From: Podarcis cretensis
Lineage: Eukaryota
Direction: 5' to 3'
Length of the DNA: 64,000 nt
Assembly (NCBI GenBank): GCA_951804945.1
Contig: OX638156.1
Coordinates: forward strand, 38,564,001 to 38,628,000
Shown here: positions 1 to 64,000 of the stretch, one piece after another
Layout of the letters: the number at the start of each line of letters is the position of its first letter
Position numbering within the stretch: the first letter of the stretch is position 1
Made by a program: the position numbers and the translations under genes
Notes under the pieces: generated by a model
The model's input: only the letters and a program-made list of their open reading frames with translations
Databases searched by the model: none
What the model was told of the DNA's origin: nothing

Positions 1-89
1 CCCACCTACCATCTGCTGGCCATAGCCTTGGGGGTATAGGTCAAGCATATCATTGCATTCACACCACAGACGTGTTTGCTTCGTTTCAG

Positions 90-139
90 CTTTGGGATTG
101 TCCTGTGGGAGATCGCAACTTGCAAGATCCCATTTGAAG
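90..139 (+). CDS. MLKL: MLKL antepenultimate coding exon
   Basis: tttcag|C TTT GGG ATT GTC CTG TGG GAG...GAA G|gtgagg; [10 protein letters not shown] kinase subdomain IX. Confidence 0.92.
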
Positions 140-3100
140 GTGAGGCATGGATGGGGGCAGGGTTGGGCTCATTCTTTTGGGAAGGGATCAGCAGGCAGGC
201 TCTGCAGACTTAGGAGCGCAACTGAGACTACAATCCGAAGCTGCTAGGGGAGGGGGGCTGTTTTTCAGAAGCCGTCCGAGATTCCTTGCACTTCCCTTTA
301 CATGCAAATATTACAGACTGGCAAAGTGTAATTCCTGGTGAAATAGATGTAACTGTTCAGCTTCAATCTGGTAAAGCTCCAGGCTCCTCCTCTATCCTAC
401 CTGGTCAGTTAAAATCTATCCTAAAGTGCTGAGCACCTATTACCGTACTTTCAGTTCTTGGATTATATTTGGATTAAAGCTATAATAATCCCTGTTTAAA
501 AAGCTCAAAGAAAAAGTAGATAGACTTAGCAGGATTATTTTTAGCAGCCTCCTTTCAGTTATAGAGAAGTAATGTGCTGGGTTTTTAATCCAAACTTTTC
601 TGACTTGGGTTGAAGACAACCATCTCCCAGGGGAGAAACAGATTCATCTCAGAGCAGGTCAGTGTATTATTTGTTGCAGTGTATTAGCCCACATTGCAGA
701 GAGAGATACATACCTCATTTCCTGGCAGTGGGTTTTTCTCTTACTTCCATTGATTTTAAGTCAGCTTTGGACTTGGTTCCAAAGGAACTGTTATGATCCA
801 AATTCAGTAAAACCCTCTGTGGTGAGCTGAGCCTAGGGATAGATGAATATGTCAGTTCCTGCTTCTCTCACTATCTATTTCCACCTCCCCACCCCCAAAC
901 TTCAGTTCACATTTCTGCACCACTGTGCTTTTTTCTTTCTTTTAAAAGTCCTCATGAAAATCCATCAGCATTTCAGTCCACAATATACACATTTTGTATG
1001 CATTTTTGCCCAGTATGCACATTTTTGCAAGCATTTCTCCCCCAATACATTTTCACTAATAAATGAATTTTATACACTTTCCTCACACATTTCCTCCACT
1101 TTCCTCTCCTTCCTTGGAGGTTTTTAAGCAGAGGTTAGATGGTCATTTGTCATGGATGCTTTAGCTGAGATTCCTGCATTGCTAGGGCTTGGAGCAGATG
1201 ACCCTTGAGGTACCTTCCAGCTCTACAATTCCATGATTTTTTTGTACACAGCATTCGGTTGTAGAACTGCATCAAAAAATTCAGAGAGGTGTTAATTTCA
1301 AAGGATGGTTATGTCAGTTTTAGTCTGCGTAGACTCTTTGAGATGAATGGACATGACTAACAGGTTTATTAATGTCAATAGGTCTACTTTGAGTAAAACG
1401 CAGTTGGCTCCAGCCCTAAAATCCTAAGCAAACTGAATTTCTCCCACATCCCTATCTGAGCCATGTGTCCATCCTGCTACTATCTTGAGGAAGTAGGACT
1501 CCAAACTTTTGCATGTACATAGTCAGAATGCCCCTTTTATGTTGGTGGAGGAGGCACTGTGGTGGCACTGTGCTTTCTGGAATGGGTGGGATGACGTGGC
1601 ACCGTGAGAGCTGGGAAGCCACTGGCGCCAACCTGGAGTCTCCTTGCTTCACCCCATCCTCATGCAGATTAACACAGTGCTGTTGCTGCTGGGAAGACAC
1701 CACTGCTTTCAGCCACACATTCCAAGAGTCACCACTAGAGCACAGGTCTCTGTGTGGTTCTGTATGATTTCCTGACCTGCTTTCCCACTGCAACTCTCTT
1801 CCCCAGCTGCTTGTCTTCTTATGAAATCCCAGACAAGGGAAGATAACACATCTAGATCCCAGTGGGTGTGTGGAAAGGATTGGAGCAGAACAGGGGCTGG
1901 CAGGGAACTGCTTATGTACTTACCCCGTCACTTCTCCTTTGAAACTTGAATGCCCTCCCGCAGCAGATTTCATAACAGTTTTGGTCCCTGCCTTTGCAAT
2001 CAGTGTTCATTGGGGCCTAAGAGCAAGGAGTAGGGTTGTATATCTCCCTGTGTGTCCACATGGAGCCACCCAGGCCAAGATTCCTATCCCTGGCTGGATC
2101 TACACAGATATAAAAAATGCTATGGGAGAAAAACGCACTCTCTCTATATAGAGCTCCCAATGGAATTTGCCATTGACTTTGGATTGCAGCTCTACAGCCC
2201 CATCTGGTGTCACATTTTTATAGCGCACTTATAACATTATAATTGTAGCTGTGTAGCTGAGTCTCCTGTGATTATTAACTCAGGTTGCACTGCAAAGGAG
2301 ATCCGTGATAAGGTTTGCAATCAGGAGCAAGAACCTCTGGGAGACGACTGCCCCCCACGTCTGCGGGACGTCATCAACAAATGCCGGGATTTCGACCCTT
2401 CCCAGCGGCCAACTGCTGAAGGTACCAGTGACCTGGCCTGTAGCAGGTCTTGGGGACCAGAGATGTGGGCATGGCAGCTAAAGGGATCCAAATCATCATA
2501 CCCTATTCTTCCTCCACAAGCAAAGCAAAACTGGCATAGGTAGCCTCTCCCTGCCCTCCCCTTGCTTGGCCTCACTATTTGGAATGTTCCATTCTTTTCT
2601 TTTAAAAAAAGGTAACTCGCAACTTATGCACATTTAACTTATGCACATTTAATTCAGCTTTAAGCACATGGCAAACAAACAAACAAACAGGGAGGGGGGA
2701 AAGTTCAGGAAAAAAGAATTTGGCAATCCTACTTGCCATTGAATGCAGTGTTTTTTGACTATACACAATTTTTGCCTTATGTGCTATCCCCGAAATGTAA
2801 CCCCCATGAAAGATGAGAGTTGTCTATACTATCAAACAAGCACCAGACAACAATAGCATACAGAAAAGGGAAACAAAGGCAAGCAACATGTCCCCACTCA
2901 GTAAAAAAGCAAACAAGCAGGCAAAACAACAGGACATACCTGTGTGCCCTGCAATGGTCTAAGATAAATGCAATATACATCTGAAAACTAACTGTGTTAA
3001 CAAAAAAATACTAGAGGCAATACACCTAGAATTAAGACACCAGGCCCCTCCAAAACAACACAACAATAAGCAACAATGGTGGTGGTAGTGTTCCTCTGGG

Positions 3101-3416
3101 TAAGAATTAATAAAGGAAATAAAAGGGTAACCAATCCTCATGGAACTTGTCTCTATCAAGTTTCACCCCTCACAACTTTACAGTATTGCTTTAACTTGCA
3201 GTTCTGCAAAAGTAATTGCATTTTTGTGGATGAGTTACTTATCAATCTCCATTTGAGCAGCCACCCAAAGGTGAAGTGTTAACGATTAAAATAATACACT
3301 TTTATTAACTCCATTCTGAAAACCAGCTTGCCTTTGTTTTTGCAGAGATTGTGAAGCAACTCATTGTTCCTGACCTTTTGAAGGAGGAAGAGCCTGACCA
3401 CACGATGGGGGACTGA
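90..3416 (+). CDS. MLKL: Mixed lineage kinase domain-like pseudokinase, 3' part only (last three coding exons: 90-139, 2284-2421, 3346-3416)
   Basis: Spliced translation (S)[85 protein letters not shown] matches the recalled human MLKL C-lobe ([26 protein letters not shown]...QEPLGEDCP...DPSVRPSVDEILKKL). AG/GT sites are in phase and the gene is syntenic with RFWD3 and GLG1. Confidence 0.93.
834..1454. mobile_element. Non-autonomous hAT DNA transposon with a nested CR1 fragment
   Basis: Termini TAGGGAT...ATCCCTA; 8-bp TSD gctgagcc (826-833) / tctgagcc (1455-1462). Confidence 0.7.
1104..1237 (+). mobile_element. CR1 LINE 3' end fragment
   Basis: TCTCCTTCCTTGGAGGTTTTTAAGCAGAGG...GATTCCTGCATTG...CCTTCCAGCTCTACAATTCCATGATT, a typical CR1 3' terminus. 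Confidence 0.75.
2284..2421 (+). CDS. MLKL: MLKL penultimate coding exon
   Basis: actcag|GT TGC...GAA G|gtacca; EPLGDDCP...DPSQRP. Confidence 0.92.
2610..2826. mobile_element. Degenerate Tigger/pogo-like MITE, same family as 63135-63510
   Basis: Shares ggtaactcgcaactt...catttaactt and tttgactatac...taacccc blocks with the 63.1-63.5 kb copy. Confidence 0.55.
3346..3416 (+). CDS. MLKL: MLKL terminal coding exon
   Basis: Polypyrimidine tract and tgcag|AG ATT GTG AAG CAA CTC... in phase with the upstream exon; TGA at 3414-3416. Confidence 0.8.
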
Positions 3417-3550
3417 AATACAAGAACTTGTTCTCAGCACCATTTTGCAGGGCCACCCTGAGCATCAGCACAAAGCCAAGACCTTTTTCCAATGGGCATG
3501 TCCCTACAGCCCTTGGTCAAATTGGCGCACTGTCATAACTTGTTAATTTG

Positions 3551-3686
3551 GGCCTGGTTCACACACAATGCTGTTTAACTGTGGTTTGTTTACTGCTAGC
3601 AAACCACAGTCTCGATCCATGGTCTGCTATTATCTTATAAACCTTGGTTTGTCTTCACTATGGCTTAGTGTTACAGGTGAACCCAG
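3551..3686. mobile_element. Palindromic MITE-like repeat in the MLKL 3' UTR
   Basis: Ends ctggttcac.../...gtgaacccag with internal inverted tgtggtttg/caaaccaca. Confidence 0.4.
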
Positions 3687-4148
3687 AATCCTTCCTTAGC
3701 TATGATTTTTTTAACCACCCCACCCCAGATGCTCATCAGATTCAGCAGCAGCAAGTTTTATTATATGGTCACAGACCTGGAAAACTAATCCTTACAAAGG
3801 CATGAGGCAAGAGCTGCTGGAAAACAAAACAAACTATGGGAAAAGGACAGCTGGTGGTTCACTCAGGGCTTCTTGTGTACATGACTTTGCATTATACTAT
3901 TTGCACATTATACAAATTGTGGCTTAGTGTTAGTATATGTGAGCATAACCTTAGTAAGCTTCAATGCACTTCTTGCTTCTTGCTTCTTACAAGCCAGCTC
4001 AAAGATTTCTTTTGGCGGAAATGGTTGCCCCACCCCAATGGAAATCAATGCATGTTTTTTGATCTATTAATTAGCACAATAAGAATTCCAGACCCAATGC
4101 TTCATTCTTCAAACTTAACTAGGGGTATTGTGAGGTGTTCTGTAATTC

Positions 4149-4154
4149 AATAAA
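4149..4154 (+). terminator. Candidate MLKL polyadenylation signal AATAAA
   Basis: Canonical AATAAA about 730 nt after the stop, followed by a GT/T-rich stretch (ttttgtgtgtt). Confidence 0.5.
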
Positions 4155-4194
4155 ATTATACTGAACCCATAGTAGGAATTTTTGTGTGTTCTTC

Positions 4195-4292
4195 TGACCA
4201 CAATTTAAAGAAGGATGATATGGAGCCAGAAAGAGCACGTAAGAGGGAAATCAAAATAATGTCCTATGAGAAAAGACTAAAACGAGTTGGGG
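4195..4292 (+). mobile_element. Degraded CR1 ORF2 fragment
   Basis: cacaatttaaagaaggat...tcctatgagaaaagactaaaacgagttggg resembles the CR1 QFKKD...YEERLKELG segment. Confidence 0.45.
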
Positions 4293-5309
4293 GCGGTTGA
4301 CCTTGAGCTGGCCTCCCATGCAATTTTTTCTGCTACTCCCCCCCCCCAACCTATTTTTGGCATAAGCGACAACAATAAAAATAAAATAGATACAGTAGCA
4401 CTGGTATGGATAGAGCCCAATGCTCTGATGGAGTTGCTGCAATGATGGGTGCCAATCTGAACTTTTTCTTTGGTTTATTTCTGGAGATCATGGCATCAAT
4501 GTAGTGGGCATAACTTGATATAAAAAAACCCCATTATGAAATGTAGTGATTCTGGTACTATTCCTTACCTTAAACATGTCCTGGAATGTATGAGTAAGTA
4601 CCCTGAAATCTTAACACTTAATCTAAAGACCAGCACACTAATCTATGCTACCAGCCAAGTTTGATTATCATCTTCTGTAGGAAAAAATGGGAGTTCTGCA
4701 GACAACGGAATGTTCTTCCAGAGGGAAAGTCATGATTCAAGAAGCATGCAAGATAATTGGTTAGCTATTTATCACTAAAGTCATGTCCTGTCAGCTTCAA
4801 ACTTAGCAAGGTAAACAGAATAGCAAACAGAAATAAACAAAGGTACAAAATGGAATAAAGATGTTATAGCACACACTCATCTGAGAAGACCCCTTCCTTC
4901 TCCATATGGTAATATTGACCCAATATTTTGCAGGTTTTCAATTGTTGGGTTGCTCACATGCTTCAGCTGGACCCCATTTTTGCTTTAAAATCTCAAGGAC
5001 CGGTTTCATGTCTCGCTGGACCATGAATCAAGTAATTGTGGTGGGTGGGTGGGGGGAGACGTTAGCCTTGCTGGTACAGGCTATAATAGATCGGGAACGT
5101 GACAGGTTCAGCTTGGTTCTGAACAGATAATACCCTTCCGTTCCCTTTTCTCATGTTACTTCTAGTGTGGGTTTGTGGCATTAAGATCTGAGCCAGAAGA
5201 AGGGCCGACATTTATCTTTGCTTCTACAGTACAATGCACTGCGGTGAACTATGGTAAAATTCTGCATTTTTCCCATTCTATGCTGTGAAGAGCTGTCACT
5301 TGATGCTTC

Positions 5310-5683
5310 GGGTCAAAAACCGGAAGTCCCGCCGCACCTATGGCTATTGCAGTTGTCAGTCTTTGAACCCTTTCTGCGCATGCGCCTTGCCAATTGCGAC
5401 CTCAACTTTTCCCTTCCGCTCGCAGAGGGCGGGGCCCTTCAGAAGCGTTTCCCACCCTCTCCTTGACAGACGTATAGCCCTATGGAAATGCGACGTACGC
5501 TCCGCTCTGTCCCAATAGGAGCCGAAGCCTGCTTTCGCGCTCGGCCTTTCGCGGCTGAACGAGCAACCAATAGGGGCCGCGGGAGCTGGAGGCGGAGCAG
5601 CGGCGGGGCGCTCGAGCGACTGCAGTTGAGGGAGAGTCAGGCCCGGACTCCTGGGTCCCTTCCCTCCCCTCTGAGGGGAGGAC
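5310..5683 (+). promoter_or_regulatory. RFWD3 CpG-island promoter and 5' UTR (ETS, NRF1, GC box, three CCAAT, two E2F sites)
   Basis: CCGGAAGT 5320-5327; TGCGCATGCGC 5375-5385; CCAAT 5390-5394, 5512-5516, 5567-5571; GGGCGGGG 5427-5434; TTTCGCGC 5533-5540; TTTCGCGG 5547-5554; CpG-dense to about 6290. Confidence 0.85.
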
Positions 5684-5982
5684 ATGTCCCACCAGGAAGC
5701 GATGGACGTGGACTTCGCGCCGGTGGCCGAGGAGCCCGAGTCGCCAGCCGCCGCCCCAAGCCGCCTTCAGGAACCGGCCGCGGCAGACGGGGACGCCTCG
5801 ACGTCCGGGGCGCCTCGGCCGGCGGCTTCTCGCTCTTCATGGGGCGCCTTCGTTGGGGAGCGCGAGTCGCGGAGGCCGCCGCCGCCTCGAGCCAGGAGGA
5901 ACCCGCCTCGGCAGCAGCAGGGACCGCGCGCCGCCTCAGCCGCCGCCGCCGCCTCCTCCTCCCAACGGGCCTCCCGAGCCAG
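5684..5982 (+). CDS. RFWD3: RFWD3 coding exon 1
   Basis: [10 protein letters not shown] (human MAHEAMEYD); donor AG|gtgagg. Confidence 0.85.
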
Positions 5983-8900
5983 GTGAGGAAGGGCGGGGGA
6001 AGGGCTCGGATCCTGTGGGGAGCTTCTCAGAGTGACCATGGGGCCTGAGAGAGTACGAAGGGCTGGGCGAGGGGAGCCCCTCGGAAACGGGGCTGAGCGT
6101 GGTGGGCCCCGCGGAGGAGGGAGAAGGTGCCTGTCGGAGCGAGGCAGCTGGGGTTTGTAAACAAGAGGCCTTTCGCGTTCCCTACCCTGGGGAAGCAAGG
6201 CTGTTAGGCTTCTCGGGCGCAGGTGGCTGTCAGAACGGAGGAGGAGACGGAGGAGGAGGAGGAGGAGGCGGGTCCTCGGGAGCCAGGGAGTGGATTCTGG
6301 GGTGGGTGAAGGGGGGCCTTTCGCAGGGGTTGTGGATTTTGTGAATCTTGCGGGGTGGGGTGGTGGAGGTACCTGTGGGTCATGCGTGTGGGTATGTGGA
6401 TGAGTGGAGGGGGTACCTGTCAGAGCAAGGAGGGTTGCTAAGCGAGGGAAGGAAGTGTGTGAGTGTGTGATGGTCATAGAAGGAGCATCTCAGAGCCAGG
6501 GGATGGATCATAGGGTGTGTGCGTGAAGGAGTGTCTGTCACAGTGGGGGAGTAGAGATCCTGGGGGAACACATGTCAGAATGGGGGTGGCGGCATGGAGC
6601 CTGCAGGGTTGGTCCTTGGAGCAGCAGATGGGTTCTGCGAGGATATGTGAAGGTGGTGTCTGGTGGAGCACATGCTGAATGCAGCTGGTATTTGTAAACA
6701 AGAGGACCCTCACATTTTTCTCCCTGTGTTCCTGAAGGGGAATGGGCTACACCACTGTCATAGTGTAGTAGCAGAGCAAATAGGCATAGGCAGGATTTTT
6801 TTGAGGGGGGGGTGTCTTTTTGTTAGGGGGGCAGAATAGAGTTACCTGCAGTACAAATGGTCAGTTAAGCATTTCTATTTATTTACTTGATGTAGTGGGG
6901 GGACAGCTGCCCCCTGCACCGCACCTGGCTATGCCCATGGTAGAGCATGTGTATTGTTGTGATAGAAATTACCCAGGGGCGTTTTGCTACTGGCGTGGGT
7001 CCAATTGCAACCACGTGGATGCCAGGTTGGCGACTAATATCTTCATCTGGCTGGCTTCAACAGCTTTCTTTAGCAGTAGCTCAGCAGAAGAGCTTGCTTA
7101 TTGCATTTATATCCCATCCTTTTCTCCAAGGAGTACATGGTTCACCCCTCTCCTACAGTGACCCTGTGAGGTAGGTTAAGAGGCTGTGACTGGCCCAAGG
7201 TCACCCAGTGAGCTTCATGACTGAGTGGGGATTTGAACCTTGATCTCCCAGGTCTTAGTCCAACACTCTAACCACACTGGCTTCCTTGAGTCCTCCTGCT
7301 ATGGTGCAGTTATATAAAATAAGTAGGCTTCAGAAAGGTTTAGAAAGGAGGTACCAGGTGGGGTTGAATCCTTGGTACACATTGTTGGCTCCTATTGGGG
7401 TCAATGTTGCAGTGGGGGAAGGGGGCTTCTCAGACCCAGGGAAAGGGATATTGAGTGTTTGTGAAGGGAAGCTACTGTCTGTGAGGAATGGATACTTCAG
7501 ATGGGGGCCTGTTGGAGTGGGAGTCAGATCCTGCAAAGTTGGTCCCTAACAGAGTGTATGCGAGAGGTGGATCTTGGGGGTGTGTGAGGTGAGCATCTGT
7601 CAGTGGGAGGGTTGATCTTCCAAGGAGGTTCCTGTTGGGGGGGATCATGAGGGAAGCAGATCCTGGAGGCAGCTGATATTTGTAAGCTGGCTTCTAGATA
7701 AACTCATGTGATAGGCGTGGGGCTTTAGTTTGGTGGTGGAGCTTGTGTTTTGCCTGCAGAGTAATTTGCTTGTTTCATGTGTTCTCTACCCAGCTCTCAG
7801 AGTAACTGTCAGAGCTGCCCCAAGGTCCCAGCTCACAGAGGACCAACGCCAGGTCGTCGTTATGTGCAAAAGTCTTTATTAAAGTTCAGTTTCCATTTCA
7901 AAGCCGTAGCGTGCAGCCCCTCGTCTTAGACCCTAGACCGCCGAAGCTCCGTCTGAGTCTCCGCCCCCTAGACACCAGTTTAAGACTCTAGCCTTACTCC
8001 ACCTCTTCCGTTGTTCTTTCCTCCTCTGGGTCCATCTGCCCGCCGGGGTGTTGCCCTTTCTGGACTCTTCTGATGCTGAAGAGTCCCCGGATTCTTCCCC
8101 CTGCCTCCGGCGTGCTTTAGGACCTGGCTCCCAATCCGAGCCCCCTGCTGTCCCGCGCGCCTGTACATTTGAACTTGGCGCGCGCGCTCACCCGGCCACC
8201 TTCCTCCTGACCGTTACACTGCTCCTGTCACTGCTTCCCCCTTCGGGGGGGCTAGCTGGATCTGACTTCCCCTCCGTTCCCTCACTCAGCGATAGGGGCG
8301 TGGTCAGCCCTGACTCATCTTCCCTCCCCACTGGAGGGGAAGCCTGCCCTGACACATGGGACTCTTCCCCCCCGCTACGCTCTGGTGGGGAAACTGGTCC
8401 CGATCTCCAGCTGCTGCCCTGAGAGTCGCTGCTGGCCCCTAGCTTCTGGTGCATCCCTCCCGGGACCCCCCTTGCCCTGGCCATCGGTGCCCCCTTCTGG
8501 GAATCTTCCGAATCGCTGGAGAAGCTCATGGAATCTCTCGTCTCACTGTCATACTCTCCTACGCTGCCCTTGGATTGTTCCCCTTCGCTCTCCTCTTCCT
8601 CTCTCCCCTGTGCCTCTGCTCCTGAGCCCCTGACAGTAACTTTAAGTTAAAAAAACAAAACTCCAGCCCCTGCCCTCAGAATTTACCATCTAAAGACTTC
8701 GCACCAAAAAGAAAGGGATGGGGAAGCAAGCCCAAATACCCATTTTGTACAAGGACCTGCTGGGATGGGAGATACTTGAGGGAGAGAAGATGCACTTCAC
8801 AGAATTGGGTACAAGGATGAGCATTTGTTGTAGGAATTTGTTGAGCTACACTTGGCTACAGAGTTGAACTTACAGAGCAATGTTCATGTTGATGGAAGGT

Positions 8901-11900
8901 AGCACATTATGAAAAGTTGGTTTAGAATCTAATGAAAAGTTGTGGCTTCTGAGGCAGAGGAGGAGAGAGAGGTGTGTAAATTATTGAACTTTGTGGCTTG
9001 GAAATGGGTGGGTCATATTCTTCTTTCCATCTTACATTTTCTAATGGAAATTTATGCTTTGGATGTTCAGGTCCACAGCACCATTAGACAGTTATTTCCA
9101 GATCAACAGGACACAAGCGACAGCAGCATCACACATCCTAGCAGGTCACAGTGGGAACAGCTCAGATGAAACTGTGGTTCTAAGTGATTCTGAGAGTAAC
9201 AGCAGCAGCAGCTCCACTGAGGAGGAAGAGGAGACAGTGGGTGCCCTTGAGGAGGCACCTGGGCCAGCCAACTTGGGAGGTTTGTATTGGTTCTTTAAAG
9301 GGGCCTAAAACTTCAGAAATGGCTCGTGATGCATTGCCTACCTTTGACCACAACCATCTAGTTGTTTACAGTCATACCTCGGATTGTGAACGCTGCGGGT
9401 TGTGCGTTTTTGGGTTGCGGACCACACCAAACCCGGAAGTACCAGAACGGGTTACTTCTGGGTTTCGGCACTTGCGCATGCACAGAAGCACAAAATGATG
9501 TCATGCGCAGAAGTGCCGAATCACGTCATGCGCGTGTGTACGCTGAAGGTTGCGAATGTGCCTCCCGCACGGATCACGTTTGCAACCCGAGCTATGACTG
9601 TATTCATTACCTTCTGCTTAGGGCAGCTTACTTCAAAGGGTATGACAATTGAATTTTCATAACAACTCTGAGAGGTAGGCTAGGTTGGGAGATGATGACT
9701 TGGGCCTGACCATACCGTTTATTTCATGACTGCAGAGACTTGAACCAAGGCCAGACTTTGCCACTGTATCCTGCTGTCTTTGAATAATTGAAAGCTGTTT
9801 TCTTTGTATAAACCTTGTTAAATGTCAAACTGAGGTTCTGTTATGCAAATAGGCATGCTTATTATTATTTTATTTCACACATACACAAAAAGGGTTTCAC
9901 AGAGGAATTTTGAGAAGGGGTTTATAGGGGAGATTCAGGTACCATATACATTTTATTTGTGCATTGTACTCCCTTTTCTGAACAGCAAGAGAAGTTTGGA
10001 GGTTATTTAAAAAGAGCAGATGAGGATAGTAAAAATGCAGGAACAAAGGTGGGGCATCTTGGGAAATGAGGGAAGAAAGGAAGGTTGAAGCAAGCCAGTT
10101 GGAACATAGGTGGAAGGGGGGTTGTGCTGGGAAGCCACCATTGGAATTTGCAGAGGGTGTCTTGCTGGCTGAGTTATTTTACTATTTTCTTACAAGTTTT
10201 TTTTTTTTTTTAAATTGCCTCCTGTTAACATAGTTTGAAGGATTATCTTGGTGAAAAAGCTGCTCTCTTTTCTCTTTTTTTCTTAGACAGCAGTGGCTTT
10301 GTGTTCAGTCACTTTGAACTTCCCTTTTAAATGCTAACAATTTGTTACTGAGTTTTTGTTTATGTGGCACTAATTACAACCTGTCCCCATCTCTTCCTAT
10401 ATTAATTATTCCTTTGTTTCTCCCCTGCAGTTTCTGATGCAACCCAAATGGAGCCTCCTGGAGGGGATTCTGTTGGGCCAGAGCATCCTGATGCTAGAGG
10501 TGCCACTGCCCTCCAGAAGAAGGTACGACTGATTTGGTGTGTGCTGTGGAGGGTGTGCAGCCAATTAAGATAAACCAATATTGCATTTGCTTGACCTTTT
10601 CCATGTTCTCTTGTTTCAGACAACTCCCTTAAAGAGAACTCACCTAGCTGCTCCTCTGGCTCCTCTGGGTGAGGAAGAGGAGAGTGGAGATACCTGTGCC
10701 ATCTGCTTTGAAGAGTGGACAAATGCTGGGGAGCACCGTCTTTCTGCACTGCGGTGTGGGCATCTCTTTGGCTATAGCTGCATTGAGAGGTGGCTGAAGG
10801 GACAAGTGGGCAAATGCCCACAGGTAAAAGCTTGGAAGGGTATTTTGTTTCCTCTGTCTGATGCGTAACCTAAATCTTCCTCTCTGAAACCCATTTATTC
10901 TTTTCCTGTCCTTGGTAAAATTTGTGGGCAACAGTTCTCTCCACATTATTTTCCTGTTTTCAATTCTCCCTTTCTGCATTACTTTCCATGCCATCTTCCT
11001 GTAAGCTCTTCCTCTTTTGGCTTGCCTTCTGTAGACCTTCTTGTGTTTTTCTTTGCACTCCCCTGAGCTGTGTTCCATTTTTTGGATGCCTTCTTCCTTG
11101 TTTTGGCACTCAAACACTTTAGTGGCACAGCACTTTAGCCAGCGTTGAGCACAGCAGGACTCCTCAAATCTGGGCTCTAGGAGTTGCAACAAGTTGTCCT
11201 TCCCTTTGGTCAAACTCTTCCTGTGAGGAGAGTATTTTTATCAGCATTTGCCAACTTGGTGCCCTCCATATGTTTTGGACTGCAAATCCCCTATCAGTGC
11301 CAGCTAGCACAGATGTGCTGGTTAAGTCTGAATGAAGTTATGTAATCCAAAACTTCTGGAGGACACCAAGTTGGCAGCAGCTGCTGTACATCATATTTGG
11401 TGACAGAGCAGTGGTAGAACTTCCACCTGAGACGATGGATTTTTGGAGGGGGGGGTAGTAAGGTGCTGTTTACCTTTTTAAGTTGTTGTCTTTGCTTTGT
11501 TGGCTAAGTTCAGGATTTTGCCTGGGATCAGTCAGGTCAACAAGACTACCTGTCGGCACAAGGAAACTTTGAGAAGAGATGCTTGGGCATGATGTTGAGC
11601 AGGTCACTTTTGCATGTTTGGGGGAGTCCCACTAATTGTTCTGGAGAATTACTTGAGATAAGGGGAGTCTCTCAGCAAGCCAACACTGTACATTCATCCC
11701 TGCTTTTGCAAAGAGATCTATTTGAAAAGCAGTATCAGTCATGAAAAATTAATAGCAGCACAGTAAATGTCCTTCATAACCAATAAATTGGCTTATGTTC
11801 ACATTTTTTCATTTTTTAGTGTAATAAGAAAGCCAAGCGCTCGGATATAGTAGTCCTTTATGCTCGTACCCTGAAAGCGCTGGACACCAGTGAACAGGAA

Positions 11901-14900
11901 CACATGAAAAGGTATATACTCACAACTTTCCTCCTATAAGTTTGAGGGTAGCAGTACCTGGCATAAACACCTGTCTTGGCAAACTGTCACTATGCCTCAG
12001 CTGAGTCACATGAGCATCTGTGTGATTGGAGAAGATACTTGTGTCCTAACCCCAGGCTTTAGTTCAAGGCCTTGCTTTGTTACACTTGTATTAGGTAGGT
12101 ATGATAGGTACAGTGTTTGGATGTCCCTGTGAAGATATATGCCTGCTTCTATAACTTTTTTTTTTACTGGTATATATATTTAAGATAAAATGAGATGCAT
12201 TTTCTATTGAATCTCTCATGGTTATTCTGAAATTGAAGTATTACTATTTAAATGTCTCTGTCTAAATTCAAGAGACTGTTATTATGTCTCTAAAAGTTTT
12301 TGGGTGGCAGGAAAATGGAACAGAAAACGAATTCTTCTCATCAGTGGGAGAGAGATGGGTTGGCTCATGAGCTTCCTTAATTGCATCTGTTGTACTTTCC
12401 TCCTGCAGCTCTTTAGAGAAGGAGCAAATGCTACGAAGGAAGGCAGAGCTGGAATCCGCACAGAGCCGCCTCCAGCTGCAGGTCTTGACAGATGAATGCA
12501 GTAAACTTCGGCAGCAAGTTCAGGTAGGTTTAGCCATATCCTGTTCATGCAGTACCTTCTAAATTCCCTTCCCATGTACAAGAAAATGAAATGCGCTATC
12601 TTCATGGCCTTTTCTCTCACTCTCTGCTAATGATGGACAGGATAATAGTATACCCCAGTTCACTGGCCCCAACTCTAGGGGGCCCTGGGTGGCACGGCAC
12701 CCACAACATTTTGTGGGTGCTTAGCATCCACACCGTGGGGCTCCAGTGCAACCTCTGAGGCGACGTGCGAGGCCCTGCCAGGCTTCCAAACGTGATTTCT
12801 GGTAGAAACGTTCTGCTGATGTAACATGACATCATGGTGTAATGTTACGTTGTGGGTGCCATTGGGCACCCAAAATCTGGGGCCCAGGTCGTCACCCTGG
12901 CCCAGTTTCATTCCTTGCTTTGAGTTTGTATGTCAAAGCTTGTGATCTGGGGAAAGGAGTCACAAAAACATTCCAAATCAAAACTCTAATCTGGTAAAAT
13001 TTATATACCCTCAGTGAATTTATATAACTCAGAAAACTTCCAGAGCAGTATTCCAGAGCACAAAAAAATCTGAATGGGGACCCACACAAGACATCCCCTG
13101 CCATACCCCCAGAGACAACCTCTCAAAACAGTTCTGAGACAGCGCTCTTCTTTGTCCCAGCCTGCATCTTCCAGACACTCATCACATCAATACATGGAGA
13201 GGAAACAGACACAGGAAGGAATAGAAATTGTATATTGCAGGAAATAGTGAAAAAACTAAGGCAAGCTCAGCTAAGGAACCACCTTGCAGAATGAAAAGTG
13301 GCAAGTTGAAGGGTAGGATATCCCAGCTATATTTTAGCTGGGGGATGAGATGGTTGGGCATTTGAAGGGCTTTTGCATTTGGTGTATTTCTTTTCTGTGA
13401 CAAAGTTTTTGTTTCAGAATTTATAAACCACTCTACATGCAAAAAATAGCCAAGTTGTATACAAAAGCAGTAAAGGAACAACAACCCTGAACAAGTTGTT
13501 CATGACTTTTACTACTGTTCTGCCTGTGGAAACATCCAGTGCTCTCGGCTCCACACATACCGTACTTTCTTTGCCTCATTTTTCCTGCTTTCTATTCTAT
13601 AGGAATTAAAGGCCCTGATGGCTCGCCACAACACCCTTTCCTCTCAGCAGCCCAGCAACTCTCGCTCATGCTTTCCAGGCTGCCTCTCCTCCAGCCAGGG
13701 CCAGCACAAGTACCACTTTGAGAGGGCCACCCTAGTGTCTCAGGTGGGCAACTGCCGGGTTATGGCATACTGCGACCCACTGAGCTGCCTTGTAGTGTCA
13801 CAGCCATCTCCACAAAGCACCCTCATTCCTGGTGAGTTGCCTGCTGAAGCAAGTCACTAAGTTTTATGATGGTAATGGTTTTTTCACTGCCTTGGTCAAT
13901 CAAGAGGACAGACATTGCAGCATTTGGACTCTAGCAAGGTGGGCTTTCTGCTGATCAGTTTGCTTTGTGTCTCAGGCTGTGGAATTAAGATGATGAGTGC
14001 TGTCAACTCAAAGAGCAGCCAATATGTCCCCATCCACAGCAAGCAGATCCGGGGCTTGGCTTTCAGCAACCGTGCAGATGGCTTGCTCTTATCTGCTGCT
14101 TTAGACCATACCCTCAAGCTTACCAGGTGAGTAGTGATGATTATGATGCCTGCTTCCTTTCTCTGTGGTCCAGGAGATTGTGTAAGGATCTTATTCTGGA
14201 AGTATTGCCTGGCTCCTGCAGAGCAGCTTTGTCTGAACTGTGCTGTTCTGCCCACAACTGGGTATCTGCTGGATAGCGTGGGCCATGTGCAGAAGTGCCA
14301 AGGTCCTCAGTGGGAGACCGCTTTGATATGTAAAGCTCCGCTAACTTTCCCTCAGCTTGACTACAAACACCGTTGTGCAGACATACAATACTGGTCGACC
14401 TGTCTGGAGCTGCAGCTGGTGCCTGGATGACACCAACTATGTCTATGCTGGCTTGGTCAACGGCTCTGTCTTGGTGTATGACCTGAGGGACACAAGCTCT
14501 CATGTCCAGGAGCTTGCTCCACAGAAATCCAGGTATCGCTTTCCTGCTTTATACAGTTAGGTTGTCCTTTGAACATATGAATTAAGACTGTAGAGGACTT
14601 TGAAGCAGATGAAGGATGATCTGTGCTTGTAGAACTTTACAATTTTCACGCCATGTGTTACTGGTATATCTTTCCTGGCACAGAATTTGAGGAACACTAC
14701 CTTTTACTCTGGTTGCTGGTTACCGCCCCACTGTAACCCAGAATGAAGACCTTTGAGAATGGCCTAATGGCAGAGGTTTAGCTTGATAAACTTGTCTGGA
14801 ACCCATTTCCAGTCCTTAATGCATTGCACTAAGACTTCTCAGAATGTGTATTTTTCAATCAGTTCTGTGGATGAGGAATAGGAATGAACATTGGGTGAGG

Positions 14901-17061
14901 TAAGCCCTGGAGAGATTGTCATACTTGCAATGTTGCTTGCAGTGATTGACTTCTACCTTGTTCTTTTCTGGGGTTGTGAACAGTCATGGTGATATGGAGC
15001 TCAGTTTGTTTCTTACTCAGAAGTCAATTGTGCAGTGTTCAGTGGTGCTTGCTCAGAGGTAAATATTAATAGGATTTCAGTCATAGCACCAGTTCTTTTG
15101 GCCAGTGGTATGTAGAAGTGAGAGTGATTCTCCAGTTCTCTTTGAAATCCTTCCTTACTCATGCTCATTCAGACTCACAACAGCAAATGGGTAGGGAAAG
15201 TGGAATGGTTTGACATTGTTGGTTATTGCTCTTTCCTCTGTCCCTCACAGGTGCCCTGTGGTATCCTTATCGTATCTTCCCCGAATGGCCTCTGCCTCAC
15301 TGCCCTATGGTGGACTGGTATCTGGGACACTGGAGGGAGCCTGCTTTTGGGAACAGAAGGCCAGTGGCTCTTACCGGCCTCACCACCTCCTCCTGGAGCC
15401 TGGAGGTTGCATTGACCTTCAGACAGAGGCCAGCACACGGCACTGCCTTGCAACATTCAGACCCAGTAAGTTGTGATGTGTAGACATCAGGGGAGGGCTA
15501 TTTTTATGCAGTGTTGGGATTCCTTTCACCCTAAATGTGGACACAGTTACAACTTTGTGGACAGAAACCACTTACCATATTTGTTGTTGGCGTCTCTTGC
15601 ACACACATTAAAAGAGAAGAGGATACCTCTGGCCTGCTTCTAAAATGCTGCACCAGTTATTCTATACCCCAGTCTCCCCAAATCTTTTCAAGATGATGGG
15701 GCACAGAGGGTGCAGTCTCCCATCCCCAAATACAATATGGATCTTTTACGGGAGGCATTATTTCCACCCTGGTGAAGGGTAAGTGCCAACTACTTCAGGA
15801 GTCTATCCCTCCCTAGAACTTTGCAGCTCCCAAGAGGGACCTTCTGTGCAGTATGAGCACTCCTGCTTCCGTAGGATGACATGCAAGGAAGGGATTGCAA
15901 GTGAGTAGTATCCTAAGGAAATGGGGTAGTTGCCATGAGCGGTGAGTGAAGCGGTCAGGCAGTGGCCTCTGGGCTGCACTTAAACCAGAGTACAGTGTTT
16001 TGTCTTGATACCTTCCTATGATACCTTGATACCTACCTGTCCCCTGAAAAGCTCTTCACTTTCATCCCACAGATAGAAACAATAACTGTTTACGGTGTGT
16101 GGTGATGGAGCTGACCTCTACTCAGCTGACTGATGGGACTGAGGATGTGATCTGTTCATGTCGTCCAGTTCAAACTCTTACTGCGGGTCCATCGTGCAAA
16201 CTCCTGACCAAAAATGCCATCTTCCAGAGTCCTGAAGATGATGGCAGTATTCTTGTGTGTGCTGGAGATGAAGCATCAAACTCTGCCATGGTACCATTTT
16301 TTTGTTCTTTGTTGTAGGAGTAGGACGTTGTTTCCGGCTCTGTGTTAATAGTCTAAAATGCTGGAAGCTTTGGTGGCGGTTAGGGTACTTGAGTAATTGT
16401 TTTCCTATGTTTTTAAGGCTATGCAGTTTCAAAGAGCTTAATGCCAGGTTGGTCATTGAGAAAAGACTTGAGCCCTTGTTCTAGTGAAAATTCTGTTTTG
16501 AGACACTGGTATAGCCTGTATCTGCCTCTTTGGAGCATTTCCTCATGGCAATAACAGTGCCATTTCCATTATATGGACATGGGGCTCTCTTGTCCTCCCT
16601 CTTCTCACTTTCCTTGAGGCTTGACTCTGGGTATGGACATGCATGTTTTCTGTGCCAGGGCTGCAACCACTCCTCCTTGTACACAGGGAGCGCCAAAGAG
16701 GGATGTCCTCAGCATTACAGCACTAATCACTTGCTCACTCTGAATCCACCCAAAATGTGTGGTGATGTTTGGCTGCTTGCCAATGTATGGGGGAAAGTAA
16801 CAGTTCAATACTTTTGTAACTGGTCTCCTTGCTACATCCCAACTAGTAACAGCTAGAGTTGTATTTTTATTCAACAGGATTCCTGATAAGCTGTGACTCT
16901 ATTTGTTTATCCTGCAGCTCTGGGATGCAGGGAGTGGCTCCCTGCTGCAGAAACTCCCTGCTGACCTTCCTGTGTTAGATGTATGCCCTTATGAGGTGAA
17001 CCGCAACAGCTTCTTGGCTACCTTGACAGAAAAGATGGTGAAGATCTACAAGTGGCAATGA
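5684..17061 (+). CDS. RFWD3: RING finger and WD repeat domain 3 E3 ubiquitin ligase (FANCW), complete; 12 coding exons, 2145 nt, 714 aa
   Basis: Exons 5684-5982, 9071-9279, 10431-10522, 10620-10823, 11820-11911, 12409-12523, 13603-13831, 13976-14126, 14356-14532, 15251-15465, 16073-16290, 16918-17061 are all GT-AG and in frame. They encode the RING ([44 protein letters not shown]), a coiled coil and WD40 repeats ending ...[10 protein letters not shown], matching recalled human RFWD3. Confidence 0.97.
6779..6939. mobile_element. hAT MITE
   Basis: Termini aataggcataggcagg / cctggctatgcccatg; 8-bp TSD gcagagca (6771-6778) / gtagagca (6940-6947). Confidence 0.65.
7098..7282 (-). mobile_element. 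tRNA-derived MIR/CORE-like SINE with L2-type tail
   Basis: tgtgaggtagg...tgactggcccaaggtcacccagtgagcttcatg...gggatttgaacc (reverse B box); related copies at 19205-19405 and 26128-26350. Confidence 0.7.
7807..8635 (-). mobile_element. Solo LTR (probably Gypsy-type), 829 bp, antisense in RFWD3 intron 1
   Basis: TGTCAG...CTGACA inverted termini; perfect 5-bp TSD GTAAC (7802-7806 and 8636-8640); minus-strand AATAAA at 7875-7880; CpGs largely retained. Confidence 0.85.
9071..9279 (+). CDS. RFWD3: RFWD3 coding exon 2
   Basis: ttcag|G; [15 protein letters not shown]...[11 protein letters not shown]; G|gtttgt. Confidence 0.9.
9369..9600. mobile_element. pogo/Tigger-type (Tc1/mariner superfamily) MITE, subfamily A
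   Basis: TA|CAGTCATACCTCGG...CCGAGCTATGACTG|TA. Confidence 0.9.
10431..10522 (+). CDS. RFWD3: RFWD3 coding exon 3
   Basis: ctgcag|TT TCT...AAG AAG|gtacga; bridges the phases of exons 2 and 4. Confidence 0.8.
10620..10823 (+). CDS. RFWD3: RFWD3 coding exon 4 (RING finger)
   Basis: [10 protein letters not shown]...KCPQ|gtaaaa. Confidence 0.96.
11242..11383. mobile_element. Hairpin-type MITE
   Basis: Inverted arms ccaacttggtgccctcca..gttttgga / tccaaaac..tggaggacaccaagttgg; related degraded copies near 34620-34680 and 58018-58140. Confidence 0.6.
11820..11911 (+). CDS. RFWD3: RFWD3 coding exon 5
   Basis: [30 protein letters not shown]. Confidence 0.95.
12409..12523 (+). CDS. RFWD3: RFWD3 coding exon 6 (coiled coil)
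   Basis: [38 protein letters not shown]. Confidence 0.95.
12661..12899. mobile_element. Degenerate hAT MITE
   Basis: 8-bp TSD ccccagtt (12653-12660) / gcccagtt (12900-12907); CA...CTG ends; internal gcacccac/gtgggtgc inverted motifs. Confidence 0.55.
13603..13831 (+). CDS. RFWD3: RFWD3 coding exon 7
   Basis: ELKALM...QHKYHFE...[10 protein letters not shown]...[10 protein letters not shown]. Confidence 0.95.
13976..14126 (+). CDS. RFWD3: RFWD3 coding exon 8 (WD40)
   Basis: GIKMMS...[11 protein letters not shown]...[14 protein letters not shown]. Confidence 0.95.
14356..14532 (+). CDS. RFWD3: RFWD3 coding exon 9 (WD40)
   Basis: [20 protein letters not shown]...VYDLR. Confidence 0.95.
15251..15465 (+). 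CDS. RFWD3: RFWD3 coding exon 10 (WD40)
   Basis: [11 protein letters not shown]...[12 protein letters not shown]...FRP. Confidence 0.95.
16073..16290 (+). CDS. RFWD3: RFWD3 coding exon 11
   Basis: [32 protein letters not shown]|gtacca. Confidence 0.95.
16918..17061 (+). CDS. RFWD3: RFWD3 terminal coding exon 12
   Basis: [47 protein letters not shown]. Confidence 0.95.
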
Positions 17062-18145
17062 CTGTCTGCTGCATGCTGCCCCAATGAGCTACTCTCTGAA
17101 CTGAGCCAATTTCCCACAAGCCAGCTCTGCTGCTAACTGGATTCTAGCTGCCTTGAGTGCACCCTGCCAACATTGCTGCACAAGCAAAATCTTGCTCCTT
17201 AGAACAGCTCTCTCCCATGCCCAGCCCACACATTTGTTCCTTTTTTTTAAGATGAGGTGGATTTTTGTTTCCACCTCATCTTAAAGGAAACCACTTTTAC
17301 CTTATTGTGGACCGTGTGCTTTTCTGGCTTTACTGCCTAGGCAGATTACGGGGCCCTTCTGAGAAAAAAATTGGCTGCCAGTTTATATTTCCTGGAAATT
17401 TACCATTGACCTTGGATGAAGATCATGATCTCTGCTCTTCTTGTGATTTTGGAGGCTTGTGGCATGGGCAATACTCCTTTGGCAGAAGACTGCTTAAATT
17501 TCTGTTTCAGCCCATCTCATAAAGAAGATGGGACCTTGCCTGAAGTGAGCTGTTCAAGTTATATCTCTGGACCATGACTGGGCTTGGTAAAAGGTGGCGG
17601 TGAAGCCTGTTGGGAATTGGCTGCTAAAAGACATTGTGAATAAGAAAATATAATTGTGGTCTGATGAAGAATGGGTAACTTCAGGTATAAATATGCTCCT
17701 GTAAGACTTCCTATAGACCTCCATTGAGAACTGGGCAGAGTGCTGTGCCTGACAGATCATTGGGAGTTGAAACATGAAGCAATTCCAGAACTCTACCAAC
17801 TCTATTGACAGAAAAAAACCATTTGCTGGGACTGTTGGTGATTCATCTTCTGCTATAAATTAAAATAGGATCAAATATTTCATGTATGCGTTCTTGCCCA
17901 AGGCTAGCAATCAAGAGAGTGATGCAAATTACAAGACCAATATTAGGGTTGTTGGTTTTTTACTTTACCTGAAGCCCGTAGAAATCACACCATTGTGTGC
18001 TGCCTGAACTGATGGGTTACTATACAGAATTACAGAACAACATTTCTAAAGTTTAACTGTATGGCCCATTTGTCTAAAAATGTACATGTTTCCATTGAAC
18101 TGTGCTTTGTGTGTGTGAGATACTACTTTTATATGCAACAGGAAG

Positions 18146-18151
18146 AATAAA
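18146..18151 (+). terminator. Candidate RFWD3 polyadenylation signal AATAAA
   Basis: Canonical hexamer about 1.1 kb after the stop, with upstream TGTA motifs. Confidence 0.55.
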
Positions 18152-18695
18152 GAATGTTTAATATATACAAGAGGAAGAATATAGAATGTTTAATATCTCT
18201 GGCTTTCTCCAAATGGCAAAACCCTCCATTGCAATGTTAAATTGCTGCTTGCACTGCCTCACAAGCAACTGCAATGTTTGAGATATAAATATAGGATCCT
18301 CTAAATGCCAAATAAGTCATGAAGTTTGGGTTAGTGGATCCAATATGTTGTGGTAATTATGATATATGATTGGGATATTTCCATGTAGCAAGGTAATCAT
18401 GTAGCAAGCTAATCTACCAGAGTTTGGAACAACTGTGAAACTTACCTAGTTTGCTGAAAGGTGGCTGCATAGTCTCCACTCTAAATGACAGAGTGAATTC
18501 AATGTTTATCTTGGGTGAAAGGCAGGCGTGGTGGTGTTTCAGGGTCTCCCTCCCAACAGTGCTGTTCTTGTATATCTGGGTGGGGAAGGGCAGCAGCGAA
18601 GTTGGAACTGTGCTGGTGCAATGGTAAAGCCAATTGAGTGTCTGAAACCACTCGCCATTTGGAATTGGAGGTACACTGAACATATCTTTTAATTA

Positions 18696-18909
18696 CAGTG
18701 GTACCTCAGGTTACAAACGCTTTGGGTTACAAACTCCACTAACCCGGAAGTAGTAGCTCAGGTTGAGAACTTTGCCCCAGGATGAGAATGGAAATCGTGC
18801 AGTGGCAGCGGGAGGCCCCATTAGCGAAAGCGTGCCTCAGGTTAAGAATGGTTTTGGGATAAGAATGGACCTCTGGAACGAATTACGTTCGTAACCCAAG
18901 GTACCACTG
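18696..18909. mobile_element. pogo/Tigger-type MITE, subfamily B
   Basis: TA|CAGTGGTACCTC...AAGGTACCACTG|TA. Confidence 0.9.
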
Positions 18910-19204
18910 TACTATGTAGTAGTCATACTTTGGACCATTAAAGTGTTGATACAGGAATTCAGCTCAGTATTTGTGTTGCTGAGTTTCTAAAGCATAATTG
19001 CTGGCCTAAGCCTCAAAGAGGCTTACTTACAAATAAAGATAGTTTAATCTCAAATAATATAATTTACCAACAACAAGGGTAGGACCTGCATTAACACCAT
19101 GTTCTTTCCTTTCTCTGTAATGTGTGGGTATCGTTACCTATGTAGAGAAGTCAGGTAGACGGGATAACATTTACTATTACTATGACTACTATTGTGTTCC
19201 TGTT

Positions 19205-19405
19205 ATTTATTATTATTATGTGTGTTTATATCCCACATTTTTCTACAAGCTCATGGTGGTCTACATAGTTCTTCCCCTCTAAATTTTATCCTCACAACAT
19301 CTCCCTGAAGTAGGTTAGGCTGAGAGTGAGTGTTCAAGATTGCCATCTGAGCTTCCTTGTGACTGGGGATTTCAACCCTGGTCTCTGAGACTAAATACAC
19401 TAGCT
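19205..19405 (-). mobile_element. MIR/CORE-like SINE, degraded
   Basis: (TTA)n tail, atcctcacaaca..gtaggttaggctgagag, ggggatttcaaccc. Confidence 0.6.
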
Positions 19406-19859
19406 CTATATAGCAAGGGAGCATACAAAATAGAGTAAAAACAACTAAAAGCCGTTAAAACCAACACAAAAACTAATAGAATATGATTTTTTAGAAGTAG
19501 TATAGAATGGCCAACCTTTGCAGAATCATATTCATCCTGGCTGGGAAGGTGTTTGCTGCATTAGCCACAGGTTATGGCATTTGCATGACTTGTGAGCAAA
19601 TAATGTGTGCAAAAACTACTCCCACGGCACTTAAAGTACAGATAAGAAGGAAGTTCCATTGAGCCTTAGGCAATTTGCTGGGCACACAGTTCTGCTTGCA
19701 CAGAAAATAAGATTACTGTGTACACACACACAGAGACACACACACAAACACACTGTATATACAGTAATCTTAACTTGATAAAAATAAGTGGTCTTGCTGT
19801 TATGGGCAAGAAAGAATTTCCTAAAAATTAGAATAACTTTAGGGGAAAGTTAGAGGGTC

Positions 19860-20165
19860 GGGGTGTATGACGAGAGAGAGAGGCGACAGAGGAAAGCGCC
19901 ATTCCGGTTCTTTTCCCTGAAAGACCTGCCAGTAGGTGTCGCGCCGCTCTCCGACAACCAACCCTTTCCTCTGGCTATGTGGTGACGTCACCTGCCTCGC
20001 TCTGCTCGCCGCGGCGACGTCGCCGCCGTCCTTACGCACTCCGAGAGGCGGTGGGCGTGACTGCCAGTGCCGTTGGCGTTGCGCGCGCAGGCTGCGGCGG
20101 GCGGGGCCTAAGGCAGCGAGGCCGGGCCGGGCCGAGCGGAGCTGAGGAGAGGAGTCGCATCCAAG
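19860..20165 (+). promoter_or_regulatory. GLG1 CpG-island promoter and 5' UTR
   Basis: CRE palindrome GGTGACGTCACC 19981-19992; GCGGCGACGTCGCCGC 20011-20026; GC box near 20098-20107; YY1-like CAAGATGGCG over the ATG; CpG-dense to about 20850. Confidence 0.85.
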
Positions 20166-20564
20166 ATGGCGCCGTGCGGACGTGTCCCGGCCCGGAGACG
20201 CGGGCCGGGCCCTCTCCTCGCCGCCCCTTTCCTCTGGCTGCTCGTGGCTCTCGGGTCAGCCCGGGCACAGCAGCAAGGCGGGGCAGCGGCGGTCGGGGCC
20301 GCCCAGGGGTTCCCGGGGCAGCAGCCGGCGGCCGTAGGGGGATTGGGGGGCCAGCCGCTGCCTCAGTTGGGGCTGGGAGCACTCCCGGGGGGCGGCGGAG
20401 GCGGAGCTGGGGGTGGCCGTCTGCCCCGCGGGGGCTCCTCGGCGGGAGGCGGCTGGAAGCTGGCGGACGAGCCGGTGTGCCGCGAAGACGTGACCCGCGT
20501 CTGCCCCAAGCACAGCTGGGCCAACAACCTGGCCGTCCTCGAGTGCCTGCAGGACGTGCGGGAG
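20166..20564 (+). CDS. GLG1: GLG1 exon 1 (signal peptide, Gly/Gln-rich linker)
   Basis: MAPCGRV...LLAAPFLWLLVALGSARA...GGGWKLADEPVCREDVTRVCPKHSWANNLAVLECLQDVRE|gtgagc. Confidence 0.95.
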
Positions 20565-23500
20565 GTGAGCGGGGCGGGGAGCCCCTCCTAGCTGGTGGGG
20601 AAACTGAGGTCGGGGGAGGGGGAGGGCTTCGGGGCAGTGGACCCCCATGGAGCAACTTTTTTGCGGCGGGCGGCTGCAGGGAGAGGCCAGCCCAGGTGCG
20701 GAGCAATGCACATAGCCTCTCCTGGCAATTTTAGGAAACCTGCATCTGACCCAGGTTTACCTCTGTCCTCCGTCACTCTCCGGTGTAACCAAGAAGTGGC
20801 GTCCAGGATGGAGGTCTGCGGCCAGGACCATGCGCGCATGCATAGCTCCTCCTGGCCTCGGTTGCCAAGAGTTAGGGAGCAAGTGCAGCCCCTTGGCCAG
20901 TAGCTCTCTTTCCCTTCTGGCGCAGGAGCAAATCCTTGTTTTCAAGGGAAAAGGCCGAAGGGCTACACGGGAAAGCGAGGACACTTCTGTGGGCAGAGCC
21001 CGTTTTCTGGCTCAGGCAGGCCTGCCGACAGCGGTGTTGCCAATTTCTGGCATTCATAGTTTAAAAGAAAACGGGGAAAGGAGCAGAGAGAGAAAAACGT
21101 TGCTGTTTCAGGGAATTGGCCCAGATGAATATACTTATCATGATAGTCCCCCCCCCCCCATTGTGATGTTCTTGAAGATAAAGCTTATGCTGGGTACTTT
21201 TTGAGTAGGGATTGTCTTTCGGTCACACCCTCGTGGCTGGTTGAGTTGTGTTAAAGTGAATCAATCCTGCTATTTCTATTCCAACAGAGGTAGACAGCTT
21301 GATCCTATAATTCAGGATTGGCAAAACTCCTTACCTGGCTGCCTCCTTACCTGGCTGCTTGCGACAAGAATCTCCTCTGTCCATGGAGGGAGGCTTTTGT
21401 AAATACAAGAGCCTTCTTTTTCTTTCACACACTGTGCCACAAATGACTAATATAGGTAGGTGTGTGTGCGGTCAGGCTAGTAACACTTGTGGCTTTTAAT
21501 CATAAGTCAACTACAGGTTCACTTTAGCAGCTGTAGAGCAAATAATAGTTTGCAATTTGAGATGCGTATGGGAAAAGTAATTGATCTCTTGCCATAGGGA
21601 GTATGGCATTTTGTGTTGGGTCATTTGTGGGTCTGTTTTCAATATCAGCATGTAATATGCCTATTCTTGAAGCAACTTTAGGTTGACAATCTGTTTCCAG
21701 CTTCAGACTAGCTAGCTTGGCAGGAATGCATGAATTCAGAGTTACTGCTGATAGAAATTGTTGTAAGTTTAGCTGGAGTTACTAGATTGTTACACAAGTT
21801 ATTGCTTGTAAACAGAAAAATTGGAACTGAGGAAGCTGCCTTATATTGAGTCAGATCATTGCTCTGTCTAGCTCAGTAGTGTCTACATTGACTGGCAGTG
21901 GGGTCTTGCAGGTTTTCATATAGAGGACATTTCCAGACCTACCTGGAGTTGCTGAGGACTGACCTTGCAAACTGTAGCACACAAAACAGATGCTTTACCA
22001 TTGCCTTATGGCCTGTCCTGTGTTTCTATGGTTCAATATAGGATGGTTATCTGTGTTTCTATGGTTCAATATAGGATGTACAAGTCTCAGAAATAACTTA
22101 ACTGCTCATTGTCATTCTTTGAGATACCTTCTCTGAATAGAAATTAACCAAGTTTATTTTAGGTCTCTGTCTGGCTATTTCTGTGTGTTTTCATAAGAAG
22201 TGGGGTAATTTTTAGGAAGCTCTAAGTTGGACATCCTGAGAACCCTAGATCCCAGTGCAACCTAAGTCAGTACAGGAGTGTTTCCCACAATCTTGTACAG
22301 TGGTACCTCAGGTTACAAATACTTCGGATTACAGACTCTGCTAACCCGGAAGTAGTATCTCTGGTTAAGAACTTTACCTCAGGATGAGAACAGAAATCAT
22401 GTGGTGGTGGCGCATAAACAGCGAGAGGCCCCATTAGATAAGTGGTACCTAAAGTTAAGAACGGACCTCCAGAACAAATTAAGTTCTTAACCAGAGGTAC
22501 CACTGTACTCAGATACACTGTCCCATCACATTAGAGCTACATTGGGCACTTCTGGCAATGCAACTGATTCTGGGAGAAGTCCAAGGAAGAGCATATCAGT
22601 TGAACCTTCCAACCTTGGTGAGAAAATGTGCATAGAAATTTGCTGCAAGCAGAAAAGGTTGCTGGTTGTGAGATTTTGGGGGGATATATTTTAAAAGTGA
22701 ACCCTCCACCAATATTTTAATGAAAGTATGTAAAACACTTATTTTGTGATTAAACTGTTTATAAACTTTTCTAAATAAATGACTGAAACATAGTTTGTTC
22801 TTTAAAGTGAGATTGTTTACTTATTTAAATTAAAAGATAAAGAGCCCTAACAGTCATCTGATGCTGTGACATTAACATTGGATTTGAATTTTTGAATTCA
22901 TTGTTTAGCATTGCATTTATAGATGGGTAAGTTCCTGCATTCAGAAAGTGTTTCACTTTCTGGCTGAGCCAAACTAAGTGAAGGCAATGTGAACGAATCA
23001 CCATTCCCACTCATTCCCTCTTTCCTTGGTTTGTGATATGCAGTATTGCAGGGGTCAGGAGTTCTGTGTCACATTTATGTATCCCTCCAACATCGTTCCT
23101 GGCTTGAACTTAAGCAATTAGACTGCATTGCAGGGTTGGATTGAGACACAGGAAGCATGCACAACCACTGATCTAATGGCCCAGCATACTGTTTTGATGG
23201 TGAGGAGTGGAAACAGGGTCCCATATTTGTCCCTCTGTGTGCAGGTGCTGTGCCTGAACAAGTATGAATTATGTCTGGATGGTTTCCTATCTCTTGGTGT
23301 CATTGCTTGGAGTGCAGTTCACAAACTGAACTTTGTGAGTTGACATTCATTGTCAGTATATCTTCAGCATGAACAAGCATAATGCAGAATGTGGTGTGTA
23401 TGCCTCTCTGGATTGTGGCCTATTTCTTACAATGTTTGTAGAGCTTTCAGGTATTTAAAGCACTTCACATTTATTAACTTGTAATCCTTACAACAACCTT

Positions 23501-26500
23501 GTAATATTACAGTATTAATGTTCTCTGTAAAGCAGATAGAGTGTGGTGGGGGTGTGAAGTAGGTGACTAAGGCTGAGAGACTGGCTTGTTTAAGGCCACC
23601 TAGTGAGGTTATTCCAGAGGAGAGAATTGAACTAGGGATATTTGATTACTGATAGCTCAGTCTCTTAGTCATTATGCCTAACTAATTGTAGCTGACACTT
23701 GTCGAGTATTTATTGTACAGGTGTGCCCTTTAGTTCTCTGTATGAATGTGCTTTAAGATGTAGCAGTATCAGAGAAGTAAGGTTTCATAAGCCACAGACA
23801 TAACACTAGTTCTCCACAGTCAAAACTCCTAGAGGGTGCTGCAGCCTTCATTGGAGGGGTGTGCAGAGTCAAAGTGCTTGCTCGTGTATGTCACAATATG
23901 TTATGTACTGATAATGGGTACATAATTTAGCTAAATAGACAATTTTGTTGCTAAATTAATACTGTGATTTGTTGATTATATTATAGGGATGTTCACACAC
24001 TCACCAGCAGCCACCTGCAATATAGAGATATACTCACCTTTCTTAAAGAATGGTTGCATGGGTTACTAAAATGTACTTGAAAAGTTTTGAATATTGTTAG
24101 ACACATGGAGTTACTACATCCACATGATCACACTGGGGATTTCAGATTCCTACATCTGAGTAATTGCCTTTCTTTTAAATTTACAATTTTCTGATTTACC
24201 TGTATATTCTACTGAATCAGTAATGCTTACTCCAGATTGGTGTTTATAGTTTGTAAAACATTGCAGCTTCAGTTTAGTAACATATTTTTGCAGTTTATAT
24301 TGTTCCCACTCTGTGCTACATTGTACAAAATTGTTTTATCATTTGTACAGCAATCCTATGCTGTATATACATGACTGTGTCTAAGGCCCATTGAACTAAC
24401 TGGGACTCCCAACTGGGTTGTGCTGTAATCATTTTAATTTCATACCCTTAATTTAAGGGGTGGGGACTAGGAACCCTTTTTCTATGACATAAAAAACATT
24501 TAAAATGTTACATTCCTTTCTCACTTTCTTGTCTTGTATCATCAGTTAAAAATCCAATAGGTAGTGTAGCAGTGAGAAATTAATGTAAGCAGACTTGAGT
24601 TGGAGATGTAGTGGTATGGCAGAAACCTATTAGTTCATTCAGGACATTGAGATATAGCTCTGATTTCTGTTGGATGATACTGCCTCTTCTATGGTTTACA
24701 AGAGCTTTTAGAGCGAATAAAGATACTGCTTGTTTGACAAGAGGTGACACTTCTGCTTGGATTCCTTGGAGGGCTGTCCTTCCCTTTTGCCTATTCCATT
24801 TAGAGCCTGGAGGTATAGATGCATTTGCATCCACTGTTAGAAACTGAGATATGAAAGCTAGGAGCTAAATGGCACCTTAAACCTAGGTTTTTGGCGCAAC
24901 AATGGAATGTCTAGGCACACTTTTTTAATAACAGTACAAAGCTGAAAATGAATGAACTGCAGCTAAAATCTTATATTCATTTTTCACATGGTCGAGTCCT
25001 CATCTGAAGACTGCAAAAAACAGCCATGCTTCCCCTGCCTGTCCCCCTAATATTCTTAAGAGGGTCTCTTCTCCAGTCTTTAGAGAGTGGCTGGAAGTGG
25101 GGAGGCAGAAAAAGGTCCTCCTTTCCTTCTACTCTGCAGTTTTAATCTGAAATCTTAGGAGCAGTACTGCACCCAGAGCTCAAAAATTGCTCATGCTAAT
25201 GAAATTCCATTTTGCAAAACGTATCTAGAACAATGGGAGTTTCGAACGCTGTTCGCATCATCAAATTCTGTTGAATTGGAATGTCACCCAGAGGGTTCAG
25301 TTTTTTAGCCTAAGCGTTTCTCATGCTGCTATCTGATTTGTGTGTGTTAAGAGCTGTCAAGTTGCTTTAAATTCAGCAGATAACCTAATATGTGTAATAT
25401 TTGTGATGGGTGTAGACTGGTTTTGACAACATCTGTTATCTTCATAGAGCCGCCATTCTGTGGTGTGCAGGATCATGCTTTGTCTGGAATTTGAAGTATT
25501 TGGATTGTCACATACTGACCTAGTTTATTTAGAAAATGTATAAGCCACTTAATCAAAGAGTGTTCTCTGGGTTTGGGTGTAATGTTCCTGGTCCAACAAA
25601 GTATAGCTTGCTGGAGTGGAAAAGAGCAACAAACTTAAATAAGTGCTTCCTTATCACAACCTCCAGTGGAGACTGTTTTGTTAAATCACAGTTTCTCCAT
25701 TACATTGCAACAGGAAGACTGGTTTTAACAAACCAGAAAAACTCTGTTTTGCAGCTGGGAATGAGAGAGGAGGAGATGGGGGAAGGAATGCTCTTGCTCA
25801 TTGCTTGTTCCAAGAACATGGACCAAAAAGTGTTAAGTGTGAGCTGGGTCAGTGTGCCTTTTGCTTGGATGCTGTCTTGTACCTTCTTGTGGAACAGAGT
25901 GCTTTTTTTGCCCACTTCTGCCAATAAGTAACAGAACCTTTCAGAAAGGTGCCCAGAAAATTTATTAGTCCATTAGAAACATTACCCATGCTATTGGCAT
26001 GTACCTCTGGACTGCAAAGCATCTTGAACAGTGAGTCTGGCATGTTTTGTCTTAAAGGAGTTGTACATATTTATTTGCACTGAGAAACAATTGTCCAAAG
26101 AGAAAGATAAAACAACAAGCTCAAATCATTTTTTTATTTTTTATTGATTACACTTTATAGCCCACCTTTCCCCCCAAGAAGTTCGTGGTACACATAGTTT
26201 TCCCTCCCCAACTTATCCACACAATAAATTTGTGAGGTAGGTTAGACTGAGATACAGTGACTGGCCCAAGGTCACCCAAAGAAATTCATGGCCGAGTAGG
26301 GATTTGAACTCTGGTCTCCCACGTCATAGTTCAACACTCTAACCATTATAATACACTTGCCCTTAAAAGAAGGCAGGTCCTTCTTTTAGGTCCCACTGCA
26401 TTCAGGTAAGTGTGGGGACTGCTGCCCCAGAGTAAGTCCTCAGTGAGACTTAACTTCTGAATAGACATATTATATATGTGTAAGTGTTGTTACTAGATGG

Positions 26501-29500
26501 ACAATGAACTGATGAAAGGTGAATGTGAAAATAGAATGTTAGTAAAATTTGCAAGTGTCACATAACTTCAAGAAAAGAGGTGAATATTTTGCAGTGATTC
26601 TCAGTTACGGTAGTTTAGCTTAAAGTAATTTGCAGTAACAAAGTTGTTGATGACAACAATTTGTAGGTCACTATTTGATCTTAGTTTAATGAAACTGCTG
26701 AGCCTGAAACCCTTGACCTCATTTGTGTCCATGAAGTTATGGGTAGAGTGGATGACTTGTAAATACCACCTTTATCCCAGAAGGGGATGGAGTAACAAAA
26801 CATCAGTGCTCAACAGGGTTCCTGTCCTTGGGTAGATTAGGAGCGGAGCATTGCATTCATGATAAATTAGCTTTGGTTTTGTCTTCTGTCCCCTGCCACT
26901 CTTCTCTGGGCTAAAATGTGCTATTATGCCTCTTGCATATTGCAATAACTTTTCTGGGTTTAAAAGTAAACCTACATATGTTGTTATTACAAATTGGAAT
27001 GTGACTGCTTTAATGAACTAACCAATTAAGTGTTGATCAAGACTTTTAAAGCATTAACATTGTAAAAATAACAAAGAAAATCATCAATGAGTGGATACTT
27101 ATGCTAATTACAAAAAACAAAGACTGTTGTTACTGCCTTCCTACATAACACTAAGCTACAGTTTGTTTAAGAGTTGTCTCATAGATGAGCAAACAAGTCA
27201 TAACTTGCTTTTCCAGAGCTTGGTTTATTTTCCTGCCACTGTTGCTTTTGTAGCTTGGTGAGTGTTTGGGGTTGGATGGCTAAACCAACCACGCAAAGTA
27301 GTTGACAGTTTTAAAAAATGGCTTATGATACAAAAAGAAATATGATACAAATGATACAAAAATGATATGATACAAATATGATACAATATGATACAAAAAG
27401 AAAAATAATGAGGAAGAAAGAAGAAAATAAGCAAATTCAAGCACCAGAGCTTTCATAATGGTACATAATGAAGTTTCATGCAGAGAGGTGGTATGTAGGA
27501 GACAGTTCAGGGGTGTGGGAGGTAGAGCCAAATGGCTGCTGATCCCAGCCTGGCTGTTGTGCCAAGATGGCATGTCTAAAAAAAGCTACATGGAAAACTT
27601 TATGTATGTATATGTTTAATAGGGGATTCCAGCAAGTGTTTGCACGTGTGCCTGGTGTTCTTGAATTGATATCGTGTTTAACTGTTCTTGAATTGATATC
27701 ATGTTTAACTGTTGTGTCATTGTAAAATGTTTTGAATGCCTTTATTCTTTTGCCTGTGCCTTTTGCAATAAGACAGGCATGATAACTTCCTGTCAGTATG
27801 AAAATTTAAGTGAGCAGATGGTGCCTGGAGATTTGCAGCAGTGTCACTAGAAGAGTTTCAGTCATTAAGCAGTTAGTATAGCTGTTTAACTCATTAGTTA
27901 AGGCTCATTAATGGGTAGTTGCCAATAAAAATGTAGTAAGCAGGTAGTTTACCTATTTCCAGCAGAGTCTGGACAAGATTCTCATGTTCACACTTGTATA
28001 GCTTGAGTAAGAAGCATGAACTGAAGCAAATAGGGATTGATGTACTCTGAGGATGTGTCTTAAGCCTTTGGAGGAAGGGAAGCTGATTAGAGTGGTCTTC
28101 TTCCCTAGGCCCCTGCACTGCAGTTTGATTAGTTAAGGTAGATAATCCCCACTCCTTCATCTCTCTAACCACAGGGTAATAGATTGCTGTGGTGATGAGT
28201 CATGCTTGTGTTTTAACTGCTCTTACTTGAATGCTCTGGCAGTTCTATTTCTTTTCACTTATCTAGTTTCAACTGTGTTAAAACTGTGTTTGCTTTCATG
28301 CTCTGAACGAATCTTCTAGAAAACTCATTGTACTTGTTTTTCCCCTCAGTATGTTGCAGGTTCCATGGAATCTGAGCTGAACAGATACTTCAGGGAAACG
28401 CAGTAAAAGTAACGGATTTGGATTCCACCTTTGTGCAGGAATTGTACAGAGAAATAGTGTTCTTCCTTAACCAAACTTTTATTAGGTGCATATGGTTTTT
28501 AGAACAGTTGTGCCTGTTAGAAATTACTCATATGCAGGCTGAGAACAAGTGGGATAAGAAAGGTTGTTTCTCAACATTCTGTGTCCTTGGTCTTCATGGC
28601 CTTCAGTGTGTTGGTGGTGAAGCTGAGTGAAGCTGATTCACTTTCTTGGGATAGGTGGTTGTGGTTGGAAGTGATCTCTATGTTCTTCCCAATCGTAACT
28701 CTGGCAAAGTAGGATTTGTTATGGCAGGGGTCCCCAGAATGTCTTTATTCATTTCTTTAGAAATTTTTATAGATTTCCTTAGAAGAATTTATATGGCTTA
28801 ATAAGAAAACTCTTAAGCTGCCAACATTGCCACTATTTTTGTATGTGCAAATGCTATGGGGTATCTGTTTAAAAAATGGTAGCTGTCACCTGCCTGACAT
28901 TGTGGCTTGGAGTTGGTGAGTAGGATATTTGCGGTTTTAGCAACAGCACAAGAGAACTACAGTGACAATGTTGAAGGTATAAGCAGTGTTCAAAATTAGC
29001 TAGGTGCTAGTTGCATTTTAAGACAGGCTGCTGGCCTTTTGTGAGGCAATGAAGATGTCCGGGTGCCAGGTTTGGTGCCTAACATCTCCATCTGGCTGGC
29101 TGGCATGAGCAATCAGTTGGTCTGCAGAGCAGCAAGCCTGCTGCACAAATCAGCTGATCTGTGGGGTAGCAGTGCCCCATAGATCACCTGGCTCACACAG
29201 CATAAAAGAGGCATACCTTTTGGTACTGTGAGCCAGGTGAATCTCCTCAGCTGGGCAGCTGCTCCAGCTCCTTAGCCTCCAGTGGCTCCACTTCATCTAG
29301 GAGGCTTGTATTCTCCTTGACTCCCTCTACTGCTGAATTGTCTGCTGGCACTAGGCTGCTTCCTGTTGTGCTGTTCTTGCTCAACAGAGGCTGCTTGGGC
29401 CTGGCATTGTTTGGGCAAGCCCTGCAGCAGACAGTTGCTCCTGGTGGTGGCAGGGGATGGCAGCAAAGGCAGCCAAGAAACCTTTTAGGGCTGTCGCCTG

Positions 29501-32500
29501 GAGCTCCACTGGCACTGTGGATGTGGAGCTGCTTATTCTGCTTCTCCAGCTGCTTCTCCAGCTCCTGCACTTGGGCATCCGGTTCACATTGGAGTTAATG
29601 TCCTTCATGGTGCCCCATGACTCTACCCAACCCCGTGACCCTCTCTGCTGCTTCCTTCTCGTTCCCCTATTCTTCCTCCCTCCCTTTCTCACCATTGCCT
29701 TCTGTACTTTTCTACTCCAACAGTTGCAGAGTTAAGGCTAGGGGGGAACTTGGTTTCAAATTGTTTGTTTTGCCTATTAGATCTGTTTTGTGACGTTGCA
29801 GGTGGAGCAGAGGCCTAGACCTTCCTTGAGGGATTTCTTGTAGATCTCTGTTTTCTCTTTGACCCAAAGCTTTATTCTCTTTCTTAGGTTAGATCTGGTA
29901 CGAAAACATTTACAGCGGTACCTCGGGTTAAGAACTTAATTTGTTCTGGAGGTCCGTTCTCAACCTGAAACTGTTCTTAACCTGAAGTACCACTTTAGCT
30001 AATGGGGCTTCCTGCTGCCGCCACACTGCCGCCGCACGATTTCTGTTCTCATCCTGAAGCAAAGTTCTTAACCCGAGGTGCTATTTCTGGGTTCTGTAAC
30101 CTGAAGTGTCAGTAACCCAAGGTGCCACTGTATTTGAACCAGAACAAAGAAGCAAGCAATTTTGGGCACATGGTGATCTTAAGTGGGTAGGCTTTTGCTG
30201 GCAGATGCTTAGCCTGTCTTGTGTCAAGTAAATATATATCTCCTATCTCAGATCTGGTGTTGAGCATACTTTGCAAGTTTCCATTTTAGTTTAAAGAAAA
30301 ATCTCCCTGCTATTTGATGTCCCTAAAGTCTATGGATCAACTTTTGTGAAACCCAAAGTTTCTGATCTTTTCAGAATTAAATACATATTGTTTTATAGAA
30401 AACATTTTAATGGAAACAAGCAATGCTGAAAAGTGTCCATATGATATGGAAATAACTCATTTTGTATTGATTATGTAAAGAGGGAGGAAAGGGCTATCTG
30501 AGATGAATGGGGAGGAGATTCTCACCTAATTTACATGTAGGATAACTGCTGGGTGTTCTGATCTGGGTTTCCTGATTCTGCCCTGTGCTGTGTTAATGTC
30601 CTTTGTGGAGAAATCCTCATATGTGTGAGAGCAAAGGTCCTGCTGCTTTTGTTCTGTGAGTCAGTTCATAGTTTTATGTTAGCACTGAGGCAGGAGGCAG
30701 AAAATTGTACCAGCTATTTCTGGAAGGTAGGATGAGGGGAGCAAGGAGTCCAGCTTAAAGATGGCATGAAATGTTGTATTTGTGTACTGTATGTGTGTTA
30801 AGCTTTAGTTCCACCAAAGAGAGGAAGAGAGATTCTCTCATAAAGTTAAGAGATATAATATATTTATTTGGGTATGTGTGTGACTCTGCAGGGTGGCATT
30901 GCATATTGGCGCCCTTACGCCTTAGGGAGAATAAATGGAACCAGGATGTAAACTGTTCTACCCTTTTGCATTAGCTTCTCATCATCAGAGCTATAATTTA
31001 TTGTTCACTGATCTGTGTCTTCAATTAACCAATATTGACACAGCTGAACCTTCCATTAAGGAATGAATATTCACCGAGAAGCTTGAATGTGGCAACTACT
31101 GGGCTAGTTTGGATTATCTCCATATCTCTAAGCCTGCACTGGCCCTGTTTAGCAGCTGTGTAACCAAACCAATGATCTGAACCATACTGTGATGCTCAAT
31201 CAAATGACAGATTTCTAATAGTACAGGTATAAGCCCATGCATTTACAGACAAATGTGTGTTTTGGGGGCTCATCTGCTGTAAACATTGGTTGGAAGAAAA
31301 ATATCAAAATATAGGCCTTATTATAGGGAAGGCGTCTGAGAGTGAGCAGTCATATTGGATGGTGCTGCTCATGTTCTTGTGGAAGGACACAATCTTCTTC
31401 TGAAGCTTAGGTGGGCATCCTATCTTGTTGAGCAGTGTGAAGAGTCCTTTTTGGCTGACGAGGTCAAAGACCTTTGTCAGGTATATGAAGACTATATGCA
31501 AGGGCATCTCTATTTTCAGCATTTTTCCTGCAGCTGGTGCAGTAAGAAAATCATGTCAAAGCCCCATTGTGACTTTGGATAGTCCCTAGTATGATGATGT
31601 GTGGAATAATGCTGTTTGCCCATATACATGAAGAACGAATTCAGAGTGTAGGTGCAAATGGCAGCTAGAATTAGGGTGTGGAATGCAGGACCTGGAAAAT
31701 GGGTACAAACTATAGGTGGGATTTATTTATTTTTTTGGTGATTCCTTGTGTGCCTGTGCACAGTCAAAAACCTTTGAGTGTTGGATTGCAATTCTTGAAC
31801 TGTTTGATCTATTAATATGTCTAACCCAATATGCTGTCGTGTGTTGTGCTGTTGCCTCCAGATGCAAAATGGACATTGTGGCCTTTTCACTATTATTTTG
31901 CTCTTAAAGACTTTCTAAAGACATCTTTTTTAAAAAAGGCAAATGAGAATAAATTAAATGCCAGCATCTGTATTGTATTTGTAGAAGCACTTTGGTGTCC
32001 ATCTAAGTAAGTTTCCAAATGAGAGTACCTTTGGGAAATGTGAAGGTTAAGTCTCATAGGAAGCTCCTTGATCTCAGTCTTGTCCATACTGACTGGCAGC
32101 AGCAATATTTCAGACCAGGAGTTTTCCCAGACCTACCATATAATAATGGGGAAAAAATGTTTTCACCTTTGATGCACAGTGGAGAGCATACTTGACTGTA
32201 GACAGATTGCTCTCATGTATAAACATGCAGCCACCAACAGTAAACCTCAAACAGTGATCCTCAAACTTTGATTATATAAATGACAACCGGGGGGGAGGGG
32301 GGAGTGCATCATGGATTACTTCAAACTGATGCAAAAGTAATACATGTTGCAAACTGAACAAGTGCATAGATGCTTTCAACATTACTGCCATAACTTTCAA
32401 CATTACTGCCATTGTGGTCAGAACAACAAACCTGTCAAATGTTAATGTTACCGTTGCCTTTGGCTTACTAATGACATTGATATTCTGACCACAATAATTT

Positions 32501-35500
32501 CACATGCTCTTGAAGAAGGAATGCAAAATGCAGTCAATTAGGAAACCTGCAAAGGTTGAGCAGGCAGAACAGTGCAATACTGAGTTGGTCTATGTACAGG
32601 GATTTTATAACTCACAGCTAATCTTAATGATATATGTGGTTGTTTGGATTTGAGAGTTTTTGTTTGAGGAATATAAGTGATATGATCATGTATCCTCACA
32701 ATTCCAGCTAATGAATGAGTTGAGAATCCAAGTATCTTCCAAAGTGAAAGTATTGACTACTAATGTCTCTCCTTTTTTGCTGAAGGACCTTTTGTTGAGT
32801 GTGTGGTGCAGGTTGTCATGACTATTTGGGCACTATTGAGTGATTGATGGATCCACTGACTTCTGTACAAAGTGTGCTGTGCAGAGGTGTTGAACAGGAC
32901 AAGATCGGTCATTTCTGAGTTAGTTAGATATATTGACAGTTTCTCCAGTAAGATGGCAGCTGACAGGCGTGATATGCAAGCACTTGTTAAGACATAGCTG
33001 CTACTTACTTGACAAATTTGTGGTTACTGTGCTCAGCAGAACTCAGCAAGAGGCTTCCCCCTTGTGTTGGCTTAAATTTATTAAACATTTATACACAGTT
33101 AAATAATATTTGTATTTTGAAAAGCAGTTCACAAACTAGGATAACAGTGAAACTCATAACATGCAATCTATTAGCAAGATGAAGGCAGCACAGGAGCAAA
33201 GTCATATAATGATCAAAGGCCAGTAGAAGCAAAAGTGCTAGTTAGCAGGGAAGATATTGTGTGGTGTTTTCTTGGCAGAGGATCCACAAAATTGGGTCTG
33301 CAACAGGGGAGGTCCTACTTCTAGTGGATGTTAGCCTCGTGCAGTGGAATTCATTAGAATATCTTATGTATTGGTGGATTTGTATGGGAGAAGATGTTCT
33401 CTGACAAAATCAGATTAAATCCAATTGACAGCTAGTGCTAATGTTTCAAAACAGGTTATATATGTGCACCTGGATCTACATGTGAATATCTGTCTGTACC
33501 TGCTAACATGCAGGCTGCCACTAGCTAATGTTTCTAAATCATTTTGAAAAAGCAGCTCTGGTACTGGCCAGCTCTTCTATCTTTTTAGCAGAATTACGGT
33601 AGATGCTAATGGCTTTGGGTTTTCTCTCTTTCCCTGTAGCACTGTGGCTGGTTTAGCTTGATTGGGCCATCTAGAATAGTTTGCTTTGTATGTCTCTTTC
33701 TGCACAATTCATGCTCTCCAATTATGCTGTGGGTTGCCAATAGAGTTTAATAGACTTCAGCTGCCTGTTGGTTCCTGCATGATTATTCTTTGTAGTTCAG
33801 CGTGCTGGGGTTGTCTTGGATCTGCACTATGATGTTGATCAGGACTGCTGCTCATTGGCCAAAGACTCTGGGTTGATTGAAGGAAGGAGTCCAGATAGTA
33901 TACTTGCATGCTTTCAGTTCCACTGACTGACAACTGCTGTGTGCTGAACCCATGGGGTTCATATTTAAAACACAGTAAGAGTAAATGTATGTAACTAATG
34001 TCAAGCCAAGAAGTATATCTTACTGGTTAGGGGGTAGTATTAGGGGGCAAGAGGGAGGGAGCTGCTTGGCATCCATGTTGTTGTATCTCCTGATATTCTA
34101 ACCAGAATAGAATATAGAATTGTAGATTTGGAAGGGCTCATGGGGCTCATGTAATCCAGCTGCTTGCAATGCAGGGATCTTTTGCCCAACATGGTGCTTT
34201 AACCCTGTCTCATGCTCTACCAACTGAACTATCATAGCATAGTCCTTTGGGATTCCTGCTGAGTGAGCTCTTTTTAAAAGTTCTGTTCACTTTTTTAAAA
34301 ATGAAGCAAATGGCTTATCTCAAAGCAGATACAGATGTTGCAGTTCTTAGTAGGAGGGAGCCATTCCAGGTGGACTTGTACAATGAAAATGCTGACCGAG
34401 GAAAAAAAATTCCTCCCTCTAGCTCAAATGTATGAAAAATCTCGTTTCATAGCAAGACTTTGCAAAGGAAAGCCAGAGCAAGACATTACTAAAAGCTAAA
34501 GCATAATTAGTTATGCTCAGTGTAACAGCCGTGAAAACTGTGCTGGGGACACTTTTCAACTTCAGTCTTCTTGCTTGCATGAGTCTACTCTGTTCCTCCT
34601 ACTAAAGGAGTGTCAGTGCTAATGCTGGGGCTGATGGGAGTTGTAGTCCAAATATCTGAGGGTACCAAGCAGACAAAGACCGGTCTATGCTTAAATGAAA
34701 TGATCTGGTAGGGCTTTGAGACCAGTAAAAGGTGAACAGGAACTTCAGTTGGAATTTCCAGTATTTGCGGATATTTGAAGAGTAGCTAGTTCTAAGGTCT
34801 CTAAAACAGTAGTTATTGCTGTAAATAGATGGTAGGGAGCAATCAGTGGGATATAAGTATATGTTATAGTCTGTCTTTCCTTGTGCAGTCTAAGGCAGTT
34901 AACACAATAATAAAATGCCACAAACAAAAAACACCATTAACAATGAACCACTTAGAATAGCTCAATTGGGAGTGTGGCGCTAATTATGCTGCGGTTGCAG
35001 GTTTGATCCCTGAAAGGGCAGCTGCATATTCCTGCATTGCAGGGGGTTGGGCTAGATGAACTTCGGGGTCTCCTCCAACTCTATGATTCTAAAAAATGGC
35101 AGCAATAATAATGGAATAGATTTGTACGAGTATAATAAGGCTAAGCTGTACGACCCATCCTTGGGAAAAGGTATTGACACAGCAGCAGAAGGCTGATGAG
35201 AGCTCCCTAGGCAGGGAGTTCTGAGTCTAGGCACAACAACAAAGAAATGTGGACTTGGAGCAGACAAGAGGGTCCCTCTGTTGATGATCTTAATGAGCCA
35301 GGCAGGCTCACATATGGAGAGGAGGTCCTTCAGATATCTTGCTCATAAATCAGAAGACTTTAAAGGTCACACATAACCAGCATTTTCAGTTAGCCTCGAA
35401 ACAAATAAGAGAGCTGGTGCAGCAGTTTCAACAGTGAGGTTAATCAGCTACTTGGCTGCCATGTTTTGAACAAGCTACAGCTGCTGGACACTTTCAAAAG

Positions 35501-38500
35501 CAGTCCCACATACAATGTATTTTCTTTGCATGCAGACCACCAATACAACGGTCCATTAATTTCAATGTGTTTACCCTGAATATTATTTTGTAAGGTTTAA
35601 AAACCAAATTCTAGTTATTTTTTAAATAGCCCATTCAAGTCTGAAATCGGCCTTAATAGTAGTTAATGGGTGTTGAGAAGGTACTGAGATGAGAGTAAGC
35701 GTCAAAGTTTTAAAAGTATGGGCAATCTACTTCCACCATCTGCTTTTACAAGGGATGATTATTGTTGTGCCATCTAAGGGACAACCATGCCTCTACCCAC
35801 TACTTCATTAGTGTTCCAGTAGTGTAAGGTGCTCACAAACAAATTAGTTGGGTTGTTCTTGGCATTTAATGAAATGTGAACCCTTTTAGACATAGGCAAG
35901 GCAAGTGTTGCTTCATCATTGTGAGATTTTCTAGAATCCTGTGGCTTCTGGCCACATGAAGTCTCAGCTGAGGGTCCTTCTGGGACTTCCACCAGAAGGT
36001 TGCCAAGCTGTTATTGCATTACCTTGTGCTCTGCTTCCTTTGTGGCCTTGGCTGAATTTTGGGGGGCAATTTGGACAATGACTTTTTGTTGGAAGTGCCT
36101 TGTCAGTCACTTGGACGTGGGTAGCTTGCGTCAAAGTCTCTTTTCTAATTAAACTTTGCTTTTTTAAAATATTTGATTTAGGCTGGCTTTTAAACTAATT
36201 AATTTTAAAAATAAAGTCTGGTGGCATCTTAAAGGCTAATGGAATAATAAAAGCTTTCATGAACAATCTACCAACTGAGGATAACATTTCACACATGTGC
36301 TGGAGCGGGCCATGGCCCGCAAAAGCTTCTGCCACATAGATTCTGTTGGTCTTTGCAATGCCACAATAGACAAACACATCTGCCTTTTGATAATCTGTCA
36401 CTATGATTAATTTAACGTAGGCTTAATGAATGCAACAGCTCAATGACTGCATCTTTTGGGTGATCTTGAAGGAAGCGGACCACGAGAACTTAGTAGCAAG
36501 CAAGCAAGCAAGCAAGCTGCTACTTGTTGCTGGAAGGGATAAGTATTCTTCCTTTTCAACAAATTTACCAAAACGTTACCTATTCGTAATAGGGCATAAA
36601 GGTTGACAGCCTGTCCCCAGAAGTGCCCTAACCCATAAAAGTATGCCAAAATACAGTCATACCTCCGTTTACATAACACCCTGGTTACGTAAACTTCGGG
36701 ATGCATGCGCGGCAAACCCGGAAGTATTTTACCGGGTTTTGCCGCATGCGCAGAAGCAACCCTCAGGTTGCGGAACATCAGGATTCGACTGGACCTCCGG
36801 AATGGATCCTGTCCGCAACCGGAGGTACCACTGCATCTTGTGTAAATTAATATGCCTGTTTATTCTAGTTGGGGGTTTGTTTGGACAGGGACGCGGGTAG
36901 CGCTGTGGGTTAAACCACAGAGCCTAGGACTTGCCGATCAGAAGGTCGGTGGTTCGAATCCCCACGATGGGTTGAGCTCCCGTTGCTCGGTCCCTGCTCC
37001 TGCCAACCTAGCAGTTAGAAAGCACATCCAGCTGCAAGTATATAAATAAGAACCGCTCCGGCAGGAAGGTAAACAGCGTTTCCATGCGCTGCTCTGGTTC
37101 GCCAGAAGTGGCTTAGTCATGCTGGCCACATGACCCTGAAGCTGTACGCTGGCTCCCTTGGCCAATAAAGTGAGATGAGCGCCACAACCCCAGAGTCGGT
37201 CACGACTGGGCCTAATGGTCAGGGGTCTCTTTACCTTTACCTAATGCATGAGACATTCTAAATTTCAAATAAAATAATTCAGCCATCTGTATTAAGGAAG
37301 ATGAACTATGATTCCAGTTGAACGCTGCCAACTTCTGTTATTTTTATTTATCAGAAGGAAAGAAGACAGTTTCTAATTTTGAATGTGTAGGTCATAGAAT
37401 CATAGGGTTGGAAGGGACCACAAGGGTTTTCTAATCCAACCACCTGCAATGCAGGAATCTTTTGCCCAATGTGGAGCTTGAACCCATTATCCTGAGATAT
37501 CCATGCTCTACCAGCTGAGCTATCCTGGGTTATGTGAAACATTTTTATCCTGCTGTTCAGCCAAAAAGGTTTCTAGAGCTGCTTATAGATCTGTAAAAAA
37601 GACACATTTACAGTCTAAAAGGTCTGGTGCTAGAAAAAAAAAATTACGTGGAGGAATGTTAGGAAGACTGAAGCTCAAGTTCAGGGGTGACGAACCTTTT
37701 TCATCCAGAGAGACACATTCCCTAGGGGATATATGCCAGTGGTGGGTAGAATCAGAGGCAAAAGTGGGCATATCAATGGGTTTTTGTATCATAGGGAACA
37801 GCACAAAAGCCACCCACTCTTGCATTTCTCAGCAAAACTCATTGGTGAGCCATAATGCTTTAGAACAGGGAAGTCCCAACAGGTTGATCACGATCTACTT
37901 GTAGATCCCCAGGAGGTTTTGGTCAATCGTGAATCCGGTCCTGGCCCCTCGCCCTGCCCTCCATTGTTGCACAGAATGGAAGACCTGAACCCCCCAAAAA
38001 GGGATTTGACCACTGCCAGTTTTTAATTCTGTGAGTAGATAGCAGTCTCTGGGGACTTGGCCACCACTGTTTTAGAGAAACAATGTGAGTTCATGATTCC
38101 TTCTTGAGACTATTGCTATGTGACTTCAGCAAAGTTACTAGGATCAGTAAGCATGCATTGCTTAGGGGCTTGAAGATTCATCCAAGTTGCATCTCAGTCA
38201 GTGTAAAATCAGTAGAGGACATTTGGCTTCATTCTTCCTTGCCCTTGCTTTTCTTGAGGGAAATCCCAACATTTTTTAACAAAATTCGGGAGGGGGCACT
38301 AAAATTTGTTTATGGCCTCTGCTTTGTCTTCTTGTCCCCCTTTTCCTTGAGTGTTACAGTTCAAATAACCTAAATCCCCAGCTGTGCATACCATGATGGT
38401 GATGGACATTTTAGGAAGCAAATTTGACGGCATCTTTTATTGGGATCCAGGAAAAATCCATTGTGGCTTGCTCTCATTATGAATATAGGGCAATCTTTAT

Positions 38501-41500
38501 TGCAGTTCAAGGCTACAGGAGCAGGTCCCACTCACTAGATCAGCATTGCTCAAACTTTGCATACCTGGAGCATAAATCTTTTATTAGAATTAAAACTGGA
38601 AGCACATTTACATTCCCAAAAAGTATAAGAACTAACTAAATCAGTTAGAATAAAGGCAGTTCGTAATCTTAAAGTATGCTGATGTTTAATGCTTTGCCAG
38701 AAGAAGTTTTTATTTGACCAAGAAAATGATATTGTCACAGGAAGTCAAAGTTGAAGAAAAGATTTTGGAAGATAAAAGGGGAAAAATATTTACTTTCATT
38801 ATTATCATTTTGGGTGTGGGTGTCTGCACATACGTGTGTTTTTGTATGGAATGTTTGGGAAGAAATAAGACGGTAAATAACAAATAACAAACTAAATATT
38901 GATGTATGTGGTTTTTATATCTTGATTGTATTTGGTGGTAGTGTGGTTGTATTGTTTTTTTGTGGCATAGAATCATTCAATAAAAATTATTTTAAAAAAG
39001 AAAAAAAGAAAATGACATTGTCTTCAACGCAATCCAAATTTCAATGCCAGTAATGTTTGCCAGCTTAATTGTCATGTTCAATCAGAAACAGAAATTAAGC
39101 GGGCATTTTAGCAGCTTCATTTACATGTCCCTTGTGAAGAAAACATGAGCTGGTGTTTAGACTAACTCACCTTAACTTGGCAGGGCTGGAAACATTCTGG
39201 GTCCTTGGTTGCTCATGCCCTTCCACTGCTGATGCGGATGACTATAAATTTTAAATTTGCTCCTAGACCACTGAACAAGATCTTAGGGCTATATATAGGT
39301 ATCTGTTCCATTGTTAAAATTTATTGCTGGTTTGGGGTATATGGCCAGTCGAGATGTATGAACAAAATTATGCTGATATTTTAAAAAAGAAAAAGCTTAG
39401 CTTGGCCGTGTATCCTAGTAGACTAGTAGACAGTGTTAGATACTGAGATAGGAATGCTAGGAGTCATGTGGCTACTGGGACCTAGGTTGTGGGCGCCAAA
39501 ACAAAATGTCTAGGTGCCATTTTTTGATGTTGTTGCCCTGCTACCAATCCAGGCAGCCCTGCAAAAAAACCCAAAAAATGCAGGGAGAATCGGGGTTGCA
39601 GGGTAGCATGGCAGCAAAAGATGCATTTTTTGCTATCGCTCTACTCCGCTAAACACCTGATTCACCTGGCTGCGTGACAGCAAAATAAAGACACATCCTT
39701 TGCTGTTGCACTGATGGGCAAATCTGGTGTTTGGTGGGGGTACGCTGTGCAGAAAAAGACGTGCATCTTTTGCTGCCGCTGTGCCCAGCAGATCAGCTGA
39801 CTGCACCTAGGCAGGTGGAGATGTTAGGCGCCAAAGGTGGCTCCTGGACATCTTCATTCAGTTGCAAAAGGCTGGGTAATTTCGAACACTGCTAGCAGAT
39901 GAGAAGGCACATGGCTAAAATGCTTTGTTGCTGCCTTGCTTGGAAGAAGCAAAAAACAATTCAGTAGGACCACTGTGGATTAGAGCAGCCCTCTTTTTGT
40001 ACACTCTTTGTGCTAAATAGGCTTATGGCAAACTGTTTTCAGAGAAGTGGACTCCTTTGTCATTTAAAAATACCACATCCTGTTTGCTGGGATATGGATC
40101 TCATTGAAAGACTATATAAAGCTTGTCTCTTTCCACCCACTGTGTAGACTGTAGAAAATGAAATGGTCTTCTCCTTTTTTCTTCCCCCACAGAGCCTTAG
40201 CCAGTGTAATAAAATAGTGTATTACTTTTAGCTATAGTGATATTGCTCAATAGTGATACTGATATTTATACTTAAGCTTTTACTGTTTGTAAGTTGTTAT
40301 GGATGACCTCTGCCTGCAAATGTGTCATATATATCTTCATTTGTTTTTTGTTGATACAGAAAGGGATTGGAGCCTGTTTCCTGGTGAGGGTACTAGGAGG
40401 ATAAGCAATGAGACAAAAATATTGTGCATTGAGGCACCAAACATAAAACATCACTACTTGTGTGATTGTTTGCTTATTTTATTTAAAAATCATGTTATTA
40501 CTGTTATTTTGGGCTCACTTTTCAGACCCACAATTACTGTCGGCCAAAGATAACATTTTTTAAAAAAATCAGGCCTTGCCATCTGGCTTAGAAACTAAAA
40601 AGATAAAAGACACACAAAGAAGGTAGTGGAGAGAAAAGGTAGAGAAAGGAGAACAAATTAATTACAAAGCAGGCACTTTTATCCAGCTTGGGTGGGGCAG
40701 GTCTTCCCTGGCTTGAAAGCAGCCGGTGGCTCCTGACCCTTTGGCTGTTGGATGGGGCCATGAGAGTGTCCTTTGCCCTTTGCTAACTTCTCCAGTCCCA
40801 GGGCAAGAAGCTGTTGGAGCTGCTCTTTCTCTGGCTGACATTTAGGGCCAGGTTCCTCTTCCCCTTGTCAAGATCCTTTCTGGGAACTGGGGGTACAGTC
40901 TCTGAGTGGCCCTCGGTCCTGTGGCTGGTAGCAGAGGCATGAGTGTGCTTCCATTCACCTCTGCAGCTACAGTGCATAAATATCCTGGAGGGCTAGAGAA
41001 GAATTCTTACAATCCAGGATGTGACCTGAGTCTCTTGGTGAAAATTACACAAGGGTCAGGGTGTTCCAAGATATTGCTGCTGGGTCTCGCCCACTGAGGC
41101 AAATACTGATATCACATGGCTGCTTTGCAAGAAGTAACAAGCAGCTGTGAAGGCACAGTGGTTGAACTCAACCTGAAGGACCTTTGCCAAGGAAGCTCAG
41201 AGAACAAGCAACCCAGTTCAGGTTGAGGGGAAATGCAGAGAGAGGCTCACTGAAGCCTGTGCTGCTCCCATTGTGAAGCTGACGCCTGTGCATCTACAGT
41301 TTTGCAGAATCAAGGCTGTTGTGGAATAGCAGTCAGCTTTCTGACTAGGAGCCAGAATGAGTTCCACCGGAGCTAGCAGCAAGGTGACTTGGGGCACGGG
41401 GAGCTATGAGGCTGGAGGAACTGAGTAGTTTTTCTGGCCTTTTGATTAGGGATGGGTACAACTATCAACATTTCATAAATATATGGAGTCATTTGTGCAC

Positions 41501-44500
41501 ATGATGCTTCATAGTGTTATAAACAAAGAAGTCCCTACCCACCAAAAGCTAGTGAATGTGAACAGATGAGCATAGTTAATCTAAACATATTACAGTGGTA
41601 CCTCTGGTTGTGAATGGGATCCATTCCGGAGCCCCGTTCGCAACCTGAAAGGAACGCAACCCACGTCTGTGCATCTGCATATGCGCGGGTCGCTATTTGC
41701 AGCTTCTGTGCATACGCGTGACGTCATTTTGTGCGTCTGTGCATGTGCGAGTGGCGAAACCCGGAAGTAATCCTTTTCTGGTACTTCCGGGTTGCCGCAG
41801 GATGCAACCTGAAAAAACATCATGAAGCAAATGTCACAAGAGGTATCACTGTACAAAAAAGATTGGTTTTGCAGAAGGATTTGAAGGGGTAATGGTGTAA
41901 ATATGGCACTTTGTGATGTGCAAGCAGGGTGTTAAGTGGAAAAGTAGCAGCCAGAGGAGTTCTGATGGAAGTTCTGGTTGAGCAGAGACTTTTATGGCTG
42001 TGAGTGGTAGTTTTCAGGCAGGCCTGGGTGGAGGGCAATTAATACAGCCTCTTTTTATTCCGTTCCACTCTGTCTGGGCGGAGACTTGATAACTTCTGGA
42101 CTTTTGCTCCAAAGGGAGCAAAATAAAATTCATGAGGGTTTTGTTAGCACTTTTCTTCAAAATTGTAATTCCTAATTGTGAACTGTGACCCATGGACAGG
42201 ATAAAAAAATTCTGGATGGCCTATGATCTGAAGAGGTCATGAGAAATATTTCATGAATTAAATTCTACTTGCTTTAGTTTGATGGAACCTCTAGGGTGCC
42301 TTATAAATCTCTGGCTTGTCTACACTTCATTGCTTTATGAAATAACACTATTGCAAAAGCAATACAAGACCACTGTTCCAAAAAAGCAAAACATCCTATG
42401 ACTGCTGCCTTTCAGTTGAGGCCATTTCCCTGGGCAGCAGAGATTGATTAGATTAGATAAATTTGCCTTTAATCTGTGAGTTGACAATCTCTTGTGGTCT
42501 GATTTCATCATTTATTTAATAATGCACATTATTCTGAAACAATAGTTTGTGCCTGTTCGTGTGGAAGGAATACAGTGCAACATGACCTGCTCAGAATTAA
42601 TGTCCCTTTCTTTCTTTTTCCAGCCGGACAATGAAATCTCATCAGACTGCAACCACGTAAGTGTGCTTTTTTTCTGTAGGGCTGGCACTTGCTTCTTTAT
42701 TGATTCAGTGATTTATATTCTGACTTTTTCAAGGTGGCTTAGAATAAATATAACATTTAAAACCAATATCTTTAAAAAAACCTTAAAAGAGCAGCACCTC
42801 ACAACTTATAATTAGACAATTATAGAAGCCATATGCCAAAGAGAAAAATACAGTTTAAAATCCTAATAAAACCAGATATTTAAAGCCCTTTTAAAGAAAA
42901 CAGGGAGGGAGCTGTAAGTGGCATTTATTATTACTTTGAAACATTTGCTTCTGGCAAATTGGCTTCTTTCAGGGATCCTAGGCCAACTCCTTTTAAGTAG
43001 TAAAGGCTCCTGTTTGTTTATTTCTCTGTGATCTATATAGACAATTTAGATTTTTTTGTGACCATCTTGATAGGAACATAAGTACTAAATCCAGTCAAGT
43101 AGGATAGTATGATGTTTGGGCTTATTTATGTGCAGAAGAATGCCTTAATTAAAATGATACTATTCAGTGGCACCCCAGCTTGTTAAACTGGTGCTGATAT
43201 TACAATCTTTTTGGTGCAAAGTTAAGATTTCCTTTTTTGCCCAGGCATTTTAAAGTGACTTCATCTGTCTTAGGTCTCATTTTTGCATTTTAGCTGCTGC
43301 CCTTTTAGTTTTTACTTTAGAGTGGATTATATTTCCCTGTTGTTATATTTTAATATTGTTATACATCACCCTTTAGATGAAGAATGGTTAACTTAAAAAA
43401 TAAATAAAGTAAAGTAAAAAGTGGACTGGAGGACATTCGGTTAATAGGATGACTCTTTCAATGAATTGGGTAGACAGGGCATTTTAAGTCTCTTCCCTCC
43501 TGTTCCACTCATCTACCCGAAACAGCTATTCACCGACACATATCTCTACCTATATCTATATCCCTGGGGTACCAGGCATGCTTACCAGGGTCTGTTTTTC
43601 GTTTTGGACAATGAGGCACATCAGAGATGGTGGCAGCTTTATGATACATGGTTTATTTACACATATATACAATCTTAGCCTAGATGGAGGGAGTTCAGAG
43701 CATTCACATCCCAAGACAGTCCTGTTCATTCCATTACTGCAGCCTTGAGTTCAAAGAGCTCCCAAACATTGTGTCTGACCCTTCCTTCATTATAAAACAG
43801 ACTGTCATCCTTTTTTTTTTTGCGCTCCCCCTCCCCCAAGCTTGTAAAACAGACATCTTTTTCCTGTTCACTTCTAACAGGCAAACTGTAATCCTAAACC
43901 AAAACTATTGGTCTTTTGTCTTACTAATGATCCCCTCCTGTTTGTGGCTGGCACAGCTTTTGCTTTGCTGATGGCCAATCTTGATGGGTCACGACTGTCT
44001 TTGTTTCTTAAAGATGATTCCTTGATCAGGATAAAATCAAGTTTAGCATGTATTTTTACACTGCTAAATTCAGTGTCAGGCACCTTCTGTTAATTCTTCA
44101 AATATTGGTTGAATTCTAACATTCTAGCCTATAACAATCAAAATACGCATACACACACAAACTGAGGGGTACAGATAGGTTATTTAACTTTCTCTGCAGT
44201 GGAATGCTCTCATGGCATGGCATGGAGAAGACTGATTGGCCATGGGTGCTGTCATAAGCACAGAATCTCAAGTTCCACTAATTATGGCTCTGTTTGTTTT
44301 GAGATTCTTCATGATTATGAGCCATAGAAGTAAGCTCTCGTTTGATTTTTTTAAAAAATGAGATTTACACACCACATGCTTCCCTAAGTTCTGTATTCTC
44401 CATATGTCAGAGCATCAGTATATTAATGTGTTTCTGAAAATCACATGAAAAGTGCTGTGCAGGAAATGCGTTGGTTGGCTTGTGTTCACATAGATTTAAA

Positions 44501-47500
44501 TTTTAACCTGCACAAAGCAGCCTCAAAACCACAATAAAGATATCATTAGTTTGTTTTAAGTCTGGCTCATAAAAGATTCCTGCAGTTGAAAAATAACAGT
44601 ATTGTGTTTCTTCCCTCCCAGCTGTTGTGGAACTACAAGTTGAACCTGACTACAGATCCAAAATTTGAATCAGTGGCTAGAGAGGTTTGCAAGTCTACCA
44701 TATCAGAGGTAAGGCTGAGGAAGATTAGGTGGTGGGCAGTAATCTTCATTTTATTTCTAAATAAGAAAGAATTGAAATCTTGTTGAAATGAATATATCAA
44801 AAGGGTTTTTAATAGAGAATTATTAATATGGTTTATATAGCGCATAACAGAACAGCAGCAAGCCGTGAGATCTTTCGTTCTGTACTTTTCTAAGGCTATT
44901 TGAATTGATGGAATGGGTGGACCACCAACTTTTACTGTAGATCTAGACCATCCTGTACTTGCTAGCAAGAAAGGTACACTAGAGAAATCTATTCTGGAAG
45001 AGTAACAGGTGATGTCTGTGGATCAAAGTACCAACTGGTATGCCAACTGCATCCTCTCCTGGGAGTTTCAGGATTCAGGAAAATGCCTAGAATTGTTCAT
45101 TCATCCTCTGAAAACTCTATAAAATGTAGTCTCTAAGGTGGCATTGTAACACTGTTACTGTGCTCATAAATTCTAAAGTTAAAAAAAGTAATACTATGTT
45201 TACTTGAAGAGCTTCAGTCATTCACAGTTTCATAATTGTTTGTATAATTGCTGGAAGTGTTTGCCTTCAGGTCATTAGCGCACTGATGCATTTTCCAGTA
45301 AAACACTTTTCTGAATATTGCTCCATTGAGGCAGTTTTCCGAGCACTATTTTTCTGAGGGCTACTCATAGCTTTCCTTCTCTCCTGATTCAAGGTAGTGA
45401 TGGCAAGACTTGGAAATCTTCATACATAGCCATATTTAAAGGAAAAAATAAATCTGGAGGGATATTGCTTACCAGTGAGGCTTTGTCACCTGTACCTAGT
45501 GTAGGACCTTTTGGCTAGGTTGAGAGGAATGGAATTTAGAATGTAGCATAAATCTGTGAAGGGTTCATTTCCAAAGTCAAGGGTTGAAACAAATGGACTA
45601 GATATAATTGGGATATTCTGGCTGTGTAGTGGTTGGGACCCTGCATAAATGACAAATAAAACAAGTGTTTCTGCAGGTATTTGTGATTTGCTCTAGTTAT
45701 TTCAAGGTTAAGTTGAGAAGGTTGTTCTGTTTGACAAGCAGTTCATCCTAGTGCTGCCTCCCCTTATACTCTTTCCTTTTGTGTGCCATACCATAAATTC
45801 AGCTTTAGGTCGACAGTACTTTAAAAACAAAAAACAACAACAGGCAGCATTGTGTTGACGGCAAATGCAGTTAGATTTCTTAAATATTAAAGGTAAAGGT
45901 AAAGGTACCCCTGCCCGTACGGGCCAGTCTTGACAGACTCTGGGGTTGTGCGCCCATCTCACTTAAGAGGCCAGGGGCCAGCGCTGTCCGGAGACACTTC
46001 CGGGTCACGTGGCCAGCGTGACATCGCTGCTCTGGCCAGAGCCAGAGCCGCACACGGAAACGCCGTTTACCTTCCCGCTGGTAAGCGGTCCCTATTTATC
46101 TACTTGCACCCGGAGGTGCTTTCGAACTGCTAGGTTGGCAGGCGCTGGGACCGAGCAGCGGGAGCGCACCCCGCCGCAGGGATTCGAACCACCGACCTTT
46201 CGATCGGCAAGTCCTAGGCGCTGAGGCTTTAACCCACAGCGCCACCTGGGCAAGCACTAAAAAGTGGCTATGCTCCGTATTGGCTTTGCTTCTCCCTTTT
46301 TAGCTATCTTGAGAGAGATGTCTCCATGGTTGTAAAGTACAGAAGCAGCCCTTTCCCTCTCCCAAAATCATACCCCTTGAACTTACGCACCTTGAATAGG
46401 ACCAAATACACATGAGTTCTGTTGCTATTAAATAATGAAGTGGTAAATAAAATTAAATGGCTCAAACAAAAAACTTCAGAATCAGCAAATAAAGCAGGCA
46501 AAATGCTAGCGTGGTTACTTAAAAAGAAACAAAAAGACAAAACAATAAGCAGAATAATAGATAAAGGAGAAATTACAAATGACCCTGAAAAAATAAAAAA
46601 AAGTTTTGTAAATTACTATAAAAATTTATACAAAGCAGAAAAGATTGAGGAAACTAAAATAGAAAAATTTCTCATAAACAACAGAGTGCCAAAAATAAAA
46701 GCAAGATTGATTATAAATGGTGAAACATCAGAAGCCTTTAGTATCTCTAAGGGAACAAGACCGGGCTGCCCTTTATCATCCCTCCTATTTATCACAGTCC
46801 TAGAAGTATATTTAAAAGCAGTATCCTAGGATAGATCTTCTTGTGCAAAAGCTTATAAGGTTAGGGCCTTTGCAGACAACCTAATAATCACAATGGAAAA
46901 CCCACTAGCGAGTATTTGAGCAACACTGGAAAAAACGAAGGAATTTGGACAACTATTAGTATTCAAAATTAATGCAGTGATACATTGGTTTGCATACGTC
47001 TTGATTTCATTCGTTTTGGATTACAAACACGTCAAACCCAGAAGTGCGTGTCCCAGTTAGCAACCTCTTTTTGGATTAAAATCCTTTTTTTTTGGATTAC
47101 AAACCAATTTTTTTTAGAGGCCCCATTGGCGAAAGCGCGCCTTGGGTTACAACCTGTTTGGGTTTACAAACGGACCTCCAGAATGGATTATGGTTGTAAA
47201 CCAAAGTACCACTATAATGAGAAAACAAAACTCACGGTGAAAAATCTACATATACAAGAAAGCAGATTTAGAAGCAGAGACAGGATTTAAAGTAACAAAT
47301 AGAGCAAAATATTTAGGAATTTGGATTACTATGAAAAATATTAATTTATATAGAAGATAATTATGTAAAAGGTATGAAAAGAAATTAAAAAAGATTTAGA
47401 GATCTGGAGTAAATTTAACTTTTGCTGTGGGGAAGAATATCTTCAATCAAAATGGTCGTCTTACCAAAAATGAGGATCCATTCCGATCCCCAATGGCCTC

Positions 47501-47842
47501 AACTGCTTTAAAGAAGGGCACAGATTCTTGGCTAAATACATATGGCAGGGCAAAAAAACCCAGAATTAAGTTTAAATTACTAACAGAAGTCAAAGATAGA
47601 ACAGGGTTTAGAATGCCAGATCTTAGGATTTATTATGAAACTGCTTGCCTGGTTTGGCTCAAAGATTGAATGATATTAAAGAATACCAAATTATTGGACA
47701 TTGAGGGCTGAGATAACATAGTAGATTGGCATGGTTATTTGGGCTACAATAAAATTAAAATTCATAAGGCATTTTTAAATCACATTATTAGGAAAGCTTT
47801 ATATGAAGTATGAAACAAAGGCACAGGAATAAGCTGGTTGCA

Positions 47843-47884
<42 letters not shown>

Positions 47885-50800
47885 TATTATTTATTTGTAC
47901 CCTTCCCATTTGGCTGGGTTTCCCCAGCCACTCTATGTGGCTTCCAACAAAGATTGAAAGTACATTAAAATGTCACACATTAAAAACTTCCCTAAACAGG
48001 GCTGCCTTCAGATGTCTTCTGAATGTCAAGTAGTTGTTTATCTCTTTGACATCTGATGGGAGGGCATTCCACAGGGCAGGGGCCCACTACCGAGAAGGCC
48101 CTCTGCCTGGTTCCCTATAGCTTTGCTTCTCGCAGTGAGGGAACTGCTAGAAGGCCCTCTGCGCTGGACTTCAGTGTCCCGGCAGACCAATGGGTGTGGA
48201 GATGCTCCTTCAGGTATACTGGGCCGAAGCTGTTTAGGACTTTAAAGGTTAGCACGAACACTTTAATTGTGCTTGGAAACGTACTGGGTGGCAATGTAGG
48301 TCTTTCAGGACTGGTGTTGTATGGTCTCGGTGGCCGCTCCCAGTCACCATTCTAGCTGCCGCATTCTGGATTAGTTGTAGTTTCCAGGTCACCTTCAAAG
48401 GTAGCCCCACATAGAGCGCATTGCAGTAGGATATTGCAGCGGGAGATAACTAGAGCATGCACCACTCTGGCGAGACAGTACCACCAACTGAATGCAATCT
48501 TTGAAAAATATAAAAAAACCAATGGATATGATATTAAATCTCAGAATTAGATAAAGAATTGATCACAAATGATGAAAAAAATCTGTCCAAAATGTATGAA
48601 TTATTATTAAATGGGCACAAAGGACGAAGAAGTTAAAGAGGTTATGGTTAAATTGAATTCAATTGAATGAGAAAAATGGGGAAATTTATGGAAAAGAACA
48701 TAAAGTTTACAGCATATTACACAATAAAGGAATGTTTTTTTTAAAAATGATGTACAGATGGTATCTCACACCCTTGAAATTGGCTAAAATATATAAAAAA
48801 TACCAGTGGAAACTGTTGGATGTGCAATCACAATGAAGGGAACTTTCTCCATATGTGGTGGACGTGCCCTAAAATAAAAAAAAAAATTGGCACAGTATTT
48901 ACGATGAACTAAAGAAAATGCTAAGATTTACTTTCCCAAAGAAACCAGGAATGTTTTTATTGAGCCTAATAACAACAGACATCCCAAAAGATAATAAAGG
49001 AATATTTTTATATGCGGTTACTGAGCCATAATAGTAATTGCTAAACATTGGAAAAGTACTATAGTACCAATGAAAGAAGAATGGATTTTGAAATTATCAG
49101 AATACCTCAAACTGGCTAAACTTACAGGTCTAATAAGAAACTATTCAAATAAGAGAATAAGGAGAGAGTGGGAAGTCTTTACAAATTATATGAAGAGAAC
49201 TGATTCCCAGAATTATACTTGGCTTAGCTTAGAATAAAAATCTCATAGGTAATAAAAATGTTTCTCCAAAATTTAATCATTACAGATAACCAGTGATATG
49301 AGAAGAATGAACCACATGGAGTTAGCTGGAAGTCATCTTTTTTCCTAACCCCATTTCTTTTTAGCTTCTTTCTTGAAGTGAATATTTTCTTTTTCTTAGG
49401 AGAATATAGCATCTATATTCTTGTCTGTAGTTTTTGTTATTATGGCTGTATTTATGTGGGGTTTTTTTGCTTTGTATGTTTCTGGTTTGGTATTACATGT
49501 TTGTTTGTTTTATTTATTGTTTATTAGTATGACACATAAGTGTACATAAAGTATTTAAAAAAGAGAAAGAGAGGGAGAGGGAGCAATGTATCAGTGCTCA
49601 GATTCCAAGCATAGTGACCTAGCTTTTTTCAGACCTAGTTGCATTCTGTAAACAGGTGACCAGTGGGGATGGTCTTGAAATTTATTTGCTTTTTAAAAAA
49701 AATCCTATATTGCCTATTTCTCCAAAGAAACTCAAACGTAATCTCATTATCCACTCAAATTAATGTTAACAATATTCAGCCTGTTTAACTAGTTCAAGCA
49801 GCATAAGAGTAACATTGAGCTGAGCCAGCAACAAATGAATAATTACCCAAAGTTCTTTTTGTCGTGTGTGGTTTTTTCTACTCACATGTGCAATGGCTTT
49901 TAAGGATTTTCTCCAAAATTTTGGGATGGGTGGGAACTGTCGGTAGATTGTCACAGTAGGATGGGGAAATCCCAACCCAGATTGTCATTCAGCCAGAAGC
50001 TTACTGAATTACCTTGGCCAGTCACATGGTCTAGTTCTGAGCTACCTCATAAAGTTGCTGTGAAGATGAAAAGAGAGAACTGTCTTAAGCTTCTTGGAGG
50101 AAAGAATGTAATAAATTTGATGGATTGTGTAAACTTGACTTAAAGCTTGATCCTCTGAAAAAGCACACAGTGCCTCAGTCCCTGCTCTATTTAAGACCAT
50201 GCTCAGAATATTGGTTTCCAATACCAGCCCTGAGCAGCTTTTCTCCATTTCATATCTAGTTGTCTTTATCATGCTGATATTTCAAAGGAGAAAACTGCAG
50301 ACTGCACTTTATTTTCTGATTTAAAAAGCCATTTGTAATTACACCTCATACATGAGAGATTGCAGGAATACTGCTATGTCACTTGCAGCTATTTCTGAAT
50401 GTGGAAGATTGACCTTTATTATTGGATTAAGCTACTACAGCCATGTGGTTACAGTGGCTACCAGAAGATTAAATCCAAAACAGCTTTCAAGTAACTGAAT
50501 GATACAGGCCCTGGCTACATTTGAGACTGACTCCTGACTGCCCTTGAGCACCGTATTTTGTATGTAGAGTCTAACAATGACATCTTAAGTTATTGAGTGA
50601 TTACAGCTTGCTTTCATGGTCCTTTTAGTGTGGAGCTTGCAAAAATTATGTTCATTTTTGCTTTTAGGGTGAGGTGTGAGGGTTGACACCCCACATTTTC
50701 CATTCTCCAGGGACCTTTAGGGAATAAACAGTTGGCTCTCCTTTTCCATCCCCTTTTCTTAAAATTGGTGTCATTGTTTTTATAAAATCTATATTGAGAA

Positions 50801-53800
50801 ACACCCTGAGTAGGCAGTAAATAAAATGATCTGCAAATGCCAAATGAAATACAGGCTTCTTTTCATCATGGGTCTTTCTGGACAGATCAAAGAGTGTGCT
50901 GATGAGCCTGTTGGGAAAGGTTACTTGGTGTCCTGCTTGGTAGATCACAGAGGAAACATCACTGAATACCAGTGTCACCAGTACATCACCAAAATGACAG
51001 CCATAATTTTCAGTGATTACCGCCTGATCTGTGGCTTCATGGATGACTGCAGAAGTGATATTAACATCCTGAAGTGTGGCAGCATTCGTCTTGGAGAAAA
51101 GGTAATTCTGTTACAAAGTGATTTCATGTCCATTAAATTGGAGGTGGGAGGGAAGAGGATATTGTCTCATTAGAATCAATGTTGAAGCCAGTTGAAGTAT
51201 GACCACGTTCTATGGTCAGCGTTTTAAATTACTATCCTATCTCCTTGTGATTTTATACCAGTGCTAGGCAGAAGGAATGTTTCTTGTGTGAGTGAATCTG
51301 GGCTGTCTTCTGGAAGGGGCACACCCTGGGAAAGTGCTTTTAGCCTTTGGTAGATTGAGGGTACCTTCAAATTTAGGTCAACTGCATGCTCTTTCAGGCT
51401 CAGGTATTTTATTGAGATACAGTGGTGTTTTCAGCTGCAGACTTTCTTGGGGTGGGTGGAGGACAGAAATTCAGGACCACAGGTGTACTGAACTGAACCA
51501 TGTTCTTTCAACGTAAGACATGCTTCTGTAGGCTCCTAATGCAACATGCAGAAAAGAGCTAGATGGAAGTGTGTCTTGCTGCTGCTTAGCTTCTTTCTCT
51601 TCTTTCAGGATGTCCATTCTCAAGGAGAGGTGGTGGCCTGCCTGGAGAAAGGATTGGTAAAGGAGGCAGAAGAGATTGAGCCACGAATAAAGGTCTCAGA
51701 CTTGTGCAAAAAGGCTATTCTCCGAGTAGCTGAGCTCTCCTCGGATGATTTCCACTTGGATCGGCACTTATATTTTGCCTGCCGGGATGACCGGGAACGC
51801 TTCTGTGAGAACGTAAGTTGTTGCTTGACATCGTCCTTCCCGTTGGACTAGCATCCATCTCCCCACCCTTTCCCCTCTCGCCTTGTCATTCAGTTAATGC
51901 TCCTACATGTAACAAATTAAGGAATACAAGAACAGATCTCTCAAAGGTGCACTACAGATAATATAGGCAATATATTGAACTCATTTCAGAAATATGCATG
52001 GAAGTGTTAGTCATGAGCATGCACAACATATATAAATGATAGAGGACTTGTAAATCACAAAATGTTGGCCTATGGTAAAATGTAGCCAGTGTGATGTAGA
52101 GAATGGAATGCTGAAGTTGGACTGAAGAGATGTGCATATGTGGAGAAGACCCATGGAAATTAATGGGTCCATTACTTTCAGCTGGTCTGCTCTGAATAAA
52201 ACTTGGTGGGATACAAAACCTGGGTTTTAATAGCCACTTAGCTATCACTCTCATTGAGTGGCCTTAAACAAATAATGTTGCCTAACCTATTTCATGGTTT
52301 TGTTAGGGTAAAATGGGGATAATTGCATGTACCTTTGGTTTGAGGTCCTTATGGATACTAGGATCCTCCTAATATGTTTCCATATGACATTCATGACCAA
52401 TATTGTTGCTCTGTTTCACAGACTCAGGCTGGGGAAGGCAGGGTGTACAAGTGTCTCTTTAACCACAAGTTTGAAGACTCTATGAGTGAAAAGGTATGTG
52501 CCTCTTTCACCTGGCCATTCCACTATCTTTCTTGACCCCAAAGCTTCTGCTTCTTGGTCGCCTCATTTATTTACAGCATGCGATGGATAAGAAACAATTT
52601 AATACACAATATGGTGTATTATCTGAGGTTGGTCTGCTCCTGCCTCATCAGGGTGTGGTGGGTGGAAGAGTTCATGGAATCCTGTGCATAGGCTCAGAGC
52701 TGTGTTTTTAAAGGTAGCCGTAACTCTGTCTGTGACCTGCTGATGAACTTCCCATCTCTGAGTTACAGAGTTGCCTTGTGTGGTAGCAGTTAAATTGCAT
52801 CAATAAGAATTAGCATCTCTGAGGAGGGAGAGCTGCTTTGTTACCTTCTCTAAAGGCATGTGCGTTTTTCTTTGAGATATGTTGTTACATTCCTGAGAGA
52901 CGGCGTTCTGAGTAAAGTGCAGACAAAGCATTTTATTGATCATTATTCCAGGTGTAATGCCCCATTGCTTCCTCAACGCTTTGAGCAGTATATGAGCAAT
53001 AAATAGCAAATTGAAATGACAAGCTATGCTTGTGGTTGAAATGTTTTAAGAACTCTGCACTTTTGCTCCCCACGATTATTTCCCTTCCTCCTGCTGTAGG
53101 TTGCCTTGGATTTTCTAGAAATAGTGATGCATTTGAAACTAGCAGCGATGTATTCTATTTCTAGCAGTGGCTTGTTCTGAAAATTCAAGGCCAGCGGATT
53201 TTCTGTTCTACTCCTTTTGTCCAGTGTGAGCCAAATTACCTCTGGGTGACAAAAGAATGCTCCCTTGATGTTCCCTTGATCAGTAGCACAAGATATTTGA
53301 TTGTTTTCCTCAGTGTCGTGATGCATTGACTACCAGGCAAAAGCTGATTGCACAAGATTACAAAGTCAGTTACTCATTGGCAAAGTCCTGCAAAAGTGAT
53401 TTAAAGAAGTACCACTGTAATGTAGAGAACCTTCCTCGTTCCCGAGAGGCCCGACTATCCTACCTGCTAATGTGTTTAGAATCTGCTGTGCATAGAGGTA
53501 AGATATATTTTTCCCTTATTCCTCCAATTGCTTATATCTGATAAATAATTTGTGAAATGAAAAGTTGTGTAATGTGAGATTTTCAGGGCTTTATTGAAAG
53601 AAAATGGACATGGCAAAAGAATGTTTTTGGAGAATGTCTTTGGGCATTAGGATTCTGCTAGTTATCCATTACTCCATAGTTCTGCATCCCTGTCTCCCTT
53701 GTGCAACACCTTCTCTGTCTGTCCTTGCTTCCCTCTCCTCTCCCTGAGCCTTGACACTTGATGTTTCAGCTTGCCACCTTTGCTTCTTTGCATGAGGCTG

Positions 53801-56800
53801 GTTCTAGGTCAGACAGTTAAGTGAAGCAGTTAAGGGGCTTGCCTGTCTTATGTCAGCAGACCATTCACAGTTGCCCAGGAGAAAGAAGGTCTAGCTGTTC
53901 TGTTGTATTCTCTATCTTGCCGTTCCATAATACAACATGGGCTTAGTTCTCATGGAGAGCGACGACAGCTGTGACTGCTGTTGCAGGTGGCGGCTCACTT
54001 GATGGCATGCTCCCCTGTGAAAATAAATTCCTATACCTAGAAAATGAGTGTGCCACGGTTAAAATTCTTCTTTCAGATGTGTTAGTTTTCCTTTCTGCAG
54101 AGAACGTTTCATATGGGGGATCATTCATCATTTGAGCCCCATCTGCAGTCTGAAGTGGCACGGCCCAAGCACAGATTTACCACAGCCATCAGAACTATTA
54201 GGCCTTACCCAGATTCTAATCAGAATGCTACACTTGCATGATTAATCCCATCTCTCTGGAGAGCAACAGAGCAAGTCAGCTTTCTTTGATGTGTTCCTAG
54301 CATGCATTTCTTCTAGGTTAGAAGAAAACAACAGTAGCCACTGAGGGCATGCTTAGCGCTTACACTATCAGGCCAGTCTTAAACGATTCCACTTCAATAC
54401 TTTTGGCACCTGCAAAAGTTTTGGGGTATTCAAATGCTTACTTTCCAGTCAGTGCATGTCCTGGAACTTCTGCTGAATCCCAGAACTTTTCATACCATAA
54501 ATGTTGGTGGTGGGGTTTGTTTTTGTACTGGGTTTGTTGTGCTATAGCTCCTCCAGACAGCAATAATGTGGCATTGCAGAACAACTAATAAATCAGAATA
54601 AATCCACCACTAAAGCATCTTTATGGTGCCAAGAACATGCTGCAGAATTCACTGACAAAAAAACACGTGTCCATAATACCAGACCATTGATCCAGCTAGT
54701 TCACTATTATCTGCACAACAGCTGGCTCCCCAGGGTTCTCAGTGACATCAGTCTATTAAATGTAACTTGTTAGTATTTGCAGATGGACAGACCTCTAAAC
54801 TATAAAAGCTATAGCTATTATATAACACCAACTTCATATTTTCAAAGTTACATTTGAATCTAATTGATTTACACATATACATTATTTAGGCTGTAACAGA
54901 CTGACTCCCTTTGGTGCAGAGGTGGATATCCTTTTTATTGTTGAGGGCCAAGTGTAGTGGCAGGTGCTCCATTCCAGTAGGTGTGGCTGGAGCCAGTGAT
55001 GGTTGGGGCCATTCACACAAACATAGACACACTCCATGGGAAAGACAAACACAGGAAGAGTTTACCCTCCTTCCATGTGCCATCATCTTCATCACAATCA
55101 TGCTTTTCCCAGCTTGCCAAGCAATTGTGTTGGTAATAAGGGGCAGAGGGAGTGTGATTTACATGGAGAAGGCATTGTATGGGCTTGCGGGAGCATGAAT
55201 TTGGGGAGGCAGCAATTTGAGGAAGGGAGTGAAATGGAATGTGGCTGTATGGAAAACTCTGAGGGCTCCGGGTTTGCTGACATGTGCTTTGAAGACTGTT
55301 TCTGTCTGTAGTGTCAAGCGTAGCTTAGTGCATTCCACTGTTGTCCTCTAGAAGCCTGATAGGTCAGGCAGATCTGAGTGTGAGAATGGCAGAACAGGCT
55401 CCTTTTCCAAAGCACAAGGCCATGTCTGCAAGCTGTTCTGCGCTGAATAGCCCTTAGCCAAGGGAGAAGCCATCTCATGCCTTTGGGCATTTTCTGAATG
55501 GGTAATATTGTGGACAATCTATTTGCTTAGTTACTTCTCTGCTGTGACGGACCACACTCAAGTCTTTACACCAGGGAGCTTTTGAGCAATTCACTAAAGA
55601 TGTTAAAGTTAATGTTCATAGTTTTTATTCTTTCAAAGGAAAAGTAAATGTTAGTATCTTTCTGCTTGACATAGCTGAGGAGAAGTGTGGGACTCCCCTT
55701 GAGTTCCCCCCTGGCTTGATGGTTTGGCATTGAGATTCCATTCAAACCGGTCAGGTGGCCTTGGGGGAATATCCAGTAAAGCTGGGTGTTTTTCTCTAGC
55801 TGTGGTTCACTTTCTGCAAACTCAGCATGTTGCATTTGGCAGTGTGTGATCTTGATAGTCTCTGTTTTCAGGTTATGGTGTTCTTTCCCCCCACCTGCAG
55901 AGCTCTAAAAGCATTATTAAACACAGGGGTGGGCAACCTTTTTTTAAAAAAATAATCAAGTCCTGCATTTCCTCATAAATAATATGTTGGAAGCCGCATG
56001 CTGGTGGTTGGTGGAGTTGATGATCAGCAGAGGCAAAGACAACATGTTCTGGACTGCTAATCCAGAGAAAAGGCTGCCCTTGCTTCAATTTTATCATAGC
56101 TACTGCAGATTAGAATCCTATGCAGGTCTTTTCAGAAATAAACCCCACTAAGTTTGATGGAGATACTCATTTATACAGCTTTCCCCCTTAAACCATGCAG
56201 CCAGGAAAAAAGCAGTGTGTGTGTGTGTGTGTGTGTGTGCGTGCGCACGCACACACACACAATATCAGTTTATCAAGCAGAATCCTGCACCTTTCATTTG
56301 TATTGAAACTACATAAAAAGAAAAGGAAACACCTTTTTAAGAGCCAGGGAAAGGAAGGAGGAAATGAACCAGAAGGAAGGCAACAACTCTGATCAAATGA
56401 AAGGGTAGGACAGCTTCAGGAGAAATTGGGGGCTGCATAAAATGGCCCTCAGACAGATGGTTGCTCACCAGTGAATAGATGGATAGGCAACTAGTGGTCC
56501 AGAAGGACCTGTTTTTTCTACCTGCTGTGGTTTGTTAAACCTACTGCTAAGGCATCTTTCTCTAAATTAAAACAGTTATTATCCCTTTATGAAGTAGTCT
56601 AGAAATGTGTGGCAGCATTCTTTTATATACGCAGGGCAGGCTTAAAAGGCAGTGGGCGCCACCACCAGCACCCTGCTAGTCCTGAGATAGAAAATATTTG
56701 TGTTGAGTGTCAATTTTTTCTGACTTCTCTGCTGAAGAAAGTCAAAATCAATATAATCAAGTTACAGTACTCAGAAATGAGAATATTTTCTCCTTGTATC

Positions 56801-59800
56801 TTTTGCTACTGACTAAAGGAAGGATGACAAGCTGCACACATCACTGAAGACCTATCATTGATCCCTGGAAGTCTTGTTCAGCTCCTTTTCTCTCCCTGGC
56901 CTTCCCCTTCACTGCTTTGGCAATTTATTCCATTGCTGCTCACATGCTTCAAGCACAGTGTATCCAATAGATTAAAACTGGTGTTCTTGTAAAGGATATT
57001 GTGCACATGTGCACAGAGGAGGCACAGTTCTGATTGCAATGCACACTCCAGTGCAACCTGGTGTTTTCTCTGATTGCCTGTGAAGAAATAGAATGCAACC
57101 CTGTGATAAGGAGAGGCTGCAAAATAGCTCTGAAATGGTAGAGCTAATGGCAGTAGTGCTTGTGGCTCTTTAGGGATTCCAGCTGCCTGGCACTATCTTC
57201 CTTCCCAGTTAGCTCTGGATTTCTGCATAGAATTTGTTTTCTCGGTGTGTCATTTGATGTAATCTTTAAAAGCAGAATGGCACTGGTCACACTGATGGGG
57301 CTGCATGTACCTTGGTTATGTTCAGTGTCCCTTGGGCTGATGTCTTATAACCTGTATCTACTACGGTGTGCCTTAGGTCGGCAAGTGAGCAGTGAATGCC
57401 AGGGAGAAATGTTGGACTACCGGCGCATGTTGATGGAAGATTTTTCACTGAGCCCAGAGATCATCCTTGGTTGCCGCAGTGAGATTGAGCACCACTGCTC
57501 AGGACTGCATCGGAAGGGCCGCACCCTGCATTGCCTGATGAAAGTTGTGCGAGGAGAGAAGGGGAACTTGGGAGTCAGCTGCCAGCAGTCGGTAAGGTTG
57601 TCATGGGGAGCCTTTTCATGACAGTCTCAACCCCCATATCTGAAATCTTGTTCATTTTTGCCCAGCTGGTTTTAATATTTTGAACCAGAGCCTGACTTAT
57701 TGGCACCTTGAGCCAAAGGAAGAATCTCAGGCATCATTCAGAGAATCCAAAGATTCAGCTTGGGTCTCCTAAATAAATGCTTCTCAGAGCACTCGGCTGC
57801 CATATATGTGTTCCCCATCCAAAGCGATGCTTCTCAAGGTTTCATGGAGGAGTCTTTCAGTGGCCAGTGGCCATAACAGCCACAAGGAACTTTGGTGTTA
57901 AAAGTAGCCCTACCTCTTGAATACCAGATGCTAGGAATAAACATGTGCAGGCTATAGTCAACAGCTTTCAGAAGCCTATGGGTTGTGACTGTTGGAAACA
58001 GAGTGCATGACTACATCAGCAGTCTTCAACGTTGTGGCTTTTGGGTGTTCTGGGCTAGAATTCACATCAGCCTTAGCCATTATGGCCATGTAGATGGCAC
58101 CTGTAGTCCAAAATATCTAGAATGCACCAGGTTGGAGAGGTCTCTTCTAGATGGTCCTTGGTCTGACCCAGCAAAGTAATACTTCTCTTTTGAATACCTG
58201 AATCATTTCCCTGGGAGAACAGAATGTGTGGCAATGGACTCTACGTTACTGGGAGCAGAAGAATTTTCTTGTGTGTCCTGCCCACTTTTTTAGCTTCTGT
58301 GGGCTGATGCTGAAGTAAGACCTGAGTTGGGATGCAGGTGGGAGCTGCAGGGAGGCTTAGCCCTCAAAGCCCCAACATCCATTTAGGGGAATCCCAATGA
58401 AACAGTTGGCTAGAGCTGATTAAAAAGCTCTATCAACTACTTGTAAAAAGGCTTTTCGGGTAGCTTCAGGCTATTAAACTCAGAAGCTGTTATGTTATTC
58501 CAGGCTAACCCACCTTCTTTGTAAAGTAGCCAAGAGGAATGTAATGGGCATAACATATTAATTCAAGCAAAGCTTTTGACCTAATCCCATGTGACTTCTT
58601 AAGTTCTTCGGGGGGAAACGTGAACTGGAACAACTTAGTGTAAGGAGTTGGATACGCATGGTGATAGAAGAAAATTGGATTGAACTAGGAGACCAGTGAC
58701 TATTTCTCTCCAGCTCTTAGGCTTCTCATAATATATGCACAATTCATTTTGCATGCATTGGAATTGTTGTATGCATTTGGGAGGAATTTGGAGTAGCTTC
58801 ATATTAATTACTTTCCCTAAAACAAATCTAAGCGTAAAAGAAGAAAAGCCTTTATCTTGTAACATGTGATGGTCAGAACATATTTGCATTCTTCTGAAAA
58901 TATACTGAGGCAGACAAGAATGTATGGTGGCTGCTCAGTCTCTATCCCATTGCATAAAAACAGATTCATGCCTTCCCTTCCACGGGCACCAGTCACTGCA
59001 TAGAGGCAAAACTTGTGTGTTGAATAGTAAGATTCTAGCCCTTATTGTTGTAGATGAAAAACTGAAGATGCAGAGTCAGTGTGTACTTAAAACTAAGAAA
59101 CCAGAAGGAGATTGGGACAAAGTGGCCGATTCCACTAGTTTAGCCTGGGCTCCCCAATGCAGCACCTGTGGACACCAACTTTTAATTTTTTTTATGATGT
59201 TTCTGGCTGGTGTGTGTAGGGGGCCTACTTTTTTGTCTTATTCGGTGGGGTATAGGTGATTTGCTTGTTGGGTTTTTTGGGTGGGGATGTTTCTGAGTAT
59301 TGCTAGCTTTTCTTTGATATAATGGGTACTTTTGTTGCCTATGACAATACTTTAAAAGGTGCCTCTGGGCCCATAAACATTGGGACCTTTGTATAGACAT
59401 AGGACTTTTTTACTTGGCCCTGTTCTCTCCTTCACTTCATGGCTTCTGATAATCCACCCCATGCCTTACTTGCCAATGCTGCCGATCTTTCTCCTCAAAA
59501 TCTCATTTTTCCTCTGAATGATTTATTCAGGCTTCACTGTTGGGTAGCATTTTTGGAGTAGTATTGTGCAGGAGCTATGTTCACCCTCCTACCACATCCT
59601 TGTTTTTATGTAATTGGTTGTGTTAATCTTGACTGCTGCCAATAGCAAATGCACTAAAAAGCTTGACAGTCTTATAGTTTGGAGGCTGGGGGAGCCCAAG
59701 CACATGATTAATGACATTGGCACTCTCACCCCCCCCCAAAAAAAAAACCCTTCCCTTTTTCTCAATGCTGATCCCAGCATAGCTCACTGACGATTGCCTG

Positions 59801-62800
59801 AGACAAAATCAGAAAGCCCATCAGGCCATGTGCTTGCTTGTTCTTTTATATTGGAGATGGCTTGGTGTGATTGTCAGGCTAGATTCCAGGGATCTTCCAC
59901 CTCAAATGATGAGAGCAGGATAATTGTTTCCCAGGCAGGAACAGATTGTTAGAACATGGCTATTTCCCCCAGGCAGCTTAGCCTCAATTCAGCATTATGA
60001 CTGCTTTGATGTGTATACTTACACAGTGAAGTTGGGGCTTTGATGCTACTAAACACTCCTCTAGACTTGACACCACTTTACTTGATAGGCTTTGAGGGGG
60101 GCATTGCAACATGTGCTGGTGGGGAAAGGCTAAAGTACAGTTGTACTGTTGTGTGATGCAACCTGGCAGTTTGGCTTCTTGGAAAGAGTTTTGCTTGCAA
60201 AGAAATGGGAAGTGCCCCGATATCTGCAAATGCTGCCCTGTGGTTCTGTCAAGGGGAGCAAAAAGGCTCTGTGGTCTGTGATGGCTCCATGGCCACATGA
60301 ATAAATGGCTTTGCCCCATGCCCCCCACCCCCAGCATTTCACTAGATTCATCTCAGTTGAGGTTAAGATCAGTGATGTAAACGGATTCCTAAATTTGAAA
60401 TTGGCTTAATTCCCAGGCTACGGGTTCCACTAGGAAACAATCAGTGCAGAAATCTGCCCATTCTCTGCTCCTCCAACTTTGTAGAGCTTAATTTCCAAGA
60501 GTGAGTGTTACATGTTGAAGGAATTCTTAAGCTCCATTGGCTTTTTCTCAGGCCTTTGTGGTGAGATGCCATTTAGTTCTGCTGCTTTATGCTGCTGCTG
60601 CTTTAGCAAAAAAACAAAACAACCTGGGTTGCATAAGTCTCCCTGCGCTGCTCAAGTCATGCTTCAGTGGAGTCTGAATCCTTGAAAGACCACTTCTCTG
60701 CTAGTATACCTTTATGAGCATGATGCTCAACTCAGTCTCAACAGTTGCCTCTTCACCGCCCACCCACCACAAATAAAAGCACTAGGCACATGTTCCTAGT
60801 CCCAGGCTGTCCTTCGTTACATCAGGCCCCTGTGCCATTTTCTCGGGAAGGCCCCTATTGCTCATGTACATGACAGAGGTTCTGGGTTTGGGAGATTAGA
60901 TCCTCCTGCTCCTGCTGTTCTCTTGGCTCTCCTCCCCTTCAGTTTCAGTGGCAAGAAGGCCTGGTGATGTGGCTGGCTGCACAATTCAGCTCTGTATACT
61001 GTCATTTGGATACTGAAAATAGAACAGGGAAGTCCCCAGAGTTGCAAAATGTCTGGATTGCCCCATGCTGCAGGGATGACCTGACACCTTGGCTTTCTCA
61101 GTCATGCCTGCAGTTTCTGGATGCAGATGAGGTGACAGCAACATAAAAACTCTGGTTCTGGCTGAGTCATACACAAGGGAGAATGCTCTTCCATTTGGCA
61201 CATCTTAGCTGTTTGCCATTAACTGGTCTTGGTCTTGGAAGATAAATCATTTGTTCAAAGGCTGCTTTTCCTTGGCAAATGGTTAGCCCTTTTTGTGTGG
61301 GAGGGAGCAGTTCACATCCATGGGAATGTTTGAAAGATGTTCTCCACTTCAGGAGCTGGTACTGAAATGAGATGGGAAGGGGGCAGAATCCCTTGAGGTT
61401 AGCTTTGCAGTTCTGCCAGCAACAGAAGCCAGGAAACCAACTTCCTGAACTACTCTGCCATTGTTGTTAAACTCTTCCCCCCACTTCTCTTTCCTCCTCC
61501 AGCTTCAAACTCTAATCCAGGAGGCAGACCCTGGTGCTGATTACCGCATTGACAGAGCATTGAACGAAGCCTGCGAATCAGTGATACAAACAGCCTGCAA
61601 GCACATCCGTGCTGGAGACCCCATGTAGGTGATGGAGATCCCCTGCTTTTGCTATAGTTTACTGCTGTTTTAGCTTGGGCTGAAAGAAGCCTGTTAAACC
61701 TGGGGGAAGAGATGGACTCAGATGGTCTCTTACATAAAGAGAGATGTTGACTTGGGGTGAAAGGGTTTCTTGTGGGCATACAGGCAGACTTTTATTATGC
61801 AACAGCTTCTCATCACCCTTACAAATGCAAGCTGTGGGAAAGTACAGGCCAAAGGTAGACCACTATGGAGAAGCACATGTGCTTTAAAGCATGCAGTTAC
61901 TCAGCTCCCCCTTTCTACAAATACCTCCTTCCCCTCCTACCAGTGAGATGCTCCTTGTTGCAATGTCTGGTATGAAGGCTCCTGAAGATTGCATATATCA
62001 ATATAACATGACTTTCTTTCCATAGGATTCTCTCTTGCCTTATGGAGCATTTGTATACAGAGAAGATGGTGGAAGATTGTGAGCACAGGCTCCTGGAGCT
62101 CCAGTACTTCATCTCACGGGACTGGAAGTGAGTGCTGGGCATGGGGACCCTCAGGGGCCCTGCAGTTCTGTTGCAGGACTTTCTAGCAGCAGCAGTTGGG
62201 TCAAAAAGGTCTTGTACTGTGGGGTCATGGGTGGCTTTAATTCTCTAGTCACTAGCTAAAGGTTCAGAAAGAGTTATTTTCATTCACAACTTGGAGTACT
62301 TGATGTTTATACACAACCGTTATTCCCCAAATTTCTGTCAATGCCTGCTACAGGAGGGGGAGACAAATTAAGGTAGAGGTTCTGGCCTGGGCATTACCTT
62401 CAAGAGCTGCCTCATATTGAATGTGCACCACAGGATAATGCCCTCTCACCCCAAATTTCAGCCTCCGCCTAACTATGGAGGGTGTCTCAGTGTAAGCATT
62501 GTGTCAAAAGTAAAGTTTCCTGTACTTATGTATTATTAATAGTGTTTTATGAACTGGCAGCTCATTAAGAAAAAATTGTAGTGATGTACAACACCATCAA
62601 GTTATAATTATGTTTAAACATTATACGATTATAAAAACATGAAATACAGAACAAATGGCTTAATGCTAACTGACATTCTCTAAACACACTTAAGGCCTTT
62701 GTGATTACAGTAGGAACAGTGTTCTAAAGTACTGGTGCCACTATGCTTTTTAAAAACTTTAGTTTGCATAGAAACCAAATGAAAGTATGATAACTGTTGG

Positions 62801-63808
62801 ATAGTTAGGAGGGCTTCTCCAGCTGACCACAGTTAGCTGGCTGGTATAAGAGCATAGGGCCTGTTTCTCATGAGGACATATTTCTTTCTAGTGTAGGGTT
62901 TAAATTGTTTTTGCTCCTTAAGAGCAAAATTCTTATGTACGTTCACATTCTTATGTGTACCAATACACTTTAACATTTGCGTAAAATTTTATAGCCCCAA
63001 GTGGCTTACAGAAAATCTTCATAATTATATTAAAATCTCAAACTGCAAAACTGTTACACAGTTGGAATTGGTTGCAGTAAAAAAACACAGATATTTTATT
63101 GGCGAGACTTTAAATATGTCTCAGTTTTATTACTCAGGTGACTCGCAACTTGTGTGCATTTAACTTGTGCAGTTGATGGCTGACCAGTTGAAATTGCACA
63201 AATTAAATGCATGGACGTCTGAGAACTTAAACACTCTTTTTGCACATTGTTTTCCCAGCACAAAAAGAGCTTTTAAGCTCTCAGACTTGCTTACTGGGCT
63301 CTGGGAGGATCTTGAATAATCTCAGACAGTCCCATGAGATCTTGTGGAAAACTCTTTGCCTTGCCTGGGGGCGTGGGTGTTATAAGACTCATTCAGCACA
63401 ACAGCTCCAGAAGGTAAGGATAGTCATGTGGGAGAGATTTGACTATACGTGTTTTTGAGTATATGCACTGTCCCTGGAACATAACCCCTGTGCAAGTTGC
63501 GAGTGACCTGTGCCTATTAAGGTTTTCATTTCTGATTTACTACATTCTAGAGGTGAAATGTTGTGTTGAAGTGAAATGCTGTTAATCTTAGGTGTGTGAA
63601 GAAAGGGCATTTTAGAACCTCATGGTGGCTTCACTGATTCTTCTACTTTGACAGACTGGATCTTGTGCTCTACCGCAAGTGCCAGGGAGATGCATCCCGA
63701 CTTTGCCATACACGCGGCTGGAATGAGACGAGTGAGATGATTCCTCCTGGGGCCATCTTCTCCTGCCTGTACAGACATGCCTATCGTACAGAGGAACAGG
63801 GGAGGAGG
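20166..63808 (+). CDS. GLG1: Golgi glycoprotein 1 (MG-160/ESL-1/CFR), exons 1-11; gene continues beyond the window
   Basis: Exons 20166-20564, 42624-42656, 44622-44708, 50886-51101, 51609-51812, 52422-52493, 53314-53497, 57377-57591, 61503-61624, 62026-62127, 63655-63808 are all GT-AG and in frame. They encode a signal peptide followed by Cys-rich GLG1 repeats nearly identical to recalled human GLG1. Confidence 0.97.
21822..22013 (-). mobile_element. tRNA-derived squamate SINE, degraded
   Basis: aggaagctgccttatattgagtcagatcattg...cctacctggag...agatgctttaccattg (reverse tRNA-like head). Confidence 0.6.
22298..22505. mobile_element. pogo/Tigger-type MITE, subfamily B
   Basis: TA|CAGTGGTACCTC...GAGGTACCACTG|TA; co-linear with 18696-18909. 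Confidence 0.9.
24832..24925. mobile_element. Terminal fragment of the hAT family seen intact at 39431-39891
   Basis: cactgttagaaactgagata...gctaggag...acctaggtt...ggcgc...aatgtctagg matches 39431-39520. Confidence 0.55.
26128..26350 (-). mobile_element. MIR/CORE-like SINE
   Basis: T-rich tail, tgtgaggtaggttagactgagatacagtgactggcccaaggtcaccc, gggatttgaactc. Confidence 0.7.
27325..27400. repeat. Degenerate ATGATACAA minisatellite
   Basis: Five to six imperfect atgatacaa units with variable A spacers. Confidence 0.8.
28984..29243. mobile_element. Half of a hAT element (one TIR only), inverted relative to 39431-39891
   Basis: CAGTGTTCAAAATTA TIR; aatgaagatgtcc...cctaacatctcca...agccaggtgaatc match the reverse complement of 39659-39891. 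Confidence 0.75.
29233..29700 (-). pseudogene. SLAIN2: SLAIN2 pseudogene fragment (purine-rich 5' UTR plus about 125 N-terminal codons), antisense in GLG1 intron 1
   Basis: GCACC-ATG at 29608 gives MKDINSNVN, then a frameshift, then VQELEKQLEKQNKQLHIHS...SLLDEVEPLEAKELEQL. Recalled human SLAIN2 reads [35 protein letters not shown]...GLLDEVEPLRPDELERL. The copy has a frameshift, a short deletion, a stop and apparent CpG decay. Confidence 0.85.
29913..30130. mobile_element. pogo/Tigger-type MITE, subfamily B (inverted orientation)
   Basis: TA|CAGCGGTACCTCGG...AAGGTGCCACTG|TA. Confidence 0.88.
31320..31585 (-). mobile_element. RTE-clade LINE reverse transcriptase fragment
   Basis: YPKSQWGF..DMIFLLHQLQEKC / PLHIVFIYLTKVFDLVSQKGLFTLLNKIGCPPKL, RTE RT motifs. 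Confidence 0.85.
34104..34233 (-). mobile_element. tRNA-derived SINE with CR1-type tail
   Basis: tagaattgtagatttggaaggg...tgcaatgcaggga...atgctctaccaactgaactat. Confidence 0.65.
34955..35091 (+). mobile_element. tRNA-derived SINE with CR1-type tail
   Basis: A box atagctcaattgg, B box ggtttgatccc, tail ttcctgcattgcagggggttgg...ccaactctatgattcta. Confidence 0.75.
35150..35525 (-). mobile_element. Old L2 LINE fragment
   Basis: Co-linear decayed similarity to 48060-48425 (tccttcagatat, actttaaaggt, ctttcaaaagcagtcccacata). Confidence 0.55.
36654..36833. mobile_element. pogo/Tigger-type MITE with mismatched TIR variants
   Basis: TA|CAGTCATACCTCC...GGAGGTACCACTG|CA. Confidence 0.85.
36888..37242 (+). 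mobile_element. Sauria SINE, full length
   Basis: GGGACGCGGGTAGCGCTGTGGGTTAAA head, B box GGTTCGAATCC, CTGCCAACCTAGCAGTT core, (ACCTTT)n tail. Confidence 0.92.
37392..37525 (-). mobile_element. tRNA-derived SINE with CR1-type tail
   Basis: tcatagaatcatagggttggaagggacc...cctgcaatgcaggaat...cttgaaccc...gctctaccagctgagctat. Confidence 0.75.
37866..38069. mobile_element. hAT-Charlie-like MITE
   Basis: CAGGG...CACTG ends flanked by ctttagaa / ttttagag (NTCTAGAN-like target). Confidence 0.5.
38737..39005 (+). mobile_element. Severely 5'-truncated L1-type retroposed 3' end
   Basis: 17-bp TSD aagaaaatgatattgtc (38720-38736) / aagaaaatgacattgtc (39006-39022); AATAAA followed by an A-rich tail. Confidence 0.75.
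39431..39891. mobile_element. Complete non-autonomous hAT element
   Basis: TIRs CAGTGTTAGATA / TTTCGAACACTG; 8-bp TSD ctagtaga (39423-39430) / ctagcaga (39892-39899). Confidence 0.8.
41593..41851. mobile_element. pogo/Tigger-type MITE, subfamily A (inverted relative to 9369-9600)
   Basis: TA|CAGTGGTACCTC...GAGGTATCACTG|TA; interior is the reverse complement of the 9369 copy. Confidence 0.9.
42624..42656 (+). CDS. GLG1: GLG1 exon 2 (33 nt)
   Basis: ttccag|PDNEISSDCNH|gtaagt. Confidence 0.93.
44622..44708 (+). CDS. GLG1: GLG1 exon 3
   Basis: LLWNYKLNLTTDPKFESVAREVCKSTISE|gtaagg. Confidence 0.95.
45888..46247 (-). mobile_element. Sauria SINE, CpG-rich (young) variant
   Basis: (AAAGGT)3 tail on the + strand, ttcgaactgctaggttggcagg core, ggattcgaacc B box, aacccacagcgccacc head. 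Confidence 0.92.
46975..47214. mobile_element. pogo/Tigger-type MITE nested in the L1 RT domain
   Basis: TG|CAGTGATAC...GTACCACTA|TA; removing it plus one TA restores ATT AAT AAT GAG AAA ACA AAA. Confidence 0.8.
47843..48479 (-). mobile_element. L2 LINE 3' portion nested in L1
   Basis: (TAA)n tail; minus-strand VVHALVISR and RAFSVV..PALWNALP motifs typical of L2 ORF2. Confidence 0.88.
50886..51101 (+). CDS. GLG1: GLG1 exon 4
   Basis: IKECADEPVGKGYLVSCLVDHRGN...KCGSIRLGEK. Confidence 0.96.
51609..51812 (+). CDS. GLG1: GLG1 exon 5
   Basis: DVHSQGEVVACLEKGL...ACRDDRERFCEN. Confidence 0.96.
52422..52493 (+). CDS. GLG1: GLG1 exon 6
   Basis: TQAGEGRVYKCLFNHKFEDSMSEK. Confidence 0.95.
53314..53497 (+). 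CDS. GLG1: GLG1 exon 7
   Basis: CRDALTTRQKLIAQDYKVSYSLAKSC...CLESAVHR. Confidence 0.96.
56215..56261. repeat. (GT)n-(GC)-(AC)n compound microsatellite containing a perfect palindrome
   Basis: Alternating purine-pyrimidine throughout; self-complementary over 56228-56261. Confidence 0.9.
57377..57591 (+). CDS. GLG1: GLG1 exon 8
   Basis: RQVSSECQGEMLDYRRMLMEDFSLSPEII...CQQS. Confidence 0.96.
61503..61624 (+). CDS. GLG1: GLG1 exon 9
   Basis: LQTLIQEADPGADYRIDRALNEACESVIQTACKHIRAGDP. Confidence 0.96.
62026..62127 (+). CDS. GLG1: GLG1 exon 10
   Basis: ILSCLMEHLYTEKMVEDCEHRLLELQYFISRDW. Confidence 0.96.
63135..63510. mobile_element. Tigger/pogo-like MITE
   Basis: 18-bp TIRs caggtgactcgcaacttg / caagttgcgagtgacctg (1 mismatch). 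Confidence 0.75.
63655..63808 (+). CDS. GLG1: GLG1 exon 11
   Basis: LDLVLYRKCQGDASRLCHTRGWNETSE...YRTEEQGRR|gtaggc. Confidence 0.96.
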
Positions 63809-64000
63809 GTAGGCACCAGTCAGTTGCTTTAGCAGTCCTCCTTTATTGGAAAATGAATGTGATTTGGGGGTGTGTGCTAGTTTATCTGTGGCTTCAAATG
63901 TAAGCTTTGAATATCTCTTTAAGGCAGCAGAGAAACTGAACAGGTTATACTGGGGGAAAGCATGGAGGCAAGCCAACTATAGTCCACTCTACAGGTCACC

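Follow-up and report, generated by a model that had tools for sequence, protein, structure and literature searches.

A Podarcis Ty3/Gypsy retrotransposon whose U3 likely encodes the end of a long integrase tail

What is encoded by a reading frame that fills most of a solo LTR? The question is raised by a copy in the window, the 64,000-nucleotide stretch of Podarcis cretensis contig OX638156.1 analyzed here. The LTR has termini TGTCA...TGACA, is flanked on both sides by a 5-bp duplication and belongs to a Tf1/sushi-type Ty3/Gypsy retrotransposon family (Table 1). From nt 2 of the LTR (8634), one frame is stopped only at nt 446 (TGA, 8190-8188) and nt 701 (TAG, 7935-7933). The remaining two sense frames have 12 stops each. 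A first-pass annotation had pointed out this long frame along with the internal TGA, an ATG at 8529 and a poly(A) signal. All are present, with 233 codons before the TAG. It had also cautioned that chance was not excluded, which is true of the single copy. The LTR is 60% GC and T-poor, and a stretch of at least 233 codons with at most one stop occurs in some frame in 10% of 3000 dinucleotide shuffles (P = 0.10), so the window copy alone proves nothing. The evidence from the family goes beyond chance.

The window LTR is young, with 1.6-2.2% divergence from its five nearest copies. It lies antisense in an intron of RFWD3. The RING and WD40 exons of this gene occupy 10.6-16.3 kb of the window on the plus strand, and a CpG island at 5.0-6.5 kb lies upstream of these exons. 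Pfam searches with pieces of the LTR frame and with the tail described below returned no families.

Table 1. Positions of the solo LTR and its parts in the window
Feature	Position	Strand	Remarks
Solo LTR, Tf1/sushi-type Ty3/Gypsy retrotransposon, lineage A, 829 nt	7807..8635	-	TG..CA ends and TSD
TSD, upstream copy, GTTAC	8636..8640	-	
TSD, downstream copy, GTTAC	7802..7806	-	
233 codons and TAG; in the 3' LTR of full-length elements, C-terminal part of the pol/integrase tail	7933..8634	-	
Internal TGA	8188..8190	-	Stop at this site in 1/62 aligned LTRs, private to the window copy
Internal ATG	8527..8529	-	In 62/62 LTRs of the own genome; missing in a Podarcis lilfordi relative (P0004, P0139)
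Arg/Lys-rich C-terminal motif ending [LIV][LI]xW, common to lineage B	7975..8037	-	Only segment with pLDDT >70 (helix)
Putative TATA-like CTTAAA, 30 nt 5' of the self-primer site, inside the coding frame	7979..7984	-	58/62 copies
Self-primer site, 11 nt, complementary to the PBS; putative U3/R boundary and transcription start	7944..7954	-	
AATAAA, putative polyadenylation signal	7875..7880	-	61/62 copies

Copies of the family were collected from the element's own genome (1.5 Gb, 51 contigs). The best 40 scored matches are at 92-100%, out of 3442 first-look candidates, a figure not to be taken as copy number. Among full-length LTR matches, 27 of 34 are solo with a 5-bp TSD. Two LTRs were found in 14 of 22 longer fetches. 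These elements measure 5.6-6.7 kb end to end, their LTR pairs are 95.3-99.9% identical, and they have TG..CA ends, a TSD and a PPT, with gag followed by PR-RT-RH-IN. We call them lineage A. Gag has a CCHC knuckle, and pol contains protease, RT, RNase H, integrase and SH3. The region 3' of SH3 is chromodomain-like, scoring 21.5 bits (E 2e-4) with Pfam Chromo against a cut-off of 25.1. In a 6.7-kb element, gag (377 aa) and pol (1591 codons) take up the whole length, and there is no env-like third ORF. The frame of pol is -1 with respect to that of gag, and 11 of 14 elements have GGGAAAC within the overlap. The closest relative with a solved structure is Ty3 Gag-Pol.

Two readings had been proposed for the LTR frame. 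In one, translation of integrase continues into the LTR and adds an acidic tail to the enzyme; in the other, the LTR encodes a separate accessory gene. Element L072 speaks for the first. It carries a single 1591-codon frame that opens ahead of the protease, takes in protease, RT, RNase H, integrase and SH3, crosses the PPT and closes at nt 696 of the 3' LTR. The lineage-A pol frame ends about 700 nt into the 3' LTR. L072 is the only one of the 14 two-LTR lineage-A elements with an unbroken pol, and among 30 loci with a pol end, 6 have an open frame that reaches from 5' of the chromodomain to the LTR stop. The tail 3' of the chromodomain is 391 aa long, with E, G and S at about 14% each. It begins with 159 internal, strongly acidic residues and continues with ~232-233 LTR-encoded residues that are basic in the last 70. 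The read-through reading is borne out by this acidic, low-complexity tail with a basic end and by its dN/dS below 1 (see below). A separate accessory gene is not supported, because the LTR frame is continuous with pol. U3 likely encodes the last ~233 residues of the 391-aa acidic integrase tail.

Selection on the frame was assessed in 62 aligned LTRs. These are the best hits, and 7 of them share flanks with another copy and are thus not independent. The frame is open in 33 LTRs, frameshifted in 25 and interrupted by in-frame stops in 4. Any one stop site in the pol frame is found in at most 2 of the 62 copies, whereas sites in the other two sense frames are stopped in 52-62 copies. The position of the window's TGA is sense in the family, with TGA in that one copy. 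The origin first suggested for this TGA, deamination of a CpG in an arginine codon (CGA to TGA), is not borne out by the copy that was read.

Two marks of a coding frame had been named at the outset, dN/dS below 1 between subfamilies and indels in multiples of three. The former is present. Between subfamilies, taken as tree-defined groups of real copies, all 8 comparisons give a net dN/dS of 0.20-0.42 in the pol frame, with no bootstrap upper bound above 0.81; the other sense frames have values of 0.73-2.44. Within groups, dN/dS in the pol frame is already 0.39-0.79, which means that mutational bias or hidden substructure accounts for some of the fall below 1. Few stops and a dN/dS of 0.28-0.54 are seen in one antisense frame too, a pattern we read as the shadow of the sense codons. 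Among indels within the frame, the only one common to a whole subfamily is 3 nt long (34/62 copies). A 1-nt deletion occurs in 3 copies, and indels in 1-2 copies are mostly non-multiples of three (19 vs 8).

Shared variants were also compared with singletons, which served as the neutral control. Nonsynonymous/synonymous counts (N/S) are 90/77 for shared variants and 110/47 for singletons (p=0.003, and again p=0.003 without CpG transitions). Stops make up 0 of 167 shared variants and 7 of 157 singletons (p=0.006). The second half of the frame gives p=0.01 in this test without CpG. Significance is lost when the LTR test is restricted to transversions (p=0.15), and the internal, non-LTR part of the tail does not reach it either (p=0.21). 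The pol core, with a shared N/S of 38/125, is much more tightly constrained than the tail. Judged from the aligned copies, these patterns establish frame-specific purifying selection on the lineage-A LTR frame.

A second lineage has the same layout. Lineage B, from the own genome as well, was reached through a Pfam SH3 search. Its LTRs are 402-440 nt long and unalignable with those of lineage A, while pol is 54% and RT 72% identical between the two. The set comprises 15 of 20 fetches, those with short LTR pairs; the other 5 have no such pair. In 9 of the 15 two-LTR elements, a pol frame of 485-1351 codons ends inside the 3' LTR, at the LTR stop. The LTRs themselves are open from nt 2 to one C-terminus in 25 of 30 cases, over 100-109 codons, and the lengths found (100, 102, 105, 107 and 109 codons) are all in frame. 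Among 12 frames, dN/dS ranges over 0.18-0.40 for the 8 pairs computed. Over the last 45 columns it is 0.09-0.27 in the 7 pairs where it is defined, with dS of 0.5-1.8 and dN of 0.06-0.34, so that synonymous sites are near saturation. The lineage-B chromodomain scores 39.8-46.1 bits with Pfam Chromo, above the cut-off of 25.1. In both lineages the frame enters the LTR at nt 2, the junction is crossed as D-V-R, and the protein ends in an Arg-rich run, [LIV][LI]xW and a short D/S end. The [LIV][LI]xW motif is found in 33 of 33 open frames of lineage A and 13 of 13 of lineage B.

Relatives bearing the tail are found among Podarcis muralis and P. lilfordi database proteins and in Logan contigs. The P. 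muralis proteins P0007 and P0008 have this tail in full. A profile search of 1.84 billion representatives gave 6 matches, namely 3 from Podarcis muralis, 2 Logan relatives and 1 repeat-rich sequence that is likely a chance match. No fish or amphibian relative appeared in that search, which is weak evidence. The ESM Atlas returned chromodomain clusters only (best score 0.78), a lead at most.

How could U3 be both promoter and coding sequence? The PBS offers a clue. In 12 of 14 lineage-A elements, the PBS is a perfect 10-12-nt match to the 11-nt site at LTR nt 682 (window 7954-7944), and four sequence versions co-vary on both sides. In lineage B, 11 of 15 elements have a perfect 10-12-nt PBS/LTR match, again in versions that co-vary. 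The Tf1 primer is 11 nt long. In Tf1/Tj1-type self-priming, as described in PMC4600332 and PMC6317226, the 5' end of the mRNA pairs with the PBS. Given this pairing, the PBS match and the TATA-like box 30 nt upstream, we infer that nt 682 is the U3/R boundary and that, by analogy, genomic RNA starts near it. In both lineages the frame stops about 20 nt past the self-primer site, so that it takes up U3 and terminates a little way into R. Portions of the pol end and the LTR are represented in contigs of four runs, guessed to be RNA, in which strand, start and end are not visible.

The proposed mechanism runs as follows. Self-primed genomic RNA would begin near nt 682 of the 5' LTR. Pol would be made by a -1 frameshift, putatively at GGGAAAC, and the U3-R copy at the 3' end of the mRNA would be translated to the stop about 20 nt into R, before AATAAA (7880-7875 in the window, 53 nt 3' of the frame stop). 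U3 would act as promoter at the 5' end and as coding sequence at the 3' end. The integrase of Gag-Pol would carry SH3, a chromodomain or chromodomain-like region and a long acidic tail completed by the U3-encoded part. Solo LTRs would arise by LTR-LTR recombination, an origin to which the intact TSD of the window copy points, and would keep the frame only as a young relic that their own promoter could not transcribe. The first-pass annotation had suggested that solo LTRs would spread a near-complete coding cassette. This idea finds no support, since the putative start at nt 682 is downstream of ~227 of the 233 codons; the window copy is also antisense to RFWD3 and has a private stop. The frame in the window's solo copy (Table 1) is best taken as a non-expressed relic.

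Could U3 instead harbor a separate accessory gene of the MMTV sag/nef type, translated from the internal ATG, solo LTRs included? The ATG is present in 62/62 LTRs and AATAAA in 61/62, 33/62 LTRs are open, and the P. muralis gene model P0012 terminates in a lineage-B LTR peptide, all of which such a gene would explain. It would not explain why in both lineages the frame continues that of pol, why the likely start lies 575 nt downstream of the ATG, or why the ATG is absent in the P. lilfordi relative. Singletons behave neutrally, with 7 stops among them, and the copy in the window has a stop and runs antisense to RFWD3. At the ATPase locus orthologous to P0012, no LTR was found in the 9.9 kb of the own genome checked, and the last exon looks ordinary. 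We consider an accessory gene very improbable. Still less credence is given to the idea that GC/purine-rich composition and recent amplification suffice to explain the open frame, with the tail a functionless read-through. The single-copy P of 0.10, the youth of the copies (LTR pairs 95.3-99.9% identical), the lack of a Pfam match in the tail and the transversion-only result (p=0.15) agree with it. It is largely refuted by lineage B, where LTRs unalignable with those of lineage A have a frame-specific dN/dS of 0.18-0.40 (0.20-0.42 in A) and the C-terminal motif is kept while synonymous sites are near saturation. Length changes are also in frame (100-109 codons in B; the 3-nt indel in 34/62 copies of A).

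A subtler objection accepts the open frame and assigns the apparent constraint at its end to overlapping DNA or RNA signals, the TATA-like box and the self-primer, rather than to the peptide. The LxW codons do coincide with the TATA-like hexamer in lineage A and with a T-rich element in lineage B, and the last codons coincide with the self-primer. Constraint at the nucleotide level would, however, hold down synonymous change, and the last 45 columns of lineage B show the opposite (dS 0.5-1.8, dN 0.06-0.34). In lineage A, the shared/singleton test without CpG is significant for the second half of the frame as well (p=0.01). We find this explanation improbable. By contrast, we hold it to be highly probable that the window LTR is the solo relic of an element whose pol runs through the PPT and U3, giving integrase a U3-encoded tail with a likely nuclear or chromatin role.

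The tail itself was modeled mostly at low confidence. An AlphaFold model has a mean pLDDT of 45, with a basic C-terminal helix block at 75. The input was a 4-sequence alignment, and the model failed on the chromodomain as well, so the low pLDDT does not prove disorder; the 391-residue tail is probably disordered. A loose bipartite NLS pattern is found in 33 of 33 open lineage-A frames. The classical monopartite pattern occurs in 0 of 33 in lineage A and in 10 of 13 in lineage B. By analogy with known systems, the basic end likely serves nuclear import or chromatin binding and tethering.

A further motif sits in the internal portion of the tail, ahead of the LTR, and is missing from the window. 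In both lineages the chromodomain is directly followed by aromatic helix-like residues, then a linker of 8-10 aa and FxGF; lineage B has this unit twice. FQGF is found in 25 of 25 aligned lineage-A copies (L044, L047, L060, L068 and L071, rearranged or truncated, were left out of this alignment), and 11 of 12 lineage-B loci with long open tails have two FxGF motifs. In shuffled tails, one FxGF turns up in 1.5% of cases for lineage A and two in 0.04% for lineage B; the full unit arises in 23 of 100,000. These figures flatter the motif, because it was noticed after the fact. The invariance of the F and G columns in alignment A2 is circular, as its rows were picked by a pattern requiring F and G. 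The unit resembles the TIM of LEDGF/HRP2 partners, defined in PMC9987994, and likewise in bioRxiv 10.1101/624023, as an obligate hydrophobic helix, an 8-16-aa acidic or S/T-rich linker and FxGF. The linker is acidic and 9-10 aa long in lineage B; in lineage A it is 8 aa long and S/T-rich, with no acidic residue. For the helix part, a low-confidence model (pLDDT ~45) predicts a helix at 59-66.

Against this lead, the lineage-A linker lacks acidic residues and a profile of the unit matched no PDB chain at E<=10. A single-sequence PDB search gave one irrelevant match (E=1). Complex prediction with the P. muralis LEDGF IBD and the first lineage-B FxGF peptide scored 0.17 and 0.16 (mark 0.34). These runs used no alignments and no folded controls, peptides are outside the tool's tested inputs, and the scores speak neither for nor against binding. 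Our tentative and rather doubtful proposal is that the tail may be a modular host-factor tether. Its FxGF units would mimic TIMs and dock on the TND of LEDGF/HRP2, the surface used by HIV integrase in another mode, and the LTR-encoded basic helix would serve nuclear import or nucleosome contact. The literature searched holds no report of a TIM in a retrotransposon integrase. The positions of the elements also count against the proposal. Lineage-A elements with internal sequence lie within 1.5 Mb of a contig end in 18 of 37 cases against 3.6% expected, and young lineage-B elements in 2 of 17, in a count that set aside three contigs without a known length. Retention or targeting to heterochromatin would account for the lineage-A clustering no less well than gene-body tethering.

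How do these elements compare with known systems? They resemble the Tf1/sushi group (GyDB V-clade: Sushi-ichi, Amn-ichi/ni/san), as presented in PMC6317226, PMC4600332 and PMC2774666, in having gag-CCHC, PR-RT-RH-IN, SH3 and a chromodomain or chromodomain-like region at the integrase end, no env, and a non-tRNA PBS complementary to an LTR site. The likeness rests on layout and PBS. Unlike that group, the present integrase runs 200 (B) to 391 (A) residues past the chromodomain and ends in the 3' LTR. The literature searched, including the available parts of PMC3601003 and PMC2774666, holds no report of pol extending into the LTR in vertebrate Tf1/sushi elements, although Butler et al. 2001, Repbase and supplements may mention it. 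Such an extension is already known in plant CRM elements. Polyprotein ORFs extend into the 3' LTR in the group A chromoviruses of the CRM clade (CRM, Beetle, Bingo), where the 3' LTR encodes a targeting domain according to PMC3059260 and PMC3605345. Members of CRM group A have an LTR-encoded CR motif instead of a chromodomain, and a PBS for tRNA-Met. Here a chromodomain or chromodomain-like region is kept upstream of the PPT, self-priming is likely, the host is a vertebrate, and the LTR-coded part spans 100-233 codons across all of U3.

Ty1 integrase is reported to have a C-terminal NLS. Its C-terminal half is large and disordered, and a short C-terminal segment tethers it to a host factor, as reported in PMC8487063 and PMC10050235. 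The present tail, probably disordered and with a short C-terminal segment, is alike at the level of description, and sequence similarity is not claimed. Ty1 is a Copia element in which integrase precedes RT and is not LTR-encoded, unlike the elements described here. MMTV sag and HIV nef are separate genes that overlap U3 and have their own start. They share protein coding in U3 with the present frame, which differs in being the end of pol.

The result is a vertebrate LTR whose entire U3 would be under dual constraint, as promoter and as 100-233 integrase codons. Nuclear entry and target choice are poorly known for vertebrate Ty3/Gypsy elements, and the basic C-terminus and the TIM-like unit are short, testable candidates. 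If the TIM lead is true, these elements would have converged with lentiviruses on LEDGF, reaching it by linear-motif mimicry while a whole promoter region doubled as coding sequence.

Exonisation of an LTR in P0012 was considered and rejected because no LTR lies at the orthologous place in the 9.9 kb checked of the own genome. As U3 is coding, all solo LTRs of the family contain a frame that is open or almost so, and such frames can mislead gene prediction, as in the database models P0012 and P0139.

Elements of lineage A, the Tf1/sushi-type Ty3/Gypsy family to which the window LTR belongs, cluster near contig ends. The count was drawn from genome-search matches in the species' own assembly for both lineages. 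Of lineage-A elements with internal sequence, 18 of 37 are no more than 1.5 Mb away from the end of a contig, against 3.6% expected; in the same comparison, this holds for 2 of 17 young elements of lineage B, the distant second lineage in this genome. The lineage-A elements near contig ends occupy both ends of contigs, and their target site duplications are distinct where checked. This clustering may reflect targeting or retention. Identical flanks are common to solo LTRs on five different contigs (L022, L023, L026, L028, L036; L029, L037), all of them near contig ends. These solo LTRs are one insertion, copied within a duplicated subtelomeric block.

Lineage B includes a very young family. 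Its pol frames are of identical length, 1351 codons, at many loci (including L122 and L123), and its LTR pairs are 99.5-100% identical, which together suggest very recent transposition. Unlike those of lineage A, lineage-B 5' LTRs lack AATAAA, which was found in 0 of the 15 scanned (among lineage-B LTRs L122-L139).

A lineage-B LTR also supplies the end of a database protein, the P. muralis phospholipid-transporting ATPase model P0012, as a 45-residue basic C-terminus. At the orthologous locus in our genome (L145) the 9.9 kb checked holds no LTR, and the last exon is ordinary-looking. The LTR-derived end may be an artefact of the gene model or a species-specific insertion.

Two frames antisense to the window LTR have the same orientation as the transcript of the host gene, RFWD3. 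Across the lineage-A family, one antisense LTR frame has nearly no stops, a feature that we take to be a shadow cast by the coding strand. The gene starting downstream of RFWD3 has an N-terminus resembling that of GLG1.

Genes, antisense frames and dispersed repeats in the window
Feature	Position	Strand	Remark
Kinase exon	2235-2540	+	Upstream of RFWD3
RFWD3	5685-16314	+	RING and WD40 Pfam hits
LTR-antisense frame	7937-8422	+	161 codons
LTR-antisense frame	8256-8633	+	125 codons
Second CpG-island gene start	20167 onward (~20.2 kb)	+	
Short interspersed repeats	9551-47218 and 36907-46234	both	Several dispersed copies

Follow-up and report, generated by a model that had tools for sequence, protein, structure and literature searches.

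In plants, cut-and-paste elements often capture genes and amplify them; in vertebrates such cases have rarely been documented (PMC8277862). In the account given by Tan et al. (2021, PMC8277862), a survey of 100 genomes yielded only four multicopy Pack-TIR families, and the number of Pack-TIRs listed for anoCar2, the survey's one lizard, is zero. Pack-hAT-N8_XT of Xenopus tropicalis carries 291 bp of the CAPSL 5' UTR in three copies; Ssk-FB4 of Drosophila melanogaster has a 2-bp breakpoint overlap, and its copy nearest the parent is interpreted there as the founder (PMC8277862). Podarcis cretensis has a multicopy Pack-hAT family, a kind of system already known, one member of which lies in the window (the whole 64-kb stretch of DNA that was analysed): a non-autonomous hAT family that carries, at 18 loci, ~0.8 kb from exon 1 of the microtubule gene SLAIN2, very probably the result of a single capture followed by cut-and-paste spread. 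No published report of a SLAIN2-carrying hAT family was found, subscription journals and Repbase/Dfam lying outside the search, and SLAIN does not occur in the 12 supplementary files of Tan et al. (PMC8277862).

Anatomy and parentage of the window copy

The copy in the window is a one-ended, decaying member of this family (Table 1), antisense to GLG1 within intron 1 of that gene, where the initial annotation had placed it. Its SLAIN2 piece comprises 5' UTR, an ATG at 29608 and a frameshift after codon 8, with internal deletions, and all of the minus-strand peptides that had been read from it (MKDINSNVN, QELEKQLEKQNKQL, LLDEVEPL and ELEQL) are present. The leader described as purine-rich is there too, but is actually the SLAIN2 5' UTR, homologous from c.-114 (29691). 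Pairwise alignment with the parent gives 74% identity overall and 83% outside CpG; Pfam recognizes no family in the SLAIN2 exon-1 peptide and none in the window frame.

Table 1. Features of the window (positions within the 64-kb stretch).
Feature	Position	Strand	Evidence or remark
GLG1 intron 1	~20567..42623	+	exon 1 ORF and donor, exon 2, downstream Cys_rich_FGFR exons
Second empty hAT MITE, type B right end	24832..25251	+	TSD 7/8
8 bases next to right TIR, expected TSD half	28976..28983	+	
Right end of non-autonomous hAT, type A	28984..29241	-	right TIR at 28984; right-end profile match E 1.1e-38; homologous to 39659-39891
Hairpin of hAT subterminal repeats, directly after SLAIN2 junction	29183..29238	-	fold of 95-nt stretch (-40.5 kcal/mol) containing this stem
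Decayed SLAIN2 exon 1 copy (c.-114 to c.467)	29242..29691	-	pairwise alignment to parent
Unrelated high-copy MITE	29911..30132	.	very high contig depth, loose ends at 29911 and 30132
Empty hAT MITE, same family, type A right end	39431..39891	+	TSD 7/8, CAG termini, no SLAIN2 cargo

The SLAIN2 identity proposed initially is borne out by the best genome match of the window cargo (G000:C9:61848479, E 2.8e-31), which falls at the parent SLAIN2 gene (G000:C9:61848517), on a contig other than that of the window. The parent has PF15301 exons downstream of exon 1, and the peptide encoded by exon 1 itself shares 94-96% identity with lacertid SLAIN2 proteins. The CpG island of the parent appears intact by sequence (CpG o/e 0.96). 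A genome-wide SLAIN scan found only three intron-containing SLAIN genes and no processed SLAIN copy. Within the 30 kb examined, the nearest hAT end of the family is ~18 kb upstream of the parent, which is itself unlinked to an element; this empty member is not evidence of local capture, because the window alone has two such elements in 64 kb.

On the SLAIN2 strand, homology to the intact hAT copy ends at GATTCACCTGGCT (29243-29231), where 13 of 13 positions match 39659-39671, as had been reported. The junction was thought to coincide with the exon 1/2 boundary; its real site is c.467/468, 14 nt before the splice donor at c.482. The accompanying reading GAG GAG...TGG, with its EE..W-L motif, is out of frame: the frame is TGA GGA GAT, and TCACCTGGCT is hAT sequence. 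The stop of the window SLAIN2 frame is the Cys154 codon. Of the microhomology join suggested for this point, an overlap of at most 1-2 nt at the switch remains; a 7/8 resemblance between the end of the parent exon and a hAT motif, a few bases beyond the junction, is imperfect and indistinguishable from chance. The arms of the hairpin that follows the junction also occur in two other copies, L048 and L056.

Complete copies have both termini, of the CAGTG/CAGCG type, and the window copy has the right terminus only. In agreement with the initial annotation, profile scans covering all 64 kb of the window detected neither a partner left end nor a matching TSD for it; an exact match to its flanking 8-mer at 31233 was rejected as TSD partner, there being no left TIR after it. 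The two empty copies in the window, one of which (39431..39891) had been correctly described as intact, both have 8-bp TSDs matching at 7 or 8 of 8 positions. The MITE that sits 220 bp past the 5' end of the SLAIN2 cargo is one that we take to be Tc1/mariner-like.

A transposed family with a shared junction

Genome searches yielded 25 candidate places, of which 18, spanning 13 contigs, have SLAIN2 exon-1 cargo. The seven discarded are L014, which is exon 1 of a paralogue on C4 (putatively SLAIN1, a name assigned here by position), three GC-rich low-complexity matches (L022, L027 and L062) and three pattern-only matches with neither cargo nor ends (L066-L068). All cargo loci but L051 (17/18) adjoin hAT ends, and ten have both ends around the SLAIN2 sequence. 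Seven of these ten have 8-bp TSDs matching at 7/8 or 8/8, all seven different; the other three have no recognisable TSD (2-4 of 8). The identical SLAIN2-to-hairpin junction is present in four loci (the window, L048, L050 and L056), facing the left end in L056, and it is the same on left and right arms.

The family thus combines what distinguishes a multicopy Pack-TIR: one chimeric junction, several loci and distinct TSDs. Because several loci have the same junction and different TSDs, the hAT capture of a host exon was the right one of the two origins initially offered, although the window copy had been treated as a local event and is instead one truncated representative of a family that has transposed. 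From the shared junction, at a site with neither left end nor TSD pair, we infer that the window copy probably arrived by transposition itself. As for an autonomous partner, 69 PF05699 (hAT transposase) matches occur in the genome, and none of the best 30 of these loci has the family's ends within 1.5 kb.

Decay, age and the standing of the window copy

Decay is extensive: 251 of the 345 parent CpGs aligned in seven copies are now TG/CA/TA, and the window copy retains 0 of 44. Among these seven it splits off first, with the remaining six clustering at 89% bootstrap support; where sites are diagnostic, it agrees five times with the parent and six times with the other copies. The ATG region of the parent has been lost in five of the seven; only the window copy and L048 keep the ATG and first codons. 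All three well-covered other organisms carry the window insertion in the same truncated form. The indels suggest that the capture took place on the stem of the lacertids, more than about 38 million years ago. The window copy is most likely inert now.

Because it branches earliest and splits at diagnostic sites, the window copy might predate the palindrome described below or be the founder site. In the latter case the exon would have been captured by gap repair in a resident hAT at this locus, from which the others descend, with its left half deleted later. The early branch, complete CpG loss, retained start codon region and fixation in three other organisms are in keeping with such an origin, which we nevertheless regard as unlikely: the cargo here begins at c.-114, while the others reach about c.-295, so the window copy must have been cut back, and window and parent lie on different contigs, whereas in the survey's account most single-copy cases of gap filling are local (PMC8277862). 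A founder in the window would in any case be compatible with a single capture and subsequent spread.

Mirror-image cargo and a probable palindromic master

In at least eight copies (L048, L050, L053, L055, L058, L059, L060 and L061) the cargo is present as two oppositely oriented arms, an arrangement that suggests a palindromic master in which it formed an inverted pair. In all eight the antisense arm comes first and the sense arm second, and the reverse order occurs in no copy; the parent has no minus-strand profile match for the cargo. Against 20 shuffles each, four of five double-orientation copies tested have fold z-scores of -13.2, -11.2, -7.5 and -4.2, L060 folds no better than its shuffles (z -1.0), and the window copy has a z of -1.6.

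The cargo is found with right ends of type A as well as type B, and in both orientations, which could be taken to indicate several independent exon captures by different hAT subfamilies, or flips between internal inverted repeats. This is improbable, since the copies share non-parental changes such as the ATG-region loss, have identical left and right arm junctions and, within single elements, combine the two orientations in a constant order. An apparent second cargo in type-B copies is mostly part of the type-B end, because an empty element has the extra sequence too.

The cargo is limited to about c.-295/-323 to c.468, including 156 codons, and falls inside exon 1 or in its immediate vicinity. 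Exon 2+ protein, intron and 3' UTR had no match in the window or at the 17 other loci, in searches that recovered seven stretches at the parent as control. A full SLAIN2 retrocopy joined to a neighbouring hAT by deletion, the other origin initially offered, might explain why the window copy has no left TIR or TSD pair, but it is very improbable: it fails because no copy has exon 2+, intron or 3' UTR, and it is contradicted by the absence of a poly(A) remnant and of any processed copy in the genome-wide scan, by the recurrence of the junction at three more loci with hAT ends, by the distinct TSDs of the family, and by three other organisms in which the site has an equally short form. The marks of an L1 processed pseudogene (spliced exon junctions, 3' bias and a poly(A) tail) were not found. 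Segmental duplication or Helitron-type capture, which the rearranged, patchwork cargo and the lack of a hAT end at L051 might recall, has next to no likelihood, given that homology among copies reaches no further than the inverted repeats with CAG termini, that the 8-bp duplications there differ, and that the flanks of the compared copies share nothing but common repeats.

In the preferred sequence of events, a single capture followed by spread, a replication fork or gap-repair end would have stalled at the hAT subterminal hairpin, moved to the GC-rich 5' region of SLAIN2, whether as DNA or RNA template, and returned after copying it, in a FoSTeST-type process. Fold-back would then have doubled the cargo, placing an antisense arm next to the left end and a sense arm next to the right end, and transposase acting in trans would have mobilised the element. 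The copies would subsequently have been methylated, and deletions would have removed an arm, an end or the centre, leaving the window copy with the sense arm and right end only. The family can be read as a series of capture, mirror duplication, deletion and exchange of ends, and it preserves lacertid SLAIN2 in an older form. It lends itself well to testing how multicopy Pack-TIRs originate and whether captured first exons affect the parent gene.

There is a slim chance that the master was a mobile SLAIN2 hairpin, from which read-through from host promoters would give long dsRNA against the 5' UTR and exon 1, that L055 and L058 still yield small RNAs tuning SLAIN2, and that lacertid hATs are the vertebrate counterpart of Pack-MULEs. 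If so, lacertid hATs would repeatedly take CpG-island first exons, setting up silencing cross-talk with donor genes.

Comparison with known systems

As in plant Pack-MULEs and other gene-capturing elements with siRNA cross-talk, captured exon fragments could give donor-matching small RNAs; the plant elements operate in an RdDM context (Muyle et al., bioRxiv 10.1101/777037). The SLAIN2 family is known from its DNA, and the CpG island of its parent is apparently intact. With Ssk-FB4 the family shares capture followed by recurrent transposition and a short breakpoint overlap, but Ssk-FB4, which is translated and comprises almost an entire gene, is young and still polymorphic (PMC8277862), whereas the SLAIN2 family is fixed, fragmentary, frameshifted and known from its sequence. 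The terms 'inverted duplication' and 'hairpin' do not occur in the main text of that survey (PMC8277862). Pack-hAT-N8_XT is similar in being a non-autonomous hAT with a 5' gene piece from a distant, GC-rich, unlinked parent, present on several chromosomes with distinct TSDs (PMC8277862); in contrast to it, the SLAIN2 family has ~0.8 kb of cargo with 156 codons at no fewer than 18 loci, and is old, decayed and mirror-duplicated.

The window copy and its parent gene

The fragment that the initial annotation placed within GLG1 intron 1 and assigned to SLAIN2 indeed lies there and has that origin: a search of the same genome with window positions 29235-29760 gave as top match a GC-rich exon on contig C9 (G000:C9:61848479, E 2.8e-31) whose 161-residue frame runs up to a GT donor (c.482, numbered from the parent ATG), with exons of the SLAIN family (PF15301) downstream (C9:61859975-61882890). 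The cargo is attributed to SLAIN2, and the host to the lacertid lizards, because SLAIN2 of Podarcis, Zootoca and Lacerta shares 94-96% identity with the peptide that exon 1 of the parent encodes. The ATG at 29608 (minus strand) and the peptides quoted for the fragment are present, with a frameshift after codon 8 dividing the peptides between two frames. The adjoining sequence is hAT, as reported, namely the right end of a small element, which matches 39659-39671 of the intact cargo-free element at 13 of 13 junction positions; the hairpin of hAT subterminal repeats begins directly after the junction. The missing second TIR and target-site duplication (TSD) were likewise borne out: scanning the full window with profiles and motifs turned up neither a partner left end nor a target-site pair. 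The junction had been placed at the exon 1/2 boundary, but homology ends 14 bases short of the donor (c.467 vs c.482), and the EE..W-L motif read there is wrong in frame. The copy in the window is itself most probably inert.

Features of the SLAIN2/hAT copy in the window
Feature	Position	Strand	Remarks
SLAIN2 exon-1 piece	29691-29242	minus	aligns to parent c.-114 through c.467
hAT right end	29241-28984		
GLG1 intron 1	about 20567-42623		hosts SLAIN2/hAT copy in antisense orientation

A weak match to the same hAT right end at window 6961-7062 (E 7e-7) is a further degraded family member. A repeat with an acidic, serine-rich open frame of 150-280 codons occurs in the window (7937-8646) and twice at the parent locus (L040, in SLAIN2 intron 1, and L044).

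A dispersed capture family

The SLAIN2/hAT capture family is real: a capture product with a shared junction has spread with target duplications, partly as mirror pairs, and decayed. Seven genome searches gave 25 candidate places besides the parent, classified with profiles of the left end, the two kinds of right end (types A and B) and the cargo; a SLAIN paralogue exon, three low-complexity matches and three pattern-only matches were dropped. Cargo is kept at 18 loci on 13 contigs, a lower bound because each search scored no more than its best candidates. Both ends persist at 10 of the 18 loci, one at seven (including the window copy) and none at one. The 8-bp flanks match at 7 or 8 positions in seven of the ten two-ended copies, all seven duplications being different, and agree at just 2-4 positions in the other three. 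As the initial annotation had suggested might be found, the junction recurs: SLAIN2 codon 156 meets the same hAT motif in the window copy and at L048, L050 and L056.

Fusion of a full retrocopy to a neighbouring hAT element by deletion, the other origin proposed, is rejected: the genome-wide SLAIN family search found three intron-containing genes and no processed copy, and neither the protein beyond exon 1 nor 4 kb of 3' UTR region matches the window or 17 further loci, the same protein matching seven stretches at the parent. Cargo is everywhere confined to about c.-295 (weakly c.-323) to c.468.

The third SLAIN-family gene, besides those on C9 and C4, is compact (G000:C19:30928843-30942174); one cargo copy (L060, G000:C19:30976.5 kb) lies about 35 kb from it (C19:30.93-30.94 Mb), probably by chance since its cargo is of SLAIN2 type. 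The cargo at L056 (G000:C3:120.12 Mb) is interrupted at 5297-6586 by an empty member of the same hAT family (TSD 8/8 by eye), which carries an 836-bp young repeat, with a 92%-identical repeat in SLAIN2 intron 1. At L065 (G000:C22:189801-195800, a small 214-kb contig) the cargo lies in two pieces, separated by about 1.9 kb, that are possibly a tandem duplication. Type-B copies L053 (4680-4760), L058, L059, L061 and L063 share roughly 70 nt that include a GTAAG donor-like motif and are missing from the empty type-B element; this stretch may derive from the end of a second captured exon, its parent not found.

Mirror structure and mechanism

The junction faces the left end in L056 and the right end in the window copy, L048 and L050. 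Both cargo orientations are clear in eight copies (L048, L050, L053, L055, L058, L059, L060 and L061), always antisense arm first, and weakly in L049 and L064; the parent has no minus-strand profile match, its GCC repeats giving short self-matches. Long inverted arms (65-74% identity) persist in L053, L055, L058 and L061, which fold far below shuffled sequences (z -4 to -13, 20 shuffles each); with as many shuffles, neither L060 nor the window copy does so. The simplest reading is that a master element had its cargo duplicated head to head, single-arm and single-end copies being deletion products. That hairpin RNA from the palindromic copies acts on SLAIN2 is very improbable.

Capture may have followed the FoSTeST model (PMC8277862): synthesis would have switched template at the hAT hairpin, continuing on the open, GC-rich 5' end of SLAIN2, after which fold-back would have duplicated the cargo and transposase supplied from elsewhere would have moved the element. 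Overlap at the switch point is 1-2 nt at most and no proof of mechanism. None of the 30 best hAT-transposase loci carries the family's ends within 1.5 kb. Several PF05699 matches (e.g. C2:125.36 Mb, C8:5.67 Mb, C10:63.1 Mb) occupy reading frames that stay open for 626-1170 residues; they are intact or domesticated hAT transposases unlinked to the family.

Decay and age

Of 345 parent CpGs aligned across seven copies, 42 survive and 251 have become TG, CA or TA; in the window copy 0 of 44 survive (CpG o/e 0.09 vs 0.96 in the parent), a loss consistent with long methylation. Outside CpG the copies are 17-24% diverged from the parent. Only the window copy and L048 among the seven retain the ATG. 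In their tree the window copy branches earliest, the other six grouping at 89% bootstrap. Its insertion and left-half loss are old, because the junction is crossed by contigs from three other organisms, a fourth run being too shallow; one of them, a 1,540-base piece, takes in the TIR, the junction and the upstream flank and differs at 55 letters. In the copies, a 15-nt stretch lacking in the parent and in each of five compared lacertid proteins agrees in length with Rhineura and Elgaria (33 vs 28 residues); the copies also have Gly at codon 155, seen among 15 proteins only in lacertids. Together these point, with moderate support given how prone the region is to indels, to a capture on the lacertid stem that preceded the Lacertini crown, for which PMC6733905 gives 37.6 Ma (range 15-47).

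Comparison with known Pack-TIRs

The SLAIN2-carrying hAT family is by the usual tests a Pack-TIR, a TIR transposon enclosing a host gene piece. Tan et al. (PMC8277862) surveyed 100 animal genomes and recorded 370 Pack-TIRs, of which four were multicopy and none came from the sole lizard included; SLAIN is absent from its 12 searched supplementary files, and no earlier description of the family was found in the literature searched. Compared with the multicopy hAT example in that study, three copies of a 291-bp 5' UTR piece, the SLAIN2 family has more copies and a longer cargo, with the mirror duplication of that cargo as an extra feature.
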